Shown here: positions 1 to 64,000 of the stretch, piece by piece
Numbering within the stretch: position 1 is the first letter of the stretch
Layout of the letters: every line of letters begins with the position of its first letter
Source: a virus
Lineage: Duplodnaviria > Caudoviricetes
Virus record (IMG/VR): IMGVR_UViG_3300049043_000164
Span: 1,070 to 65,069 of that record
Length of the DNA: 64,000 bases
Direction: 5' to 3' (one strand)
Notes under the pieces: generated by a model
Seen by the model: the letters and a program-made list of their open reading frames with translations, nothing else
What the model was told of the DNA's origin: nothing
Databases searched by the model: none
Translations under genes and position numbers: made by a program

Positions 1-2
1 GT

Positions 3-680
3 TTAATTCCAACAGGTAGAGTTGTTGACCCAAGTAAAGATATATTTCCATCTACTGGTGCTCACCTCGATGTAAGAGTTATACCTCAATTTGGTTCTCA
101 GAAAGGCAAGAAGATTGATCCACGAACAGCTAAAACACTTCTTCAGAATGTTTTAGTTGGTGAAGATCAAATTCCTTTAGTTCAACAGCAAGGCCAAGAT
201 TGGAAGTGGAATTTTCCAGTTACGTCTGAATATGGTAAAAGGGCTGCACCTACGGCAGGAGCTTCAACCTTTCATCAGGGTATTGACATCGCCTTAAGTG
301 CTGGTACACCACTAGCCTATAAAGGTTACGGAACATATAGACCAGATGCAGGGTTTGGATCCCTACAAACCACAGATGCTCAAGGCAATCCTTATGAAAT
401 TAGGTTCTTACACACAGAGCCTGGCCAAAAAGCAGCAGTTGGTTCTTCTGAAGTTCCAAGCCCATTGGCTCTCCCTGGTGATAACACACAACAAAACAAA
501 GAAAGAAATAATAGGTTAATGGAGGCTTTATTTGGTAAACAACAGACTTTAAAAGATGTTTTAATTTCTAACGCACTTAATCAAGCAAAGCAAAACAGAC
601 AACAATCATTGCTTGATACCTTAACTCCGTATTCTTCTATGGGAATTAGTCCAGAACAGGCAATGGAATTATTTGCTTGA
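3..680 (+). CDS. M23-family peptidase domain protein (5'-partial)
   Basis: Frame 3 is open from the window start and reads ...STGAHLDVRV...VTSEYGKR...FHQGIDIALSAGTP...YEIRFLH (M23 HxxxD and HxH-like motifs), continuing into ORF 465..680. Confidence 0.7.
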   Translation, partial: LIPTGRVVDPSKDIFPSTGAHLDVRVIPQFGSQKGKKIDPRTAKTLLQNVLVGEDQIPLVQQQGQDWKWNFPVTSEYGKRAAPTAGASTFHQGIDIALSAGTPLAYKGYGTYRPDAGFGSLQTTDAQGNPYEIRFLHTEPGQKAAVGSSEVPSPLALPGDNTQQNKERNNRLMEALFGKQQTLKDVLISNALNQAKQNRQQSLLDTLTPYSSMGISPEQAMELFA

Positions 681-718
681 TTACGTCAACTTATAATAAA
701 AATTAAATAGGGCGCAAG

Positions 719-1195
719 TTGTGCAGCTCAGTGATTTTGAAAAAAGTAGAACTCAGGTACCATCTAGGTTACTACGTGGTTTCTGTTCCAGCGGGTGACT
801 ATGCTCGTCTGGAAGAAGCTATGAATACAGTTCCTGATTCGTATTTCTACGACAAAATCGTTATTCAATTAGGTCGTTGTGATACGGCTGAAAAGAAGAC
901 TGAGGTTGCATTAACACCCTCTACTCGCGTTGAGAACATTGTTGGCGACGTTGATCGTACAATTCGTTCCAGTAATGCTAAAGAAGCATTAAAAGTCTGG
1001 GACGAAATCTACCTTTACGAAACAAATCGTTTAGCACATATTCTTTACGTTCCTAACTACAAAGATCCATTTCAGGCTCGTTATCGGTACGAAAGATCTG
1101 GCGCTGAATTCATTCAAGCTATACCAGGAGCCAGCCGATACAAGTGTAAGTTCTCGCGTCTTATTTACATCAGGTTTGGCGATGATTGCTTTTGA
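719..1195 (+). CDS. conserved phage protein, possibly head-tail connector (probable indels at both ends)
   Basis: GTG at 721 gives MQLSDFEKSR, which joins RYHLGY in the listed ORF after a frameshift; lies in the structural region. Confidence 0.45.
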   Translation: MCSSVILKKVELRYHLGYYVVSVPAGDYARLEEAMNTVPDSYFYDKIVIQLGRCDTAEKKTEVALTPSTRVENIVGDVDRTIRSSNAKEALKVWDEIYLYETNRLAHILYVPNYKDPFQARYRYERSGAEFIQAIPGASRYKCKFSRLIYIRFGDDCF

Positions 1196-1994
1196 TCCTC
1201 TTTTAAGTGTTTCGACGGGAATTACCAGTCAGCTTCGCAGGTTTGGTTTATTGCCGCGCACTGGCATTACAACTGAATTTGGAGGAAATGCATCCAACAT
1301 ATCAAAATCGTCCTGTTGTAAATCGCTGAATTTTTACGCCCTGATTATTCCGGTGCAGGAGAACGTGCACGTCGCTTTCAAGAATACCAAACAGGTCGGG
1401 ATATCCCTGGAGCAAATACAGATTATTCTGAACGGTTAAAGGTTCCTTCTACTGGCGCCCCAGCAGATAGAGCTTATCAACAAGAAAGGGCTCGTGTCTC
1501 ACAATTGACAGAGCAAGATCCTTTGTTTAAAAAATATCAAGTTGCAGATTTAACAAAGGCATATAATACGGCAACAACACCAGAAGAAAAAGAACGAATT
1601 GGCCTGCAGATTTGGTCCACCACAAATCCAAGTCTTGCATCACGTTTACGTCCAGGGCAGAGCGGGCTATCAAACGTCCGCTGCAATGAGTGGTAGTCAG
1701 GTATACGGTAAAGATATTCCTGGAATCACACAGACTATGTATCAGCAAGCCAGTGAGCAAGTCGGTGCTCCAGCGGGGGTTCAATTCCCTGGTGCAGATC
1801 AAGCAGTTAATATGAATGCATTTGGTCTTGGTGCAAACGCACAACAACTTGGTGTAAGTGCACCAGGGCAGATTCCTCCAACAATGATTGGAGAAAATGT
1901 GTTTAAACGCGGTATCCAACCACCTTCTTCTGAAGATTTAACACAAACGCAACTTGCACTGCTCAAACGTGCGTTTGAAGGGCGTTTAAAATAA
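1176..1994 (+). CDS. hypothetical virion-associated protein (split into several ORFs by indels)
   Basis: Consecutive + strand ORF fragments 1176..1439, 1505..1696, 1599..1994 with consistent composition. Confidence 0.4.
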
Positions 1995-2099
1995 CTCCTT
2001 GGTAAACTAGTATTACTTGGCGCCACATCTGTGGGTAAGTCCACCTGCTGGATAACAGATCTTTTGATCTACGGAGACCAGTGTTCTTGCATTGACCTA

Positions 2100-2216
2100 A
2101 TGATTATTTGCCGTAACTTCCTTCGCCGTCTTACTGCCAAATTGAGTTTAGTTGTGGCTCTTCAAGCAGTTTTCGTCCCTGGTCTTAAGGCAGATTCAAA
2201 TTGGGTAGGAGAATAA
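2100..2216 (+). CDS. 38-aa small protein with signal-peptide-like N-terminus
   Basis: MIICRNFLRRLTAKLSLVVALQAVFVPGLKA-DSNWVGE: basic n-region, hydrophobic h-region, Ala at the candidate cleavage site. Confidence 0.5.
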   Translation: MIICRNFLRRLTAKLSLVVALQAVFVPGLKADSNWVGE

Positions 2217-2229
2217 GGAAAAAAACCAG

Positions 2230-2900
2230 ATGGCACCAAAGACTTCGCAACTCTTAGGTTTATCTAATCCTGAGCTTCATGCTGCAGCCTTTACGGCTTT
2301 GGGTGAAGCTGGTCCCGGACAAGATCCTTATGGTGTTTTTTCTACAATTCTCTCAAGAAAAACAAACGGGAAAGTACGGTAAAAATATCGTGGATGTTGT
2401 TAAAGCCCCCTCTCAGTTTGTTGCAAATAATCCTTATAGCGCATCTCAAGTAACAGATCCTAGCTTTGGCCGCAAGGTTTATGGGTCTCGTTATGATCAG
2501 ATGCTTCAGAAGTTTGAAGACCCTTCTCAGTTGCGTCCTGTGCTTGAAAAGCATGGCGGCGCACTTCAGTTCAGGGGACAATCTCTTCTGAAGAATAGAA
2601 GACCCCGAAGATGTGATGTTTAATCCTCGCGGAAACTTTTATTTTGCTAAAGATCCGGGGGCAGCAAAATCTCTTCTTGAAAAACTTGGCGGTGTGCCAG
2701 GACAATCAAATTCTGTGACTGCAACTCAAGTTGAAAAAGGAAATCAACAAGGTCAGTCTTTGCTTCAGAATATTTTAAAATACATTCCTATGGTTGGAAC
2801 AATACCAAATCTTTCTTCTGTAGAAAATATTCCGCTTCCTGATAGCCAAACATTCTTAAATACGTATCGTAAATTCTTTGAAGACGAGGATTTTGTATAA
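2230..2900 (+). CDS. SleB/Hydrolase_2-like cell-wall hydrolase (frameshifted near 2360 and 2610)
   Basis: Reconstructed ALGEAGPGQDPYGVFSTILSRKQTGKYGKNIVDVVKAPSQF matches the Hydrolase_2 pattern (EA..E...VxxVILNR...IxxVVxQPxQF). Confidence 0.6.
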
Positions 2901-3163
2901 TGGCACGTTATTCTGAATACCTTGATTATGACGGCTATCTCCCTGGAGACGTTGCCCGTGCTGGCTTAAGTGAATACCAACAATACCCGCAATTAACTAC
3001 AGAATACATACGAAATAAAAGATTTAAATTTCAACCGAAAGAAAATATTGATTTATTCCAAAACTTTTTAGCTCTTCAAGGAGATCCAGAAAGACTCTTC
3101 CGCTCAACAGCAAAAATGCCTGATACTCCTTTTGGTAATTTAAGTGGATACGCAGGTATCTAA
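2900..3163 (+). CDS. hypothetical protein
   Basis: ATG overlaps the upstream stop; 87 aa ORF. Confidence 0.55.
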   Translation: MARYSEYLDYDGYLPGDVARAGLSEYQQYPQLTTEYIRNKRFKFQPKENIDLFQNFLALQGDPERLFRSTAKMPDTPFGNLSGYAGI

Positions 3164-3200
3164 ATAACCTATAATAAAACTAATATCAGGTAAGGCTACA

Positions 3201-3978
3201 ATGTCGTCCACCTCTACCAATAAAAGTCCTCTCTTTATTGATCGGCCGCTTTACGATTCGGTCAGGGTGACAACTCAGATTGCTGGCAGTGCAACCAATA
3301 ACACTCTTTTTGTACAGGGTGGCCAGGTTCCAGCAATCCTGGTTGATATGGACGCTTCTTTAAGCGAAGACAATAACAATGGCGGTGTAATTGATTCGAT
3401 TTCTATTGTTAGAAACGATTATTACAGAGATGCGGACTACGTTGTTTCTTCTGCAACTTCTGGAACTGTTGTTTCATTTGTGAGTGGTCAAGTTGTTTTG
3501 GTTTTTCAAACTGGCGTCTTATCAACTCCAGCAGCAAGTGGATTTGGTTACTACACTTACACAGGTGCAACAACGTTAACTGGAATTAATACTTCACTTG
3601 TTTATTCGGTGGCACGAGTAGTGGCTTCGTGTTTAATGGAGTAAATTACGCATACCAACCTGAGGTAACCTTTGTTTTTTATCAGACCAGGGCACAACGA
3701 ACCCAGTGCCAGCCTCCGGTGATTACAAAGTTATCTTTGCAAAACAAGTCCCTGCAAACACCCAGCGAGTAGACTGCTCGGACGTTATGCCTGAGTTGAG
3801 TGCCCCTACTGTTTCTGCTGGCAATACCACTGGTCTTGGTAATGCTTCTCCTTTACGAAATAAAGGAATTTATTTAGAGCGTGGTGATCGTATTTACGTT
3901 GGTGTTTTTCCCGACGGACCCAATATTTCTGGTTATACTCCAGGTGCTCATGTGAGTGCTCAAGGTGGTTTCTTCTGA
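3201..3978 (+). CDS. putative virion structural protein (frameshifted)
   Basis: ORFs 3201..3644 and 3706..3978 share beta-rich S/T/G composition; TATAAT upstream at about 3170. Confidence 0.5.
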
Positions 3979-3981
3979 TAA

Positions 3982-5505
3982 ATGGCACGGAAGATTGGTA
4001 ATAGTTTTGGTAACTTTCAAGAAGCTAAACCTTTTACCCCTGGTGTAATTAAACCAATTAAAACCGAGTTTTCTAAAGGCAGCATTCCGGATTCTATTTA
4101 TGCTGCCAACAGGGAATCGGCATGGTCTCGTTGGCGAAAAGGTTATGAGCTTGCCAACGCATATACTTACAACAATGAATATACGTTTCCGTTTACTTAC
4201 GAAACTCCTAATGCTACTACCTCAGGTAATCCCAATCCTGTAATCTCAGGTGCTTTTGTTGGTTTTCCAACTAGCAATAAAGATCTTGGCATGCATTGGA
4301 GTATTTGGCGTTACGCAGGTTCTGTTAGATGTGACAAATTGACTGATCCTATAAGTAGCCAAAAGTTATTTGTTGAGACAGTTACAGAAGATGCAAATTA
4401 TTGGTATGTAAAACTTGCTGGAACCTGGAGTTCAGCTAATCCTTTACCAGCGCCTTTTTACATTCCAGTATCTGGGCAACCTGATGGATTAAAGCCTGCT
4501 AATACAGAAATTTTTGAAGACCGTATTCTTGTGTCTGATGGACCGATTATTACTAGTGACACAATCAATCCACAAACTCAAACAAGGTATGGATATGTTC
4601 AAGCCGTTGTTATTAACATCAATCAAAATACCGGTATTTTGACTTTTAAAAAAGCAGGTTCAGTTTATGTATCTCCGGATAAGCAGTTTATTACTCCTTC
4701 TCCCGTTGGATTTGCTCCAGGGAGATTTTTAATTACTGGCTCTAGGTATGTATGCACTTGTCAAGATTTTACACATAGAGATTATTCGTTTGTAATGGGA
4801 GCTGGTACAACAAAACAACAATTTCCTAGAACTGGAGTTTCTTCTGTTAAGCCTGGTCGATATGAAATTACACAAGTCAGCGGTGTTATTGACAACAATG
4901 CAATGACGCGCCCAGGGATTAATCGTGGTTTGGACGTGTATGCTCCTGAAGGATTTGAACTTGATTACACCGTCACTAATAATTCAAATATTGATTTAAA
5001 ATCAACACGCGATAATCCAGGTGTTTATCGAGAATTTGGCGCTATTTATAAAAGAGCCACCACAAATATTGCGTTGCCAGGATCTACGGCGGAAGGCATG
5101 CCCGGCTACGATGACTATAGCGCAACAAACTTATTTACAGATAGTAACTCAATTTCTCAAGATGTTATTCTTTCTGTTTCAGATAACTGGACTCCATTGT
5201 TAGATGAGTTGCGTTACTGTAAACATATTTATGCACTCAAATTTAGAGACAGACTTTTTCCGCCGGAACCATCTGATTTTCCTGTAGGCATTACAGGAAT
5301 GGCTGAGTGGGAACAAAGATTAGTTAAAGAAACTGAAGTTAAGATTCAAAAAGATCGTGAATATCGCAAAACGCTACGTTCATTATCTGTCATGGATGTG
5401 CCTCCATACAACGCTCAGTCACCCATGTTATTTCCTGTGATTCAAAAACTATTTAACATTGCAACTGATAAAATCTTAATTGAAAACTTTACAATGCTTA
5501 AATAA
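3982..5505 (+). CDS. 507-aa protein with split SWIM-type zinc finger
   Basis: YVCTCQDF ... CKHIYA (CxC...CxH) with a long insert between the two halves. Confidence 0.6.
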   Translation: MARKIGNSFGNFQEAKPFTPGVIKPIKTEFSKGSIPDSIYAANRESAWSRWRKGYELANAYTYNNEYTFPFTYETPNATTSGNPNPVISGAFVGFPTSNKDLGMHWSIWRYAGSVRCDKLTDPISSQKLFVETVTEDANYWYVKLAGTWSSANPLPAPFYIPVSGQPDGLKPANTEIFEDRILVSDGPIITSDTINPQTQTRYGYVQAVVININQNTGILTFKKAGSVYVSPDKQFITPSPVGFAPGRFLITGSRYVCTCQDFTHRDYSFVMGAGTTKQQFPRTGVSSVKPGRYEITQVSGVIDNNAMTRPGINRGLDVYAPEGFELDYTVTNNSNIDLKSTRDNPGVYREFGAIYKRATTNIALPGSTAEGMPGYDDYSATNLFTDSNSISQDVILSVSDNWTPLLDELRYCKHIYALKFRDRLFPPEPSDFPVGITGMAEWEQRLVKETEVKIQKDREYRKTLRSLSVMDVPPYNAQSPMLFPVIQKLFNIATDKILIENFTMLK

Positions 5506-5631
5506 TCAATCAATATAATTACATAGTGTATACTGATGTGGAGTCTATTAAGACTCAAAAAGATTTCCCTTTATATGCGTCCCTGGGCCTGGTAAGGTTT
5601 AAGGTTTGATTGGCCTATACGCCAGAAACCA

Positions 5632-6069
5632 ATGAAACCTATCCATCCTCCGCCTCCTGATCAGGCGATAGTAGACGACTACTTTCAGCTATCTAGACTA
5701 AAAGGATTTAGTTCCGCAGCCTGGCTCTACGGAATGATCGCTACCTATGGCGTTCATCCAAAGGAATTAAAAAGTTTTGAATGGAGTCAAGATAACACAA
5801 TCAAAATCATTACCAAGAAAAATAAAATTAAGCCGCTGCATCCCCAGTGGTCATTTTTATTTCAACTAAAAGAAAAGCAGCCTTCAAATATTGAAGACTG
5901 CTTCGATAAGATTAAAAGCAAATTAAATAAAGCCATTGAAACACAAAAGGTTTCTTTGAACTTTACTGATTTACAGCTTGCATATCAGTTGAGGAAAGGC
6001 TTGTACTGCCCGAAGAAAGAGGATCCGCAAATGCAATCCCTTTTTTCCTTAGTTCTTTCCGCACGCTAG
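5632..6069 (+). CDS. degenerate tyrosine-recombinase-like protein
   Basis: YGMIATYGVHPKEL and DLQLAYQLR resemble integrase boxes ATYGLRPxE and DLRHAYAIR, but the catalytic R and H are replaced. Confidence 0.5.
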   Translation: MKPIHPPPPDQAIVDDYFQLSRLKGFSSAAWLYGMIATYGVHPKELKSFEWSQDNTIKIITKKNKIKPLHPQWSFLFQLKEKQPSNIEDCFDKIKSKLNKAIETQKVSLNFTDLQLAYQLRKGLYCPKKEDPQMQSLFSLVLSAR

Positions 6070-6235
6070 TAAGGTTCCAGCGATAGGAGTCACGAGAAAA
6101 CGTATCTTTAAATGCGGCATAATGGGGTCCCAAGCGAAGGGTTCCATCATCACGCATTTTGAAGAGCGTCTTTTTGTCGAGCCCTAAGGACTCGCACGCT
6201 TTGTTGGCTGAAACCCAACTTGTTGATGCCGCCAT
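5963..6235 (-). CDS. HTH/excisionase-like DNA-binding protein
   Basis: WVSANKACESLGLDKKTLFKMRDDGTL...GPHY...YRWN winged-HTH pattern. Confidence 0.6.
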   Translation of the reverse strand: MAASTSWVSANKACESLGLDKKTLFKMRDDGTLRLGPHYAAFKDTFSRDSYRWNLTSVRKELRKKGIAFADPLSSGSTSLSSTDMQAVNQ

Positions 6236-6359
6236 AAAAATCAGGGCGTGTTCAGATATACACTACCTAAACAAAAGGCGTTGTCAAGGGTTTTTATAAA
6301 GTTTTAAAATTTAAGATTGGCTTAGGAATCTTAGAATAAGGTAACGGCAACTAAAGAGT

Positions 6360-6722
6360 ATGTTCAATGATGAGCACGCGCCTCTTGCTCTGCTGGTCGA
6401 ATTAACTCCAAGGTTAGCAAAAAGAAAATTTAGAGAATCTATATATGAAGAATGGGAAGGAAAATGTGCTTATTGCGAAGACTTTGCAACTAGTCTTGAT
6501 CATATTGTTCCCAGATTTAAATCTGGTTCAAGTAATAGAAACAACTTGATTCCTGCATGTAGACGTTGCAATAGCAATAAGGGAAGTTCTGAAGTTGAAG
6601 AGTGGTATAAACGACAAGAATTTTTTACTCAGGTTAGGATGGAAAAAATAAAAATCTGGATGTCACAAGAAGTTGTTGATATCTGTTGCTATCAATCCTC
6701 AATATTAAAACCGGCTGTATAA
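6360..6722 (+). CDS. HNH endonuclease
   Basis: CAYC...LDHIVPRFKSG...NLIPACRRCNSNKG. Confidence 0.85.
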   Translation: MFNDEHAPLALLVELTPRLAKRKFRESIYEEWEGKCAYCEDFATSLDHIVPRFKSGSSNRNNLIPACRRCNSNKGSSEVEEWYKRQEFFTQVRMEKIKIWMSQEVVDICCYQSSILKPAV

Positions 6723-6723
6723 C

Positions 6724-9289
6724 ATGGGAATTTCATATGATGCTAGTGCTCGCAAGTGGAATGTTATTCGCGAACAAGAAAATATTCCACGTTTAAGAAC
6801 CGATTATCCAACGGGCGATCAATCAATACCGGTGTCAGTATCGGTTTACGATTCGCCACCTCCTTTTTCATTTGATGGTTACAGTGAGCCAATAACTATT
6901 ACTCGACTTGCTGCTTATGGTATTCCAACTGATGAGAGTGGTAATCCTCTCTATCCAACACGAGAAATTACAATTAATGTAGACCCCAGAGAAATTATAC
7001 GTGTTGATCAAACAGATTTTATTGCTGGCGCTTTGCGATCTGCCGGTGTCAATGTCGATATGGATGCGTATGGAAGACAGGTAGAAGATTATCGAAATAG
7101 CGGATTAAGCAGTATTGCAAATCCAGTTTTTGATAAAGCACGTGAAGTAGTTTATTACGGTAATCGAAATAGAGATTTAAATGAGAAAAACAGGACTGAA
7201 AATGAAAAAATACAAAAACAAGAAGATGAGAATAGAGCAAAGAACGCGGCTTACGATCGCACAATGCAAACCGTTAACTCTACTCGCGGTGGTGATTATG
7301 TACAGCAAAGAGATTTAATTAGAGGGATTTCAGGGGTTAGTAATGATTTAAAAAGATCAATTGAAGAAAGCTTTAAAACTTACTATTCAACAGAAAAGCT
7401 TCAACCTTGGAGTGCTTCTTTAGGAGCAAAGCCTCCTTATGGAGAATTTGATTCAAATTTTTATAAAAATACATATCCAGACGTAACTGATGCTTGGCGC
7501 AACGCAGAAAGAAATGATGACTTAGACATACTTGGTCGATTTGGTAGTGAGGGTAGCTTTTATTTATATCATTACACTGCTCATGGTAGGTATGAAAATA
7601 GACGCGCTAATTCAGCAGAACAACTTTCTGCTGCTAATTCTTATACAGAAAGAAAACCAACAGATCTTGAGATGCAACAAGCCAGGGATCTTCAGCTTGG
7701 TGAAGGTTTGCAAGATGAAGTTGAATTGGCAATTGGAGAAAAAACACTTAAAGATGTTAAAAAATTTAAAGCATTGACGCAAGATGTTTTAAAAGAAACA
7801 ATTGCTGAAATGAAAAAAGCAAAAGCAAAAGAACAAGAATTGTCCATGTTCTCAGGCTTTGGTGCTTTTAGTGAAATCACAAACTTAAATAAAGACTTAG
7901 CTAATTCAATCCTGGGCGATTCTGGAGTTGGTGGCGTATGGTCCTTCCTTGGTGGCAACAAAGGACAAGAGTCTCTAGAAAAAGCACTTCAAGGAGTTAG
8001 CGGAATAAATAATTCTGTTACTTATAACTGGCAACAGTGGTTTGATAATGCTTTAAAAACGCGTTACGACGAAGAAATACAACTGGGTCTTGATGCTGGG
8101 ACAGCAAGTGAAAACTTAAAAATTGAAGGAGAATTTGCCAGAAAGTTTTAGATACCTATTTAATTCCTCGCTTTAATCAATCAAAGTCAATGAATGAGTT
8201 TGTTGATTACATTGATGTTAAAGAAAACGAACAGAACCCATTTCAAACACAAGATTTGGCTAATGCTGCCAGGCAAGTTGCTGATCTTAAAGCAACGCAA
8301 TATCTTAATGAAATTCAAAATGCTCCTACTCGTTATTTTAATGTTGATTTTTATATGAATCCAACAGGAAATATTGGTAGGCAGGCGGCTTATTCAGAAC
8401 AAGGCAAAGTTGTCCAAGAAGATTGGGAAGCAGCAAAACGTGGAGATTCTTATTGGACTACACAGGCGTATCGTTTTGGTGTAGATGTAAACAATAAAGA
8501 ACAGTTTGCAAAAATGCATTATCAGATTAAAGGTCAAGGACGTGGATATGACTCTGCTGAAGATTATTTAAATGCTGGTAAAATCAATGATTTTATTTAC
8601 AACGATATTCTTCCTGCTGTAAAAAATAAAATTGAGAATACTGAGTTAGTATTTGGACCTTTTCTTTTACCCGAAGAATTTGCAGATGAAATGTTAAAAG
8701 GTGTAAATCCAGATGATAAAACAACTTGGGAAGACATACTAAAAAGATATGGTCTTACTGATTTCAAAGGAACTATTGATGACTTACGTACATATATTAT
8801 TGAAGCGTTGAGAACGGGATCTGCACAAGAGATTCGTGAAAATATTAAGTATCTTAATGAAAAAAGACAGAAGCCTACTCAAGAAATTTTAGGCGTAACT
8901 TATATTGAGCGACCTGAAGATTACAAGCCAGATGCCACAATTAAGGCAGATACTGAACTTTATAAAGTATTTCAATCCTCTGGATTTCAAGGAACAGAAG
9001 ATGAGTTTTATCAAAACTTTTCCCCGATTTAGATAGATCTGAACAGATTGCTTTAACAAAAGCAGGTAGAAATGAGCCGTTAAAAACCACGGGTTTAGAC
9101 CTTAAAAATCCGTACACTTCTCTTGAAACTCTTGAAAGTTTTTTTGATACAAGCACAGAAGATACGCAGGAAAATACTAAACCAAGCACAAGCTATTTTA
9201 CAATTAACTTAGATGAAGAGCTGCCAGAGAAATCCAAATCTGGTCAAGGCTTTTTGGGTGAGTTTACTTCTTTATTTAAGGGTTTTAGT
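6724..9289 (+). CDS. large hypothetical (probably virion) protein, frameshifted
   Basis: ORFs 6724..8151 and 8190..9032 plus a downstream continuation; no gene boundary signals between the fragments. Confidence 0.5.
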
Positions 9290-9590
9290 TGATGTCTGAT
9301 AAACGTAAGAAAGCTGCTACTGCGGCTAAACTACACAAGGATTCAATGCCTTGTAATAAACCTAAAAAGACTCCTAATCATCCGACCAAATCACACGTGG
9401 TTAAAGCATGTGAAGGAGGAAAAGAAAAAATTATTCACTTTGGGCAACAAGGTGTTAGTGGTAGTCCAAAGAAGAAGGTGAGTCAGAAGCATATCGCAAG
9501 CGTAGAGAAAGCTTTAAAGCTAGACATTCAAAAAATATTGCAAAAGGAAAGATGTCTGCTGCATATTGGTCAGATCGCGTTAAGTGGTGA
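9289..9590 (+). CDS. basic phage protein (DUF6321-like), frameshifted
   Basis: NKPKKTPNHPTKSHVVKACEGGKEKIIHFGQQG, then in another frame RRESFKARH...SAAYW. Confidence 0.5.
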
Positions 9591-9773
9591 CTTAAATGGG
9601 AAAAGTAAAAGGAAACACGATTCAGAAAAAAGAATCACAGCCCAAGCTCACAAGGCAAGGACAGGGGCAAAATTCTAAGCCTTCTCATGGACGTAAAAAA
9701 TCCAGAGGACAAGGTAAAGGTTAACACTTTAATTTAATTAACACTATTATGGAAAGTAATTGCTGTCTTTTCC

Positions 9774-10439
9774 ATGGCCGATTTTTTGCGTGCCATTAAT
9801 ATCATTAAAAAATATGAGGGGTATAGCGAAAAAGCGTATCCGGATGTAAGCACTGGCTGCGCCCCTTATACTTTTGGTTATGGAACACAGTATTATCCAG
9901 ATGGTTCTCCGGTAAAACAAGGACACAGATGCACGCAACACAAAGCTCTTGAATACTTGCTTCACGAAGTGGAGCTTATTGATGATGAGCTGACGCGTTT
10001 AAATTTAGGTCTTGACCATTCCATGAAAGAGGCTCTTATTTCTTTCATTCATTCCATTGGATGGGAGCCATTTTTATATAGCGAAATTATTGATTCAATT
10101 GAAAATGAAAATTGGGGTCATGTAGCGGAGGAAATTACTCACTGGATTTTTGATCCGTACCACAAAGTGATTGGTGGTTTAGTAGATAGACGCAGAGAAG
10201 AGGCTCATCTGTTCCTTTTAGAAGTTAAAAAGCCAGTTTGCCATCCAGGGGAGATTTTACTTAAGGCATTCAGAACTTATTCAGGTGCCAAACATCAAAT
10301 ACAAGCGATCAGAAACCTGGAAGCAAACAGTAATCCTTACATATTGGCTGAGTTTTCAAACTGCTTTAGTGAAGGTTATTTCTTGGAATCAAACATCGAA
10401 TACGAAGAAACCGATACCGAGTTTGCTTCTTGGGATTAG
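9774..10439 (+). CDS. GH24 phage lysozyme
   Basis: IKKYEG...AYPD...YTFGYG...ALISF..SIG...GGLVDRRREEA. Confidence 0.85.
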   Translation: MADFLRAINIIKKYEGYSEKAYPDVSTGCAPYTFGYGTQYYPDGSPVKQGHRCTQHKALEYLLHEVELIDDELTRLNLGLDHSMKEALISFIHSIGWEPFLYSEIIDSIENENWGHVAEEITHWIFDPYHKVIGGLVDRRREEAHLFLLEVKKPVCHPGEILLKAFRTYSGAKHQIQAIRNLEANSNPYILAEFSNCFSEGYFLESNIEYEETDTEFASWD

Positions 10440-10464
10440 AATATTTAAAGATCAGCAAACAGAA

Positions 10465-10767
10465 ATGGAAGAGACAGTTCGTCCCCGCGAATTAGAGCTA
10501 CCGCTTCAATTGCAGTTTGCAATGCGTAAAGCAGAGCTTGAAGCACAAGAAATGACTTGGGATCAGCTTTATGCTGCACTTCTAAATCTTTATCAGCGCC
10601 GTTTGATTGAGTGGGCTGCTGTTAGGGACATCCTTGCTGGTGAAAATATTGAACTTGAGTTTGATTTGCCAACCCAACTGGAATTAGTTGAGTTGGCAAT
10701 GATGTGCGAAGGAGAAGAGGATGATGAAGATGATGAAGATGACCAAAAAGAGTATTCTGTTTTCTAA
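10465..10767 (+). CDS. nblA: NblA-like phycobilisome degradation protein with acidic C-terminal tail
   Basis: ELELPLQLQFAMRKAELEAQEMTWDQLYAALLNLYQRRLIEWAAVRDIL follows the NblA pattern LxLEQQFxxR...QxMSxDQAxxxLxxLY. Confidence 0.65.
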   Translation: MEETVRPRELELPLQLQFAMRKAELEAQEMTWDQLYAALLNLYQRRLIEWAAVRDILAGENIELEFDLPTQLELVELAMMCEGEEDDEDDEDDQKEYSVF

Positions 10768-11225
10768 GAAAGTTTTTCAATAAGCCTTTCGAGATACCAC
10801 TTTGCTTTCATTGCATCACGTTTAGGGTCTTCTTTTTCCCAAAGACGATCCATGTACTTGATGACTTGCCACTGAAGACCACCAATCACAGCATTTGGCG
10901 CAAACTGAACAGCGTCTTCAATTTTATCGATTGTTTCAATTTTCTTTTTTGAGTTGGAATAGTGTGGTGGATGGTTAACCATGTCAACTTTTGGTGTTGG
11001 CATGAAACAGAACTCATCTGTACACCCAGAAAAAACAGTGGGTGGGCTTGAAAACACAATTGAGTCCATTATTGAATCTACCGGCTCAAACCACGTCTTT
11101 TGCGAGATTGTTCCATCTCCTCCTCGTCCACTTCCCCCAGATCCAAAACTAATGCTTTCGGCTTGGGTGATGCTCCCATCGCAAGTCCCTGTTCCATACT
11201 CGGAATGTAACCCGTCATACCACAT
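10764..11225 (-). CDS. DUF3310-domain protein
   Basis: DMVNHPPHY...IETID.IE...KYMDR...KEDP.RD..KAKWYL. Confidence 0.75.
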   Translation of the reverse strand: MWYDGLHSEYGTGTCDGSITQAESISFGSGGSGRGGDGTISQKTWFEPVDSIMDSIVFSSPPTVFSGCTDEFCFMPTPKVDMVNHPPHYSNSKKKIETIDKIEDAVQFAPNAVIGGLQWQVIKYMDRLWEKEDPKRDAMKAKWYLERLIEKLS

Positions 11226-11434
11226 CGTTCTGCTCCTTCAATTTGTAGGTTGGTGCGCTCACGACCTTGTTGTGTAAGCACTAGACCCCTATTGTACATA
11301 TCTTGAAGGGGAACGTCATGTTTTTCGTTGTCCAAAGGCTGACCAAATTCGCTTTCACAAAGACAACGATTGATAACTTCGTCATTAATGACAAATTGAT
11401 TTAAGAATGCATCTGGTGTCATTGCCGCATGCAT
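11078..11434 (-). CDS. hypothetical protein
   Basis: ORF from MHAAMTPD; its 3' part overlaps the DUF3310 ORF. Confidence 0.4.
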   Translation of the reverse strand: MHAAMTPDAFLNQFVINDEVINRCLCESEFGQPLDNEKHDVPLQDMYNRGLVLTQQGRERTNLQIEGAERCGMTGYIPSMEQGLAMGASPKPKALVLDLGEVDEEEMEQSRKRRGLSR

Positions 11435-11473
11435 CGTTATTTTCCTCGGGTTTCCTTCATTTAAAATAATATC

Positions 11474-11866
11474 ATGGCAAGATTTTTCGACCCCACCTAT
11501 AATACTGGACAACGTTCTGGCACTTCGGGCGCTGAAGTCTCAGATTTAAATCCAGAACAGGCTTATGACACAGATATAAGGCGTCTTGACGAAGAAGAGA
11601 GACGTATCGCTGATGAAGTTGATATTCGTAACACTAGACAACAAGACCGTGTAGCAAAATTTATGGCAGCAGCAAAGACTGCTGGGGCGTATAGACAAAG
11701 AGCCTCTATTGATGAGCCACAGATCAGGGGTAGGACGCCCAGGAACGAGGCAATTCTTGACGGTGTAGCCCTACCAAGCCAAGGCGATACTGCGGGGCCT
11801 ACAGGAGCCGTTAGTTACGCACGTAAGCCCCAACGATTTTCTGGTACCTTTAGAAGCTTTGGTTAA
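11474..11866 (+). CDS. hypothetical protein
   Basis: 130 aa ORF with TAAAAT upstream. Confidence 0.6.
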   Translation: MARFFDPTYNTGQRSGTSGAEVSDLNPEQAYDTDIRRLDEEERRIADEVDIRNTRQQDRVAKFMAAAKTAGAYRQRASIDEPQIRGRTPRNEAILDGVALPSQGDTAGPTGAVSYARKPQRFSGTFRSFG

Positions 11867-12450
11867 ACTTTACTGAAGACAACCTCCTTAGGTTGATCTT
11901 GATATTTGCCTTTACGCATTTTATAATTCACTTCACATTTTTCTCCACGAAAAAAGAGAAGTTGACAGATTCCTTCGTTGGCATAGATACGATTAAATAA
12001 TCCAGTGCAGTTACTGATCTCCAATGTTAAGTGTCCCGCCCACGTAGACTCTGCCGGAGTAATGTTTGCAAGAATTCCCGATCGAGCATATGTGCTCTTT
12101 CCAACTGCAACAACAGTTACGTCTTCTGGAAGATCTAGATATTCTTCTGCAACACCTAGGCAGTAACCATATGGAGGCAAAAGAAAGTACTGTCCTTTTT
12201 CATCTTCTAGCAACTCTGCTGAACGAAGAATGTTTTGATCAAAATCTTTAGGATCACAATCGCCTGATTGCGTGCGACCAAAAATTAAACATTGTTTAGG
12301 CGATAAGCGAATATCATACCCATAGGAACTAAGTCCATAGCTCAGTAATTTACGTCCATTGCTTTCATTGACAAGGTGATCCTGGAATGGCTGGATCATT
12401 CCTCGTGTAATTGAAAGTTCTTTGATTTCACGATCAGAGAGAATGCTCAT
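11863..12450 (-). CDS. dcd: dCTP deaminase
   Basis: LSDREI...LSYGLSSYGYDIRL...GKSTYARSG...TLEISN...IYANEGICQLLF...GKYQDQ. Confidence 0.95.
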   Translation of the reverse strand: MSILSDREIKELSITRGMIQPFQDHLVNESNGRKLLSYGLSSYGYDIRLSPKQCLIFGRTQSGDCDPKDFDQNILRSAELLEDEKGQYFLLPPYGYCLGVAEEYLDLPEDVTVVAVGKSTYARSGILANITPAESTWAGHLTLEISNCTGLFNRIYANEGICQLLFFRGEKCEVNYKMRKGKYQDQPKEVVFSKV

Positions 12451-12483
12451 AAATTCAACTGAAGCCTTAAGATCTTAGCTTGT

Positions 12484-13078
12484 TTAAATAAGAATGCGAC
12501 CCATTTCGCCATAAACTTCAACAAAATGTTGTCTTGCATCTTCTACATTTCTTTTGGGTTGTAAAAATATTGCAAACGAAGTGCAGGTAGTACGTGTTTT
12601 GATTTTACCCGTGTGATAAAAATGTTGCGTTAACATTGGCCGAGTCCTAAAAATACAGATGGGATGATCAAATATATCTTGACAATACATAAACATGTCT
12701 GGTGCGTTGGCAAAATAAATACCCTGTTCTACCTCCCCAGATAACCATTTTCTTTTCAGTGTTCTCCACCAAATTGAATAACTAGAAGTCAACGTAGGAG
12801 ACAATCCACGTGTCATTTTCCAGCGTTGAGATTTGTTGTGCCAAAAATAAGAGTGTTTTGGTGGAAATAGATAAACATTTCCAAACCATTCTTGTTCATT
12901 TAACCCGTCTTCAAACGGAGTGTAATAATTTTTTGCATTCGACATATTCGTTTGCTTTAGCTGAACTAGCTGGATCCAAATCAATGCCACCCATTACAAG
13001 ATGAGCAGAGTCAATCATGTCTCTCGAACTGATCCACTCATAGTCTTCAACCGAGTTATTCCCAAGAAAAGCTGGCAT
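12484..13078 (-). CDS. phage Dam-like N6-adenine methyltransferase homologue (frameshifted, atypical motif IV)
   Basis: Upstream frame reads EW...MGGIDLDPASSAKAN; listed ORF reads YYT..EDGL..EWFGNVYLFPP. Confidence 0.6.
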
Positions 13079-13464
13079 TAGGACTCAGACACCTTGTTGT
13101 AATCAATAGCAAGAAAACGAATTCCATCTTTATCATTCAAGATGTAACCAGCGCCTTCTTCTGGGTCAATTTTTTGTGCAGCTTGAAGAATGCGTCTAAA
13201 AGTTTCAGCAAGATCACCATTATTTTCTCGTTCACACTCCTCTTGTGCACTGTTAAGTTCTTTCAATGTTAAATAAAACATTGATTTTTCAACTTGTTCA
13301 GGCTGAAAACACATTACTCCAGGCCCTTCAGTCTCCCAGAATTTAGTAAACATTTGTCCCATGTCGCCAAGAATTAATTTAAGTGTCGTATCTAGCATTT
13401 TTGCTTTATCTTGATCAAGCTCTGGACCAATCACAGAGGCAATCAGTTTTTCGCGTCGGCTCAT
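13078..13464 (-). CDS. hypothetical protein
   Basis: 128 aa ORF translationally coupled to its neighbours. Confidence 0.6.
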   Translation of the reverse strand: MSRREKLIASVIGPELDQDKAKMLDTTLKLILGDMGQMFTKFWETEGPGVMCFQPEQVEKSMFYLTLKELNSAQEECERENNGDLAETFRRILQAAQKIDPEEGAGYILNDKDGIRFLAIDYNKVSES

Positions 13465-13922
13465 TTCTTTATCAATCCTTGACGAACTAGGGTTTCCCGC
13501 ATTTTAGGTAGCGGTTGGTAAATAACGACAAGTTTTCCGAGAATTCCTCGTTTTTTAATTAGTTTACCGCTATCGTCGCGAAGTTTATCAAATTCTCCAG
13601 CTCTAATTAAATATTCAGCTACACATCTTAATCTACGTTTCAAAGGTAAATCTGCATTTGGGAATTTACCACAAATGGTATCTGGTCCCATATCTTGGAA
13701 TGCAACACGCAATCTATTTGCTAACGTCATAGCAAAAGTAGGATCTTCTTCTTCATAATTTTTTAAGTTTTCCAGGTATCTACGCAAGATAAAAGTATCA
13801 AAAGACCCAGAAGGCGGCAAAAAAATTTCTATTTGTACCGAAAGAGAAGCAGGAAGTAAATCCGCAAAGTTTTCTATTGTCACATCTTCTATTGACCAGC
13901 CGTCAAATCGGTGTGTCATCAC
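13461..13922 (-). CDS. hypothetical protein
   Basis: 153 aa ORF with 4-nt overlaps on both sides. Confidence 0.6.
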   Translation of the reverse strand: MMTHRFDGWSIEDVTIENFADLLPASLSVQIEIFLPPSGSFDTFILRRYLENLKNYEEEDPTFAMTLANRLRVAFQDMGPDTICGKFPNADLPLKRRLRCVAEYLIRAGEFDKLRDDSGKLIKKRGILGKLVVIYQPLPKMRETLVRQGLIKK

Positions 13923-14407
13923 AACTCCTCTGTAATATTCGGATCATCAAAGTCAGGAGTCTTGGGAACAGAAGGGTTAGGAATGTGAGAGTCCTTTTCT
14001 TCTCGGATTTGAGAGCTATACTTGACAACATCTTTCTCCATGAAACTCTTGTAACTTGGAACGGTATCCTTTGTAAAACTTTGTATCAAATTATTCCAAG
14101 GGATGCGAATAATTTGTTTATTTCCACCGACAGGACTGATATTAATGTAGTGTAAACCGTACACCCAACCAGAATCAGGTCGTTTTTTTCCTGTAAGAAT
14201 CCAGTTTCTAATTGTTTGATCAGATACGCCCAGTCTTCGGGCGCATTCATCAGTAGAAATGTATTCGTCTGCGTAAACTTCGGGGTTGATGTGGTCCGTT
14301 TCTCCGTCTTTATACCGTGAATGCCACATGCTTGAAAGGATATTTCTGATCCCTTTCAATTCGTGTGCAATGTCTAACAAACCTTTTCTTAATCCTTGGG
14401 TCATCAC
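13919..14407 (-). CDS. HTH DNA-binding protein
   Basis: YISTDECARRLGVSDQTIRNWI. Confidence 0.75.
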   Translation of the reverse strand: MMTQGLRKGLLDIAHELKGIRNILSSMWHSRYKDGETDHINPEVYADEYISTDECARRLGVSDQTIRNWILTGKKRPDSGWVYGLHYINISPVGGNKQIIRIPWNNLIQSFTKDTVPSYKSFMEKDVVKYSSQIREEKDSHIPNPSVPKTPDFDDPNITEEL

Positions 14408-14452
14408 AACAATTACTCTGTTTAGATGCTAGTCTTTTTGTAAACGTTTTGC

Positions 14453-14805
14453 ATGATTATGGAAGACCAAATTCCTTCCAGTATTCCTCCTCAACAATTT
14501 CCTGGTCAAATCACGCCAGAAACTTTAGAGCAGATGAAGCAACAAGCCAGAGAACTTGCTGTTGCTCAATACTTTGCACAGCAGCAGCAACCACAAAAAA
14601 ACAAGTATATCAAATTTCAGAACCAATTACGGAACAAATTGCTTCTCCTTTTGAACAGCCTAAAGTTATTTACGTTAGGCGTAATCTGACTATTGCCGAA
14701 CTTTTGTTGATTCTTTGTATTTCGACTGGACTTGTAACAGGCATTCAATTTGTCTGGAAATTTGCTTCTGAAAACCTTCCGAGAATTGAGATTAGGGTAA
14801 AATAA
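14453..14805 (+). CDS. membrane-anchored hypothetical protein (frameshifted)
   Basis: Q/P-rich N-terminus (14453..) joins a hydrophobic segment ELLLILCISTGLVTGIQFVW. Confidence 0.45.
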
Positions 14806-14858
14806 GTTTTTAAAATTGTGCCGATTATAATCATAGGTAACGCACTGGTTTGATATAG

Positions 14859-16668
14859 GTGGCAAATAGAAGGATTACGGAACTGCCCTCAATTCAGGGC
14901 GCATCGTTGGCAGAGGACGACTTGCTGACGATTGTTCACGTATTCGAAGTTGACCCAACCCTTAAAAATAAAAAAATTACTTTAACTGAATTTACAAACT
15001 ATCTAAATACAAAATATTTAACTTTTACAGGCGGCGTCTTAACGGGACCGTTTGTTGATCAATAGTAACCTTGAGGTTACTGGTACAACTACTCTTGGTG
15101 CCACCAATGTCAATGGTGCTGCTAATTTCAATGTTGTTTTTGTACAAAACAATTTAACTGTCACTGGGACAATCAGCGGTACCACACTGACTGGAACTAA
15201 TGTAAACGCTACAAATGGAACGTTTCAAACACTAACCACCAGTGGACATAATATTCAAAATAATTTAACTGTCAGTGGAACTTTATTTGCACGCGGTAAT
15301 TCTTTCTTTACGTCTGGCGTAACGGTAAGTGGCACCTTAACAGGAACAACCATTACTGGTACCACGGGCCAATTCAGTACTATTACCGGAAATACAGCAG
15401 GATTTACAACTGTAACTGGTACAACCATCACTGGAACAACAGCCAACTTCCAATCTGGTGTTTTTACTAGTCAGGTTTCTGGGACCCTTGTAACTGGAAG
15501 TCTTGGTGGTTTTGAAAATGTTGTTGCTGTTAGTGGTACATTTACCGATCGGATTTCCGGCGCAACAATTACTGGCAACACAGTAAGTGCAACAACAGGA
15601 ACTTTTGGAACCCTGGTCACCAGTGGACACACCGTTCAAAATAACTTAACTGTTTCAGGTAATCTCTCTGTACTTGGATCTGGATTCTTTTCGTCAGGCG
15701 TTAATATCAGTGGAACTTTAAGTGGAGTAACGGTTACAGGAACTACTTCTAATTTCACTTCAGGTGTTTTTACTCTGTTAAGCGGCACGGTTATTACAGG
15801 CGATACAGCAGGATTTACAACTATTACCGGTACTACGGTTACTGGTACAACCGCCAACTTTGTGTCAGGAGTCTTTACTGGTCAAGTTTCAGGCGCCACA
15901 ATTACTGGAAATACTGGACGATTCACGCAACTATCTGGAATCTCCGGAGTGTTCACCTCTCAAGTTTCTGGCGCAACCATCACTGGAAACTTAATTCAAG
16001 GCACAAATATTACAGGTACTGCCGGTGGTTTTACGACTCTAACCGGTACAACAATTACAGGTGTTACTGCTAATTTTCAATCTGGTGTTTTTACTACTCA
16101 GATTTCTGGTGCAACCATTACCGGAAATACAGGTCAATTTACGACGTTAACTGGTCAATCTGCTGGATTTAATAGTATTACCGGAGTTACAATTACCGGC
16201 GGAACAATTACTTTTCAAACGATTAGTGGTGCAAGTGGCATATTCACTTCACAGATAAGCGGCAATACAATCACTGGTAATACTATTAACAGCACCACAT
16301 CTACTAGTGTTTCTGGTGTTTTTACAACCCAAGTTTCTGGTCAAACGATTACCGGAAACATCATTAGAGCTACTTCAGGTGTTTTTCAATTTTTACAAGC
16401 TGCAAACCAAAGCTTTTCTGGAGATTTCACTTTCTCTGGTAATACTTTTACTCTTGGATCTGGATTTTTTGGTTCTGGTATAAGTGTTACAGGAACAGTT
16501 TCCGGTCAAACAATTACAGGAACCGCAGGTTTATTCACAAACATAACAGGACAAACTCTTCACATTACGCAACCTTCTGGTTCAACAGTAGCAATTACAT
16601 GTTCAGGTGTTGTTTCTGGTAGCACGAGTGGATTTATTATTAAAGGACCACTGATTATTCTGCCTTAA
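14859..16668 (+). CDS. tail fibre-like protein with Thr/Gly/Ser repeats (frameshift near 15055)
   Basis: MANRRITELP...DDLL.IV tail-attachment-like N-terminus followed by many SGATITGNT / SGVFT repeats. Confidence 0.75.
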
Positions 16669-17040
16669 TACCTAAAGTAAAATAATAAAAGAAAAAAAGG
16701 ACTGTCATGCCGTACGGAATTATTAAAGTTGAGACCATAACGTTTACAGACGGTGGTGTTGATAAAAGCGTTCAAATTTCCGGATTAGTTCAAAATCCAA
16801 CTTTTAGCGGCAATGTAACCTGCACCGGAACCATTTCAGGTGTAACAATTACGGGATCTGTTGCTCAATTCACAACAATTACTGGAAGCGCCGCAGGGTT
16901 TACTACTGTAACAGGAACTACGGTCACTGGCACCACTGCAAACTTTGTCTCAGGTGTATTTACTACTCAGATTTCTGGCGCAACCATTACCGGAAATACA
17001 GGTCAATTTACAAACTTAACTGGTCAATCTGCGGGATTTA
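16084..17040 (+). repeat. near-identical ~87-nt direct repeat shared by the two fibre genes (16084-16170 and 16953-17039)
   Basis: ggtgtttttactactcagatttctggtgcaaccattaccggaaatacaggtcaattt versus ggtgtatttactactcagatttctggcgcaaccattaccggaaatacaggtcaattt. Confidence 0.85.
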
Positions 17041-17735
17041 CAACTGTTACTGGTACTACCATTACAGGCGCAACTATTAACGCTGTTTCAGGTGTATTTA
17101 CTTCACGGATTTCCGGTGCAACAATTACTGGTAACACAGCAGGATTTACAACTGTTACTGGTACTACTATTACCGGCTCAACCGTTAACGCTGTTTCAGG
17201 TGTATTTACAACAAGTGTTTCTGGTGCCACACTGATTGGTAATTTAGTTACATGTAATAGTGGAAATTTTGCTTCTGGATTAATTACTACTGGCGTAATT
17301 CAATCTACAACGGGTGGCTTTAGGTTTCCAGATGGAACAACACAAACCAGTGCAGCAACAACAACGGCAAACGTTGCAACAACAACAGGAATCAATACGT
17401 TTAGTGCTGCTCAACGAGGAACAATTATTATTCAATCTTATGCAACTGGCATTGCATTAGATTTTAGCTCTGGAAATTACTTTCAAATCACATTAACTGG
17501 AACAACTGTTTTACAAAACCCAACAAACGTTGCTTCTGGTCAAGCAGGAGTTGTTACAATTATTCAAGGAAGTTCAGGAAACACAATGTCTTTTGGAAGT
17601 AATTGGCATTACCCAGGAGGTTCGGGCAATACACCTTCTTTAACCACAACAAGTGGAGCTGTCGACTTGCTTGTATATTACACAAGAAGTACTACAAGTA
17701 TTGGTTATAGGCTAATTCAAGACATTAAGGCTTGA
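16707..17735 (+). CDS. tail fibre-like protein, paralogue of the upstream gene
   Basis: Same SGVFT/SGATITG repeats; GGFRFPDGTTQT; C-terminal LDFSSGNYF.ITL...NPTN...GQAG...FGSNW..PGG...PSLT...AVDLL domain typical of phage fibres. Confidence 0.8.
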   Translation: MPYGIIKVETITFTDGGVDKSVQISGLVQNPTFSGNVTCTGTISGVTITGSVAQFTTITGSAAGFTTVTGTTVTGTTANFVSGVFTTQISGATITGNTGQFTNLTGQSAGFTTVTGTTITGATINAVSGVFTSRISGATITGNTAGFTTVTGTTITGSTVNAVSGVFTTSVSGATLIGNLVTCNSGNFASGLITTGVIQSTTGGFRFPDGTTQTSAATTTANVATTTGINTFSAAQRGTIIIQSYATGIALDFSSGNYFQITLTGTTVLQNPTNVASGQAGVVTIIQGSSGNTMSFGSNWHYPGGSGNTPSLTTTSGAVDLLVYYTRSTTSIGYRLIQDIKA

Positions 17736-17881
17736 TTTGATATGTCGATCTTAAATACTGCAGTAAATTTATTAATGGGTCCTCCCCTGGGACCACCGGA
17801 TACTCTATTCCTAGATCTTTACGATTCAATAGTAGTGACAGTGGTTACGAGCCTCAAGAAACTGTCAATCGCATCCGCAAG

Positions 17882-18394
17882 ATGCCTCCACTCAGCTTCT
17901 TTCAAGAGCGACTGGAATACAACGCGGAGACTGGTGAGTTCACTTGGTTGGGGGATTTCAATGCCAAGCGCGTTGGTCGGAGGGCTGGTACGACTGTTGG
18001 GGTCAAGGGCTACAGAACAATTACAATCAAAAAGCGCCGCTTTTACGAGCACCGGATTGCGTGGTACATGATGACCGGCGAAGATCCTACGAGTTTTGAA
18101 ATTGATCACATTAACGGTGACAAAACTGACAACCGTTTTTGTAACCTGCGGCTTGCCACCAGTCAAACAAACAAGGCTAACTGCAAGTTGACTGCAAGCA
18201 ACAGTTCTGGCTTCAAGGGAGTTCATGCCCGTGGATCTCGCTGGATCGCTGGCATTACTCATAACCGCAAAATGATTCACATCGGCATGTTCAAAACTGC
18301 AGAAGAGGCTGCTCGTGCTTACGACGCCAAAGCCGTCGAACTTTTTGGTGAATACGCTTTGACAAACGCTCAACTGCAGGAGGTGGCAGCATGA
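17882..18394 (+). CDS. HNH-AP2 homing endonuclease
   Basis: HRIAW...IDHINGDKTDNRFCNLR...N..N...SSGFKGV...W.A.I...IGMF.TAEEAARAYD..A..LFGEYA. Confidence 0.9.
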   Translation: MPPLSFFQERLEYNAETGEFTWLGDFNAKRVGRRAGTTVGVKGYRTITIKKRRFYEHRIAWYMMTGEDPTSFEIDHINGDKTDNRFCNLRLATSQTNKANCKLTASNSSGFKGVHARGSRWIAGITHNRKMIHIGMFKTAEEAARAYDAKAVELFGEYALTNAQLQEVAA

Positions 18395-20844
18395 CTATTC
18401 CAGGAAGCGCAAATCCCCTGCTCTTGACAGCCGCCGCAACTGCGGGAGGCTATTCAATTTCTCGATCCTTGCGGTTCAATTCCGCAGACTCGGCGTATTT
18501 GTCCCGCACCCCGGCATCGGCGGGCAACAGGAAGACCTGGACCTATTCACTCTGGTTTAAGCTGGGGAGTATCACTGGATATCAATACTTTATTTCTGCT
18601 AACAATCCGTCTGGCTGGGGGTACGAGTTTCGACATTCTCCAGATGGACAATAACGCCTCCACAATAGTCTTTATTGGCTATAACGGATCTTCTGGTGAT
18701 TGGCTTCTAAGTTACTACGGCGGTTTTCAGAGATCCATTCTGCATGGCAGCACTTTGTTATCGCATTCGACACAACTCAAGCAACTGCGTCAGATCGTGT
18801 CTAAATGGTGGCATAACGGAAACCTGCTAAATCTTGATCGTCAGTGGCTACACAACCTATCCAGCACTCAATGCTGACTCAATGGATTAACAACACAGTA
18901 AGTCAAAGGATGTTCAGATCAGAGCCTATGGGCTTATTCTGGCTACCTCGCCGACATCTACTTCATCGACGGCCAAGCGCTAACCCCCACCAGCTTCGGT
19001 GAGATTTGACGCCAACGGCATCTGGCAGCCCAAGGCATACACCGGGCACCTACGGCACCAACGGCTTCCACCTGCCGATTTCGCGGATAACAGCAGCAGC
19101 AACCGCCACCACATTAGGGAAGGACACTTCTGGCAACGGCAATAACTGGACGCCAAACAATCTCAGCGTCACCGCAGGTGCAGGCAACGACTCCCTCGTA
19201 GACTCCCCCACTAATGGCACCGCATCCAGCGGCGGCGATGCTGGTGGAACCGTGGTGGGGAATTATGCGACGTTGAATCCGTTAGATAAAATCCTCCTCA
19301 GTTACACTCGCAAACGGAAATCTTGACGCATCATCAACAGCACTAGGTGAGCATCGAGCCCGTGGAACGATTGCCTATCCGGTGTCTGGCAAAGTGGTCG
19401 AGGAAGATTAACCTGCAGGCTCAACATTTGCTGGCTATGTCGGTATCGCCGTAGCGCCAGGGAGCGCCTCTGACAACTGGAGCCGGGCGCACAAACATAT
19501 GGGTACAACGAGGGCGGCAACTTTTATGTAAACGGAAGCCCGCAAGGAACGCTGTTTGCGTCATTTACCACAAACGACGTTATCGGCGTAGCCGTAGATA
19601 TAGACGCTTTAACTATTGCTTTTTACAAGAACGGAACGCAAACCGGGAATTCGCAAAGCATCAGCGGTTCATATACATACTTCCCGCTGGCAAACGCGCA
19701 GAACGGAACTTTTATTTTCAACTTTGGCCAGCGTGCGTTCGCCAGGTCAGGTGGTGCCCCCGCAGGGTTCGAGTCTCGACACCGCCAACCTGCACCACGC
19801 ACAACGATCCTGGCGGGCAGTACGGCGTTTGACACCAAGCTCTACACCGGCAACGGCAGCGCCCAGACGATGAGTGGGCTTGCCTTCTCGCCTGACTTTT
19901 CGTGGTTTAAGGCCAGAAGCGCTGCATACGATCATCAGCTTTCGACCGTTATGCGTGGCGTCATGCAACGTACTTTTCATAGCAACCTGACCAGCGCAGA
20001 GAGCACTCTTAATACGGCTTACTGCTACAACGTCTGACGGGTTTACCGCCAGCGGCGCACCGTATGCAGGAACAAACGGAAGATGGCACCGCGTTCTGCT
20101 CGCCTGGTGCTGGGACGCGGGGAGTTCAACCGTCACCAGCACCGGCAGCATCGCATTCTACGGCGATGGGCGAACGCTAGTGCGGGGTTATCGATTGTTA
20201 GCCGGACCTCCACCAGTTCTCGTGCAACCATTGGCCATGGTCTTGGGGCTGACACCGTGTGTGATTATGTACCGGAGGAAGAAGCGGATCAGCACCAACG
20301 GGCCACATATCGCGATTACCGCCGGTTGGAGGCCACAAATGACTTGTATTTGAACTCCACTGATGCCGCTACTACCTACAGCGGTTCCCGGAATGATACG
20401 GCCACCGCCAAGCAGCTGGTGTCAGCAGCGGGATCGAGACGCTATCTTTACAACAAATGGACGAGCTAGGATTTCGCCGTACTGCTCGCCAGCGGTACTT
20501 GCCACACACCGCCGCCCAATGGGGTGCCGACCAGGAGCTGAGGCATGGTCAGTGGTTCAATAGTGACTAGGCTCTGGCAATAGAAATGGCTCGATCGCAG
20601 CTTCGTGGAGACTCGTATAACATCCGCAAGACCGCCGATGTCATTGCGCCGCGCCTAAGCGCCGCACGAGCATTGAACGGCGAGCTTATGCGCTGGACTG
20701 CTACTGGAACACTTCATTCTGATGGCCTGTCATAATGAGCGAACAAGCCAGCGCTACCGAGACACTGCGCATGAGAACTAACATCTATGCCGCCTTGGCG
20801 CACTGAAAGAGCGCGCCTTCTCCCATCGGCCGCCACCCCACTAG
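18391..20844 (+). CDS. tail fibre/receptor-binding protein with LamG- and SPRY-like segments, heavily frameshifted
   Basis: MTIPGSANPLLL...YSISRSLRFNSADSAYLSRTPASAGNRKTWT; TYGTNGFHL; GKDTSGNGNNWTPNN...DSLVDSPTN...NYATLNPL. The 3' half is too degraded to reconstruct. Confidence 0.65.
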
Positions 20845-20856
20845 CGAAACACACTA

Positions 20857-21048
20857 ATGACTACAACTACCAGCGACCTTCTTGAAAAACTATCTGACGC
20901 ATGGTGTAATGCTTTGCAGTCGGATCTAGAGCACGGTGTTAGTTGCTTAAATGCAAGGGCCGCCACTGAGTTCCATCAGGAACTACAAAGCAATCTCAGC
21001 GTTGAAGAGATGCTTAATGACCTTTACATCGAGTATTGCGATGACTGA
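20857..21048 (+). CDS. hypothetical protein (cassette gene)
   Basis: ATG overlaps the right arm of the dyad site at 20841-20857; W..ALQSDLEHGV..LN motif. Confidence 0.5.
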   Translation: MTTTTSDLLEKLSDAWCNALQSDLEHGVSCLNARAATEFHQELQSNLSVEEMLNDLYIEYCDD

Positions 21049-21293
21049 ACTTTCACCAGCAGCGCAGGCCATTTGGGAAGCGTTCAACGAAGACGAAGCT
21101 GGCGTCTTTGTTGGATTACGGCGACAAGCTGGCCGCCGCCCTTGAGGCGCTGGCTGATCAGGTGGTGCCGCAACCGCCGATGATCGTCGAAGGCGGGCGG
21201 AATTACGAACAAGCGTGGACGGCAACGGTTCAAGAATCCATCCGTTCCAAAATCCTTACCATCGCCGCCGAGTTGCGTGGCACACCCTCGTAG
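21041..21293 (+). CDS. small phage protein, MTELSPAAQA...IAAEL type (frameshifted)
   Basis: MTELSPAAQAIWEAF joins LAAALEALADQVVP...ILTIAAELRG; stop TAG lies inside the site at 21290. Confidence 0.55.
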
Positions 21294-21312
21294 ACGCTTC
21301 CACTAATTGCCC

Positions 21313-21548
21313 ATGACGCAGCAACTTATCACCTGCAGCCAAAGGCGTTCTTGAAAGAGCGATGGAGTTTTCCGGACCAGAGGCTTGAACCCGTAGAAGA
21401 CCCGTCAAATGCATGTGGCGAAGCAATTCGTTATGCTGTAGCTCACACTCAGCAGTATCAAGGAACAGACTGCTTTGCTACATGAGGCATGGACCTGCGA
21501 TGCGGACGAACGTCCTGGCCATTGCAGATGAGCTTGAAGCGCCAGTAG
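21313..21548 (+). CDS. paralogous small phage protein (degraded)
   Basis: Starts MTQQL and ends ...VLAIADELEA; TAG in the site at 21545 is the inferred stop, assuming an indel. Confidence 0.35.
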
Positions 21549-21562
21549 TCACCCTCACTTAT

Positions 21563-21745
21563 ATGCACGAAGAAATTACACCAGAAGAAAATGAACGCCG
21601 CTTCCAAGCCTGCCTTGAACAGATCCGCAAACTTACCAGGGAGGATCTTGTTAAGCTAATGGGTAAGGAGTGGGTTGAAGATTATCGCCGCCGGTTCCAG
21701 TACGTCATTGCCACTACAAAATGGGCATTTCGTATTCTTGGGTAA
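21563..21745 (+). CDS. hypothetical protein (cassette gene)
   Basis: MHEEITPEENERRFQ...; ATG 1 nt after the site at 21545; the true stop is probably at the 21700 site. Confidence 0.45.
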   Translation: MHEEITPEENERRFQACLEQIRKLTREDLVKLMGKEWVEDYRRRFQYVIATTKWAFRILG

Positions 21746-22569
21746 CATTGCAATAGTGTTTCCAAATAACTTCTGAGCTGTTACCAGCCCATGCAGCAAC
21801 TTGTGCCACAGGAATTTGTGATTCAATCCAACGAGAAATAGCTGTGTGCCTTAAATCATAAGGACGATAACGATGAGTGATAAGATCTTCTGTTTTTAAT
21901 TCTTTCATGCGGTCATAGAAATAGCTTTGAAAAGCATATCTATTGTAAGGAAAAATATAAGAATCTTCTTGTGGTGTTTTATTTAAAATTTCTTGGCAAC
22001 GCTGGTTAAGAGGTACCCACCTTTTGCGATTTGTTTTTGTTGAATCTTTGTGTCCATGAGTAAGCGTGTAATTTGAATGAACAAGAATCTTATTGTCTTT
22101 AATATCTTCCCAACGTAAAGCTCTTACTTCACCAGTTCGCATAGCAGTTTGTAACATAAATTCCGAATAAAAAGCCCAGTTGTATTTAGGTTTTCTTGAT
22201 TTTCCTTCTAAAGCTGAGATTACAACTGAAACCTCGTTACAGAGGAATTACAATAATTTCTTCATCTTCTTGGGCGCCTTAGGCATTTTAAAAGACAAAA
22301 TGAGATTTTTTGCTACTAATGCAATGTCTTCATTGGTTGCCCATCGATAAAGACTTTTGACATACATGGCTACGCGCCTGCTTGTCATAATTGGTTTCTG
22401 CTGAAGTACCCATGTCATTAACTGTCTTCCTTGAGTAAGGTCAGTTACTGGACATTTTTTTAACCATTTATCAACTACTACATAATCAGAAGTCAAACTT
22501 GTAGGACAAAGGACGATTGAACGTTCTGTTTCTAAAATGAGCCCAGGCTTCTTGGATTGAGGTTGACAT
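21714..22569 (-). CDS. tyrosine recombinase/integrase (frameshifted)
   Basis: TAMRTGEVRALRWEDI, STKTNRKRWVPL, YDLRHTAISR, VAAWAGNS...KHY: catalytic R, K, HxxR and Y present; N-terminal part lies in the 22248..22622 frame. Confidence 0.85.
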
Positions 22570-22663
22570 ACCTTGAAGATGTTAGATTGTAAAATTTTAA
22601 TGTTTAACAGAGACGAGGTCAATGGGAAACTAGGTTAAAATAATTATACAGAATAAAAAAACA

Positions 22664-23263
22664 ATGTTTGTTTTAGATGGTAGGCCATTAGCCCCCGATT
22701 CACCTTTTAGTCATAATGGAATTAATTATCCTGCGAATTGGCTAAGGCTTAGTACGTGGGAAGAAAAACAAGCAATTGGAATTCAAGAGATTCCAGATCC
22801 TCCTACTTGGGATCAACGATTCTACTGGGGATATGATTCAGAGGGGCATTTAATTCCAAAAGACCATACACAACTGATTTCCACCTGGGATCAAAACACA
22901 AATCAAACTGCTTATACTCTTTTGCTGCCAACCGATTGGATGATTGTTAGGCAAGTTGATGAAGGAATTGAAATAGACACAAAAACAAAAACCTGGCGCC
23001 AAACAATTCGACTTGCATGTGCTACCAAAATTACTGCTATTAAAGCAACAACAACCACCGATGAGCTAGCAGCTTTTGTCACTGGGCCTGAATATCCAGT
23101 GTGGCCACAACTTTCAGATGCAACTCAACCATATCCAAGTTGGACTCAGGTTGCAATGACTGGTAAATGGGAAGCACCTATTAGCAAGCCAATTGAACCA
23201 GGTGAATACAAATGGAATGAAGAAACTCAACAATGGGAACTCATTGAAACAGTTGAAAACTAA
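22664..23263 (+). CDS. tail fibre assembly/chaperone-like protein
   Basis: YPANWLRLS..EEK.AIGI.E...DQRFYW; LLPTDWMIVR; QPYPSW...WEAP..KP...Y.WNEETQQW. Confidence 0.65.
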   Translation: MFVLDGRPLAPDSPFSHNGINYPANWLRLSTWEEKQAIGIQEIPDPPTWDQRFYWGYDSEGHLIPKDHTQLISTWDQNTNQTAYTLLLPTDWMIVRQVDEGIEIDTKTKTWRQTIRLACATKITAIKATTTTDELAAFVTGPEYPVWPQLSDATQPYPSWTQVAMTGKWEAPISKPIEPGEYKWNEETQQWELIETVEN

Positions 23264-23277
23264 TCTATTTAAATAAA

Positions 23278-24372
23278 ATGTCAATAAAACTCATTGATGC
23301 TGCTAAAAACTTTAAAGACTTAAAGCATCAAATTGATGCATGGGAATGGCTGCAAAAAAACATTTCACCTGAAGTTTTAGAAGAATTTGCTATTCAATAT
23401 CGACAGAATACAAAAAAACCTTTAATTAATACTTGGGACGAAATAGTAAAAATTGCAAAAAAAGCAGGTGCAAAATTTCCAGAAGTTGTTGCTGCTCAGT
23501 GGGCGTTAGAAAGTGGATACGGTAAATTTACGTCCGGTACAAATAATTTTTTTGGATTAAAAGGTAAAGGCAGTACGTCGGGTACAAAAGAATTTATCAA
23601 TAACAAATGGATTGAAATCAAAGACGATTTCATGGATTTTCCAGATTTAGAATCATGTGTTCAGTATTTAGTAGATCATTGGTATAAAGATTACAACGTT
23701 TATAAAGGTGTAAATAGGGCAGATAATAGAAATGAATGTGCTCAACTTTTAGTCACAGAACAATATGCAACAGATCCGGAATACACTAAAAAATTAATCA
23801 ATATAATGAATGAAAAGTTGGGGCCTCTACCCATCGTCAGTAATGAAAAAGTATTAACGGTTCCATATTTTTATCAACTGGACAATCAGTCTGGTAAAGG
23901 ATTTAGAGAATGTTTTTCTTCTAGTTGTGCAATGATTGCCGCTTTCTATGGAAAAGTAACTTCTGATGATGAATACAATAAAATTCGTACAAATTTTGGA
24001 GACACCACTGACTCGATGGCTCAGCTCAAAACATTAAGACACATGGGACTTAATGCAAAGTTTATTTCCAATGGTAATACTAAATTGATTGAAAATGAAA
24101 TCAATAACAACAGACCAATTGCTGTTGGCTGGTTACATCAAGGACCTATCTCTAAGCCCTCAGGGGGCGGACATTGGTCTGTAATTAAAGGTATTACACC
24201 AACACACTTTGTTTTTAACGATCCTTATGGAGAAGCAGATATGAATTCTGGTGGCTATGTAAGTACAAAATTAAAATCTGGACAAGGTATTAAGTACAGT
24301 CGCAAAAATTGGTTACGCCGTTGGGAAGTAGACGGACCAAATACGGGATGGGCAATTCTTATTGAAAAATGA
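23278..24372 (+). CDS. endolysin: glucosaminidase (GH73-like) plus C39-like peptidase
   Basis: AAQWALESGYG...NNFFGLKG...YATDPEY; VPYFYQLDN...ECFSSSCAM...GGGHWSVI...NDPYG. Confidence 0.85.
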   Translation: MSIKLIDAAKNFKDLKHQIDAWEWLQKNISPEVLEEFAIQYRQNTKKPLINTWDEIVKIAKKAGAKFPEVVAAQWALESGYGKFTSGTNNFFGLKGKGSTSGTKEFINNKWIEIKDDFMDFPDLESCVQYLVDHWYKDYNVYKGVNRADNRNECAQLLVTEQYATDPEYTKKLINIMNEKLGPLPIVSNEKVLTVPYFYQLDNQSGKGFRECFSSSCAMIAAFYGKVTSDDEYNKIRTNFGDTTDSMAQLKTLRHMGLNAKFISNGNTKLIENEINNNRPIAVGWLHQGPISKPSGGGHWSVIKGITPTHFVFNDPYGEADMNSGGYVSTKLKSGQGIKYSRKNWLRRWEVDGPNTGWAILIEK

Positions 24373-24530
24373 AAGTAAAAAAAGATCCGAAGATTAAAGT
24401 CAATATCTGTTGGCATATAGTGGATAAAGAAAAAAAATGCGCAACACTTCCAAAAGAAGAAGCGTACGCAACAAAAGAATGGGTTGAAAAAGAAGGCGGC
24501 GTTGTGATGTGGTTTAATCCTGTGGAATAA
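24369..24530 (+). CDS. small hypothetical protein (53 aa)
   Basis: ATGA overlap with the endolysin stop; MKVKKDPKIKVNICW...WFNPVE. Confidence 0.5.
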   Translation: MKVKKDPKIKVNICWHIVDKEKKCATLPKEEAYATKEWVEKEGGVVMWFNPVE

Positions 24531-24695
24531 TCAACGATCTTTAGCGCGACCAATATTTAAAGCAAGAAATTCAAGTACTTTATAGGCCTTACCAAGGAAA
24601 TTGTCATCCTTCTTGGTGGGAGTTAGTGCGCAAATAATAGATGCAGCCGCATGGATAGACAGTGCAATCTCAATGTAATGGCTAAGTTTGTCCAT
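24531..24695 (-). CDS. small membrane protein, holin-like
   Basis: MDKLSHYIEIALSIHAAASIICALTPTKKDDNFLGKAYKVLEFLALNIGRAKDR; next to the endolysin. Confidence 0.5.
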   Translation of the reverse strand: MDKLSHYIEIALSIHAAASIICALTPTKKDDNFLGKAYKVLEFLALNIGRAKDR

Positions 24696-24716
24696 GAGTA
24701 GTTGGTAACTCTTTTT

Positions 24717-25161
24717 TTATTCTACGCATCTTTGTTTATAAAAAGTAAAACATTTAAGTTCAGGATTTTCCTTCCATAGATATTGAACTTCTTTGTTTTT
24801 TAACCACTTACACCATACACGATACTGCTTTTCTGGCATAGCACTGGTGCAATTAAATGCAAGCATGTCACCCGGAGATAAATCATCACACCATTTTCGT
24901 AATGTATTAATAACGATTCGATAACCTTTCAAATCCAAAAGGTTTGTCAGTTTTGCTTTTAATCTTTTAACACATTTTTTATTTTTTCTTTCTCTTACCC
25001 AATCATTTAGTTGTCTCTTACTTTTTCCTGTAACCAAGGAGACAAGCCATATCGCTCCCGCATTGCTTTTCGTGTAAAGAGTCATCTGCATCAAAAAAAG
25101 ATTTCCATTCTCCATTTGAATAACAATTGATTTTTTCTGTTTGTATTTCCTTCTTGCCATC
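24717..25161 (-). CDS. hypothetical protein
   Basis: ORF from MARRKYK. Confidence 0.5.
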
Positions 25162-25829
25162 GTTTTTTTCGTTTGGTGTTTTCCAGAAGTAATCATCGCA
25201 CTCTCCCAGCCTACCCCATTTAGGAACACACTCAACATCAAAGTATCTTGTAGATACCTTAAAATCAGGGGTTTTTAAATTGTGGTGAGTTAGTGATGGG
25301 TCGACCATTCGGCAACGATTATTAGGATAAGCCCCAATTTGGCCATTGTCCAAAGCCACAATGTTGTGCGATTTGTGCTCATCGGGAAACTCCGCGAAAT
25401 AAAAATCAGGTTCATTACGATGTGGATGATAGTTGTCAATCGTAAATAAATATGTGCCCTGCATCACACCATTCTCTCTTGTCAGTACTTCAAAACGCAT
25501 ATTAAAGATAAGATTTTTTCGATGACCGTTAAGCCATGATCAAAACCATTCCAATACTGAAGATCTGTTAACGGCAGATCAGGTGCAGGTGCAACAGGTT
25601 TATTTGGTGCATTTGAATCCCAAGATAAAAATGCACTGATAGGTAATTTGTCATATAAAGCGCCGTACTCTGTTAAGTATGTTTCAAAATATAATGCTCT
25701 TCCAGTAAGAGATTTACATGTTACCCAGTAACCAGGTGTATATTCTCCATGTCCTTTTTGAAGGTCATACAAGTACTCTTTTCTGACCCACACACGAACT
25801 GGAGGTACATTGGCAACTAAAGTAGTCAT
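25018..25829 (-). CDS. conserved phage hypothetical protein (frameshift near 25500)
   Basis: ANVPP..VWVRKEYLYD...GALYDKLPISAF joins YLFTID...EHKSHN...NGQ..AYPNNR. Confidence 0.65.
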
Positions 25830-25839
25830 GGTTTTTTAG

Positions 25840-26772
25840 TTTAAAAACTAAGCGTTTGTAAGTAAAGGTTCAAATACTGCTGGGAATTTGTCAGTGTCTT
25901 GGTGCTCTCTGTTCCAAGCATTTACCCATTCAGCTCTTGAGTGCTCATGATCACTATAGAAGTCAGTAGCTTAAAGTTGGGTCTAAAAGAAATATGTTTT
26001 GTGGAATGCTATTACCTGGTTGGAAAGATCCAATTAACCAAGTTGAGCCCGCAGATACAGTTACTATTACACCAGAATCAATTTGTGCAACAAATGAAGT
26101 CGCTGCATTGACGCCAGGTGGAATAATGTAATCAACAGAAAAAGTCGGTCCAATAAGATTAGTATTACTTGGATCAACAGCATCTTCAAGGGCAAGTTTG
26201 CTGCCATCAAGATCTTCAAGAAGAATAAACAAATCTTCAGAAGGAAACTCAATAACAAGACCAACGTTATAATCAATCGGTTCGTTTCGTGTTACTGGAA
26301 ACACAAATCAAATATCTTCCTGCACCCAGGGGGTAATACCGATCATCACCCTGAAAAGGCTGTATTGACTAAAGGTGTTATAGAGATCCGATTGAGAAGA
26401 CGTTACATGTCCTACAAACGGATAAAAAACTTCTTGTTGATTATTAATTAAGAAAGTTTCAGGTACGCTATCAGCCTGGAAAATAGAGCGTCCCTCAATT
26501 GGAATTAAATTCAAGTCATAACAAGAAATCTGTACATATTTAGAACGATCACCATCTTTGGTCAAAATAATCCAGGCTGGAGAAGTGATTTCAACAGAAA
26601 ACCAATGATTATATGAGCCACCTCCAAAACCGTTTTCTTGTACTTGATATGTTGCTTGTAATGTTCCTTGTAAATAACGCAAAGAAGTTTCGCTAAAAGT
26701 ACCTAGCAAAAGAGGATTGTTTACAGTTCTTTGACGTTGAGAAACAGAAGAGCGAGGGCTGACTCGTGCCAT
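25840..26772 (-). CDS. hypothetical, possibly structural, protein (frameshifted)
   Basis: Fragments 26308..26772 and 25963..26304 are collinear. Confidence 0.45.
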
Positions 26773-26796
26773 TTATCTATCTACTTTTTTTCTATT

Positions 26797-27444
26797 TTAC
26801 TCCTCAACTTCTTTTAGTTTTTTATTGTGTTGTGGATTAGTTATAAGCATTTTAAATTGAGCAGACACTGGCTCGTCAGTTGGTAAATTTAAACGGTCTC
26901 GATTGCCAGCCAGCATTAATTTCTCATATTGAAACTCAGTTGCGAATGGTGAGATTGACTTAGGTGGATTGGCTTGGTTCCAAGCAGACTTCATATGAAG
27001 TGGATTGAAGCACTTGGGGTTCTTACACGTTCTTGTCACCCATGTGCTACCCACGTCCCCCCAGGCACACTGGTAGATCAACTTGTGAACGTTGACGTAC
27101 TCCGTGAAGCGTTCAGTGTACAGGGATCTATAGGACGGAAAGGTAATCCTACTCTTTTTCCCCTCGACCTCCCAGCACTTATCAAATGAACCCTGGGGGA
27201 TACTCCTCCAGAGAGTCTCGTACCTGATCTTGTAGTCGCGATGTAGGTAGTTGACATCAAAACCGCAAATGTTGGTTTGGATTTTAAGAGCACCGTGATA
27301 GCACCAGTGCTTTTTTGTATCACGGATTACATGACCATGGGCACACGGGAACCCTCGATAGTAGTTCAAACGATCTAGTTGCTCAATGTCCAGCTCATTA
27401 ATGTTTGGGACGTAACGAAATAAGAGTTTCAACATGAGACTCAA
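26797..27444 (-). CDS. protein with His-Cys/HNH-like zinc-binding loop
   Basis: VHKLIY...VTRTCKNPKCFNPLHM. Confidence 0.55.
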   Translation of the reverse strand: MSLMLKLLFRYVPNINELDIEQLDRLNYYRGFPCAHGHVIRDTKKHWCYHGALKIQTNICGFDVNYLHRDYKIRYETLWRSIPQGSFDKCWEVEGKKSRITFPSYRSLYTERFTEYVNVHKLIYQCAWGDVGSTWVTRTCKNPKCFNPLHMKSAWNQANPPKSISPFATEFQYEKLMLAGNRDRLNLPTDEPVSAQFKMLITNPQHNKKLKEVEE

Positions 27445-27823
27445 TTGTGACGGACGGAAAGGTTTTGGTAGGACTTCGTCAGGAGTTTGACGAGAATACC
27501 CCCCTTTAATTTCTTTTTGTAGCAGGTGAACGATTTAGTCCAATTGTACACAGAGTGTGTGTACATTCGCCATAAAACGTTCACGTATGTAAGGGTTGTT
27601 TGGAGGGGGGGTCAAGTAGCCCAATTCCCCCAAAGTCCACCCTTTCCCAACCAACCATCCCTGGTAAAAATCCCCAAAACCCTTGCCACCACTACATTTT
27701 GGTGATGGGGCCGGTCTTGGGGATGGGTGGTAGGACTTTGGTTAAAGAAAAGTTAAGCAGTTTTCTTCCCTTTCCTTTTCTTATTCTTCTTCTCAATTGC
27801 GACAGGTGAGACTTCCTTCTGCT

Positions 27824-29012
27824 CTAGTTCATATGTATTAGAAAGTACATCTTGAAACACCTTGTGGAATTCAGCGGCAACGGTGTCCCACTGGAAGGCA
27901 ACGTCCGTAGCCCTCTCGTAGCACTTCTCAGCCGTCTGAAGCAGCTCTTCAGGGCTTTCGTACAGGTTCAGCCAGAATCTCGGCTAGGTGGGCATCAGAG
28001 GGGCACGGCATCTCCCTGGCAAAATTCACGTCCACATCCACGTGGTCGCATCGAATCAGCTTCCCGTAGCCCTCAAAAATCTCTTTACAGGACGTATGGT
28101 CTGGTACCACCTGAGCCACCCTGCAGGCAGCGTGCTCAAAGTTGACCAGCCCCCAGCCCTCCCCTTTACACGTATTGACACCAACGTCAACAGAGTTATA
28201 AATCGTGTTAAGCAGCTCAACCTCAACAGCAGAGGATTAGGCGTCTGGGCAGTCATAATGATCCTTCCGTTGGGATCAAGTCCCCTACGTACCATTTCCC
28301 TACCAAACACCTGCATCACATCCCAACCCTGATCCTTAGTTCCCATATGCAAATACAACTTTGCATTAGGCCTTTCTTTTGCAAACTCAGCAAACGCAGA
28401 AATAGTAATATCAATCCTCTTCCTGAACTGATTCCTATTTCCATTAAAAACAATAAAGTCTTCCTCCTTCAGGCCCAACTCCTTTCGGCACTGCACCTTA
28501 TCCTTGGGATAAAACTGACCATCAGTAATCCCATGGGGATAACAGTAATTGGTTTACGAATACCACCCTTAATAAATTCATACGCACCAAATTCCGTATA
28601 GGAAATCAATGCATCCCATTCATTAGCGGTATCGCTGATACCCCAACCCATCCATACGAGTCCATGGGACAGTAGCCAACAAACTTAAACAGACCAGCCT
28701 TATGCAAATCCTGGATGCGTCGGTACTGTTCATTAACAATCCAGATGTCATTAATAGTGAAGATAACATCAGGCTTTTCGCCTTCCACTACTTCACGAAT
28801 ACGGTCCTCTCCAAACGGAGCCTGCTGAAACCTATTGGTAGCCGGAAAGATTTTGTACGTATTCTGAAGAGGATGTGGTCACCATGCCAATTGCATCCCG
28901 ACACAACCACTTCATATTCTTCTTTAATTCGCTCAAGAACATTTTCTGTTACACGAGCAAATCCAGTGCGAGCGATAATATCGCCAATCCACAAAAGCTT
29001 TGGTTTAGTCAT
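27824..29012 (-). CDS. glycosyltransferase family 4 (several frameshifts)
   Basis: LLWIGD...TGFARV; KPDVIFTINDIW; NRNQFRKRID; another frame reads GEGWGLVNFEHAA. Confidence 0.8.
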
Positions 29013-29107
29013 TGGAAAATCAGAACTTGTCCGATTATATCCAATTAATCAATGAATGCTTTCCTTAATTGATCTAGTGATTTCCCTCTCTATAAAACTT
29101 TCCGCCC

Positions 29108-29407
29108 TCAACTCTTTTTCAATAATGCTTTAATTCCTTCCGTATCCGTCCTGGAATTACAAGTATAAAAATCAATTGCCGCATACCGTTCATCTGGCCA
29201 AGTATGAATGGAAGCGTGTGATTCTGCTAGTAGTACCAACAAAGTTACCCCCTGTGGTTGAAACCGATGACCAACAACCTGAAGCACTGTTGCTCTAGAC
29301 AACACCAATGCCTGGGTCAACACATCAACCAACTTTTCATAATCATCCAAGACACCTGGATCACATTGATAAAGGTCCAGAATCAAGTGGCGACCCGTAT
29401 TGTTCAT
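29108..29407 (-). CDS. speD: S-adenosylmethionine decarboxylase proenzyme
   Basis: GRHLILDLY.C...HRFQPQGVT...LAESHASIHTWP...YAAIDFYTC. Confidence 0.9.
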   Translation of the reverse strand: MNNTGRHLILDLYQCDPGVLDDYEKLVDVLTQALVLSRATVLQVVGHRFQPQGVTLLVLLAESHASIHTWPDERYAAIDFYTCNSRTDTEGIKALLKKS

Positions 29408-32055
29408 CAGTTTCTAGTACAGTTTCTTGATCTTCAATTCTCGCATCTCTATTCACAGAAATCTTTACGCCATATTCAATTTCATACTTTTGTTTATCAG
29501 ATGCAACCGTCACAATACTTGGGTAATTGTCGTACTTTCCATCCGATTCGCGAACGGCCACATTAAAGAACAACAACCCCTTGCTATTCCTCCTATTAAA
29601 TACGTTCAAGCTCAACTGGTTTCTGCAGATATCAAGGAACACAACCTCAAACCTACTTCTACTCATGGAATGAACGTTACACCGCTTACAGAATTCGGCA
29701 TAGCTTGCGTACAGCCAGCGCGTATGGTTGTCATATGACTGGTTATTGGAGCTACCAGTCAAAAAACCAATGCATGACTTAACGCCCGGATCATACACAA
29801 TCTTGTGTTCCATCCAATCAAGGATTGGGTTTGATCTTAGGTTCTGAACGTGCGCATACTTACCAAAGAACTCAACCTTCTTATTGGTTTCCATCAGGTA
29901 TTCCCTCATCTCATCTTCACTCATATCCAATAACCAATTAACCAGTCCTGGTAACAGCGGTGCAAACTCACCTTGCGGCTCACCTTTCGTGTTGAATTTA
30001 ATGAGTTCTTTCTGTTCTTTTTGTGATCCAGTAAAAGGACGATCGAATGGAATCGTCAGTCGCCGCCTGGGCCAAACCAGAGGTGTAGTCTGTTGTCTGA
30101 ATAGCTTCGTTGGCAGTAATCATTACCAACCCTTTGAATTGAAATGGTTCATTATTTTCGTGCTGATACTTACGTTCAGAACGAATCCAGTCGTTACCAG
30201 TGATTGCTTTCAATCTTGAAACAGAACCACCCCAACGATCTGCATCCTGGAACAGCAACAGCTTTTTACCCATGTAACCAGCGGCTTCAAACCTATTCTT
30301 CTCCAAGTTCTCAAAGTCAGTTGAGTACACATTCCTCTTACCAACCAAAGCAACGGCCAGGTTTGCATCAGTTGACTTACCAGATTTACCTGGACCAACA
30401 ATCTCAAGAAACTTTTGCAGCTCATAACGACCCAATAATGTGGCTCTTAACCAAGCCCTGAGTACCTGAGCACGTTGCCAGTTGTTGTATTGAGTGTGTT
30501 TTAACCAAACAACAATATCTTCACAGGTAGCCGCAGGATCATAGTCATATGGCATTTGCTGAGTCATGTACTTTTCCCTCTTAAAAGGAAGAAGCTCCCT
30601 AGTCTCAACATTCAAAAGACCATTAGTAAACAGACAGGAGATCACCACCTTCATACCAGCCGTTAAAACAAAGTGCTGATTGAAGATGTTCACTCATATC
30701 AGTCATTAACCTGGAACTAAAAACCCGATAGGCAACAAGTCACCAGACTCTTTAATCTCTTTCAACTTGTCACGAATATCACCAAGAATCTCAACTTTCT
30801 GCATGGGAGACCAAAGCCCCTTTCCTTCTTTCTCGTAAAGAAAAAATTGACCATGAGGAAGGCTATACAAAAGGTTTCCCCTATACATCTGAAGCAACAA
30901 ATCTGCAATAACATCAGATGATGCGTTGCGAGTTACGTTGCTTCCATCTTTTCCCTTCTTGCTTTTTGTCTTTGTCTGAATATTTACATCTGCCCTTTTC
31001 AGCTCAACTAATTCACGTTCTGGTTCAATGGTGAGTTCCATGTCTTCTTCAATTTCCTCAAGGACTTTAGATACGTGTTCAAGTGTTTCATCATCAACGT
31101 TCATCGCCTTATAGTTCTCACTTGGCTTCCACCCATTCTCTTTAGCAACATGAATTAGAGATCCAATACTTCTACCACCACCCTTTGAAAAAGATTGCCA
31201 CCTTCTCTGACATTCCCCTGGTTTGTACTTATCACTCTGCTTGGACCAATCATCCCAAACATCAAGAAGAGATTCATCTAGTTCATGGAGAGCCTGGCCC
31301 GCCATAATCCAAATATCGTAATCATCTGCAGCTTCTGGAGGCATAGCCCACGTTGCTTCAACAGCAAGTTGCATATCCCTTCAAGTGAAATACGAGTATT
31401 GATTGCAAACCCCTGGGCCGACAACCCTACCCTGCTCAGTGGAAGGCTTACCTTGCTTTTTATTCTTTTCTTTAATTCCTTCAAGAATCCAAGCGGGTAA
31501 ATAAGGAATACTTAGCACCCACTCAAATCCCAATCCTTCAGGCGTGTAGTAACCATCAGTCTCAGGATGAGATCCCATCAAGTACACCTTGGTGCTTCTG
31601 CCAAAGAATCTCAAGTCTTTCCTTTTCTACTGATGCATGCCATACGTATTTATTACGTACAAAGTGGCCCCAATCTTTTTTATTGATTCGATATAAGCGA
31701 CGTTCCCTACCTCTCTTGCCGCTGCAAATTGTCAAAGTAGATGGAAGTGCCTGGTCAAATTGATACCCCGAAACCTCTTCCACCAACTGGTAAACACTAG
31801 ATCCGTCAACGTCAACCCAAACGTAACCATATGGTTCGGTTGTAGCAAGGACCTGAAATAAGACCAACAGCTCTACACTCTCCCCTGAATCTCATTTGCA
31901 ATATCTTCTGGAGTACAGGGCTTGTTCTGCCAACCAGTCAAATATGGATTTTTATTCTCCCCCAACGGAGTAAGAGGCCATTCGATCGGGATCCACTGGA
32001 GGTTAATTTCACCTGGCTTCAAGGTCAGTAAATTTGCACTAGTCACAACAAACAC
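29361..32055 (-). CDS. primase-polymerase / PriCT-2 / D5-like SF3 helicase (several frameshifts)
   Basis: WPLTPLGENKNP; VWVDVDG; DYDIWIMAGQALH...WDDWSKQSDKYK.GEC..RW.SF...IGSL; GPGKSGKST Walker A; ITAN. Confidence 0.85.
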
Positions 32056-32599
32056 TCCAGATTCCCTACCTTAACTCTAAATTTTTTCTGGAAATTGCGC
32101 CTCTTTAACTAGTTCATAAGCATGAAGGTGCATTGGCGATGGGAGAAGAAGACAATCCCCTCTTCCGCATTATTCATGCGGAAAACAAAGGTCTTGCATC
32201 CACTCCCCGACCGAGACCGGAATCTCCATGAGAGTGAGGTTGTATTTCTTTTATCCTAATGTCCCCAACCCTGAACAATTCTTATCACTTTCCAAAGATC
32301 AGTTGGTCTCATTAGACCTGTCCTGTTCATTACTTTTTTTTACATTTTCTTCTTCAACTACCCATTTAGCCGCCAATCTCATTTCACCACCAAGCAAGCG
32401 AGACTCTCCTGTCTGCAACTCTTCATTTACCGGCTTCTCCTGGTAGACGGGCCTCAAATCTTTCTTTCCGTTCAATCTCAGTCTCTACTTGTGTTTGCCA
32501 TTCGATCATTTGCAAACGAGCTTTCAGCCTGGCTTCAAACCAAACTTTCTTCCACCATTTGACTAATTCTTTCCAGATTTCAGATAAGATCGGGGTCAT

Positions 32600-33429
32600 A
32601 ATCACCTACCAACTTAATTTGTTCATAGTACTCTTGTACCACCTTCAACCACTTTTCCCTCATAATATTAAGGTGATTCCGAGTAATCAAAAGAGTTGCG
32701 TCTTATCTTTCGTTCGAAACAAACAAGGCCCCCTGCTGGACCCTCATGCCCAAGGTCTGTTCAATTCCCAAGTCGTATGCCCCCAATTGCAAGCAGCACT
32801 TGGAAAATTTCATATAACCTGTTAGATTGGCCCTCCATTCAGGCGACCCTTCTCTAAGTTCTTGGGCCATCGTCTGTAATATGATCCATTCGATGTCTTT
32901 AAGTCAGCAAGCGTCGTTGTTACCGGCTACCCCAATAATATCTGGAGATACCAGACCATGCTCGCCTTCTCCATCACATCCCCGCACCCTTCCCACACCA
33001 TCTTCCGATAGAGCAAATTTATGTTTTTCCAACAAAGGAGTCTCAGCCCAAACTACCTCTTGAAACTGGTCTGAAAATCTGTGGCATCCCAGACCAAAAC
33101 TCTTTACATTCTTCCGGTACATCAACGAATTCTTCTTGAGGTAATGTTCCATACATGAGTGGATGGCAGTTCCTCTCTCTGCTGCTGCCTCCTTCATACC
33201 TGGATTATATTTTAGACCACATCTCCAACTTTTTTTTGTTGGCTTCTGATGCAGTGTCGGAAATTATGGTTGTTACTGATGGCGCTGGACCCGTCAGGAA
33301 CGGAGTATGGTAATGACGTTTACCATTAATTGTGACCCTGGCTGGCTTTGAGTTTAGTTCTTCAAAAAGTTCCGGCTCTTCTGAGTATCTTTTGTACCAA
33401 GGTTCAGTCGGAATATCAGCAACAACCAT
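32600..33429 (-). CDS. PD-(D/E)XK exonuclease (frameshifted)
   Basis: PSVTTII...L..W; AAERGTAIH...EHYL; PDIIG; QLGAY-type motif downstream. Confidence 0.7.
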
Positions 33430-33663
33430 GAAAGATTGTGTATATTCCTTATATTTTAATACTTTTCTTTAAGTTTACGCTAGTCTTTAAGCAGTCAACT
33501 ATATTTGGATGACTTCAAATCTCACTCGTTTCTACTTAGAACCCGTATCTAATGATGATCCAGAAATTAGCCAGGCTTTTGAAGACGTAGAAACTATTGA
33601 AGCCAACGAGTACGAAAAAAATCTCCAACAAAAAAACATTAATTATATTCGCGTAGATCTGTG

Positions 33664-34532
33664 ATGAACACCAAAAACGTTGCTGTTCTTTCGTTGTGGA
33701 GAGATAGTTCTTCCTATCTCAAACACTCACTAGCTCAATTTGAAGCTATGGAAGAATCCCTTCTCAACAAAGGAGTTAATTGCGTATACGCTTTTTTGAA
33801 AATGATTCTCAGGACAAGACCCCTCAACTCCTTCAATCCTGGCTCTCAAAACGCATGGGCTTTGTTATTTCAGAAAGTATTGGTGCCCCCAAGTGGGGAA
33901 GTGTAGCATCCTTAGATCGTGTTCATTATCAAGCAAGGTACAGAAACATCGCTCTTGATTATTTAAATAATTACTATTACTTTGATTACCTCTTAGTCGT
34001 AGACAGTGATGTGCACTGGAAACCATCTTTAATAATTGATATGATTGACCGCCTGGATTCCAATGAAAACTGGGGCCTGGTTTCACCAAATACCGTACAA
34101 AATGTACGTGATTTTATTGAAGATACCGAACGCCCTTCTTATTTTGATAGTTGGTCTCTTCTTGATTCCACTGGTCAACAGGCAATGACGTTTGCCGCCA
34201 ACCCATTTTTAAATCCAGAAGATCGCCAATCCTGGGACAATCAAAAACCAGTGATTTGTAATAGTGCATTTGGATCAATGGCCATGATCAAAGAAGAAGC
34301 ACTAGACGATGTGAGTTGGTCTGTTATTAATGGTGTAGAGCATTGGGAATTCTGCCGTGGAATCAGGGATAACGGTTATCTAGTCATTGCAGATCCCACA
34401 CTTCATGCAGAAGTAATCCACAAAAAGAAGTTGTTCCTCACCCCAGTGTCATTGAGTTACACCGTAATCGACTTAAAGAAGCACAAATGGGAGTTTTTAT
34501 TAATAAGTAGGAGTATCCCACTCTTGACGTAA
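33664..34532 (+). CDS. glycosyltransferase, CAP59/Anp1-like GT-A fold (frameshifted)
   Basis: FENDSQDKT; R...QARYRN.AL; VVDSD (DxD); YFDSW; SAFG; VEH. Confidence 0.7.
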
Positions 34533-35541
34533 GTCATGTTCAACCATTTCTTCCACAAGCTGATTAAGCGTAGTCCGTGGTTGCCAATCAAGGTCTACTT
34601 GAGCTGCACTTGAATCACCTAAAAGCATATCTACTTCTGCGGGACGGTAATAATCTGGGTTAATACGAACCACAATTTCTTCCAACCGGGGGCAATAACC
34701 AACTTCATCAATACCAGACCCCCTCCAAATAATAGGAAGATCTGCAGCTTCAAATGCCATTTCACAAAATTTTCTAACACTGGTTTGAATACCAGATGAA
34801 ATCACATAATCCTTAGCCTTTGGTTGTTGCAACATCAAATACATGGCTTCTACATAGTCACGTGCGTGACCCCAATCCCTACGTGCATCAAGATTTCCCA
34901 ATTCAATACAATCTTGCTTTCCATTGAGCAATGCGTGCAACACCCTTCGTAATCTTCCGAGTAACAAACTCTTCTCCTCTCACTGGAGATTCATGATTAA
35001 AAAGAATGCCATTACAACCAAATAGCCCATAACTTTCTCTATAGTTAACCGTCAACCAATACCCAAACAACTTAGCGACACCATAAGGACTCCTTGGATA
35101 GAAGTACGTTGATTCACACTGCGGAACTTCCTGGACCTTACCAAACATTTCTGATGTAGATGCCTGATAAAACCTGGGCATTTTGTTTGCATTCCTACAT
35201 GCTTCCAAGATGTTTAGTACTCCTAGTGCATTGATATGTGCCGTACTCCCTGGTGATTTAAAGCTGACACCCACATGGCTTTGAGCAGCTAAGTTGTAAA
35301 CCTCATCTGGACCAAAGGTATCCACTGCCCGATGCATAGATGTAGCGTCCATCATGTCTGAATATTCAAACTTAATCCGCTCTGGAATGTAACCATTAAA
35401 TAGGTATTTCAACTTATTTTTATTCCCTGGATTTGCGTTATTCCTTACTAGGCCAAGGACTTCGTATCCCTGATCAAAAAGCAACTTGGAAAGATATGCA
35501 CCATCTTGGCCAGTAATTCCAGTAATAATTGCTTTTTTCAT
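34500..35541 (-). CDS. gmd: GDP-mannose 4,6-dehydratase (frameshift near 34920)
   Basis: [12 protein letters not shown]; YNLAAQSHV; [11 protein letters not shown]; PRSPYGVAK; GILFNHESP; [13 protein letters not shown]; [11 protein letters not shown]. Confidence 0.95.
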
Positions 35542-35580
35542 GGGAATTATTCTTTATACTGACACTATAACCAAGAATTT

Positions 35581-36764
35581 ATGTGGTGCAGTATGTCAAA
35601 ATTCAAATGGCCGCTTCAAAAAAATACCATTGGTTTTGACGAGAAGTGTGCCTTAATCAAATTCATTCTTACCAGCGACCGATTTACCAACGGTCCCAAG
35701 TGTCTTCAATTTGAAAAGGAGTGGTCCACCTGGCAGGGCAGAAAATATTCTTTGTTTGTAAGCAGTGGATCAACTGCCAATGCTCTTCTTTTGGACGCAG
35801 TACGAGACTTATATTTCAACAAAAATAAAAAGTTAAAAATTCTTTGTCCTGCCGTTAACTGGGCAACTAACATCTCAACATTTCGGCAACAGAATCATTC
35901 AATTTTCTTTTATGACATTGATTACTCAACCTACAGCCCAACCTATGAATCCCTTAAACGCTTAAAAGAAGTTGGCTTTGAGCCAGACATTGTGTATGTA
36001 ACACACATTATGGGGTTTGCCAACAACTTGAAACAGATTAAACAATATTGGCCTATGGCTTACATCCTGGAAGACTGCTGCGAATCACATGGCGCTCTTA
36101 ATGAAAACAAAAAGAAAGTAGGGAATGAAGGACTTGGTTCAACCTTCTCTTTCTACTTTGGTCACCATATGACCACAATTGAGGGAGGCATGGTCTGTAC
36201 TGATAATATTGACCTTTACAATTTGATGCGTGCCAAGCGTTCCCACGGCATGGCCAGAGAGATGCTACCCAAGTATCGCAACCTAGAAGAAGAGCTGGCA
36301 CCTGACATTGACCCTTCATTTTTATTTCCTACCGAAGGATACAACTTTAGAAACACAGAGTTAGGCGCAGTCCTTGGCCTGGTCCAACTTAAAAAACTCA
36401 ATAGATTTATTGAACAACGCAACCGTAATTACACAACGTTCTTCCAGAAGATGGTAGGACATCCCTGGATTAAATACATGCCCAACCCAACTGGAAACAG
36501 TGCAATGACATTACCATTCCATTGCAAATCAGAAAAAACCAAACAGCATCTCAAGGACAAACTCTTTTCTTTGGCGTAGAAACCCGACCGTTTCTTGTTG
36601 GTAATTTATTAAGACAACCATTCATGCACGATTATCAACAAAATCCTTATCTTCCTAATAGCGAAGAGATTCACACAAATTCTTTTTATATTGGCAACAA
36701 TCATTTTGTAACTGAATCTCAAATCAATCACATGACAAAGGAGCTTTACCGATGCGTTGCTTAA
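35581..36764 (+). CDS. DegT/DnrJ-family PLP enzyme, ColD-like GDP-4-keto-6-deoxymannose 3-dehydratase (3' frameshift)
   Basis: SSGSTAN; EDCCESHGA; SFYFGHHMTTIEGG has His at the usual Schiff-base Lys position; GYNFR; ETRP. Confidence 0.8.
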
Positions 36765-37489
36765 TCTCAACCATTATTCGCAACCGTGGCACGCATGTAC
36801 CAACATGGTGTGACCAATTAGTTTTACTTACCAAACAAAATCCAAACATTAAATTTTACTTATCTGTATTTGAAAATGATTCAGAGGACAATACTAAACA
36901 AGTACTTCGTTTAGTTGAAAAAAAATTCCAAAATCATTTTGAGGCCGTAAAAGTGACGACTTCTGATTTAGGTTGGCCATACTTTGGTTCAATCAAAGCA
37001 GAGGAGAGGGTTCACTATTTAGCAGAAGCAAGAAACAAAACTTTAAATCAAATGGAAGATCTTTATGGTCTTTCATTATTTGACAAAATTGCATGTGTTG
37101 AACCAGACGTTTTATATAGTCCGGAACAAATTAGCGCCCTTCTTTATTCTGGTTTAGATATTGCTTCTGGATATAGTGCTCTTCCTCACGGATTTGGTGT
37201 ACCTGATTGGATTTATGACAGTTGGGCAACACGTGTAGACTCAAACGATACCGAATATAAAGGCCCCAAAATCTCTGAGCTTCCCAACCTTCTTCCCGTT
37301 GCTTCCACTTTTAATTGTTTTTGTGTCTATAAAGCCTTGCCATTTGCCAATGGGTTACGTTTCTCAGGTGTAAATCCTCGCACTCTCACCTGGGACTGCG
37401 ATACTACAAACATTTGTTTTCTATTTGCGAATAGCGGATACGAAAATATTGGCATGTACAACATTCCCGTATTACACAAGTTGTCTTAA
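36752..37489 (+). CDS. glycosyltransferase, CAP59-like
   Basis: FENDSEDNT; RVHYLAEARNK; EPD; YDSWATR; STFNCFCVY. Confidence 0.7.
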   Translation: MRCLISTIIRNRGTHVPTWCDQLVLLTKQNPNIKFYLSVFENDSEDNTKQVLRLVEKKFQNHFEAVKVTTSDLGWPYFGSIKAEERVHYLAEARNKTLNQMEDLYGLSLFDKIACVEPDVLYSPEQISALLYSGLDIASGYSALPHGFGVPDWIYDSWATRVDSNDTEYKGPKISELPNLLPVASTFNCFCVYKALPFANGLRFSGVNPRTLTWDCDTTNICFLFANSGYENIGMYNIPVLHKLS

Positions 37490-37685
37490 AAGCATTAAAG
37501 CACTACAATTAATTAAAGTTTTCCGTATTTTGTAAAGGTATTAAACATGCAACAATATCAAAAGACTTTGGCGCAAGGTATTGAATTTTTAGATCAACAT
37601 GATGCGCTGCTTCAAAGTTTAACCTTATCCAAACAAAATACTGGAAACAATGTTTATACTGACAAAGAAACCCAAGGAATCTCAA

Positions 37686-37907
37686 ATGGCACTGAGCAGT
37701 CAAGTCAAGGAATCAATTACTCAAGCAACGAACAACTTACGTGATGCACTTGCTTTTGCCGCAAGATCTGAGCATCCCATTGTTATTTCAAGCCTTACCG
37801 ATATGTTAATGAGGCTTGAAGCAGTTGAGTCTCTTGAAGACGTGATGCGTCACATGGAAGAAAAATCTAAAAGCCCTGGTAGCAAACCCCCATTCTTTAT
37901 GGGATAA
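37686..37907 (+). CDS. hypothetical protein
   Basis: MALSSQVKESI..A...LRDALAFAARSEHP. Confidence 0.6.
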   Translation: MALSSQVKESITQATNNLRDALAFAARSEHPIVISSLTDMLMRLEAVESLEDVMRHMEEKSKSPGSKPPFFMG

Positions 37908-37954
37908 ATACTATTGATTTAAAATAGTTGTTATAACTAACGAACACGGATGCT

Positions 37955-38269
37955 ATGGCTGCAAGACAAGAGCAAGTACACCAAGCCAGACTTACGTGAG
38001 CGCATTAAAAATAAAGTCATGCGTGAATGGCCGTGGATCGGTAAACCGGGAGAATGGTCGTAGCCGTAAGGCCAACTGATTAGTGCGGCGTAAAAGCGCA
38101 ACTTGTCGCACAGGAATACAAAGAAGCAGGTGGTGGATACAAAGGAGGCAAAGGAGAAAAACAAAAAGATCTAGAGAAGTGGGGAAAAGAAAAGTGGATG
38201 ACCAAAGATGAGTACGAGAAACGCAGTAAGGCTAAAGCTGCTGCTAAAAAATATCAGGAAAACAAATAA
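37955..38269 (+). CDS. DUF5872-like basic protein (frameshifted)
   Basis: KYTKPDLRERIKNKVM...GKPGEW...EAGGGYKG...W.KEKWMTK. Confidence 0.5.
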
Positions 38270-38293
38270 ACGGTAATTATCGGGAATCCTGTT

Positions 38294-38557
38294 ATGGCAA
38301 TGCAATTTGCTGGTAAATACACTGGCGTACTAGCAAACAAACTGTATCCACCAGATATTGATTTAGCAGAAAATCTTATACGAACGGCTTATAAAATTAT
38401 TCCTTGGGATCAAAAAATAGCAGGAGGCGACCCAGAAAGTGAATTGGTTGCACGTATTCCAGCCGCTGTTTCTCGCATAAACATGCGAGGTTTAACCCCA
38501 GAAGTAGCTATTAATTTGGTATTAACATATAACAATAAAATCAGCAACGGTATTTAA
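38294..38557 (+). CDS. hypothetical protein
   Basis: 87 aa ORF. Confidence 0.45.
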   Translation: MAMQFAGKYTGVLANKLYPPDIDLAENLIRTAYKIIPWDQKIAGGDPESELVARIPAAVSRINMRGLTPEVAINLVLTYNNKISNGI

Positions 38558-38654
38558 TAGAAAATTCAGATAAGATTAAATTTACTACTATACAAGGAAC
38601 AGTCAAGATAATGAGTTAACATATAAACAGAAATTAAAATTAACTATTTTTGAA

Positions 38655-38870
38655 ATGGAAATCTTGCTTAAAGCAGTTAAAGTGACGTACACTCGAACTT
38701 TTACATTTATTCCTACAACTGAACACTTTGTTGATTATGAATGTCCTCCAGATCAAGAAAGCGTTGAGGACCAAGCTTGTGAGGCTTTATTTGAGATAAT
38801 TCATCAGGAAATAGCAATATTTAAAAACCCAATGCCTTACACTACTATTAAAGAACTTAAAAAGTGTTAA
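38655..38870 (+). CDS. hypothetical protein
   Basis: 71 aa ORF. Confidence 0.45.
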   Translation: MEILLKAVKVTYTRTFTFIPTTEHFVDYECPPDQESVEDQACEALFEIIHQEIAIFKNPMPYTTIKELKKC

Positions 38871-38910
38871 AATTAATTGGGAAGGGGAAGAGGAGGAAGA
38901 AGAGTAAGTA

Positions 38911-39120
38911 ATGGCAGTCGATAAAGCTATTCAAAAAGGAGAAACCAAACGGTATCTACCAGAAAAAGCATGGGCATCACTATCAAAAGAAGAGCGTGCC
39001 AAGACAGATGCCAAGAAACGTGCAGGCAGCAAACAAGGTAAACAGTTTGTGAAGAACACAGAAGCTGCAGAAAAAGCAGGACGTGCAGCACGTGCAGCTA
39101 AACGCTATAAAAATAGATAG
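38911..39120 (+). CDS. small basic protein (DUF5872-like C-terminal part)
   Basis: RYLPEKAWASLSKEERAKTDAKKRAGSKQGKQFV. Confidence 0.6.
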   Translation: MAVDKAIQKGETKRYLPEKAWASLSKEERAKTDAKKRAGSKQGKQFVKNTEAAEKAGRAARAAKRYKNR

Positions 39121-39153
39121 ATCACTTATAGTAGATAAAGATTCCTAATTACA

Positions 39154-39309
39154 ATGGAAAAGAAAAAAGCCGTTCCCCCAGCCAAAGGTAAGGCAGTTCC
39201 TGCTGCTAAAAGCAAGGCTGGCGCATCCGACAAACAAGCTGCTGCCCGCGACAAGTTTAAAGAAATGATTGCAAAAAAGAAAGAAGCTGCTGCTAAAAAG
39301 AAAAAGTAA
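39154..39309 (+). CDS. Lys/Ala-rich small protein
   Basis: MEKKKAVPPAKGKAVPAAKSK...KKKEAAAKKKK. Confidence 0.6.
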   Translation: MEKKKAVPPAKGKAVPAAKSKAGASDKQAAARDKFKEMIAKKKEAAAKKKK

Positions 39310-39361
39310 TTATAATTACACTGCTCAACTATCCATTGGATGGGATTCCGAAAGTTAATGT

Positions 39362-39390
39362 TCCTGGCCTGAGCAACCAGGAATTTTTAT
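39362..39390 (+). terminator. probable intrinsic terminator
   Basis: TCCTGG...CCAGGA stem followed by ATTTTTAT. Confidence 0.5.
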
Positions 39391-39405
39391 TGCTAAAATA
39401 ATTTT

Positions 39406-39620
39406 GATAGAGAATCAGACCCCTGTGCGCGTCATGCCCTAGAGCATGGAAGGCGACAGACCTGATTCTTTATCTATCCACAGATGCCATTTAATTCTTT
39501 CCATAGTCTGTGGTGGTAAAAAGGGTAAAGAATCTATTACAGTCTGAACTGGGCATTTGCTTTAATGTAGGACTGTTCAAACACCCCCTAAGCCTCTCAA
39601 CGATGCTCAAACCTGGGGGT
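39406..39620 (+). ncRNA. candidate structured non-coding RNA (series of stems)
   Basis: TGcTAAAAT extended -10 at 39391; stems GATAGAGAATCAG/CTGATTCTTTATC, CCACAGA/TCTGTGG, ACAGTC/GACTGT, ACCCCC/GGGGGT; no ORF. Confidence 0.4.
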
Positions 39621-39624
39621 CACT

Positions 39625-39726
39625 CGTCTGTTACGAACTAATAGGATAAGGCGGCTTCCAGCCTGGACATTGGACGCAATGTTTTCAGAGGGCAAAGCGA
39701 TATGGGTTCAAGTCCCATACAGACGG
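39625..39726 (+). ncRNA. tRNA-like RNA with enlarged anticodon arm
   Basis: Acceptor stem CGTCTGT/ACAGACG, T-arm ATGGG-TTCAAGT-CCCAT, D-loop-like CTAATAGGATAAG; about 35 nt where the anticodon loop should be; 3' GCTA instead of NCCA. Confidence 0.55.
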
Positions 39727-39742
39727 CTACTTAAAAAATCAA

Positions 39743-40282
39743 ATGGCAAATATATTTGTTATTGCTGATACCCACTGGGGACACGCAAAAAGTTTGACAT
39801 TTGTTACATCAGAAGGAGAGCGGTTACGTCCATTTGATTCAGTAGAAGAAATGGATGAACTCATGGTTACCAACTGGAATAACACTGTTGGAAAGCATGA
39901 CACTATCTATCACTTAGGCGATGTCGTTATCCCTAGACCAAGTCTTAAAGTACTCAGTCGTCTTAACGGCAGAAAGATTTTGATCCGTGGTAATCACGAC
40001 CAAGGACAACTCAAAGACTTCTCTCAATATTTTGAAGATGTACGCGGAGCTTTTTTCTTTAGGCCAGGTTCAGACTTTCTTGGCGGGCTGATCTTTACAC
40101 ATATTCCAGTACACCCCTCTTGCCTCTCTGGCCACTACCGAGGCAATGTTCACGGCCATATCCATTGCAATCTTGTCATGGATAAAGATGAACCTGACAA
40201 AAAATATTTCAACGCATGTGTAGAACGCAACAACTTTACTCCTGTGTCTATTGACACAATCAAACAATATTTTAGTAATTAA
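39743..40282 (+). CDS. calcineurin-like metallophosphoesterase
   Basis: ADTHWGH; HLGDV; RGNHD; THIP; HGHIH. Confidence 0.9.
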   Translation: MANIFVIADTHWGHAKSLTFVTSEGERLRPFDSVEEMDELMVTNWNNTVGKHDTIYHLGDVVIPRPSLKVLSRLNGRKILIRGNHDQGQLKDFSQYFEDVRGAFFFRPGSDFLGGLIFTHIPVHPSCLSGHYRGNVHGHIHCNLVMDKDEPDKKYFNACVERNNFTPVSIDTIKQYFSN

Positions 40283-40316
40283 TTGACTATACTTATTTTA
40301 GTTAGTTGTTTGCTTA

Positions 40317-40568
40317 GTGCCTAGTCGCAACAGAACAAAAGTAAAAAACAACAGAGTCAATCTTTTAAGTTACAAAAAGACTTTATCTTGCATTAAGTGT
40401 GGAATAAAAGATTATCGCCTATTAGAATTTCATCACATTAACGAAAAAGATAAAGCAATATCAAGTCTTGTTAGTCAAGGCTATAGCTGGAATCGAATTG
40501 AAGAAGAAATTAGTAAGTGCATTCCGCTTTGCTGTAACTGCCACAGGCTGGAACACTGGAGTGATTAA
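40317..40568 (+). CDS. small HNH-like protein
   Basis: CIKCG...LEFHH...EISKCIPLCCNCHR. Confidence 0.7.
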   Translation: MPSRNRTKVKNNRVNLLSYKKTLSCIKCGIKDYRLLEFHHINEKDKAISSLVSQGYSWNRIEEEISKCIPLCCNCHRLEHWSD

Positions 40569-41455
40569 TACGGAATAGTTATATTTATATCATAAGGTGT
40601 TGGTTTAATAGGTAATGCATATAACAAAGCACGACCTAAAGCTGTAGCTGGGTTTTTGAATTGAGACTTGGTTTCTTTCATTTGACCGTACTGACCAGAT
40701 TGGGTCGTAGAAGTTGGCGCCTTAGACGCAAAATATCCTTTAGTTGGATCCCAAATACTTTGTATTTCCTCAATTGCTTTAACCGGTTGAAATTTACCAG
40801 ACACAAGATCTGGATCTTCAGATCGATTTACCATGTCATAGGTATCTTTAAAAGTAATAGATTTACCTGGATCAACATTTACGTTATAAGAACCAAGTGT
40901 ATTAGTAACACTTGTGCCGACATCAAGACGACCATAAGGTCGTACAGGACCAGATTCAACCAAACCTGGTCCATATGCAGGGACGGACACCATTAAGAAA
41001 TCAGGCAAGTTTCTATTTTTAATACCCTCTGCAACTGTCTGTTTTAAAAAATTTCCAAAAGGATCATTAGTATTTCTTGAGTCACGTGTTTTAATTTTTT
41101 GCTGCATACTTGCAATTGTTTCTTCTGGTACTTTTAGTGGGTTTGGAATCATTGCTTTTGCTAAAGGTTGTTGAGCAGCAGCGGCTCTTAAATCCATTAA
41201 TGTTGATGGATCTAACTGTAAGTTTGTATTACCAACTCCAGTAAGATAACGAGCAAATAAATTAACTCGATCTGGTAGCTGATTTAACGCAGCACCAGCT
41301 ATATTTTTTGTAGCCGCATTTATTTTTTCTTTTGTGGACTCAACAGCGCTTGCGGCACCCCCAGGTAATAAACCACCAAACACATTTTTATCTAATTGAC
41401 CATAACCACGGCCAACTTTATTTAAAAATTGTTGAAAGATATTTGGGTCAGCCAT
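40565..41455 (-). CDS. hypothetical protein
   Basis: 296 aa ORF. Confidence 0.6.
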   Translation of the reverse strand: MADPNIFQQFLNKVGRGYGQLDKNVFGGLLPGGAASAVESTKEKINAATKNIAGAALNQLPDRVNLFARYLTGVGNTNLQLDPSTLMDLRAAAAQQPLAKAMIPNPLKVPEETIASMQQKIKTRDSRNTNDPFGNFLKQTVAEGIKNRNLPDFLMVSVPAYGPGLVESGPVRPYGRLDVGTSVTNTLGSYNVNVDPGKSITFKDTYDMVNRSEDPDLVSGKFQPVKAIEEIQSIWDPTKGYFASKAPTSTTQSGQYGQMKETKSQFKNPATALGRALLYALPIKPTPYDINITIPY

Positions 41456-42010
41456 TATCCAGTTCTTAATGTAGCTTTAATAAACCAAGCAGCTTTAAAA
41501 GCCTGACCAGTAAGGTCAGCAAGATAATTAGCAATATCAATAGCACCAACCTTTTGTGCAATAGGTTCTAAGCTTTTTAGCACTTCATTCCCAACTCTTC
41601 TAAGATTCTTATAGTAAGTACCAAGCATGTCAGTGCCTTTGTAGCTAGATACATGCTGAACACCAGGGCTTGCATCTGCTAATCCCCTGGCACACATAGG
41701 CATGAGATAATCCATGGACCTGAATGAACTCAGCTAATGTATCAAACTGTTCTAGATGAGCTTCATATTGATCTTTAAGAAATGCATGCACACCTAATAA
41801 AGTCTTGACCTTCATAGTTCAAATGAATTAAATGACTTTGAGTCTCTAGTTCTTTTAAGTAAGAACAAAGAGAAATGCACTGTTGAATAAAAGATCCAAC
41901 GTCTCCCCCTTTGATTTCCCTGGAGCTTTAGGTTTTTCTTGCGGCTGAGGAACCTCTTGAACAACAGGAGGTTGTTGCATTGGAACCACTTGAGGACCAG
42001 GAGTATACAT
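41455..42010 (-). CDS. Dps/ferritin-like protein (frameshifted)
   Basis: Upstream frames read SHLIHLNYEG..F..VHAFLKDQYEAHLEQFDTLAEFIRS, a Dps-type ferroxidase pattern; ends KAAWFIKA. Confidence 0.7.
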
Positions 42011-42086
42011 AGCTTTTATAGTCTTAGATCTAGTTTACCATTCCTAAAATCTATGGAATTAAAATAGAGCTAACAACAATAGACAA

Positions 42087-42425
42087 ATGCAAGGTCAACA
42101 AAATCTTTTCATCGACTACGCATCCCTGGATGCCCCAGCATCAGGAGTATCAACGTTAGTTCAGTTGCCTCCTAGTTTGAACACAAAGAATTACGTGTTA
42201 TTTGCAACTGTTACCAGCATTAACACTAATGTGATTATTGCATTAAACGGCTCAATTGATGGCAGCAATTGGTCAAAGATTATTGCTAACCAAACAATTA
42301 CAAGCAACGGCACTACTCATTACAACGTAGCAAACCATCCAGTTAAATACGTACAACCAGTGTTTGTTTCTGAATCTGGCGGCACCGCTGCTAATGTATT
42401 GTTCAGTCTTGCTGCTGGAGACTAA
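42087..42425 (+). CDS. small beta-rich putative structural protein
   Basis: VIIALNGSIDGSNW...YV.PVFVSESGGT. Confidence 0.55.
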   Translation: MQGQQNLFIDYASLDAPASGVSTLVQLPPSLNTKNYVLFATVTSINTNVIIALNGSIDGSNWSKIIANQTITSNGTTHYNVANHPVKYVQPVFVSESGGTAANVLFSLAAGD

Positions 42426-42443
42426 TATTTATTACTGTTTTAT

Positions 42444-42644
42444 TTAAGGGATTTTTGACGTTACTAATTGACCATAATCTCTAGGCTCAGTTACAGATAC
42501 ACTAATTTGATTACAAACATCACACGTACCAATGTGATAAGTAGCACAGTGTTTAGGTGGACCAGAATACACACGACCCTGGTACCACCTACCATACTTC
42601 ATACCACAGTCATGGCATACCCACTGAAATTTTTTAGGTTTCAT
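42444..42644 (-). CDS. small zinc-ribbon protein
   Basis: WVCHDCG...H.G.CDVC...VTEPRDYG. Confidence 0.55.
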   Translation of the reverse strand: MKPKKFQWVCHDCGMKYGRWYQGRVYSGPPKHCATYHIGTCDVCNQISVSVTEPRDYGQLVTSKIP

Positions 42645-43184
42645 TGGATAGCCTTAATGATATTTTCATAATGTTCAGCTTGCTTTAAGTGATACGTCCG
42701 CTGCTCTTTTAATACTTCAAGAATTGCTTTTGCTACTTTATCTGCAGGCAATAACTCTTCAGAAGATACAACAGTATCTGAAAAGTGCTCAACAAATTCT
42801 TTATAAGCACGTTGTTCCATTAATGCATCAAAAGCAGATAAAGCCCCAGTTTCTGCGTTGGTAGTGTCGTGCATATTTTCACGTAGTTGTTTAGAGTCAC
42901 CAGCGGCTGCAGTATTAGAATTCCCCAGCCTCTTGGTTGAGTTGTACTCTGAGATCAAATCCGAATCGTTTAGTTTCATGAATAAAGTCTTCAATACATT
43001 TACCGTAGCCTTCAATAAAATCTTCTGGGTTTGGTACATCTTCATCGGGTGGATACCCAATATATGACAGCAAACTCAGATCTAAAAACCGAAGCACTCT
43101 TTTTAACAAAACTTCAACTTCTTTTTTGTCCATAAGAATTGTTTTGGTTAGACCCACTTTGACAGTGGGCCTTAATAATGTCAA

Positions 43185-43421
43185 TCATTGATTTAGTTTT
43201 TGAATTCTTTCATATTCTTCAACTGCTTTAAGAGCTTCAAAAAACTGTGCACGAAGCAATGGACCAGCCTCCGTAGTGCAGAAACGTTCCCATAAGCCAG
43301 TGTATGTACAGCTACTAGGCTGATACACGTTGTATAAGTGTTCTTGAAAGTTTGCTTTTTGTTGCTCGAGATTTACATCCCAACTGTTTAGAACTCTTTG
43401 ATAATCAAATGAATTAGTCAT
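43185..43421 (-). CDS. hypothetical protein
   Basis: ORF from MTNSFDYQ; YTGLW motif. Confidence 0.5.
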   Translation of the reverse strand: MTNSFDYQRVLNSWDVNLEQQKANFQEHLYNVYQPSSCTYTGLWERFCTTEAGPLLRAQFFEALKAVEEYERIQKLNQ

Positions 43422-43645
43422 TAACAAATTTGGTTTGCATGTGATAAACATCCTGGATCTCAGGACGAACCTCATTGATGGCATCAAGAAGATCGTCTTC
43501 AATCAAGGTTAAAAATTCATTAAGAGTACGCCCCGTAAATGAGTCATACTCCAAATCAATGTTAAATGAAACGTTGATTGTTACAAGGGTTTTGGGAGGT
43601 GCTTCCATTTCTAGAAGTGTGGAACCCTAAAACAATAGCAGGTTT

Positions 43646-43915
43646 TCATTTCTCTAGCAGCCTTTCTAAAGAATGCATTTGGTTTTGCTGGTAATAACCA
43701 AGCCGTTCTTGAATTACATGAGTGTAGTTAATAGATGCATCAACCATTTCTTCTGCTGTCATTGATGCAGATAGATTTTCATTGGCAAGCATGGCAGCAG
43801 TAAGCACCGTAACTTGCCATTCCATCTTGTTACCAATTAACGCAGGAAGGGGGGTGCCACCCTGTGTAAATGAATCAAACAATTTTGTCAATCCGTCGTC
43901 AACCATGGCACCCAA
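43646..43915 (-). CDS. hypothetical protein
   Basis: 89 aa ORF in a - strand gene run. Confidence 0.5.
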   Translation of the reverse strand: MGAMVDDGLTKLFDSFTQGGTPLPALIGNKMEWQVTVLTAAMLANENLSASMTAEEMVDASINYTHVIQERLGYYQQNQMHSLERLLEK

Positions 43916-44179
43916 ATCTTTTCTTTAGTTTATCTCCCCTAGTTCTTTTCTTTCATTAAATAAAACCAATATGCATTTCTAGAGTTCATATGAAACCGTT
44001 TACCGCTAAGTAACTTTAATTTTTTTTCTTCTAGTTCTTGAGCCTTTGTTTCGTTATACGGAAGCGTATCTCCGTTGTCACAAAGCATTGCCAACTCAAG
44101 ACTTACCATTTCAAGTTGAAGCTGAAAATCCTCTACGGCTTGCTCATGACAACGACACATGATGTGTGCATCATCAAGA

Positions 44180-44892
44180 TCAGTCGGAGGTTTCAAGTTC
44201 TGGTAAAAACTCTTCTGAATATTGGGATGAAAGATTGTCCATTCCTTTGGTGTGGACGATTCGATTTCGTTTGATGTTGTAGTCTTGTTGGATTTTGACG
44301 CCTTCTGGGAGTCGTTGCCCTTCTTGGTAAGCAATGCGGAGTTTGTCGACATTTGGAATAATTTCTGTTTTGGTTATCGGTGTAGTGGTGCATTCAATTA
44401 CTTCACCACTCATAGAAGTTACCACAGTTTCTTTGGTTGTGGTGACAGTTTGTTGCAAACAAAATTCATTGCGATCCGCTTCTTCCCATTCTTCCACTGG
44501 AATAGAAACCTCTACAGTTAAATCACGTTTTTTGCTAAGAACAAATTCATAATCTTTACCAACAATACGATTGGAATCTATTGGTGCAACACGTCTCAAC
44601 CAATTAATTAGCCCTTTAATCTTAGTAACTTGAGACTCGTGATGTTTGCGTGCTGTTAATAAAAGCTCTTGTTCTTTCTTTGCACGTTCTACCGCATCTT
44701 CGTGGTGCGCCCATGCGTAGTACAGTCTGTCAATTTTTCTGATCGAAGGGAAAGGCATTGCTCAAGTTCAGCTTTGACCAACTCCTGGGACTCAGAAGCC
44801 AATAAAGGAATAGACTTGTCCAGGGCAGCATAGTGTTCGTACAACTTAAAAATACTTAATTCTTTAAGATTTGTTTTGGTGATTTGAGTCAT
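44180..44892 (-). CDS. Gp157/Gam-like coiled-coil protein (frameshift near 44740)
   Basis: LSIFKLYE...SEK(I)DRLYY...ER...L..RK...KIK.L; C-terminal PNVDKL..A..EG..LPEGVKI. Confidence 0.55.
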
Positions 44893-45085
44893 TTGTTGTA
44901 AGAAGTTTTTTGATTGTAGATTCAATATTTTTTAATGCACGTTTATCACCTGATGTTCTAGATGTAGTAATAATTTTTCCAGAAGAATGTTTGAATATAA
45001 GATGACGCTTTTGTCTTAATAATGTAAAGCCATAAGACTTTGCAAGTTCAACAATGCGTTTAGTTGTATCAGAAGTCATTACCAA
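44864..45085 (-). CDS. HicA-like (dsRBD-fold) protein
   Basis: AKSYGF.LLRQKRHLIFKH.SG.IITTS.T..D.RALKNI. Confidence 0.55.
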   Translation of the reverse strand: MVMTSDTTKRIVELAKSYGFTLLRQKRHLIFKHSSGKIITTSRTSGDKRALKNIESTIKKLLTTNDSNHQNKS

Positions 45086-45191
45086 AGTGTGATTGAATTC
45101 TATTAATTACATAGGCCAGCAATGCTCCGCATGCTGTCCAAAGTAAATCTTTAACAATGGGAAGAATAGAACCAAGAATAGCTTCAAACAT
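45069..45191 (-). CDS. 40-aa hydrophobic protein
   Basis: MFEAILGSILPIVKDLLWTACGALLAYVINRIQSHFGNDF; lies downstream of pseudoknot copy 1. Confidence 0.55.
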   Translation of the reverse strand: MFEAILGSILPIVKDLLWTACGALLAYVINRIQSHFGNDF

Positions 45192-45213
45192 GAGTAGTAA
45201 TGAATTTAGTTGA

Positions 45214-45241
45214 TAAGCAGTTTAACGTCGTGCTTAGGACG
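45214..45241 (-). ncRNA. 28-nt pseudoknot leader element, copy 1
   Basis: - strand CGUC C UAAGCA C GACG UUAAAC UGCUUA. Confidence 0.75.
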
Positions 45242-45246
45242 ATAAC

Positions 45247-45609
45247 TTAAGCAACAAAACCAGGAATGGTATTTACAATATTAGAAACATAATCAACCAA
45301 TGCTTCTGTTTTAGCATTAACAGATTTAATTTCTTCCATCAATTCATCCCTGGTAGGACCCATCCCAGGATACTGATAGCGTTTAACTTCTTCGGGAGCA
45401 TGCTCTTGCTGAAACACACGAGCTTTTTCATCTGTTGCATAAGCAATCTCAGAGAACAGATTCCAAGTAAACTTTTCTCCTAATGATGCAAGCTGTACGT
45501 TATGCCTGGCAGCAACAAGAGCAAGTTTATTCAATGCCTGCAAAGCAAAGCTCAGCTCTTCCTTCAAATAATTCAAGGTACTTATCTTCAGGAAGACCGT
45601 AGGTTTCAA
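45247..45609 (-). CDS. hypothetical protein
   Basis: 120 aa ORF; stop 5 nt before pseudoknot copy 1. Confidence 0.5.
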   Translation of the reverse strand: MKPTVFLKISTLNYLKEELSFALQALNKLALVAARHNVQLASLGEKFTWNLFSEIAYATDEKARVFQQEHAPEEVKRYQYPGMGPTRDELMEEIKSVNAKTEALVDYVSNIVNTIPGFVA

Positions 45610-45857
45610 GAGTCATGGTTGTTAAGTGCGTCAGAAATTGCAGCTTGAAGAGAATCGGTAATAAATTGTTTTTGTTTTTCTTCTCCTAAGTTTGTCCACC
45701 ACTGGAGATCAGCATCATCTTCATCCCATTCAATTACGATAGTACCAGCTCCATCTTCTTCTTCTTCAATGTACTTAATGTTAAGTTTAAATACAGAAGC
45801 AGGATCAGCACATTCAAACTGCATTTGAGTCACATACTCTTTGTTTGTGTTTTCCAT
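45606..45857 (-). CDS. hypothetical acidic protein
   Basis: 83 aa ORF. Confidence 0.5.
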   Translation of the reverse strand: MENTNKEYVTQMQFECADPASVFKLNIKYIEEEEDGAGTIVIEWDEDDADLQWWTNLGEEKQKQFITDSLQAAISDALNNHDS

Positions 45858-46795
45858 GCGTTTTTTAATTGAGGAAGAGAAGTACCTGGAAATGGAACAA
45901 ATCCATTTTCTAACATGTTATCAAATAAATCCCAAACATGTTTTTGAGTGAAGACTTCTTTTGGTTTGTAGGTACGCCAAGCTTTAAGTGGAGCCATAGA
46001 GCCTTGTTTGGTGTATAGAACAATAAACCGCCCTTCATCTGATTTACCTTCTGGCGGCGCATACCACCAGGCCACAGCGTTTTCTGAAACTTGACCACGG
46101 CATTGCGAACGGACTTCACCACGTTTAACAAGAAGCTGACGATAACGTTGCATCCATGTTAAATGAATACACCAAGGTTTGTAACCTTCAATCTCAGTTT
46201 GAAACGTAGAAAGATTTTCTAATTGCCTTTGGAACGAACCACAAGAGCAGTATGGACTTGCCTGCAATTTCTGTACGCCATCAATTTCAGCATCCGACTC
46301 TGGTTCAGGAGCATCAAAGTCAATGGCATCATTAATCTCATGGAAACCATCAGGGGCAACCAGGTGCCCAAGATCAGTTTGATCTGATTGAAGTAACTGA
46401 ACAAGCTTGGTTCGATCTGAGATGTGAATAAATTTATCAACCCACGCACGCTGTATTTGCGCAGATTGCGAAAGGTATCCCAATTTATGGCTGTAGTGCC
46501 AACCTTTAAACATGATGTAGGCATTGTTTCGCCAGATTGATGGTCCACGATAGTTAGGCCCAAGATAGGAAAAGAAGTCTTTTAAACGAAAAGTAAACTG
46601 CTGGTACGCAGCTTTAACTAACTGCCTGTCATAAGTTTGTTTAGTACCATCATTACGCACTACAGTAACAAGAGTATCTTGTAAATGAATTGCAGCAATT
46701 TCAGTGTCATCAAACCCTGGAAATGCACGCCGTAAATTACTCTTGGTATAAATAAACTGTTGAGCTTGATTAAGTTGAGTAATTAATTCAGTCAT
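45830..46795 (-). CDS. SWIM zinc-finger-containing protein
   Basis: YCSCGSF...WCIH. Confidence 0.6.
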   Translation of the reverse strand: MTELITQLNQAQQFIYTKSNLRRAFPGFDDTEIAAIHLQDTLVTVVRNDGTKQTYDRQLVKAAYQQFTFRLKDFFSYLGPNYRGPSIWRNNAYIMFKGWHYSHKLGYLSQSAQIQRAWVDKFIHISDRTKLVQLLQSDQTDLGHLVAPDGFHEINDAIDFDAPEPESDAEIDGVQKLQASPYCSCGSFQRQLENLSTFQTEIEGYKPWCIHLTWMQRYRQLLVKRGEVRSQCRGQVSENAVAWWYAPPEGKSDEGRFIVLYTKQGSMAPLKAWRTYKPKEVFTQKHVWDLFDNMLENGFVPFPGTSLPQLKNAWKTQTKSM

Positions 46796-47011
46796 TGTTT
46801 TGATGTTGAATTGTATTTGGAATTGTTGTATACATCTTTAGTGATGCGATACGTACCCCAGATAGCAATAGCCATAGCTGCGGGCGTGCCTAGCATAGCA
46901 GCAATTGTGCCAGCAGCCAACCCAGTTGTTAGTCCTGCGGTAAATGCTGCCTTGTCTTCTGGTTTCATTTGTTTAGTTGTGTGTAGAATTAATTATCCTC
47001 CATGGTTAATT

Positions 47012-47275
47012 ATGGAAGAACATTACGTACCACTCAGTAAGTTTGATATTGAACCATCAATTGATGATTTATTTTGGGAAGAAAAAATTAAACGCTCAAT
47101 TCAGGATTGTAATTCCGTAAATGCATTGAAAGAAATGGCGACCCTTTTAGCAAGGATCGCCACACAACGTCAAGCTGTAATTAGAGGGTTAGTTAAAGAC
47201 ATCCATCTATTTAACAATGTGTTAATTGATACAAATGACATTGCTAACCCTGAACTTAAAACTCAAAAAGAATAG
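47012..47275 (+). CDS. small helical protein, possibly a divergent NblA
   Basis: IEPSIDDLFWEEKIKRSIQ...ALKEMATLLARIATQRQAVIRGLV; lone + strand gene in a - strand run. Confidence 0.4.
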   Translation: MEEHYVPLSKFDIEPSIDDLFWEEKIKRSIQDCNSVNALKEMATLLARIATQRQAVIRGLVKDIHLFNNVLIDTNDIANPELKTQKE

Positions 47276-48266
47276 TTTTCTCCTGTATCAGGATCTTGTG
47301 CAGATGCCAAGAGCTTAGCATCTACATCATTACCCCTGGACGCAGGAAGAATTTCAACTCCTTCTTTAATACCATAGGCACCACCTAATTTTTCAGCATC
47401 TTGTTTTGCGTGTTGATTGATGTAATCTTCAAACATCTCTTGGAATTTCCAAGTAGATTCCCGATCTTCATCAGGAATTGACATTTGATTCAATGATTCG
47501 ACAGCGGCTTCTTGGCTGCTGTAATCAGGGATACCAAAAGATTCAATTGCGCAGATCTCAACGTTGTTGGCGCCACGCATCTCATTGGCAAGTACTGGAG
47601 TAAATACGGTAGTGGCGTAAAACTTTTCATTGAATGCTAATGGAATTTCAGAATCCAGTGCTTTGCTCAAACACTTAGACATTTCTTTTTCATACAATTT
47701 AATTTTGTCAGCAGCATCTGTACCATTCAATCCCTTCAAAGTAAGGACCATTGGAATCTTATGTGCACGCTTATTCTCTTGCGTCAAAATATAAACAAGA
47801 TATTTTGTACGTACACTGTACCTACGCTTGTACATCTCTCCCTTGCTGTTAGCAAGATCAGATGCAGTTTTATCAGCTTCAAACAATTCTTTAACGGCTG
47901 GATCTTCAAAGGTACCAATCGTTTGCCTCATCCCTGTGGTTTCCTCAACCATAAGGGGAGAACGTAAAAGGATTTGAATTCGAGGCTCAGTAAAATTAAG
48001 TCCTTCTTCAACTGAAGTATTGGGAGCCATACCAAAAGTTTGCTTGTAGTTCCAGATAACTGAACCCTTAGCAAATTGATCTTCAGTGGCACTCCATCCA
48101 CAAGCATCAAGGTCTGAGTTCCGCACGAACCAACCTCGTGTTTTAGACTTGTTAAGGGGTTGAATTGTGACGAGGTTTTGATATCCCGATACAAACTTTT
48201 TGTCTTGAAAAAGTTTAAAAGATTCCAGCCCACGGTAGCTAGCGCAGATGTCTTTTTAGTAGTCAT
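47263..48266 (-). CDS. DUF5895-like cyanobacterial/phage protein (frameshifted)
   Basis: GWFVR..DL..CGW; GL.F..PR..IL.RSPL; RTKYLVYIL...N...H.IP.VLTLKG..G. Confidence 0.55.
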
Positions 48267-48372
48267 AACTTTTGCAGAAGTTTTAATAGTAGGTTCAGAA
48301 GTTTTTTAGTGTCAGAATCAGGTTGTCTCAGAGCATCAAGAATGGAGGTCATGATAGTTTTTTGTTGAGTGA

Positions 48373-48400
48373 TAAGCAGTTTAACGTCATGCTTAGGACG
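48373..48400 (-). ncRNA. 28-nt pseudoknot leader element, copy 2
   Basis: - strand CGUC C UAAGCA U GACG UUAAAC UGCUUA. Confidence 0.75.
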
Positions 48401-48736
48401 ATCAATCAAATCAAGATTATCAAGATTTCTTTAATTTTTACAAGCGCTTTTTGAGTATCTCTATATTCTTCAACAATTTCTTCCATGTAACTCATTGCAA
48501 ATTCTTTGGAAAACCCACAGCCGCTCATGAAGTTAATAAAAGAATCAATAACACCTGATCCAAGATTGGTATTAAATGAAACCATATAAGTAGTTTCATC
48601 ATCAATGTGTTTGAAGTTCGTAGTGATTGTAAATAGTCATTGGATTTAAAACGGAGGATCAGAGTCGTCGTTAACGCCGGACATAGCATAGCCTGGAAGG
48701 TCAGGAAGGGATGAGCCGTTTTGAGCCCCCCATGGT

Positions 48737-49459
48737 TCAGCAAGATCCTCTGCAACCTTGCCACCCCACAGAGCTACCGACATCCGTAGAAGATGCAACG
48801 GTTGTTTGAGCTGTGATTGGTTTTGATTCTGTGTTTCCCTTGGGAGCCAAAGTCATTGACACCAATTGAAGTTTAGTTAAATTCTTTTTCTCTTTAGTTT
48901 CTTTATCTACCCAAGAGTCAGTAACCAATTTCCCTTGAATAGTAAGACCAATTCCTTTACGCGTAAAGTTAACTAGCAGCTCTGCATTGTTTAACTTATC
49001 TTCTGCTGTATTAATTGCATAGAAGTTAAACAGATCTGCTTGATTCCTTCCTGTATTAACAGAAAGTGTTTGATTACAAATCATCAAACCATCTGCAGTT
49101 GTTTTAAATGCACGTGCATCTTCTTGATCAATATCTTTAACACAACGACCACTAAGAATAACAGTATTCAAAATTGGAAATGTAGTATCAACTTGAGTAA
49201 CAATTCCTCCTTGCAATGAATAAGTTTTGGAATTTAAATCATATCTAAGTTTTGAGCCATGAATGTAAATCTGTGCATTTGCCGGTACACGAGCAAAACG
49301 CTCAGCAGCTTTACCGTAGATACTAAGTTGAATTGGAGTTGGGGCTTTATTGCCTACAGGTGGCAATAAAAGATTACATACAGTTACAAAAGAATTTTCG
49401 CTAATAGCTTTTTCTTTTGGAACATCAATGGTTTGAGCACAAAGAAATGAAAGATTCAT
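48737..49459 (-). CDS. ssb: single-stranded DNA-binding protein with tandem OB folds
   Basis: N.VILSGRCVKD...NFTRKGIGLTIQGKLVTDSWVDKET.EKK; a second OB-like N-terminal half (IYGKAAE). Confidence 0.75.
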   Translation of the reverse strand: MNLSFLCAQTIDVPKEKAISENSFVTVCNLLLPPVGNKAPTPIQLSIYGKAAERFARVPANAQIYIHGSKLRYDLNSKTYSLQGGIVTQVDTTFPILNTVILSGRCVKDIDQEDARAFKTTADGLMICNQTLSVNTGRNQADLFNFYAINTAEDKLNNAELLVNFTRKGIGLTIQGKLVTDSWVDKETKEKKNLTKLQLVSMTLAPKGNTESKPITAQTTVASSTDVGSSVGWQGCRGSC

Positions 49460-49479
49460 TGGATCAGATGTTAGGTGGT

Positions 49480-49507
49480 AAGGCAGTTTAACGTCATACC
49501 TGGGACG
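49480..49507 (-). ncRNA. 28-nt pseudoknot leader element, copy 3 (ssb leader)
   Basis: - strand CGUC C CAGGUA U GACG UUAAAC UGCCUU (U-G wobble). Confidence 0.7.
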
Positions 49508-49513
49508 GAATCA

Positions 49514-49756
49514 TTACTTAATATTATTTAACTCTTCTGTACTTGCAATTTTTGTAACGTCATAATAACCATAACGCCCTTTAGCACTAACACGATAAAG
49601 ATAATTACCGTCTTGAATTAACTCGCTGCTATATGGAATTCTGCTAGCCATATCATCGACTTCATTCTTAAGAGCTCTTGCTTCATCAGATTTTTTTTGA
49701 TACTTTTTCCAAGCAATAAACAATTGTTTAAGAGTAGGTTTGCGTTTGGTTGTCAT
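49514..49756 (-). CDS. hypothetical protein
   Basis: 80 aa ORF. Confidence 0.55.
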   Translation of the reverse strand: MTTKRKPTLKQLFIAWKKYQKKSDEARALKNEVDDMASRIPYSSELIQDGNYLYRVSAKGRYGYYDVTKIASTEELNNIK

Positions 49757-51630
49757 TAGTGAGTATCAAACCATGTGTATCCTACCTTGGCATCGCCTTC
49801 AATAGGGCAACGGAATCCAAAGAATTGTTGCGCTGCGGGAAATGCATTTAACGCATGGTCCTTTAATGTTTCTACAAGATTTGGTTTACAGCTAATTTGA
49901 ATTTCATCATGGATCATTGCATTCTGTTGCCAATCAATTCCATATTGATAGTTAGTTTTCTCCATTGACTTATGTAAATTAATAACAACTTGTTTCATGA
50001 TTAATGCACCAGAAGATTGCAACAATACATTTAATCCTTTAAATTCAGATCTACAATAAAGAATACGTTTGTCTAATCCATACAACCAACCACGTTGTTG
50101 AATAGATGAAGAAATTTCACTTTTCAATCTTTTTAAAGCTGGTAAACCACGCATGAATGAATTAATTGCATTACTTCCTAATTCACGTAGAACTTCTGCA
50201 TCTTTTTCATTCGGATCAATAATTGTTCCAGCCTTTAAAGATCCACATCCATAAGCAATTCCATAGAGAAGACGTTTGCTTATGTCCCTGGTAGCAACAC
50301 CAAACATGTTTTGATTGTATGTATGAATATCAATATCTGGATTAGTTACAACAGATGCATATTCTCCGTTATCCCATAAAGCAAGATATCCAGCAAGGCA
50401 ACGTAACTCAAGTGCTTTGGCATCAACACCAATGAGAGACCACCCGTCAGGAGCATGGAATAAACTACGACACTCTTTTCCATATGATGAGTAAGCTGCT
50501 GGAACCTGACCCATATTTGGATTACGGTGTGCACAACGACCAGTAATGCAACCGTTAGTAACAAGATCACCGTGGATACAACTGGTGTCATTGTTAACAA
50601 GTTTTAGCCAAGCATTGTTACCATCAGCAATTTGACCAAGACGTTTTTCAATCAACATATATTCCGCCAATGGTTTAGCTTCTGGATACGGCAACTTTTC
50701 AATGACTTCATCATCAAGAATTGGATTACCTTTCTTGGTTAATTTTTCAGGTTGCCACCCGTACTTTTGTTTTAATCGATCAGTAATTTGCTGCCTGGAT
50801 CCAGGATTAAACTCTTCTATCTCTTACTTTTTCAAATGGAACACCTTTAACATAACCACGAGTTTTGTTATTTACTTTTGGTACAAATACTTCTTTATGT
50901 TCAATAGGTGGAAAAATTTCTTTTAAGTGTGTTGCAAGCTTTTGTTTCTTTTGTTCGGAGATCATCCACCAAATCAATACATGCATCAACATCAAAAGGA
51001 AAACCTGATCTAATTTGTCTTTCAATTGCCAAAGCAAAGTCATGCTCAAGTTTGAGCGCTGGTTCTGGATATTTTTGTTTTTGGATGTGCTGAAATAGTT
51101 TGTAGGTAACTGATACGTCTTGCCGACAATAAGTCGCCATCTCTTCTGAGTATTCAGAAAAATCCTTGAAGTCAATTTTGTAATCTGATAGACGATGACC
51201 CCAAGCTTTGAGCGATGCTGAACCACACAAGTTCTTTGGAACCTGCGTATATTGTTCTGTATCAAGTTCATAGAGTTTTTCCTTAGGCCAAATGAGTCGA
51301 GTACAAATAAGTGTGTCAATAATTCGTGCTGCACGAAATGAATAAAATGGATACAGTTTTTTAATTACAGCAAGGTCATAAAACAATAATATTATGGCCT
51401 ATTAATACATGACCGCGAGCCAGACACTCAAGAGCATCGTTAATGCAGTCAGGCCCATAAGTAGTAGTTTTGTTTCCGTAGATATCATGGATGACAATGC
51501 AGTGAATCTTAGTAACTTTGTCATAAAGATTATCAGATTCAATATCAAATACTAACCAGCGTTTAGTGTCTGAATTTGCCTTCATCGCAAACGTAGAGTT
51601 CTTCACTGGCGAGATCTGGTGCATTGTCAT
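49756..51630 (-). CDS. polA: family A DNA polymerase, T7-like, with 3'-5' exonuclease (frameshifted)
   Basis: VFDIES; GHNI; DTL; YCRQDV; TGRCAHRNPNMGQVP; DAKALELR; DIH; KRLLYGIAYG; LNVLLQSSGA; IHDE. Confidence 0.92.
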
Positions 51631-51797
51631 TAATCCAATCTAAGATTTGTGTTGCGCCAATCCTGTATGGATGGCAAAAAACTTTAGCTAAATCTGAATC
51701 AGATTCTACAGGAATTAAAACAAAAGAGTTTGTATTTGTCTCTGCACGAATGCAGTAATTTACATTGTCTTTACTTGTAGTAATAACGTAAGGCATA
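51563..51797 (-). CDS. hypothetical protein
   Basis: ORF from MPYVIT. Confidence 0.5.
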
Positions 51798-51999
51798 AAA
51801 GATTCAGGAAAGCCTGTTAAATAATACAAGCTTTCCTGTTGATTGCAACTATGTCATGACATCAATATTTTACTTTTTGTAACCAGTCCACTTGTTTTCT
51901 TTACGTCGTTTAGTTAATGCCTTCTGTGCATCTGACCCTTTACGTTGCACATTGTGAACAAGAAGAGCAAACGAATTATGACCAAAGCAATGATCATCG

Positions 52000-52632
52000 T
52001 CACTGATCAATCTCTAGTCCCATTTGCTCAGCCTGTTCTTCTGTGTATACCACATAAGCAACACGATAGAACACTTCTGGATACCTGGGAATCAAGTAAT
52101 CAAGAGTGCCGCCTACTGATGCAGTTAAGTACATGTTATCGGGAATCTCATTACGTTTTTCATACCACATTCCCAATGACTTTGTATATGCATACAATTT
52201 AAGTGTGGGGTTGTTACGTGCAACTTGCAACCAAGCATTGAAATACACCTGAGTCCAGAAGTCACCAGATTCATGAATGCGCAATAAATCATATTTAGAT
52301 TTAACAGGTTGCGCTTCATCAATTGAATGTTGAATCAAGGCAACAAGAGCGTCAGTCGGGTTGTCTGAAGCATACATGACCTCCTTGATTAGATCCCAGT
52401 TATGCCATCGACTATCACGAACGGCAGGTCTGGTTTCTGCCATAGCAGCAAAACAGCGATAGTCTTGCCAACTCGGACCATTTTCCTGGGGCAGATCAGT
52501 AATCTTTCCTGTGGTTCGATCAGCTAGTGTTTTACATACACCAGCGTGTGGACATGAATAGCCAGCAGGTAAACTAAAGATCAAACGTTTACCAAGCTTG
52601 GCATTACCAGTTGAAAAGTTAAGTAGTTTCAT
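52000..52632 (-). CDS. Gene88/GP88-like protein (radical-SAM-related fold)
   Basis: GNAKL...FSLPAGYSCP..G.C...CFA; RIHESGDF; YAYTKS. Confidence 0.7.
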   Translation of the reverse strand: MKLLNFSTGNAKLGKRLIFSLPAGYSCPHAGVCKTLADRTTGKITDLPQENGPSWQDYRCFAAMAETRPAVRDSRWHNWDLIKEVMYASDNPTDALVALIQHSIDEAQPVKSKYDLLRIHESGDFWTQVYFNAWLQVARNNPTLKLYAYTKSLGMWYEKRNEIPDNMYLTASVGGTLDYLIPRYPEVFYRVAYVVYTEEQAEQMGLEIDQ

Positions 52633-52679
52633 TAGTAATAAGTTAAGTTGAATACAAACACATTAGTAAAACTAATATG

Positions 52680-52707
52680 TAGATAGTTTAACGTCATATC
52701 CAGGACG
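52680..52707 (-). ncRNA. 28-nt pseudoknot leader element, copy 4
   Basis: - strand CGUC C UGGAUA U GACG UUAAAC UAUCUA (G-U wobble). Confidence 0.7.
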
Positions 52708-52887
52708 TAAGTGTAACACTACAAACTACATAAATCATGTAATCAATGTACAGTATTTGTAACAATAGATACAAAAGGATTAATTAGATGAAAACTGGAT
52801 TCATTATTTATTTAACCAACAAGAAAGCAAAAGAAGTTCGTAAAAATATTGAGCTTTCTCATGCAGCAAAACAATTAAGCAAACAAC

Positions 52888-53136
52888 CTACTGCTGTAAT
52901 GTAAGTTCTCCCATACGTTGTTCCCATTCTGCAGCCATGATTGCAGCAGAACGTAACGTAGTACTGAGTTTAATTGGTTTCATATCTTTCCAACAAGCAT
53001 AACGAATTGCTTGTCTAAATCCCATAGAGATATTGCCGTCACCTAATTTACGTGCAGCTTCAATCTCTTCTCTTGTCATGCGAATATTTACTGTGTAGTT
53101 ACGCCCTTTGTTTTTAGGTTGACGATCGCTTGGCAT
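52888..53136 (-). CDS. small putative DNA-binding (RHH-like) protein
   Basis: TVNIRMTREEIEAARKLGDGNISMGFR.A. Confidence 0.5.
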   Translation of the reverse strand: MPSDRQPKNKGRNYTVNIRMTREEIEAARKLGDGNISMGFRQAIRYACWKDMKPIKLSTTLRSAAIMAAEWEQRMGELTLQQ

Positions 53137-53449
53137 TGAATTAATTCTTGTAGAGGTTTGCAGTGTATTCCTCAAGGATTTGAGGTAACTCAGATTCAAA
53201 ACAAAGGCGTGCTTGTGCATGCTCACCTGTTGTATTGTTATCCCATTTCACTTGGTAATAAGTAGACTTAATACCATTGCGATTTTGTTTTTGACAAACA
53301 GAAACAATTATTCCATAGCGTTGTTTACAGTTCTTTGCAACAATTTCAGATTTCCAATTTGAAATGTAGGCAATAAATGTTGCTTTAGGTTTTTCAGCCA
53401 CTCGGTCCCCTGGTTGAAAACGCACAAACTTTTTGTGTTTACCCATTGA

Positions 53450-53662
53450 TTTGTTGTTTAATAAATGGTCTTTTACTTTTCCAAGACAATTGATACTTGG
53501 AAATTTCAACTTCGGGATACTGCAATGTATACCACCCAGATGATTACAACTATTACATTTTCTGCGTTGTATCAAATGACCGTTGTCATCTTGAGTGGTA
53601 GAAACAATGTACGTAAGTTTTAAATTGCATTGAGGACATGCAGTTTGTACAGCAGGCATCAC
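53450..53662 (-). CDS. NrdR-N-like zinc-ribbon protein (approximate; fused to the next ORF by indels)
   Basis: CPQC...IVST...QRRKCNSCNH. Confidence 0.45.
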
Positions 53663-54503
53663 TTTGTTTCAGTAAGTTCGTCAACAAGAATTGGTAAATA
53701 ATTTTCAAGCCATACTTCAACAGACTGTTGATCTTCAGCAGCAATCTTAGTTAATTTCCAAAATGTATCTTTATCAATTTCAAGATAAAGACGCATATCT
53801 CTATTAGTTAGAGTCATAAATTCAAGAGTAGATTTAAGTGTTGGATGTTGATTAAACATAGTTAATCATCAAGTTGTTCCACAAGCACGGCGAAGAATGT
53901 TTTCATGAGCAGCATCTAGGTTTGCATCATCCAAAATAATCAGCGCCTGCTCCTTCAAGCTCGGCGGTTTTCGGACGGCGAAACGTTGCGAAGACCTTGA
54001 CGATCTTGTTCATACATCAGATACTCACAACATGCATCCAGCTCCTGGTTAGCAGCCCAAGTGGTAGCTACTTCAACAAGCCAGCAAAGGCCAGTTTCAT
54101 CGTAACCAGTGGTATTGCGAACTGTACTAATCCACTGTTCTATTAACTCAGGCGGTGGAGTAATTGCGTTGTGGTCAGTCATTGTTTGGTTGTGTAATTT
54201 CGTTGAGTTGTAAAGCGTCAAGTAAATATACAGTTTGTTCTTCACCTAAAATCTTAAAAGAATCAACAATCAAATCTTGATTGTGTTCATTAAGCTAGTA
54301 ATAATCATCAAGAATTTCAATAGCACGGGCATCACCAGTTGGATTACCGTTAGCTTTTCAAGAATGTGAGTTGGCATTGCATCTACAATTGCATCGATTA
54401 ATTGTTCTTTAACAAGACTCCAGCTTTGAATAGGAATGTGTTTACATACTTGATCAACTAAATCCAAATTGATTGGTGGGCTTGGTTTGTTTGAAATCAT
54501 ATG

Positions 54504-54524
54504 AAAAGCCCCCATTGCTGGGGC
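54504..54524 (-). terminator. probable intrinsic terminator
   Basis: - strand GCCCCAGCAATGGGGGC followed by TTTT. Confidence 0.45.
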
Positions 54525-54932
54525 ACCGAACACATGAATAGATTAAGCTGCTTGTGCACTGGTGTCAATTGCTTTACCAACGACTCCAGACTCTTTTAAT
54601 CTATCAAGCATTTGACACATGATTGTTGCATGTTCGTGAGTCTTTTCCATAAAGGCCATAGCACGTTCCGCACTGATCGTGTGGACAGTGCCATTGGCTT
54701 CTGTGTATTGCCAACTACCATCGGTTGTGGCTGACCCTGGAGAGCAAGACGCTCTGAGTTACGAACGTACCTAAGTTCTAGATTGTGTGAATCAGTCAGA
54801 CCCTCTGGATCTGTCCAAGTAAGTCCGAGGTTATAACGCTTGTCCTCATCCATGAAAGCATGGGGTTGAGGAATGAGATGTTTAACAACAGAAAAGATTG
54901 ACATGATAGTTAAGTTAATTTAAATGTGTATT

Positions 54933-55018
54933 TGGTAGAGATGGTGGGACTCGAACCCACACGACCAAAGGTCAACGCATTTTAAGTGCGTAGCGGCTAC
55001 CGATTACGCCACATCTCC
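54933..55018 (-). tRNA. tRNA-Leu(TAA)
   Basis: Acceptor GGAGATG/CATCTCT, anticodon arm ACGCA-CTTAAAA-TGCGT, long variable arm GACC-TTT-GGTC, T-arm GTGGG-TTCGAGT-CCCAC, encoded ACCA end. Confidence 0.92.
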
Positions 55019-55228
55019 ATCACTTGGATTTACACTCACATCAATTGATGTGTGATACCAAGTGTGATCACTGGGCAAGACTTCCATACCATAAGCCCAC
55101 GTATCGTAATCTTCTTCGTTACGCGGATCTTCTTCAATCAATACATAGTGAGGTGAGTTGTCGTGAATAAATTCTCCAATGTTTGCCATGGCCATGGCTA
55201 GGAGTTGATCGTCTGTGTAGTTAGTCAT
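55004..55228 (-). CDS. acidic hypothetical protein
   Basis: 74 aa ORF; its last codons overlap the tRNA 5' end. Confidence 0.5.
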   Translation of the reverse strand: MTNYTDDQLLAMAMANIGEFIHDNSPHYVLIEEDPRNEEDYDTWAYGMEVLPSDHTWYHTSIDVSVNPSDGDVA

Positions 55229-55278
55229 TGGATAAGGCCAGCCTTACTCAATGAATAAGACTGGCCAGCCTGTGGGGG

Positions 55279-57018
55279 CTAAACAGATACTAGCTCAGAT
55301 TCACGTGCTTGGTAGCTTTGCTGAAAAGCTGTTGTGTACAGCTCTTGCTGCTCCGATGTAAGACTGGAATTTGAGATACCAACAATTTGTTTAACAGACA
55401 TCAAACCATTATTAACTTCAAGTTGAATTGTGAAGTTTGGTTTGCCGTCAATCAAACACAACACAATAAAGTGCTGTTTTTTACGTACACCTTCTGCGTA
55501 ATGTGCAGCGTTACCTACACAGTTACGTACTGCTTGTCCCCATTCACCCAATTGATGTGTATCAATCGGTTGAAAGAAAGACCAATTGTTGGAACCCAAC
55601 TGAATTTTAATAGGTTTTGGAAACAAGTCTTGTGGTAAAGCATGGTTTGGATTTTTAATCTTCCATGCTTCTGCTTGTACATAGTCATGGAATTCTTCAA
55701 TACGCCACCGTTTTGGTGGAACAAAATTTTGATGTTCTTCATTTCAAAAATTCGACAAAGCATTGAAATAGTGTCATGCCATTCATGAAACCTATAGACA
55801 TGGAGACCAAGGTTCTCGTCAAACACATAACGATATATGTTCTTTTCTTTAGCATTTTCAACTTCTTTTGTCATATTGTTTAGCAATAATTTGAAAGAAT
55901 GATGCAACAGGCATGTGCTTACAAAGCCAATCAGATACGGCAACCGTTGGAGTTTGACGACTAAAGTCAAGACCAATTAATTGATCAATGTAATTTTGAT
56001 AATAATCAATAGGGCAATCAGGCCAAATTCTATGGACACAATAAATACGAGCCAAAAGTTTCTTTATAATTTTCCATGGTCTATTAATGTAACCACGATA
56101 TTCATTTGTTACATCAAGATGCATTGCATTGACTTCATCACATTTTGTTTGAATCCATTTTCTAAAGAATGGTTTAGAAATAATATGGAGTATCTTGTTG
56201 TATGCTCTATATTCATCACCATCATATCCACTAGTGTGTGCATGATAAGTAATCAAGTCAAACAAATTTTCATATGAAGCTTTCCATGTTGATTTGTCAC
56301 AGTGTTGAAGCCAATACTCATCACTGACTTCTGATGATAAATTAAAAACAATAGAAGCAAGATTAGTTTTATTTACAATACGATCAAAGATGTTAGGTGA
56401 ATCTTTCCATATGGGAATTGTAGTTTTTAACTGTGACTCAAATTCTGAAATTATTTTACAAATATTTTTACCTTTTTGATAATAAGAAGCAGCCCCTGGA
56501 ATATTCCAATTGCGATTGATTTGTCCTTTACAGATTGATTCTGTGGTTACAAGTTCTTGATGTTGATACATCACAGAACGACTAGTGATTATTTGTTGAT
56601 AAGAATCAACTGAATTAATAATTACTTTAGGAATAATATCTCGAGCAGCTTTTGTATCTTTGAATGCAAAAGCATAGCCATATACATACTTATCTTCTTG
56701 TCCCTTGGGTGGTAGCCATGCAGCATACCAACATTGCTCGTAGTGATAAAGGATGGCAGTAACAATTACTTCACCATTAGTAATACGAGTGAATTTTTGA
56801 TGTCGATCAGATGCAGGACAAGAGTTGATGTTAGTAATAGCATCGTCAAGCATTGACTCACGCACCACATCAACAGGAATTAACCCCTTGGGATTACCAA
56901 GTGGATGTGTTGATTTTTTAGATTTAGGTTTTGAATTTGCATTTCTTGCCAGTTTCTTAAGCACTGGATCATATGCAATCAATTCAGTTTGTAAGTTAGA
57001 AGGTAGATGAAATAGCAT
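55279..57018 (-). CDS. PcfJ-like domain protein (frameshifted)
   Basis: C-terminal QP.D..QL..WG..VRNCVG..HY...FT.QL....V.QI.G.SN. Confidence 0.65.
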
Positions 57019-57046
57019 GGTGTGTTCGAAGTTAAGTTCAAAGTGT

Positions 57047-57074
57047 TGAGCAGTTTAAGGTCATGCTCAGGACC
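57047..57074 (-). ncRNA. 28-nt pseudoknot leader element, copy 5
   Basis: - strand GGUC C UGAGCA U GACC UUAAAC UGCUCA (compensatory changes in both stems). Confidence 0.75.
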
Positions 57075-57079
57075 AATGA

Positions 57080-57295
57080 TTAAAACCGCATAACTTCTTT
57101 ACCGTTGCAGGTAAAGACAAGTTGATCATAATGATCTGTTAAATACTCGTCCAAAGTTATTGTTCGATCTGATAACATAACTGGCATTTGATTAGCGAAT
57201 CCAAAGGCTGAATAAACTCTACCCTTGGGACCACGAATAACCAAATACCAACGCTTGAATTCAATTGAGAATCCAATCATTAATCTAAGCTCCAA
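57080..57295 (-). CDS. hypothetical protein
   Basis: 71 aa ORF; stop 5 nt before pseudoknot copy 5. Confidence 0.5.
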   Translation of the reverse strand: MELRLMIGFSIEFKRWYLVIRGPKGRVYSAFGFANQMPVMLSDRTITLDEYLTDHYDQLVFTCNGKEVMRF

Positions 57296-57537
57296 TCAGA
57301 TGTGTCAACGAGTTCCCACTGAAGATCGAGGTCAGTAAGATAATTACAGAAGTCATCTTCATTGGTTGGAATAGGTAGGTCTGGATCCAACTCAAAAGAT
57401 GTTGTACACAAAGCTGAAGTCCATTCTTCAGGATCGTCGCGAGTTGCTTTGAATAGAAGACGCATGCCTTCAACAACTGCTGTAACTGTGACATTAGAAC
57501 CATCAATAGTTGTGTTTTCAATAGCAAGTACTGCCAT
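57280..57537 (-). CDS. hypothetical protein
   Basis: 85 aa ORF. Confidence 0.55.
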   Translation of the reverse strand: MAVLAIENTTIDGSNVTVTAVVEGMRLLFKATRDDPEEWTSALCTTSFELDPDLPIPTNEDDFCNYLTDLDLQWELVDTSDWSLD

Positions 57538-57540
57538 AAA

Positions 57541-57738
57541 TCAAACCTCCATAAGTTCTTTGGGTTTCATGAATTGAGAATTAGGACCATACTTTTCTAC
57601 AAGATCAGGAAATGCATCAAGCAACCGTTGACGATTTACTGGATCTGCATAACGCAATGCTTGAGAAATACATGATACAAATGTACCACCATGAGATTCC
57701 ATCAAGGCAGTCATTGCAAAGAATTGAGCTGGGTTCAT
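57541..57738 (-). CDS. hypothetical protein
   Basis: MNPAQFF...GG.F...I..A...AD..N..RL..AFP. Confidence 0.6.
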   Translation of the reverse strand: MNPAQFFAMTALMESHGGTFVSCISQALRYADPVNRQRLLDAFPDLVEKYGPNSQFMKPKELMEV

Positions 57739-57759
57739 AAGATGAGTTGAGATAGAACA

Positions 57760-57787
57760 TAGACAGTTTAACGTCATGTCTAGGACG
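57760..57787 (-). ncRNA. 28-nt pseudoknot leader element, copy 6
   Basis: - strand CGUC C UAGACA U GACG UUAAAC UGUCUA. Confidence 0.75.
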
Positions 57788-57922
57788 TGATCAATGGTTA
57801 GTAATGGATATTGATAGTACTAATGAATAGTAGATATTAAGTAACGTAATAGAGATTGCTCCTGTGGTACTGGCTGTTACCAGGGGGTTATAGGGGGATC
57901 TTCATATTGTTTTAATGTTTCG

Positions 57923-58123
57923 TCAAAGTAGTTTGATGTTTCTTTTGGATAGGCCAGTGCCTGGAATACTAATAGACCCAAGCACACCCGACTCACGTGC
58001 ATTAAATGTTACTTGGAATGGACCAAGTTTAATTGATTTACTAAATGATTTAACACCACGTTCTGTGACGTTAAAGCCAGCGATTGTTTTATCGAAATTA
58101 AATAGTGATTTCTTTTGAGTCAT
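57923..58123 (-). CDS. DUF4236-like small protein
   Basis: SKSIKLGP...N....G...SISIPGTGLS. Confidence 0.55.
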   Translation of the reverse strand: MTQKKSLFNFDKTIAGFNVTERGVKSFSKSIKLGPFQVTFNARESGVLGSISIPGTGLSKRNIKLL

Positions 58124-58773
58124 GAGTTGTTTACAATGTCATCAACAATGTGATTAATAATTTCTTGATTGTCATCTTCAAGAATTTGATCTTGAATAAG
58201 TTGTTGGATTGATTCAGAATAATCACAGTTACTTACTGTGTATTCACGGCCATCAATTTCAATAATTTCTTTGTAAATAATTTGTTTAGTCATTTAGTTT
58301 GTTTGCGTTGATACAGTGTAAAGCCACGCATAGTCTTGGAATCAAGCATTGTCCAAGGCCCAATGTTGGCACAGCCAATCAAGTAATAACACTTGAAAAA
58401 ACCTGGGTGTTCATCCCATGTCTTCATCTGTAACCATAAGTTTGGATCCTGTACCAAACGTATTCTTTAGGTTAGATTCCCAGATGTCCCCTGGTTGAGC
58501 AGGAAGATTACTTGTGTCTTGTTTTGAATACTGAGGAGATTGTTTGGTTTTAGATTTAGATTGAGTCATGGAATTAACTTAAGTTGTTCTTGTTCTTTTT
58601 CAGTGAATGTTGAATACAGATATTCGAGAGCAAACATATCATCACTTGTTTTATCAAGAATGACATAAGCTCTTAACTTATCATGAGCAGTGATTGTTGC
58701 ATGGGGATGAGCAATTGTTTTAGCAACATCAAACAATAACTCATCATAAAGTTGTTGTTGTATTTTAGATAAG

Positions 58774-59148
58774 TTAGTCATTGTTGTAATCAATAGAATT
58801 GCGAGAAGCAATTACGAATTCAAGTACAAAATAATCATCATCTCCGTATACTGGAGCATGGTATTTAGCATGGAATCCACCAGAGCCTACTTCTTCCTTA
58901 TTTTTGATAGATTCTCGAAGTAAATGTCGTGCCATTGCTTTAAGTCTTTGGATTGATGGAATTGACATCCCATTGCCTTCAGTGCACACCCATTGCCAAT
59001 CAAGAGCAACCATGGCACACCTAACTCTTTCAAAGTTAAAGTTATCAATAATGTAATCAATTTGTTCTTCTGTTTTAATAGAGTTAATCAATGTATTGTT
59101 GCAATCTTCTGATTCATTAATCATAAAAAGTGATTTAGATTGAGTCAT
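58774..59148 (-). CDS. hypothetical protein
   Basis: IDYIIDNFNFERV...M.AL.W.W...SGGF. Confidence 0.55.
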   Translation of the reverse strand: MTQSKSLFMINESEDCNNTLINSIKTEEQIDYIIDNFNFERVRCAMVALDWQWVCTEGNGMSIPSIQRLKAMARHLLRESIKNKEEVGSGGFHAKYHAPVYGDDDYFVLEFVIASRNSIDYNND

Positions 59149-60118
59149 TGATTTAATTAGCTAAGTTTGATGATGATTAATGTTGCACAGATGATTGATA
59201 CGCAGATCACCACTGCTTCTTGTGTTGTCATTGCAGATGATCTGGCATGAGTATTTTGAGTATCTGCTTCGTTCATAGTTTGTCATTACAAATTTCTCTC
59301 CATTGGGAGCTACAAAGCCACCAATGAAACCAATTCCATTACGATCGGCAGCCTCTTTCATCTTGGCAACCACTTGCATGGCTTCCAATCTTTGGAGATC
59401 TACCGAGTCAGGAATACGTGGTTTATGTGAATCGTTAAGTGCAGACATTGTTTTGAATGGTGTGAGTTAATTGGACGTTGTTAGCTTACCACTATCTGTC
59501 AAGTGGAACTACTCATAACATGAGTTGTAACACCCATGACATGAGTAGGTTATTGAGAATGGTTCGCAATTAGCGATGGGCTTCTTGATGTTCTTTCATG
59601 CACGTAGTTACATGTATTAAACTAACGATGCATCTCTTGGTGTTCTTTCCAAGCTTTGCTGTGCATTTCATCCATGGTAATAGGTGGTTCACCATATGAA
59701 TCCTCGATATCACCAGGCCATTCAATTGCTTTCTCAAGAAGATCAATGGCTTCCAATAGTTGTTCTTCCGAACCATAAGGAAGATCATTGTATCCCAAGG
59801 GACGTTCTCTTCTCGTTCAACAATAGCTTTAAGTTCTTTAATCATGAGTTCAATACGTTTATCATCATGCATTACAAAAACTTTTTCAGTGCCATCTGAA
59901 AGTTTGTAAGTACGTGATTCAAAATGAAGTTGGGTTTGTGACATAGTAAAGATGTGGTTAGTTTAGAAATTAATCTTGGGACTTACACCACATAAAAGTG
60001 TGGATGCCCAAGATTTATTTAAAGGTTATTGCGAAAGATTCTCAATAACCTTTGTATTGGTTGATTAGCCAATACTTGAGTAGTATTGGTAGTTTCTTGT
60101 AGCTAAACAATACTTGAT

Positions 60119-60475
60119 TTAAATCAAGCCAAGAATCCTCAACCAACTATCTGGGTGATCAGGTTCTACTTCGTCACCTCCAGGGGTGAAGCAGACGCTA
60201 TCGAACGAATACTCTTCGATGTCTTCGTTGGTTGGGATGTCGTACCAACCCGTGAGTTCGTCCTTTTCCTCTGCCGAGTAATTGTCTCCGGCTGGAATCC
60301 AATAGCAGCGGAGGACTCCCTCTTTGTTTCTGTAGACGTTACCAGTGCAGGGGATTGCTCCCTTTGGTGCGTTCTGGAAGTCGCACTCTGCCTGGAACTG
60401 TTGCTGCCCTTCTTCTTCATCGAAGGGTTCGTAACCGAAGGAAGCAGCGATTTCTTGGGTGATTGGATGAAGCAT
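60119..60475 (-). CDS. hypothetical protein
   Basis: DSVC.TP.GD.VEPD.PDSWL.ILGLI. Confidence 0.55.
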   Translation of the reverse strand: MLHPITQEIAASFGYEPFDEEEGQQQFQAECDFQNAPKGAIPCTGNVYRNKEGVLRCYWIPAGDNYSAEEKDELTGWYDIPTNEDIEEYSFDSVCFTPGGDEVEPDHPDSWLRILGLI

Positions 60476-60553
60476 GAGATGAACTCCGTAATAATAATTG
60501 AAGTGATTGCAAGGATGACAATAATAATGTCATCAGTTAATTGAGAATTGTTC

Positions 60554-60757
60554 TCAAGAACCTTGGTCGTCGTCATGGATGACGCCCTCCCAATCTTGTG
60601 TGTTAGTTACTGTGAACCCAACGAATTGCTCATTGGCTTCTATCATTGTCCATTCACTTTGCGAAGATTCTATCATTGCTTGGTATTGCTCTTCTGCCAT
60701 ATCAGACATGGCATCAAGCAAGTCAGCGTTGTAGTTTTGATCAAGTTGATGTGCCAT
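60554..60757 (-). CDS. hypothetical acidic protein
   Basis: ORF from MAHQLDQ, downstream of pseudoknot copy 7. Confidence 0.5.
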   Translation of the reverse strand: MAHQLDQNYNADLLDAMSDMAEEQYQAMIESSQSEWTMIEANEQFVGFTVTNTQDWEGVIHDDDQGS

Positions 60758-60784
60758 TTGAGGTAGATTTGATGTAGTGTTTGT

Positions 60785-60812
60785 AGAGCAGTTTAAGGAC
60801 ATGCTCAGGTCC
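60785..60812 (-). ncRNA. 28-nt pseudoknot leader element, copy 7
   Basis: - strand GGAC C UGAGCA U GUCC UUAAAC UGCUCU (two compensatory changes in stem 1). Confidence 0.75.
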
Positions 60813-61487
60813 AATATTGTGATTACGAATTAATTGCAGGACTTACAGTTGTAATTACGGATAAGGAACAAAGTTTGATTCCTTACCAGTCAACTGTTGA
60901 ATCGTCACACAATGCTCTTGAATATCTTCAAGAGATTCGTAATCTTCTGTTTGGTTTTCAACGACTTCGCAACCGACATCTTCAAGTTCATCAATGAACT
61001 GAGACCATGAATTGGCATTGCCATAAACATGGGCATAGCGACCGGTTGCATCAGAGATTAGTGCTACGTAAGTCATAGGTTGAGTTGGTGTTAGTTCAAA
61101 GGGTCTGCGATCTGTTGCCATGACAAGTGCATGGACAGAATTCAGATCTCTGGTTGGCAAGCTCACCGTTTGGTTTCCACTTGAGAGCTGTGCTGAATAG
61201 GTACTCGCTTGGTGCCACCATCAAAATTAAATGTGCTGATATCGTAACCAAGCATAGCGCCTGTAGTGATAGCAGCAATGCTGGTGGCAGTGATAAAGAC
61301 AAGTGCTTTACCAACGAATGAAGCAGCTTTTTCACCCATATTCATAGTGTATGAATCAAGGTGCAAAAAACTGCGATCACTTAATTTAATAATGTGTTTC
61401 ATGATAATAAGTTAAAGAGTAAATAATCAACCTAACGGTTGATGGGCCAATAGTACTGTTGTACTAATAATGGTGGATAGCCAGGAG

Positions 61488-61904
61488 TTACCACCAACTG
61501 TTATAACAAATCTTCAATCCTTTATCAAGCAAATAAAATGCTTGTTTACAGAATTCAAGATCTTGTTCTTTGTATTCTTCATCGGAATTATCTCCGAAAA
61601 AGAATCCGGTGGTATCTGAATAACCACCATTAAGTGTACTATTTTCTACATCAAGTTTTAATTCATCAATATCTTCTGAAGTAAGACTAACTTCAACACA
61701 GTTGAAATCGTCTGTTAATTTAGTGCGTTTTCTCCACAAACGCTCCATCCAACCTTGAAGATTTGGATGTTTGCGCCAAGTACAAATACGTACATGCGCT
61801 GCAATATCTAAGTTAATAATAAGTTCTTGGTCAAGAATAGTATTGTCAAGTTCTGTGGGATCAAAATTGATCAACTTGACATATGCCCATTGGTCAAGTC
61901 CCAT
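61488..61904 (-). CDS. conserved phage hypothetical protein
   Basis: MGLDQWAY...WRKHPNLQGWM...FNC...TGFFFG..S...Y.SWW. Confidence 0.7.
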   Translation of the reverse strand: MGLDQWAYVKLINFDPTELDNTILDQELIINLDIAAHVRICTWRKHPNLQGWMERLWRKRTKLTDDFNCVEVSLTSEDIDELKLDVENSTLNGGYSDTTGFFFGDNSDEEYKEQDLEFCKQAFYLLDKGLKICYNSWW

Positions 61905-61988
61905 AATGTGTAATAAGTAAGATTGTGTGCAGGATGTTAAGTCCTGCAGAAACCCATCTTGTTACAGATGGGAATATGCAGGAATTAA

Positions 61989-62402
61989 TCAGATAGCTTC
62001 AAGTTCTTGCTTAACTTGAACTTTAGTCTTCTTGGTAGCAACCTTTCCTTCAGCTTTAGGCTGTGGCTTAGAACCAAATGCATAGTCAATGACTTTCATT
62101 TGGAACTCAGGTTGCTTAAGAGGAGTTAGCTCTTCATCTTTCATATAGAAGCAACGGATTGCCTGGATCTTACCAGAGACTGTAAGCTCTTGCCCTACAA
62201 CCAAATTGTCATTGGTGTAAGCAGTCAATAGTCCATTGCTATTAAGAAACTTAACAGTGATTGTTGCATCACCATTAAGACGGTGATACAAGGTAACAAC
62301 CAAGCAATCACGATCATCTTCAGTCTTGATGACAGTAAGATTTGCAATGCGACCAAGCATGGTAACTGTTTGAAGGTCACCAAAGAGTGCAGCGTAAGTC
62401 AT
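61989..62402 (-). CDS. SSB-like OB-fold protein
   Basis: VTMLGRIA...V.F...L.VGQELTVSGKI. Confidence 0.5.
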   Translation of the reverse strand: MTYAALFGDLQTVTMLGRIANLTVIKTEDDRDCLVVTLYHRLNGDATITVKFLNSNGLLTAYTNDNLVVGQELTVSGKIQAIRCFYMKDEELTPLKQPEFQMKVIDYAFGSKPQPKAEGKVATKKTKVQVKQELEAI

Positions 62403-62485
62403 TTGAATTGAATTGCAGTTGACTGTGTAGCAGGATAATAAATCCTGCAGAAAACCCTGGTGTTACTCAGGGTTAAGTGCAGGAA

Positions 62486-62728
62486 TCAATCAACGATGTG
62501 TTCTTGTTCCCATTTGAGAAGTGCACGGTTGAGATCAACCTTCTTCTCGAGAACAATACAGAACGGTACTAAGTTCTGAAACTGTACCAAGCCATCCTGC
62601 CATTGGTAAAAGACCTCGAGTGCAGCCTGACGCTGCTGTTCAAGCTCTTGGTCAATAGCAGGAGAATCTCTGCGTGCAAGCAAACGAGCTTGGTGGCAGA
62701 GTAGATGTTCAACACTTGCAGGAGACAT
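62486..62728 (-). CDS. hypothetical protein
   Basis: ORF from MSPASVE, between repeat copies. Confidence 0.5.
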   Translation of the reverse strand: MSPASVEHLLCHQARLLARRDSPAIDQELEQQRQAALEVFYQWQDGLVQFQNLVPFCIVLEKKVDLNRALLKWEQEHIVD

Positions 62729-62819
62729 AGTCCTAAATGGGTTGAGTTGAATTGAATGCAGATATGAAGTCTGCAGAAACCCATCACCATTTAAAAACAG
62801 TGATGGGAATAGGCAAACA

Positions 62820-63048
62820 TCAATCAACACTATATACTTGACAGTAATTGTAATAATCTACGAGTTCAGCATGTAGTTCACTGACACCTGCTGGTATACC
62901 ACCACCAAGAGTGCGAACCTGACAATCAATCCAAGCTGGATTACCATTTGCATCAATAGATTCTCTTTCGTAATGAAGCTGAGTTGACTCACCTCCATAC
63001 CAAACGACTCGATCATTGGAATAAACATTAGGTTGATAAATAAACATA
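62820..63048 (-). CDS. hypothetical protein
   Basis: ORF from MFIYQPN. Confidence 0.5.
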
Positions 63049-63125
63049 AATGCATTAATTAAACCACCCTCAGTGGGTGGTAATAACTGGGACAGGGTTT
63101 GCACCTGTCCACCCGCTTTAACGGA

Positions 63126-63482
63126 TCAGTCGTCATCTTGCCAAACCAAACGTTCTTCTTCACGCTGACGCATGAATTTAATAACACCTTTAACTTCGGC
63201 AAGTGTTAAGTTACCAGTTGGATTACACATACCTGGGAACCATACCTCATAAGTAGGTTCTTCACCTGGTGAGTTACTTGCCATAAGTCCTGAACCCTGC
63301 GGTCCAGTGACAATAGATATCTCACCAACAAGACTATCAACATATACCAGGTGGAAACCACCAGGCACATTCCGATGTGGTAACCAACCAGTAGTCAGGT
63401 CAATCACGGATGTTCTCCGTAGTGCGGTGCCTATCTCCGCTGGAGGCAATGCTGAGTGAGGGATTTGATCCCCCAGCATCAC
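63126..63482 (-). CDS. hypothetical protein
   Basis: 118 aa ORF. Confidence 0.5.
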   Translation of the reverse strand: MMLGDQIPHSALPPAEIGTALRRTSVIDLTTGWLPHRNVPGGFHLVYVDSLVGEISIVTGPQGSGLMASNSPGEEPTYEVWFPGMCNPTGNLTLAEVKGVIKFMRQREEERLVWQDDD

Positions 63483-63817
63483 GCCTGATACTCAGAAAGG
63501 AAACGATTCAATACAAAGCAAATCCTGTTCCCAATCCTCAAATGTATTGAGGTAAGAAACAGCTTGCTCTTTGGTATCAAACTGACGTTCACACCCTTGC
63601 AAATATGCATCAGCAAAGGTATAATCAAAGTTGGAATCGAAGTGGATTCCGTTTGATTTGAACAGTGTAAATCATGACGAATTCGAAAGATAAATAACAA
63701 ATTCACTTCATTCATTCTTCCTTTCGCAACTACCAATCCTCGAGATCCCTTGGCGCGACAGTCTTCTCAGCGATTTACGTCGTGCAAGGGAGATAGGTTT
63801 AGGCCAAAAAAGTAGGC

Positions 63818-63851
63818 GTTTTCCACAGGTTAAGAGTAGTTTTCCACAGGT
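63818..63851. promoter_or_regulatory. two direct-repeat DnaA-box-like sites
   Basis: GTTTTCCACAGGT at 63818-63830 and 63839-63851, 21 bp apart. Confidence 0.55.
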
Positions 63852-64000
63852 GTTGTGTAAAAGTCGATGTGACGACCGCCTACGTTACCTTTGATATATA
63901 AAAATTACTTATCAATCATCACGTACTCTTTTTTTCTACATCCCCGGCAGCTCAACAATACGTAACTGAACCAGGTACAGACGAATGGACTGTCCCCGTA

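Follow-up and report, generated by a model that had tools for sequence, protein, structure and literature searches.

In this lake cyanophage, the GC-rich block downstream of the tail-fibre genes comprises the customary, probably much-exchanged fibre-like gene with its small accessory genes, and an HNH-AP2 cassette has inserted at its start. We consider it probable that the region consists of three ordinary components (this variable locus, the HNH-AP2 cassette and copies of a short spacer), none of which requires the neighbouring integrase. The window, i.e., the whole 64,000-nucleotide stretch analysed here, represents a 65-kb viral contig akin to Synechococcus phages S-EIV1 and S-LBS1; its backbone resembles S-EIV1 with 49.4% identity over a 507-aa protein. 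The initial annotation had read the region as an integron- or shufflon-like array, in which a tyrosine recombinase captures, stacks or inverts foreign cassettes through five short dyad sites. Its genes, GC contrast and coordinates were confirmed, but a single class of sites, their enrichment and an intact recombinase were not. Similarly, variable gene content and elements at gene joints held up, whereas the link to the recombinase, inversion and a foreign insert did not.

Table 1 Features of the variable locus and its borders (window coordinates)
Feature	Position	Strand	Description or evidence
Tail-fibre gene 2	16707..17735	+	342 aa, intact; final conserved backbone gene before the variable locus
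5' remnant of native fibre-like gene	17742..17848	+	About 36 codons, ends ...RFNSSDSGY (three-frame translation)
HNH-AP2 cassette (putative homing endonuclease)	17849..18498	+	Linker, HNH ORF 17882-18394, recoded fibre-like gene start
Fibre-like virion gene, LamG/SPRY/DUF7483 family	18391..20400	+	tblastn with intact homologues
TAG-N9-CTA box in coding sequence (..SLVDSPTN..)	19199..19213	+	Repeat search, pattern matches
famA-type small gene, garbled remains, and 3' end of another gene	20460..20857	+	
Small gene s63	20857..21048	+	63 aa, intact; 85.7% identity to G001 homologue
famB-type small gene 1 (MTELSPAA...)	21041..21293	+	One frameshift; TAG stop 21291
Junction element, site 3	21291..21306	+	TAG, ACGCTTCC, ACTAA; ATG at 21314
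famB-type small gene 2, paralogue	21314..21548	+	Several frameshifts; three-frame translation, inspection
Junction element, site 4	21546..21561	+	TAG, TCACCCTC, ACTTA; ATG at 21563
Small gene s60	21563..21716	+	Homologues in L104, L105, L107
Site 5 of the initial annotation	21700-21717		Integrase ORF end 21714-21716 inside
Tyrosine integrase, S-LBS1 type	21714..22571	-	Pfam Phage_integrase; convergent with the array
Conserved 199-aa gene	22664..23263	+	First backbone gene past the variable locus

A variable locus between tail-fibre genes and integrase

As noted from the sequence, GC content rises to 0.48-0.59 over about 17.85-21.7 kb, compared with 0.35-0.40 on either side. However, the block is not foreign to this phage in particular, as had been proposed, since this GC-rich locus recurs in the closest relative, L002 (GC 0.50-0.58, compared with about 0.40 beside it). 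The L002 genes, all intact, are fibre 1, fibre 2, a DUF7936 gene, a 1057-aa fibre-like gene, small genes, a convergent integrase of 284 aa and a 199-aa gene. Nucleotide homology between the window and L002 breaks off at 16876 and restarts at 21697; past tail-fibre gene 2, homology with relatives extends to 17757-17763. The flanking genes are well conserved: tail-fibre gene 2 shares 59-72% identity with the fibres of relatives, and the 199-aa gene, with relatives in 140 stretches of viral contigs, is 90% identical to that of L002. Consistent with the earlier expectation that cassette content differs among relatives, the number of small genes separating the fibre-like gene from the integrase ranges from zero to eight or more. 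The fibre-like gene and its tail of small genes represent the standard variable locus of this lake cyanophage group, with the tail-fibre genes on one side and a convergent integrase on the other; it is probably exchanged among phages of different backbones.

The gene annotated as a foreign receptor-binding fibre is indeed fibre-like, but its foreignness was not borne out. In intact relatives, this gene carries Laminin_G_3, SPRY and DUF7483 domains (Pfam on the L002 orthologue), and homologues occur in phages of Pelagibacter, Roseobacter, Methylophilales and cyanobacteria. By tblastn, the window copy matches with 37-43% identity, mainly in a single frame but briefly in others, reflecting many frameshifts in this assembly. 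The match stops at residue 918 of 1057, and about the last 140 codons of the relatives are absent.

The small genes that follow include paralogues (the type starting MTxLSPAA), as originally described. The famA-type remains are recognizable by the QWGADQEL motif at 20511-20540, and the gene with its 3' end at 20857 is intact in G001 (171 aa). Homologues from L002 and G001 match famB-type gene 1 in two frames. The second famB-type gene gave no tblastn match with the queries used and was assigned by inspection against typical famB ends; disregarding one extra base, its end reads ..IADELEA(Q) and then TAG. Homologues of s60 end ..DYRRQF(S/Q) followed by TAG; in the window, an extra C near 21703 abolishes this stop and the ORF continues to 21745.

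An HNH-AP2 cassette at the start of the fibre-like gene

Pfam recovered the annotated HNH-AP2 nuclease (HNH_3 and AP2; 7e-15 and 1.6e-4), and its ORF matches phrog_99 (2.5e-62). The 650-bp cassette is inserted at site 1 and carries, from ATG 18391, a recoded version of codons 1-36 of the fibre-like gene. That site 1 interrupts an AT-rich ORF starting at 17742 was verified by three-frame translation and by aligned gene starts of L002, L003 and G001. L002 and L003, which lack the cassette, have an intact target with an identical 32-nt stretch spanning the insertion point; in cassette-bearing alleles this stretch is split, with its left half recoded in the rebuilt copy. Window positions 17823-18544 are 98.2% identical to G001, a genome whose backbone (GC 0.54-0.58) is otherwise unlike that of the window; the segment common to both has zero indels over 17823-18531. 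G001 also has the order of the window, i.e., remnant, HNH gene and full gene. Furthermore, the C-run after 17783 is longer by one C in a short-read contig of run X1, and by frame arithmetic this base places ATG 17742 in frame with the HNH ORF.

We propose that a free-standing HNH-AP2 cassette inserted in frame after codon 36 of the fibre-like gene, probably by homing. By bringing recoded codons 1-36, it would have rebuilt the gene downstream and left the old start fused to the nuclease. Such an insertion would have created both the left border of the block and site 1. As a recombination site, site 1 (17832-17848) was discarded: it is coding sequence for SSDSGY of the conserved NSSDSGY motif. 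The left border was likewise rejected as a recombinase site in favour of homing-endonuclease insertion within coding sequence.

A stop-to-start spacer joins small genes

All five strings annotated as dyad sites are present, but they are only loose matches and do not form one class. Compared with GTAGT-N7-ACTAC, sites 1, 3 and 4 have two mismatches each, site 2 has three and site 5 has an 8-nt spacer. Nor did the presumed enrichment hold: with up to two mismatches, the consensus occurs 22 times in the window and 19.2 +/- 4.5 times in shuffles, 23 of 100 of which reach 22. TAG-N9-CTA is not enriched in the window either (9 matches; 9.96 expected); four of the nine lie inside the block, a clustering noticed post hoc. 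At site 2 (20841-20857), the TAG at 20842 had been taken as the upstream stop, but judged by the intact G001 homologue this stop is TAA at 20855-20857. Site 2 was dismissed as a junction site, being the coding end of the upstream gene plus a TAATG stop/start overlap. At site 3, the TAG was correctly identified as the stop of the upstream gene.

Sites 3-5 are copies of a genuine spacer, TAG-TC-pyrimidine-rich-ACT-ATG, that extends from one gene's stop to the next gene's start. At least 120 viral contigs contain one and the same 17-nt version of it, which links a wide variety of small genes. Among the matches listed, which comprise 94 distinct contexts, the TAG terminates an open upstream reading frame in 84, and the next ATG follows 14 nt on in 48 and 19 nt on in 17. 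The upstream genes in these listed contexts are famA (43), famB (12) or other (39), and the downstream starts are famB (30), famA-like (13) and at least 25 other kinds. In loci gathered with protein queries, independently of the motif, TAG followed by TC marked 10 of 12 distinct famB ends. The site 3 element also occurs at the L007 integrase stop and, nearly identical, at that of L002; site 4 belongs to the TAGTCACCTTC subtype found in L104, L106, L107, L154 and L204. Relative to L002 and L007, window positions 21307-21710 are an insertion with sites 3 and 5 on its flanks. The annotated short conserved elements at joints between variable small genes are thus present, but not their use by a recombinase. 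In agreement with the initial annotation, we found no attC-style hairpins; in folding, five junctions did not surpass shuffled sequence (z -0.33 to +1.72). The spacer element also contains no promoter-like part.

The unstructured, pyrimidine-rich spacer would serve expression of the downstream gene, most likely as a translation start without a Shine-Dalgarno sequence. Its conservation would also provide short homology for gain, loss and duplication of small genes. Simple descent together with an expression role does not obviously explain why the TAG-N9-CT(A/T) spacing recurs in unrelated settings, i.e., within the fibre-like gene (19199 and 19601), at small-gene joints, in the 3' flank of the fibre-like gene and at the integrase stop. 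The box at 19199 falls in the most conserved patch of the fibre-like gene (18940-19281 is 95.7% identical to L007), and with its flanks (19190-19218) it equals site 3 at 24 of 29 bases, which counts against our preferred explanation.

Association of the spacer with the integrase

The window integrase is 89.7% identical to the L002 orthologue (tblastn). Its ORF does end inside site 5, as annotated, but it is broken by an in-frame stop and at least three indels relative to that orthologue. Contrary to the proposed link between sites and recombinase, the spacer shows no tie to a neighbouring integrase, as these elements also link small genes in contigs that have none nearby. Among the matches listed, an integrase is present in 12 of 120 element loci, and 28 of the 29 loci having at least 3 kb on each side contain none within 3 kb. 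The integrase-less contigs are fragments (23-51% complete), so an integrase might act from elsewhere in those genomes. Integrase-less relatives carry the same 3' flank element after the fibre-like gene. Conversely, TAG-N9-stop is absent from 19 of 36 distinct integrase-stop junctions, and no such element marks the stop codon of integrase orthologues (62-77% identity) located in other contexts. The other 17 junctions cover every one with a detected fibre-like gene or small-gene array alongside the integrase; the remaining three (L180, L187 group and L194 group) have other or undetected neighbours. The suggested inversion was not seen: 277 of 277 small-gene matches among those listed are co-oriented with the element.

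Alternative explanations

An integron-like mechanism, in which the integrase recognizes a core site overlapping its own stop to insert, stack and excise cassettes and fibre modules, appears very improbable to us. It would fit small genes that lie beside the integrase stop and vary from none to eight or more, and a TAG exactly 9 nt from that stop at 17 of 36 distinct junctions, though the 9 nt vary. Moreover, the insertion at 21307-21710 lies between two element copies, one at the integrase stop, where site-specific insertion would look alike, and the integrase module starts right at the CTA of a pre-existing flank element. Arguing against it are the arrays and relatives that carry elements without an integrase, the orthologous integrase junctions that lack the element, and the wide spacer differences among sites, which misfit a shared overlap region. 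Sites 1 and 2 are coding sequence, and all sites are direct, with zero inversions among the matches listed and zero hairpins. The integrase itself reaches no integron-integrase model (top NCBIfam model XerD, 31 bits compared with a cut-off of 329.6). It is also unlikely, though less remote, that the spacer is mainly a recombination substrate, i.e., a mobile linker for shuffling of small genes by homologous recombination with phage or host machinery, perhaps via mini-circles like the PeSL cassettes of T4-type phages, and that its expression role is secondary. For PeSL cassettes, both shuffling and mini-circles have been reported (PMC2839356). One 17-nt element between many different gene pairs, more conserved than the adjoining coding sequence, would suit such a role, as would gene s50, which together with both its spacers stands last in L152 and lies internally in L204. 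However, 17-20 nt is short for homologous recombination, a promoter-like or stem-loop part is absent, and selection for intact genes would leave breakpoints at gene joints under any mechanism. The next ATG lies at a set distance (14 or 19 nt in 65 of the 94 contexts among the matches listed), which points to an expression role instead.

We regard it as possible, if rather doubtful, that all or part of the block is an assembly artefact, in which reads of co-occurring related phages were merged into an order or sequence found in no single genome. Frameshifts are dense over about 18.55-22.57 kb, while flanking genes are mostly intact (roughly 3-4 per kb in the block and integrase compared with about 0.7 per kb in the flanks, by our own count), and the fibre-like gene lacks its end. 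In addition, the run X1 backbone contig stops at 17843, and a separate HNH contig begins at 17823, differs at 9 positions and continues into sequence unlike the window; the HNH segment common to strains has zero indels. On the other hand, gene order agrees with L002, L007 and G001 throughout, including remnant, HNH gene and full gene in G001, and both borders are meaningful, being the HNH insertion site and the integrase stop. X1 is one small run, with scant coverage at 20.0-20.8 and 21.6-22.8 kb, and its contigs cannot reveal a misjoin. Given the added base in the C-run of the X1 contig after 17783, the frameshifts look like assembly errors; those in the block and integrase could also represent real decay.

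Comparison with known systems

Integrons combine the integrase IntI with attI and attC cassettes, and shufflons combine Rci with sfx sites. The region analysed here resembles both in that a tyrosine recombinase gene adjoins a variable array of short genes with short repeats between them. It differs in that the integrase gene meets the array with its 3' end, attC-like hairpins are lacking, the integrase fits no integron-integrase model, and the repeats are direct, never inverted, and occur without an integrase nearby.

Hyperplastic regions of T4-type phages are reported to contain PeSL regulatory cassettes and to undergo modular shuffling (PMC2839356; PMC4122927). As described there, they share with our locus arrays of small accessory genes of mostly unknown function, a repeated conserved motif between them and content that differs at the motifs. 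In contrast to PeSL elements as reported, the motif of the window spans about 17-20 nt from stop codon to next start and has neither promoter-like hexamers nor a stem-loop.

Free-standing HNH homing endonucleases of phages lie in or beside essential genes, such as mobE, which splits nrdA in Aeromonas phage Aeh1 (PMC3045599), and nuclease genes are reported at boundaries of genetic exchange (PMC10448857). The window agrees with such systems in the presence or absence of the nuclease gene at a single precise position in a conserved structural gene, in the nearly identical copy in an otherwise divergent phage and in the disrupted target of nuclease-bearing alleles. Unlike in these systems, the gene is not in two working pieces; there is a recoded duplicate of its first 36 codons, with which the complete gene begins anew at an ATGA overlap, and the old start is joined in frame to the putative homing nuclease.

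A further comparison is the freshwater Synechococcus siphovirus S-LBS1. Its description reportedly gives no evidence of integration (PMC6157547), and our search for a prophage form found none. In S-LBS1, the integrase is co-directional with the fibre gene and precedes a DUF7936 gene, whereas the window integrase is convergent. The S-LBS1 integrase is 68.3% identical to that of the window and adjoins a tail-fibre gene with a GC content unlike the rest of the genome (PMC6157547). As in the window, a TAGTC-type element follows the fibre stop codon in S-LBS1.

The fibre locus and its relatives

The source contig is linear, 65,069 bases long and estimated to be 81% complete, and the window covers 64,000 of these bases. 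We read the phage as a lake cyanophage. A 507-aa protein of the window shares 49.4% identity with its counterpart in Synechococcus phage S-EIV1, and the integrase has its type in common with S-LBS1, a freshwater Synechococcus phage, at 68.3% identity. Only one public run contains part of the window; its label is lake water metagenome, and the contigs of this small run include 35% of the sampled words.

As described in the initial annotation, GC content along the window rises to 0.48-0.59 at about 17.85-21.7 kb vs 0.35-0.40 in the adjoining sequence. The block indeed carries an HNH-AP2 nuclease, a fibre-like gene (a LamG/SPRY/DUF7483-family virion gene) and several small genes, with the stop codon of a tyrosine recombinase (a Phage_integrase ORF on the opposite strand) at its right edge. 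However, its description as foreign cassette DNA did not survive comparison with the closest relative, an 83.5-kb viral contig (loci L002, L086 and L152) that aligned to the window at 84-89% nucleotide identity up to 16876 and again from 21697. The L002 locus is likewise GC-rich (0.50-0.58 vs about 0.40 in its flanks), and the GC contrast is therefore a property of the locus rather than of a recent insert in one phage. A repeat scan of 17000-22800 revealed no convincing direct repeats bounding the whole block. We conclude that the block is the variable locus for fibre and accessory genes that is normal in this phage group, and the evidence points to an ordinary exchange hot spot shaped by a homing nuclease and by small-gene gain and loss.

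The GC content of the fibre-like gene was measured in three genomes: 0.48 in G001, the second carrier of the HNH cassette (backbone about 0.55), 0.52 in the relative L003 (backbone 0.43-0.47) and 0.53 in L002. Relatives of its protein at 37-47% identity occur in phages of Methylophilales, Pelagibacter, Roseobacter, Synechococcus and Prochlorococcus. We infer that the gene is a host-recognition module moving between phage backbones. The available portion of the S-LBS1 paper gives the fibre gene as the lowest in GC of that genome (PMC6157547); by tblastn, this fibre is of the type of the second upstream fibre gene (fibre 2), not of the LamG type.

Features of the fibre locus in the window and in viral contigs of relatives (L-numbers)
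Feature	Coordinates	Remark
Stretch similar to Prochlorococcus phage P-HM1	13630-13794	165 nt, 80.8% identity
Fibre gene 1	14859-16668	split into two ORFs near 15052-15065; one 603-aa gene in L002
Native fibre-like gene start	17742	MSILNTAV...
Proposed dyad site 1	17832-17848	DNA encoding SSDSGY
HNH_3 + AP2 ORF	17882-18394	Pfam
New fibre-like gene start	18391	ATGA overlap with HNH ORF
TAG-N9-CT(A/T) spacings inside fibre-like gene	19199; 19601	
Proposed dyad site 2	20841-20857	coding sequence
Proposed dyad site 3	21290-21306	TAG-TC element
Insertion vs L002 and L007	21307-21710	flanked by sites 3 and 5
Proposed dyad site 4	21545-21561	TAG-TC element
Proposed dyad site 5	21700-21717	TAG-TC element, discounting an extra C
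Integrase indels (at least three)	22240-22290; about 22530	
Second famA-type gene	53955-54182, - strand	early region, far from the fibre locus
tRNA-Leu gene	54933-55018	near the second famA-type gene
L002 locus		all intact: second fibre gene; DUF7936 gene; 1057-aa Laminin_G_3/SPRY/DUF7483 gene; small genes of 111, 141, 94 and 50 aa; convergent 284-aa integrase; then 199-aa gene
Non-coding stretch before small-gene array	L002:7770-7975	about 200 nt
Distant HNH genes	L023:9435-9905; L087:9512-9931; L114 and L130:10529-11038; L171 left end	
S-LBS1 integrase followed by DUF7936 gene	L225:6001-7214	
264-aa ORF of G001	L214:8060-8854	Cys-rich motif
Repeat ORF of the G001 array	L214:10595-10813	GYGNGYG repeats

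A putative HNH homing cassette at the left border

The ORF beginning at the native fibre-like start is interrupted at site 1, as had been proposed. Past one frameshift, its frame reads ...GYSIPRSLRFNSSDSGY, the conserved sequence with which the fibre-like gene begins in relatives, and site 1 proved to be ordinary coding sequence of that gene and not a recombinase site. The Y of SSDSGY is directly followed by a short linker, then by the HNH ORF and, past the ATGA overlap, by a complete new fibre-like start that reads MTIPGSANPLL...RFNSADSAY and continues into the conserved ...LSRTPASAGNRKTW. The HNH ORF matched HNH_3 (7e-15), the HNH endonuclease family phrog_99 (2.5e-62) and AP2 (1.6e-4, below Pfam's cut-off). 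In the C-run after 17783, a contig from X1, a lake-water short-read run compared as contigs, has one C more than the window; by frame arithmetic, this extra C brings the HNH ORF into the frame of the ATG at 17742.

G001 matched window positions 17823-18544 with 98.2% identity over 722 nt, both flanks diverging. On its quite different backbone, too, the remnant is followed by the HNH gene and then by the full gene. The cassette is absent at the same codon in L002 and L003, which share an identical 32-nt stretch spanning the insertion point. In the cassette alleles, the left half of this stretch lies in the remnant and the right half in the rebuilt gene, whose own copy re-spells the left half with other codons. 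Close copies of the HNH gene were found in the window and G001 only, the next best HNH being at most 53% identical. Judged from these alignments, the split and recoded stretch would be the footprint expected where a homing endonuclease has abolished its own recognition sequence, and the left border of the block is a predicted HNH homing cassette with probable homing activity.

Like free-standing HNH homing elements, the cassette combines an HNH nuclease domain with a DNA-binding module, is present or absent at an exact site of a conserved gene and recurs nearly unchanged in a genome that is otherwise divergent. A close parallel is provided by the free-standing homing endonucleases that lie within or next to essential genes of phages, as described in the accessible parts of two papers (PMC10448857; PMC3045599). 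By carrying a recoded spare start, a selfish nuclease gene can enter a virion gene without destroying it. We rejected the idea that the HNH gene brought in the whole block, as the stretch shared with G001 stops 33 nt past the cassette and the GC-rich L002 locus is without any HNH gene. Distant HNH(-AP2) genes, which share 24-38% identity with the window copy, lie at other gene borders of the relatives' fibre region, and the one in L023 takes the position occupied by the integrase elsewhere.

A stop-to-start spacer between small genes

The five dyad sites reported in the initial annotation exist as strings, but they fit the proposed consensus only loosely. Nor was the motif enriched in a genome-wide frequency check: GTAGT-N7-ACTAC with up to two mismatches had 22 matches in the window vs 19.2 +/- 4.5 in shuffles. 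Likewise, TAG-N9-CTA had 9 matches vs 9.96 expected, four of the nine lying within the block, a clustering noticed only post hoc. The consensus and two derived patterns thus showed no genome-wide enrichment in the window, and strict spacer patterns derived from relatives matched it 0-1 times because the window copies are divergent subtypes. The TAG in site 2, taken for an upstream stop, belongs to coding sequence: the intact 171-aa homologue in G001 reads through the site as ...PTSETH, and its TAA stop overlaps the next ATG.

Sites 3, 4 and 5 are three subtypes of one element, which in relatives consists of a gene-ending TAG, TC, a pyrimidine-rich run and ACT, with an ATG soon after, and which joins many small genes. 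Other small genes in relatives are joined by an ATGACTRA overlap instead. Site 5 fits only when its extra C is discounted; this C removes the expected stop of the small gene s60, whose homologues end ...DYRRQF(S/Q), then TAG. One exact 17-nt form of the element occurred in at least 120 viral contigs, against a rough estimate of a few tens of chance matches that rests on a guessed collection size. Among the matches listed, 101 of 120 element loci also contain genes of the fibre locus. Across 94 distinct contexts, again among the matches listed, the TAG closes an open upstream frame in 84, and the ATG follows 14 nt after the TAG in 48 and 19 nt after it in 17.

Two small-gene families recur at these joints, famA (starting MTQDYxHPITPPPELV and matching phrog_32006) and famB (starting MTxLSPAA and ending ELEAQ), together with further small genes related to neither. 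Homologues of famA were also found in phage isolates S-CBS2, S-H1 and S-RIP1, and in S-LBS1 a copy of the element follows the fibre gene. Among the matches listed, the gene upstream of the element belongs to famA in 43, to famB in 12 and to others in 39 of the 94 contexts; downstream, 30 start as famB, 13 as famA-like genes and others in at least 25 further ways. Where loci were collected with protein queries instead of the motif, the stop is TAG, with TC after it, at 10 of 12 distinct famB ends, and 9 of 15 famA ends have the ATGACTRA overlap. The element is more conserved than the adjoining codons. Sites 3-5 belong to a widespread stop-to-start spacer that occurs without an integrase, a 17-20-nt sequence kept near letter-perfect in more than 100 lake-phage contigs between many unrelated small genes.

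Five junctions folded no better than shuffled sequence (z -0.33 to +1.72), and the absence of attC-style long hairpins noted earlier was upheld by these folds and by the repeat scan. A promoter and terminator scan of the L002 array found nothing at the joints and one promoter-like site upstream of the integrase gene, and Rfam gave no match on three array loci. A likeness to T7-type phage-polymerase promoters was considered and dropped; the spacer presumably also resembles the 3' tail of 16S rRNA, which brings to mind an anti-Shine-Dalgarno role. TAG-N9-CT(A/T) spacings also occur inside the fibre-like gene, where the box at 19199, taken with its flanks, agrees with site 3 in 24 of 29 positions.

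In L152, L168, L170 and L204, about 200 nt of non-coding sequence precede the small-gene array, separating the first famA gene from the fibre-like gene. TTGACA-like words occur in this sequence, as does a conserved run (..GGTAATGTGGTG.AGCAGCGGTGCG..AAC..) common to several contigs, and Rfam found nothing in it. It may supply the array with a promoter or form an RNA leader.

State and context of the integrase

The recombinase gene, whose catalytic residues were described as intact, is broken in this assembly: relative to its 284-aa orthologue in L002, it contains an in-frame stop and three or more indels. The orthologue reached no NCBIfam equivalog (best matches XerD at 31 bits, cut-off 329.6, and XerA/integron-type NF040815 at 29.6 bits, cut-off 220), and a PDB relative was likewise lacking at E <= 0.001. 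A search of 185,579 species genomes revealed no integrated copy, the integrase query having matches of only 24-26% identity, so that no attL or attR could be read, and no attP was identified. The available text of the S-LBS1 paper reports no integration (PMC6157547).

Among the matches listed, an integrase is present in only 12 of 120 element loci and is missing within 3 kb in 28 of the 29 loci that have at least 3 kb on each side. It was also absent from the array contigs of L104-L107, which have the same spacers (four contigs searched, 23-51% complete). Conversely, 54 integrase loci represent 36 distinct junctions beyond the stop codon. A TAG lies exactly 9 nt from the integrase stop at 17 of these, and 13 of the 17 adjoin a detected fibre-like gene or small-gene array. 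Of the remaining four, L180 had no detected neighbour, the L187 group has the conserved 199-aa backbone gene p199 nearest (a tblastn match on the far side of the integrase stop), the L194 group adjoins DUF7936, and L204 is to be grouped with the arrays since its nearest match is a famA-type gene. The element is absent at 19 of the 36 junctions, including those of orthologues with 62-77% identity in other settings. Integrase-less relatives have the same flank after the fibre-like gene, namely (C/G)TAG, 9 nt, CTAG and then the 199-aa gene, and the integrase module of about 0.94 kb sits directly after the flank's CTA, which is the integrase stop codon. We found no sign that the spacer depends on the integrase.

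In L087, L193-L201 and S-LBS1, a DUF7936 gene comes directly after the same integrase type, which is not oriented towards the fibre-like gene, so the integrase occupies at least three contexts in the fibre region.

Cassette exchange and known systems

The integron- or shufflon-like reading of the initial annotation is not supported, given a spacer that occurs without the integrase, the uniform orientation of the sites and the putative HNH cassette at the left border. Integrons have an IntI-type integrase with an extra IntI domain, whereas no integron-integrase family model was reached here; their cassette ends carry attC sites, imperfect inverted repeats of tens of bases that form hairpins, which the joints lack; and attI and the array lie at the 5' (promoter) side of the integrase, whereas here array and integrase converge, and the array ends against the integrase stop codon. 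Shufflons have inverted sites and segments in both orientations. In contrast, all sites here are on one strand, and all 277 small-gene matches in 120 loci (among the matches listed) are co-oriented with the element, so nothing suggests inversion. PeSL cassettes have a strong sigma-70-type promoter and a terminator stem-loop per repeat, and the spacer has neither. T4-type hyperplastic regions, in which small genes are shuffled at a conserved motif, are a close parallel of the spacer in the part of the literature available (PMC2839356). A temperate-phage integration module would comprise an integrase, an identifiable attP and an integrated copy in a host genome; the integrase family fits such a module, and the searches above gave neither an attP nor an integrated copy.

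Some observations do favour a degree of cassette exchange. The content beside the integrase ranges from no small genes (L009, L011-L014, L022) to at least eight (L204), the window has an insertion flanked by sites 3 and 5, and the 1.27-kb array of L002 is inserted between the fibre-like gene's flank and the integrase stop in comparison with L022. The small gene s50, accompanied by its two spacers, stands last in L152 and in an inner position in L204, and the spacing recurs inside the fibre-like gene. As had been predicted, cassette content thus varies among relatives and indels end at junction elements; however, they do likewise in arrays without an integrase nearby, and viable breakpoints would in any event persist at gene joints. 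The boxes occur inside fibre-like genes, between adjacent small genes, on the 3' side of the fibre-like gene and at the stop codon of the integrase. That they are all sites of one dedicated freshwater-cyanophage recombination system, in which an S-LBS1-type integrase acting from anywhere in the genome, or another enzyme, moves small genes and fibre modules as cassettes, strikes us as very improbable. If true, it would be a phage-borne counterpart of the integron with minimal sites, and a self-encoded system of this kind in a host-recognition locus would offer a new route to host-range change.

Consensus quality and further observations

Indels affect the fibre-like gene, the famB genes, s60 and the integrase at about 18.55-22.57 kb, and the fibre-like gene is without its last ~140 codons in the window. 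The HNH stretch common to G001 has no indels in 709 nt, and few occur in the backbone. In appearance, the contig is a long-read assembly in which some indel errors remain, and a consensus poorly polished where co-occurring strains differ is the likeliest cause of the frameshifts; real decay or a mixed-strain consensus is possible. Over 14-26 kb, X1 supports the backbone and the extra C after 17783, its coverage being too thin at 20.0-20.8 and 21.6-22.8 kb to judge frameshifts or joins; these two parts were set aside as evidence.

The P-HM1 stretch is the sole near-identity match to any phage isolate within 12-27 kb; one record names its gene purM, the other ferredoxin. The second famA-type gene begins MTDHNAITPPPELIEQW... 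In G001, the 264-aa ORF lies between the fibre-like gene and the array and has no NCBIfam match and no window counterpart, and a small ORF of the array consists almost wholly of GYGNGYG repeats.

Follow-up and report, generated by a model that had tools for sequence, protein, structure and literature searches.

The early/replication mRNAs of this Synechococcus phage S-EIVl-like genome, a cyanobacterial virus, carry seven short elements that are very probably RNA H-type pseudoknots of the octaloop, Watson-Crick-pseudoknot form of coremin (xrRNA_C). The same form proved widespread, both in bacterial viruses and in bacteria. Its most likely function, which we propose tentatively, would be that of a directional mechanical roadblock shielding the downstream cistron from 5'-to-3' decay.

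The window (the whole 64,000-nucleotide stretch analysed) contained exactly seven copies of a 28-nt element, all on the minus strand and all in intergenic leaders (Table 1), as first reported in a preliminary description of this DNA, which also had their geometry right. Every copy followed the layout S1(4)-C-S2(6)-Y-S1'(4)-TTAAAC-S2'(6), with C5 and TTAAAC invariant in 7/7. The S1 stems were CGTC/GACG in five copies, GGTC/GACC in one and GGAC/GTCC in one; S2 occurred as five distinct sequences, and its outermost pair, 6-28, was open in two copies. Two G-U wobbles were confirmed, T10-G24 in the copy at 49480 and G7-T27 in that at 52680. Copy 3 differed from the orthologous S-EIVl site by a compensatory change of G-C to A-U, and copy 7 had a double compensatory change at S1 pair 3-14, its GACC..GTC class being itself common in IMG/VR. 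A covariance model, one of the checks proposed at the outset, scored the seven copies at 34-46 bits and the next best site at 12 bits; since the model was trained partly on these copies, the telling result is the absence of further matches. A degenerate pattern run over the whole 65,069-bp record recovered the same seven copies (0-2 mismatches, a single strand). The 10-nt core alone was weakly enriched (20 occurrences against 12.5 expected; 4 of 100 shuffles reached 20).

Table 1 Pseudoknot copies in the window and their neighbouring genes
Copy	Coordinates	Strand	Covariance model (bits)	Sequence or stem	Upstream stop	Gap to gene start (nt)	Downstream gene
1	45214..45241	-	44.0	CGTC-C-TAAGCA-C-GACG-TTAAAC-TGCTTA	knot begins 5 nt past stop of ORF 45247-45609	22	40-aa hydrophobic ORF (45069-45191), ATG 45191
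2	48373..48400	-	46.4			20	DUF5895-family gene, homologue of S-EIVl 368-aa protein, ATG 48352
3	49480..49507	-	41.4	S2 CAGGTA/TGCCTT with U-G wobble	knot begins 6 nt past stop of ORF 49514-49756	20	ssb (48737-49459)
4	52680..52707	-	41.8	S2 TGGATA/TATCTA with G-U wobble		47	GP88-family gene (52000-52632)
5	57047..57074	-	44.1	S1 GGTC/GACC	knot begins 5 nt past stop of ORF 57080-57295	28	homologue of S-EIVl 585-aa protein, ATG 57018
6	57760..57787	-	44.3			21	small ORF (57541-57738), ATG 57738
7	60785..60812	-	34.0	S1 GGAC/GTCC		27	small ORF (60554-60757), ATG 60757

The gaps to the gene starts agreed with the 20-47 nt given earlier, with an additional ATG at 16 nt in the case of copy 4. A stop codon lay 5-6 nt upstream of the knot in four of the seven copies, one more than originally counted. 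The reading frame of the DUF5895-family gene was broken within the window, and homologues of the 585-aa protein had a PcfJ-like C-terminus in relatives.

In over 200 instances taken from public viral contigs, both interleaved stems showed strong covariation, which bears out the compensatory stem changes initially described in the window. In 108 distinct instances, 91.9% of the cells were paired as compared with 79.9 ± 0.6% after shuffling, and the covariation score was 0.436 against 0.192; none of 500 shuffles reached either observed value, and sliding the 3' partners out of register left 20-51% paired. Pairs 1-16, 7-27, 8-26, 9-25 and 10-24 each showed four to five pair types. The suggested search of IMG/VR separated paired from unpaired forms: the S1 variants GTCC..GAC and GACC..GTC occurred in at least 116 and at least 119 stretches, whereas complete scans for the mismatched GACC..GAC and GTCC..GTC gave 13 and 9, the chance level. 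Among the matches listed, all inner four S2 pairs were formed in 79/99 and 70/103 distinct sequences with a paired S1, and in 0/17 with a mismatched one. At orthologous phage sites, where the neighbouring protein was 83-89% identical, the S2 sequences differed, yet were compensated.

The element is read as RNA in the mRNA sense, as the wobbles had suggested. U-G and G-U pairs were strand-specific across the aligned instances, and of 125 instances of the knot, 100 had the orientation of the coding strand, 4 ran against it and 21 were unclear. The same form was present in picorna-like RNA viruses, where it lies between the ORF for the RdRp and that for the capsid (L101, L113; also L030), and upstream of a tombus-like coat gene (L125); its presence in the picorna-like intergenic regions shows it to be an RNA element. 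A DNA-level element, either a phage RNA polymerase promoter or a structured single-stranded DNA site, would account for the conservation of a 28-mer that stands before genes and tRNAs and after terminators, and one sigma-70-like match ended 15 nt upstream of the copy at 48373. This reading is largely refuted, and we give it next to no credence: two interleaved helices covary and have strand-specific G-U pairs, RNA viruses without a DNA stage carry the element, no conserved -35/-10 signal was found in 121 aligned flanks, and promoter-like sites were rarer than in shuffles (36 vs 59.4). A T7-type RNA polymerase (PF00940) was encoded in only 1 of 42 motif-bearing records, and in none of the 11 that were at least 90% complete. 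A promoter, named beforehand as a possible refutation if it acted independently of pairing, is not supported.

The element occurred in many unrelated phages and in bacterial genomes across many phyla. Among the motif loci listed, only 38 of 116 shared any protein with the window, unrelated complete phages carried one or two copies each, and two unrelated families of head-scaffold genes lay downstream of the motif, at 13 and 7 loci. This distribution speaks against the initial idea of a phage-wide regulon or a gene-32-like operator, in which a trans-acting protein or ligand would bind the knot, whether as SSB autoregulation or as a riboswitch. The T2/T4 gene 32 operator is an H-type knot in a 5' leader, with a 1-nt loop crossing a stem of 6-7 bp, and is a lone site at which the product of the gene binds to regulate its own synthesis. 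The window element shares this architecture and leader position, resembles preQ1-I in the same way, has invariant loops, and is present as multiple copies within one expression block, one of them before ssb. However, the other six of the seven copies precede different genes, downstream genes are functionally unrelated, the motif extends to bacteria and eukaryotic RNA viruses, no Rfam riboswitch matched up to E = 10, and coremin blocks with pure nuclease and no added factor. The likeness claimed to gene 32 is one of architecture and position, and an operator has a very low probability.

The distance from an upstream stop codon to the knot had a sharp floor at 5 nt (exactly 5 in 28 of 126 instances, 6-8 in 23, fewer than 5 in only 4), and that from the knot to the start a floor of about 19-20 nt. 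Measured against ribosome footprints, these distances show that the knot is kept folded between ribosomes: 5 nt or more separate it from the stop, and some 19 nt or more from the start. Such spacing could also reflect a ribosome-level roadblock or insulator, an unlikely though not negligible reading, in which the knot would halt ribosomes that slide or have already terminated, or would modulate termination, so that translation of neighbouring cistrons is uncoupled or ribosomes are paused at the end of the upstream ORF. In bacterial genomes 52 of 122 matches followed a tiny ORF with a strong SD, its stop often inside the knot, and coremin is described as blocking scanning ribosomes and stimulating -1 frameshifting in vitro, with variants screened in E. 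coli. The 5-nt floor, though, is equally explained by a knot avoiding the terminating ribosome; many copies had no ORF end nearby, with gaps of 40-200 nt common and some copies just past terminators, and others stood directly before tRNAs. Slippery heptamers were not enriched (8/125 against 3/125 in a control window; 0/7 copies here), which weighs against this reading; a frameshift signal as such is not supported.

At five loci tRNA genes began 2-4 nt downstream of the knot (L013, L017, L026, L038, L100), and at L090 the knot followed a tRNA at 0 nt. These placements are at odds with the translation enhancer formerly proposed. They would suit a fast-folding, autonomous knot that isolates the RNA downstream of it, be it an mRNA leader or a tRNA, from the sequence upstream, or one that marks a site for a universal endonuclease such as RNase P or RNase E, akin to the tRNAs that punctuate some polycistronic RNAs. 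The flanks were G-depleted (the 22-nt leader of copy 1 has no G), and its occurrence in many phyla suggests that the partner of the element, if it has one, is universal. Still, the element shows no sign of a tRNA-like acceptor/T-arm or CCA, and the published coremin work describes a nuclease block rather than a cleavage site; we regard such insulation or punctuation as improbable. U-rich tracts or terminators directly followed the knot at L130, L142, L196, L197 and L200, and many instances sat just past terminators. These could point to a nascent knot acting on RNA polymerase or Rho, as an attenuator, a terminator with U-runs or a block to Rho translocation. The chance of this is slightly smaller again: none of the seven window copies, whose leaders are C/A-rich, is followed by a U-run, the same element occurs in RNA viruses, and cyanobacteria are not known to have Rho.

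Coremin (xrRNA_C) is an Xrn1-resistant motif of RNA viruses that infect plants, fungi and invertebrates (PMC10520033), with the published motif GUCCGAAGACGUUAAACUAC. The invariant bases of the phage form, GUCC, A, GAC and UUAAACU, all coincide with coremin's. Hairpin hp1 of coremin pairs C1-G12, G2-C11, U3-A10 and C4-G9; as nGUC/GACn, closed by a C-G pair and with an outer pair that varies and can be dispensed with, it corresponds to the phage S1 (PMC10520033). The coremin loop is YGAD or YGNNAD, octaloops being tolerated (PMC10520033); its Y and A match the invariant C5 and A11, and both loops open with Y (C) and close with A-D. The spacer, whose positions A16-A20 are reported as essential, is identical to the phage UUAAACU, and both elements measure about 28 nt at minimum (PMC10520033). 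The preliminary description had recognised no named family; a search of Rfam indeed gave no match to the pseudoknot, but the published coremin motif does match, and we found no published report of it in phages or bacteria.

The preferred decay roadblock would work as follows. The compact fold, with its 1-nt L1 and an A-rich L3 laid along S1, would form a directional mechanical barrier on the mRNA. Once the transcript had been cut upstream or its 5' end converted, RNase J exonuclease, 5'-end-dependent RNase E tracking or both would degrade it 5'-to-3' only as far as the knot. The cistron beyond (among others that of ssb, DUF5895 or GP88; in other phages the scaffold gene), headed by the knot, would persist as a stable mRNA that can be translated. 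Such an exonuclease block was among the three functional options first listed, and the match to the Xrn1-resistant coremin motif makes it the favoured one; we infer that the phage knot may block bacterial nucleases and stabilise RNA likewise. The downstream genes (SSB, head scaffolds, RNA-virus capsids, tRNAs) fit a need for abundant product. According to a review, xrRNAs block generically and stop bacterial RNase J1 as well, and RNase J is present in the Synechococcus elongatus control genome. RNase J above the cut-off was not enriched among motif-bearing bacterial genomes (28/50 against 8/14 controls); among the 22 lacking a good match, small Omnitrophota-/Planctomycetes-labelled MAGs form a coherent group, although incompleteness may contribute. 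In published assays hp2 was needed for Xrn1 resistance, Watson-Crick variants included, and ordinary frameshifter pseudoknots of similar size did not resist Xrn1 (PMC10321173). The phage form is without hp2 in at least five of the seven window copies, so that any resistance would have to stem from its longer S2; copy 4 alone is directly followed by a stable hairpin (-6.8 kcal/mol), like coremin hp2. Nor does mRNA protection readily account for knots 2-4 nt before tRNAs, for those that in some loci run straight into terminators or U-runs, or for bacterial ones in which the stop of a tiny ORF overlaps the knot.

Among known systems, ring-type xrRNAs (of flaviviruses and tombus-/luteo-like plant viruses) have the same proposed role, a directional 5'-3' exonuclease block, and are reported to stop RNase J1 too; they are 45-70 nt long with a ring encircling the 5' end, whereas the 28-nt knot has no evident ring of this kind. 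Luteoviral -1 frameshifting knots of the BWYV/PLRV type are likewise compact (~28 nt): their short L1 bears a conserved C, the base at the junction is extruded, and L3, rich in A, runs along S1 (PMC10321173). They differ in their conserved sequences and in the upstream slippery heptamer, absent from the phage element, and the BWYV knot is given as not Xrn1-resistant (PMC10321173). The Watson-Crick variant of coremin, xrRNA_WCC (Dilweg et al. RNA Biol 2023, PMC10321173), has hp1, the spacer and an antiparallel canonical loop-spacer pseudoknot as in the phage form, requires loop nucleotide 5 and stimulates frameshifting even without hp2; its S2 is of about 3 bp from a tetraloop, that of the phage form of 5-6 bp from an octaloop. 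With respect to coremin itself, at which Xrn1 is reported to stop 1 nt short of hp1, the phage form occurs in bacteria and DNA phages, hosts without Xrn1, where nuclease resistance is putative. Its second loop base is U/C instead of G, and the inner five (or six) bases of its 8-nt loop pair canonically with bases that replace coremin's ..AC, five of them with the five bases after UUAAAC-U, in place of hp2. The phage form sits in 5' or intercistronic leaders and not in 3' UTRs, while coremin is described in 3' UTRs and also in intergenic regions upstream of capsid ORFs (PMC10520033), a position that the phage-type form shares.

All seven copies of the knot, a 28-nt H-type RNA pseudoknot, were confirmed on the minus strand at the coordinates of the preliminary description, and each had the layout proposed there, S1(4)-C-S2(6)-Y-S1'(4)-TTAAAC-S2'(6), where stem 1 (S1) joins positions 1-4 and 13-16, stem 2 (S2) joins 6-11 and 23-28, and Y is a pyrimidine. 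S1 was CGTC/GACG in five copies, GGTC/GACC in one and GGAC/GTCC in one; S2 came in five different sequences; it contained two G-U wobbles, and its outer pair was weak. On both strands of the window, a covariance model scored the seven copies at 34-46 bits and everything else at 12 bits or less, and a degenerate pattern search of the whole 65,069-bp IMG/VR virus record (estimated completeness, 81%), of which the window is bases 1070-65069, returned the same seven only. The copies all occupy intergenic leaders within the minus-strand early/replication gene block, 20-47 nt before a gene start. The genes downstream encode a 40-aa hydrophobic ORF, a DUF5895 protein, SSB, a GP88-family protein, a homologue of a 585-aa protein of the Synechococcus phage S-EIVl, and two small ORFs. 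An upstream stop codon 5-6 nt before the knot was also seen as described, in four copies rather than three. Between knot and start codon the leaders are C/A-rich, with 0-2 G in 16-28 nt, and no Shine-Dalgarno site was evident there. The 30 nt downstream of the knot folded at 0 to -1.3 kcal/mol in five of the seven copies, and formed a weak hairpin (-1.9) in one. The nearest cultured relative, S-EIVl (81% identity over 870 nt; replication genes syntenic, protein identity 45-82%), also has seven knot copies, at syntenic positions. Compared with S-EIVl, several conserved genes of the window are disrupted: the alignment of DNA polymerase A falls into pieces in three frames, ~50 residues of the 585-aa homologue are out of frame and include 6 stops, and the DUF5895 and GP88 genes show frame changes too. 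These could be either assembly indels or genuine decay.

Coordinates of the knot copies and of other features in the window and in motif-bearing loci outside it (L-numbers); copies are placed by their lower coordinate
Feature	Sequence	Position	Strand	Remark
Knot copy	window	45214	-	
Knot copy	window	48373	-	
Knot copy	window	49480	-	
Knot copy	window	52680	-	weakest S2; sole copy with a stable hairpin directly adjoining (-6.8 kcal/mol)
Knot copy	window	57047	-	
Knot copy	window	57760	-	
Knot copy	window	60785	-	
G-poor leader	window	45192-45213	-	
G-poor leader	window	48353-48372	-	
G-poor leader	window	60758-60784	-	
abiF RNA	window	39584-39620	+	Rfam RF03085, 55.7 bits (gathering score 37); at the turn between plus- and minus-strand gene blocks
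tRNA gene	window	54936-55018	-	83 nt, Rfam 56.2 bits; in the early block; no adjoining knot, unlike tRNAs of other phages
Broken gene	window	47263-48352	-	
Broken gene	window	49756-51630	-	
Broken gene	window	51858-52632	-	
Broken gene	window	55285-57018	-	
Large phage gene	L097	4965-9424		>1,468 aa, Phage_Mu_F and RNA_pol domains; starts 28 nt after a knot; looks like an N4-like virion RNA polymerase
Tiny ORF before knot	L150	4607-4681	-	
Knot cluster	L200	1-4100		Selenomonadaceae MAG contig; 3 exact and several degenerate copies in 4 kb
Second conserved sequence	L200	3073-3120		
Second conserved sequence	L200	3585-3630		

A scan of IMG/VR, with a pattern that constrained the loops, some of S1 and a single S2 pair, returned at least 116 stretches; nearly all of those listed were paired at the unconstrained S2 positions too, with many different sequences. 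Over 108 distinct sequences, 91.9% of the cells were paired against 79.9 +/- 0.6% in shuffles, and the covariation score was 0.436 against 0.192; none of 500 shuffles reached either value. Sliding the 3' partners lowered the paired fraction to 20-51%. Pairs 1-16, 7-27, 8-26, 9-25 and 10-24 each showed four or five pair types, including the strand-specific U-G and G-U, while pair 6-28 was weak (60% paired). The alignment is uninformative on pairs 2-15, 3-14 and 4-13, which the search pattern had fixed; therefore, we examined pair 3-14 separately by 'natural mutagenesis'. The paired S1 forms GTCC..GAC and GACC..GTC (the double swap) were found in at least 116 and at least 119 IMG/VR stretches, respectively, against 13 and 9 for the mismatched forms GACC..GAC and GTCC..GTC in complete scans. 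Among the matches listed, the four inner S2 pairs were all formed in 79 of 99 GTCC..GAC and 70 of 103 GACC..GTC distinct sequences, and in none of 17 with a mismatched S1, classes that behave like random sequence; S2 was fully paired only where S1 was paired. Orthologous sites, with a neighbouring protein 83-89% identical, carried differing, compensated S2 sequences, so that many independent events lie behind these counts. One and the same molecule forms both helices, and the pseudoknot is therefore real: the earlier proposal of a compensated, covarying H-type fold was borne out by covariation in both helices and by the abundance of paired and rarity of mismatched S1.

The element was also present in eukaryotic RNA viruses of IMG/VR. 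In loci L101 and L113 it followed a picorna-like helicase/protease/RdRp ORF and came ahead of the next large ORF; the ORF downstream of it in L030 had dicistrovirus capsid matches, and that of L101 clusters with it; in L125 it preceded a tombus-like coat gene. Since RNA viruses carry it, the element acts as RNA, and with both helices covarying it can hardly be a DNA promoter. Nor did we find a -35/-10 or any fixed upstream signal, and a sigma-70 scan gave fewer sites than in shuffles. A promoter for a T7-like phage RNA polymerase was rejected on the strong internal covariation and on the scarcity of the polymerase gene (PF00940 in 1 of 42 motif-bearing records and in none of 11 near-complete ones). 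That the motif codes for protein (C-P-E-H-D-V-K-L in L200) was rejected as a general explanation because copies are intergenic and both helices covary.

Proteins in common with the window occurred in only 38 of 116 IMG/VR loci, among the matches listed. S-EIVl-like records had 3-6 copies each, all on one strand; in unrelated phages, some of them with complete genomes (36-150 kb), there were one or two. In these other phages the knot often lies a few nt after an intrinsic terminator, tRNA genes may follow it by 2-4 nt, and head-scaffold genes of two unrelated families lie downstream in 13 and 7 loci. For the scaffold-gene copy, the only matches among cultured Firmicutes phages were two weak ones to Latilactobacillus phage, in the coding part; a Bacillus locus gave none. 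In prokaryotes, a scan of one genome per species returned at least 122 instances; the four inner S2 pairs were all formed in 81 of the 122 listed, against ~2% expected at random. Those listed came from Bacillota, Planctomycetota- and Omnitrophota-labelled MAGs, Desulfobacterota-like lineages, Zixibacteria, Patescibacteria and others. In 52 of the 122 (L127-L242) the knot was preceded by a tiny ORF of 16-27 aa with a strong Shine-Dalgarno site, ending in ..AHC[KSGD][EDGS]G[CH], whose stop falls just before or inside the knot. This ORF is conserved at the codon level in Omnitrophota-/Planctomycetes-labelled MAGs, Desulfobacterota-like lineages, Zixibacteria and Peptococcaceae; an Rrf2 regulator came next after ORF and knot in 11 listed loci, and no NCBIfam family model matched the peptide. 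In the L200 cluster, one knot had a compensated S1 (TGCC/GGCA), intrinsic terminators directly followed some copies, and three twister-P1-like matches below gathering (36-41 bits, E 2e-5 to 3e-4) lay ~120-170 nt upstream of a knot or adjoining it. A second conserved sequence of ~45 nt occurs 3' of the knot in the unrelated contigs L029, L035 and L104 (~10-60 nt after it) and in L200, where it had no Rfam match at E <= 1.

This distribution bears on a T4 gene 32-type autoregulatory operator, to which the preliminary description had likened the motif. The T4 operator is a single knot in the ssb/gene 32 leader bound by its own product; here there are seven copies, only one of them before ssb, and genomes with no protein in common with the window carry the motif, so that this reading is not supported. 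An operator for a protein or ligand is very improbable, because the carriers have no protein in common and the gene contexts are unrelated.

The position of the knot followed three rules. Its strand was the one more covered by long ORFs in 100 of 125 instances (opposite in 4, unclear in 21); its distance from the upstream stop had a sharp floor at 5 nt (exactly 5 in 28 of 126, 6-8 in 23, less than 5 in 4); and its distance to the start codon had a floor at 19-20 nt. Judged from general ribosome footprints, these floors would be about the closest positions clear of the entry channel of a terminating ribosome and of an initiating 30S subunit. The three rules point to a knot that must stay folded on the mRNA. 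Apart from the stop codon the flanks are uninformative, and G is scarce in them, up to ~17 nt 3' of the knot (121 instances), which fits avoidance of competing pairings. That the knot is a folding insulator or a punctuation mark for processing is improbable, and action at the level of transcription is quite improbable. An insulator or pausing element working on the ribosome itself is unlikely: published work on coremin (xrRNA_C), the Xrn1-resistant RNA of plant, fungal and invertebrate RNA viruses, does report that it affects frameshifting and scanning ribosomes, but slippery sites are lacking here and many copies have no ORF end nearby. A -1 frameshift stimulator was rejected, with an X XXY YYZ heptamer 4-9 nt upstream in none of the seven window copies and in 8 of 125 instances in all (control window, 3 of 125).

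By analogy with coremin, we tentatively favour a directional roadblock, which may well be how the knot works: it would stop 5'-3' decay and leave the downstream cistron as stable mRNA. We prefer this reading because coremin blocks a 5'-3' exonuclease, because xrRNAs are described in a review as generic roadblocks that stop bacterial RNase J1 as well, and because the knot precedes genes needed in bulk. Against it, in PMC10321173 the second coremin hairpin (hp2) was needed for Xrn1 resistance in every published construct, and frameshifter knots of similar size do not resist. RNase J was not enriched in motif-bearing genomes (28 of 50 passed the cut-off, as did 8 of 14 controls), and a coherent group of small motif-bearing MAGs is without it. 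Other roles, besides this one or instead of it, are suggested by copies that a tRNA or U-run directly follows and by those that the tiny-ORF stop overlaps.

The usual view of xrRNAs is that eukaryotic RNA viruses use them against Xrn1. It is possible that the knot belongs to an exoribonuclease-resistant ('mechanically active') RNA class that would be the first one native to bacteria and their DNA phages, with one fold shared with coremin and a covariation that reveals coremin's tertiary pairing. If so, the same 28-nt knot stops 5'-3' decay machines across domains of life, and the long-sought pairing of coremin is that of its loop with the bases after UUAAAC, with hp2 in place of the outer S2. 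With a coremin-type knot widespread in the mRNAs of phages and bacteria, programmed nuclease resistance, or RNA roadblocks broadly, would extend to prokaryotes; phage biology would gain a new intercistronic class of mRNA stabiliser or insulator, and synthetic operons a portable 28-nt part. The phage copies also supply hundreds of natural compensatory variants defining the helices of coremin, whose structure is unsolved. As S-EIVl and its Synechococcus host are in culture, the idea is directly testable.

The motif had not been recognised at first as a named family. Rfam 15 covariance models of any family gave no match at the copies at gathering score, nor up to E = 10 over 44000-64000, nor up to E = 1 at the motif in eight other loci; a resemblance to the pistol ribozyme and to preQ1-I was considered and rejected, as Rfam gave it no support. 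A full-text search for the core string nevertheless led to the published coremin motif, GUCCGAAGACGUUAAACUAC, to which the knot corresponds. According to PMC10520033, the first coremin hairpin (hp1) has pairs C1-G12, G2-C11, U3-A10 and C4-G9, of which the outer is dispensable and the C-G closing pair required; pairing counts more than sequence, with at least 3 bp (G-C, U-A, C-G). Its loop is YGAD or YGNNAD (first Y, second G, penultimate A, last not C), although a natural octaloop ending in C, off consensus, is still Xrn1-resistant. The spacer UUAAACUAC follows hp1 directly, with A16-A20 essential, and hp2, of any sequence yet needed for Xrn1 resistance, comes directly downstream; Xrn1 halts 1 nt before hp1. 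The structure is unsolved, the authors suspecting a non-canonical pseudoknot. In PMC10321173, the Watson-Crick variants (xrRNA_WCC) have a canonical 3-bp loop-spacer helix and need loop nucleotide 5, and the dimensions of coremin are likened to luteoviral frameshifting knots.

All invariant or near-invariant positions of the phage motif (G2 U3 C4 C5, A11, G13 A14 C15, U17 U18 A19 A20 A21 C22 U23) coincide with coremin. The hp1 feature is present in all seven window copies, with pair 3-14 changed from U-A to A-U in copy 60785 and in the double-swap stretches; C4-G13 is invariant, as fixed by the search patterns. In the loop, C5 (Y) and A11 occur in seven of seven copies and the last base is U in six and C in one, but the second is U or C, never coremin's G. 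The spacer reads UUAAACU in all seven, followed by G in six and A in one where coremin has an essential A, a position that in the phage form belongs to the covarying S2 pair 10-24. The phage loop is 8 nt long and its inner bases make a canonical S2 of 5-6 bp with those directly after UUAAAC-U, whereas hp2 has no counterpart in at least five of the seven copies. As in xrRNA_WCC, this is a canonical antiparallel loop-spacer pseudoknot on the hp1/spacer scaffold, in which four to five S2 pairs covary. The octaloop form in the eukaryotic RNA viruses links the phage motif with coremin. Full-text searches and one preprint, with supplements and most subscription journals outside their scope, gave no report of the motif in phages or bacteria. 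The kind is a known one, the coremin-type xrRNA, and what appears new is the variant, an octaloop Watson-Crick pseudoknot without hp2, and its setting in 5' and intercistronic leaders of DNA phages and bacteria.
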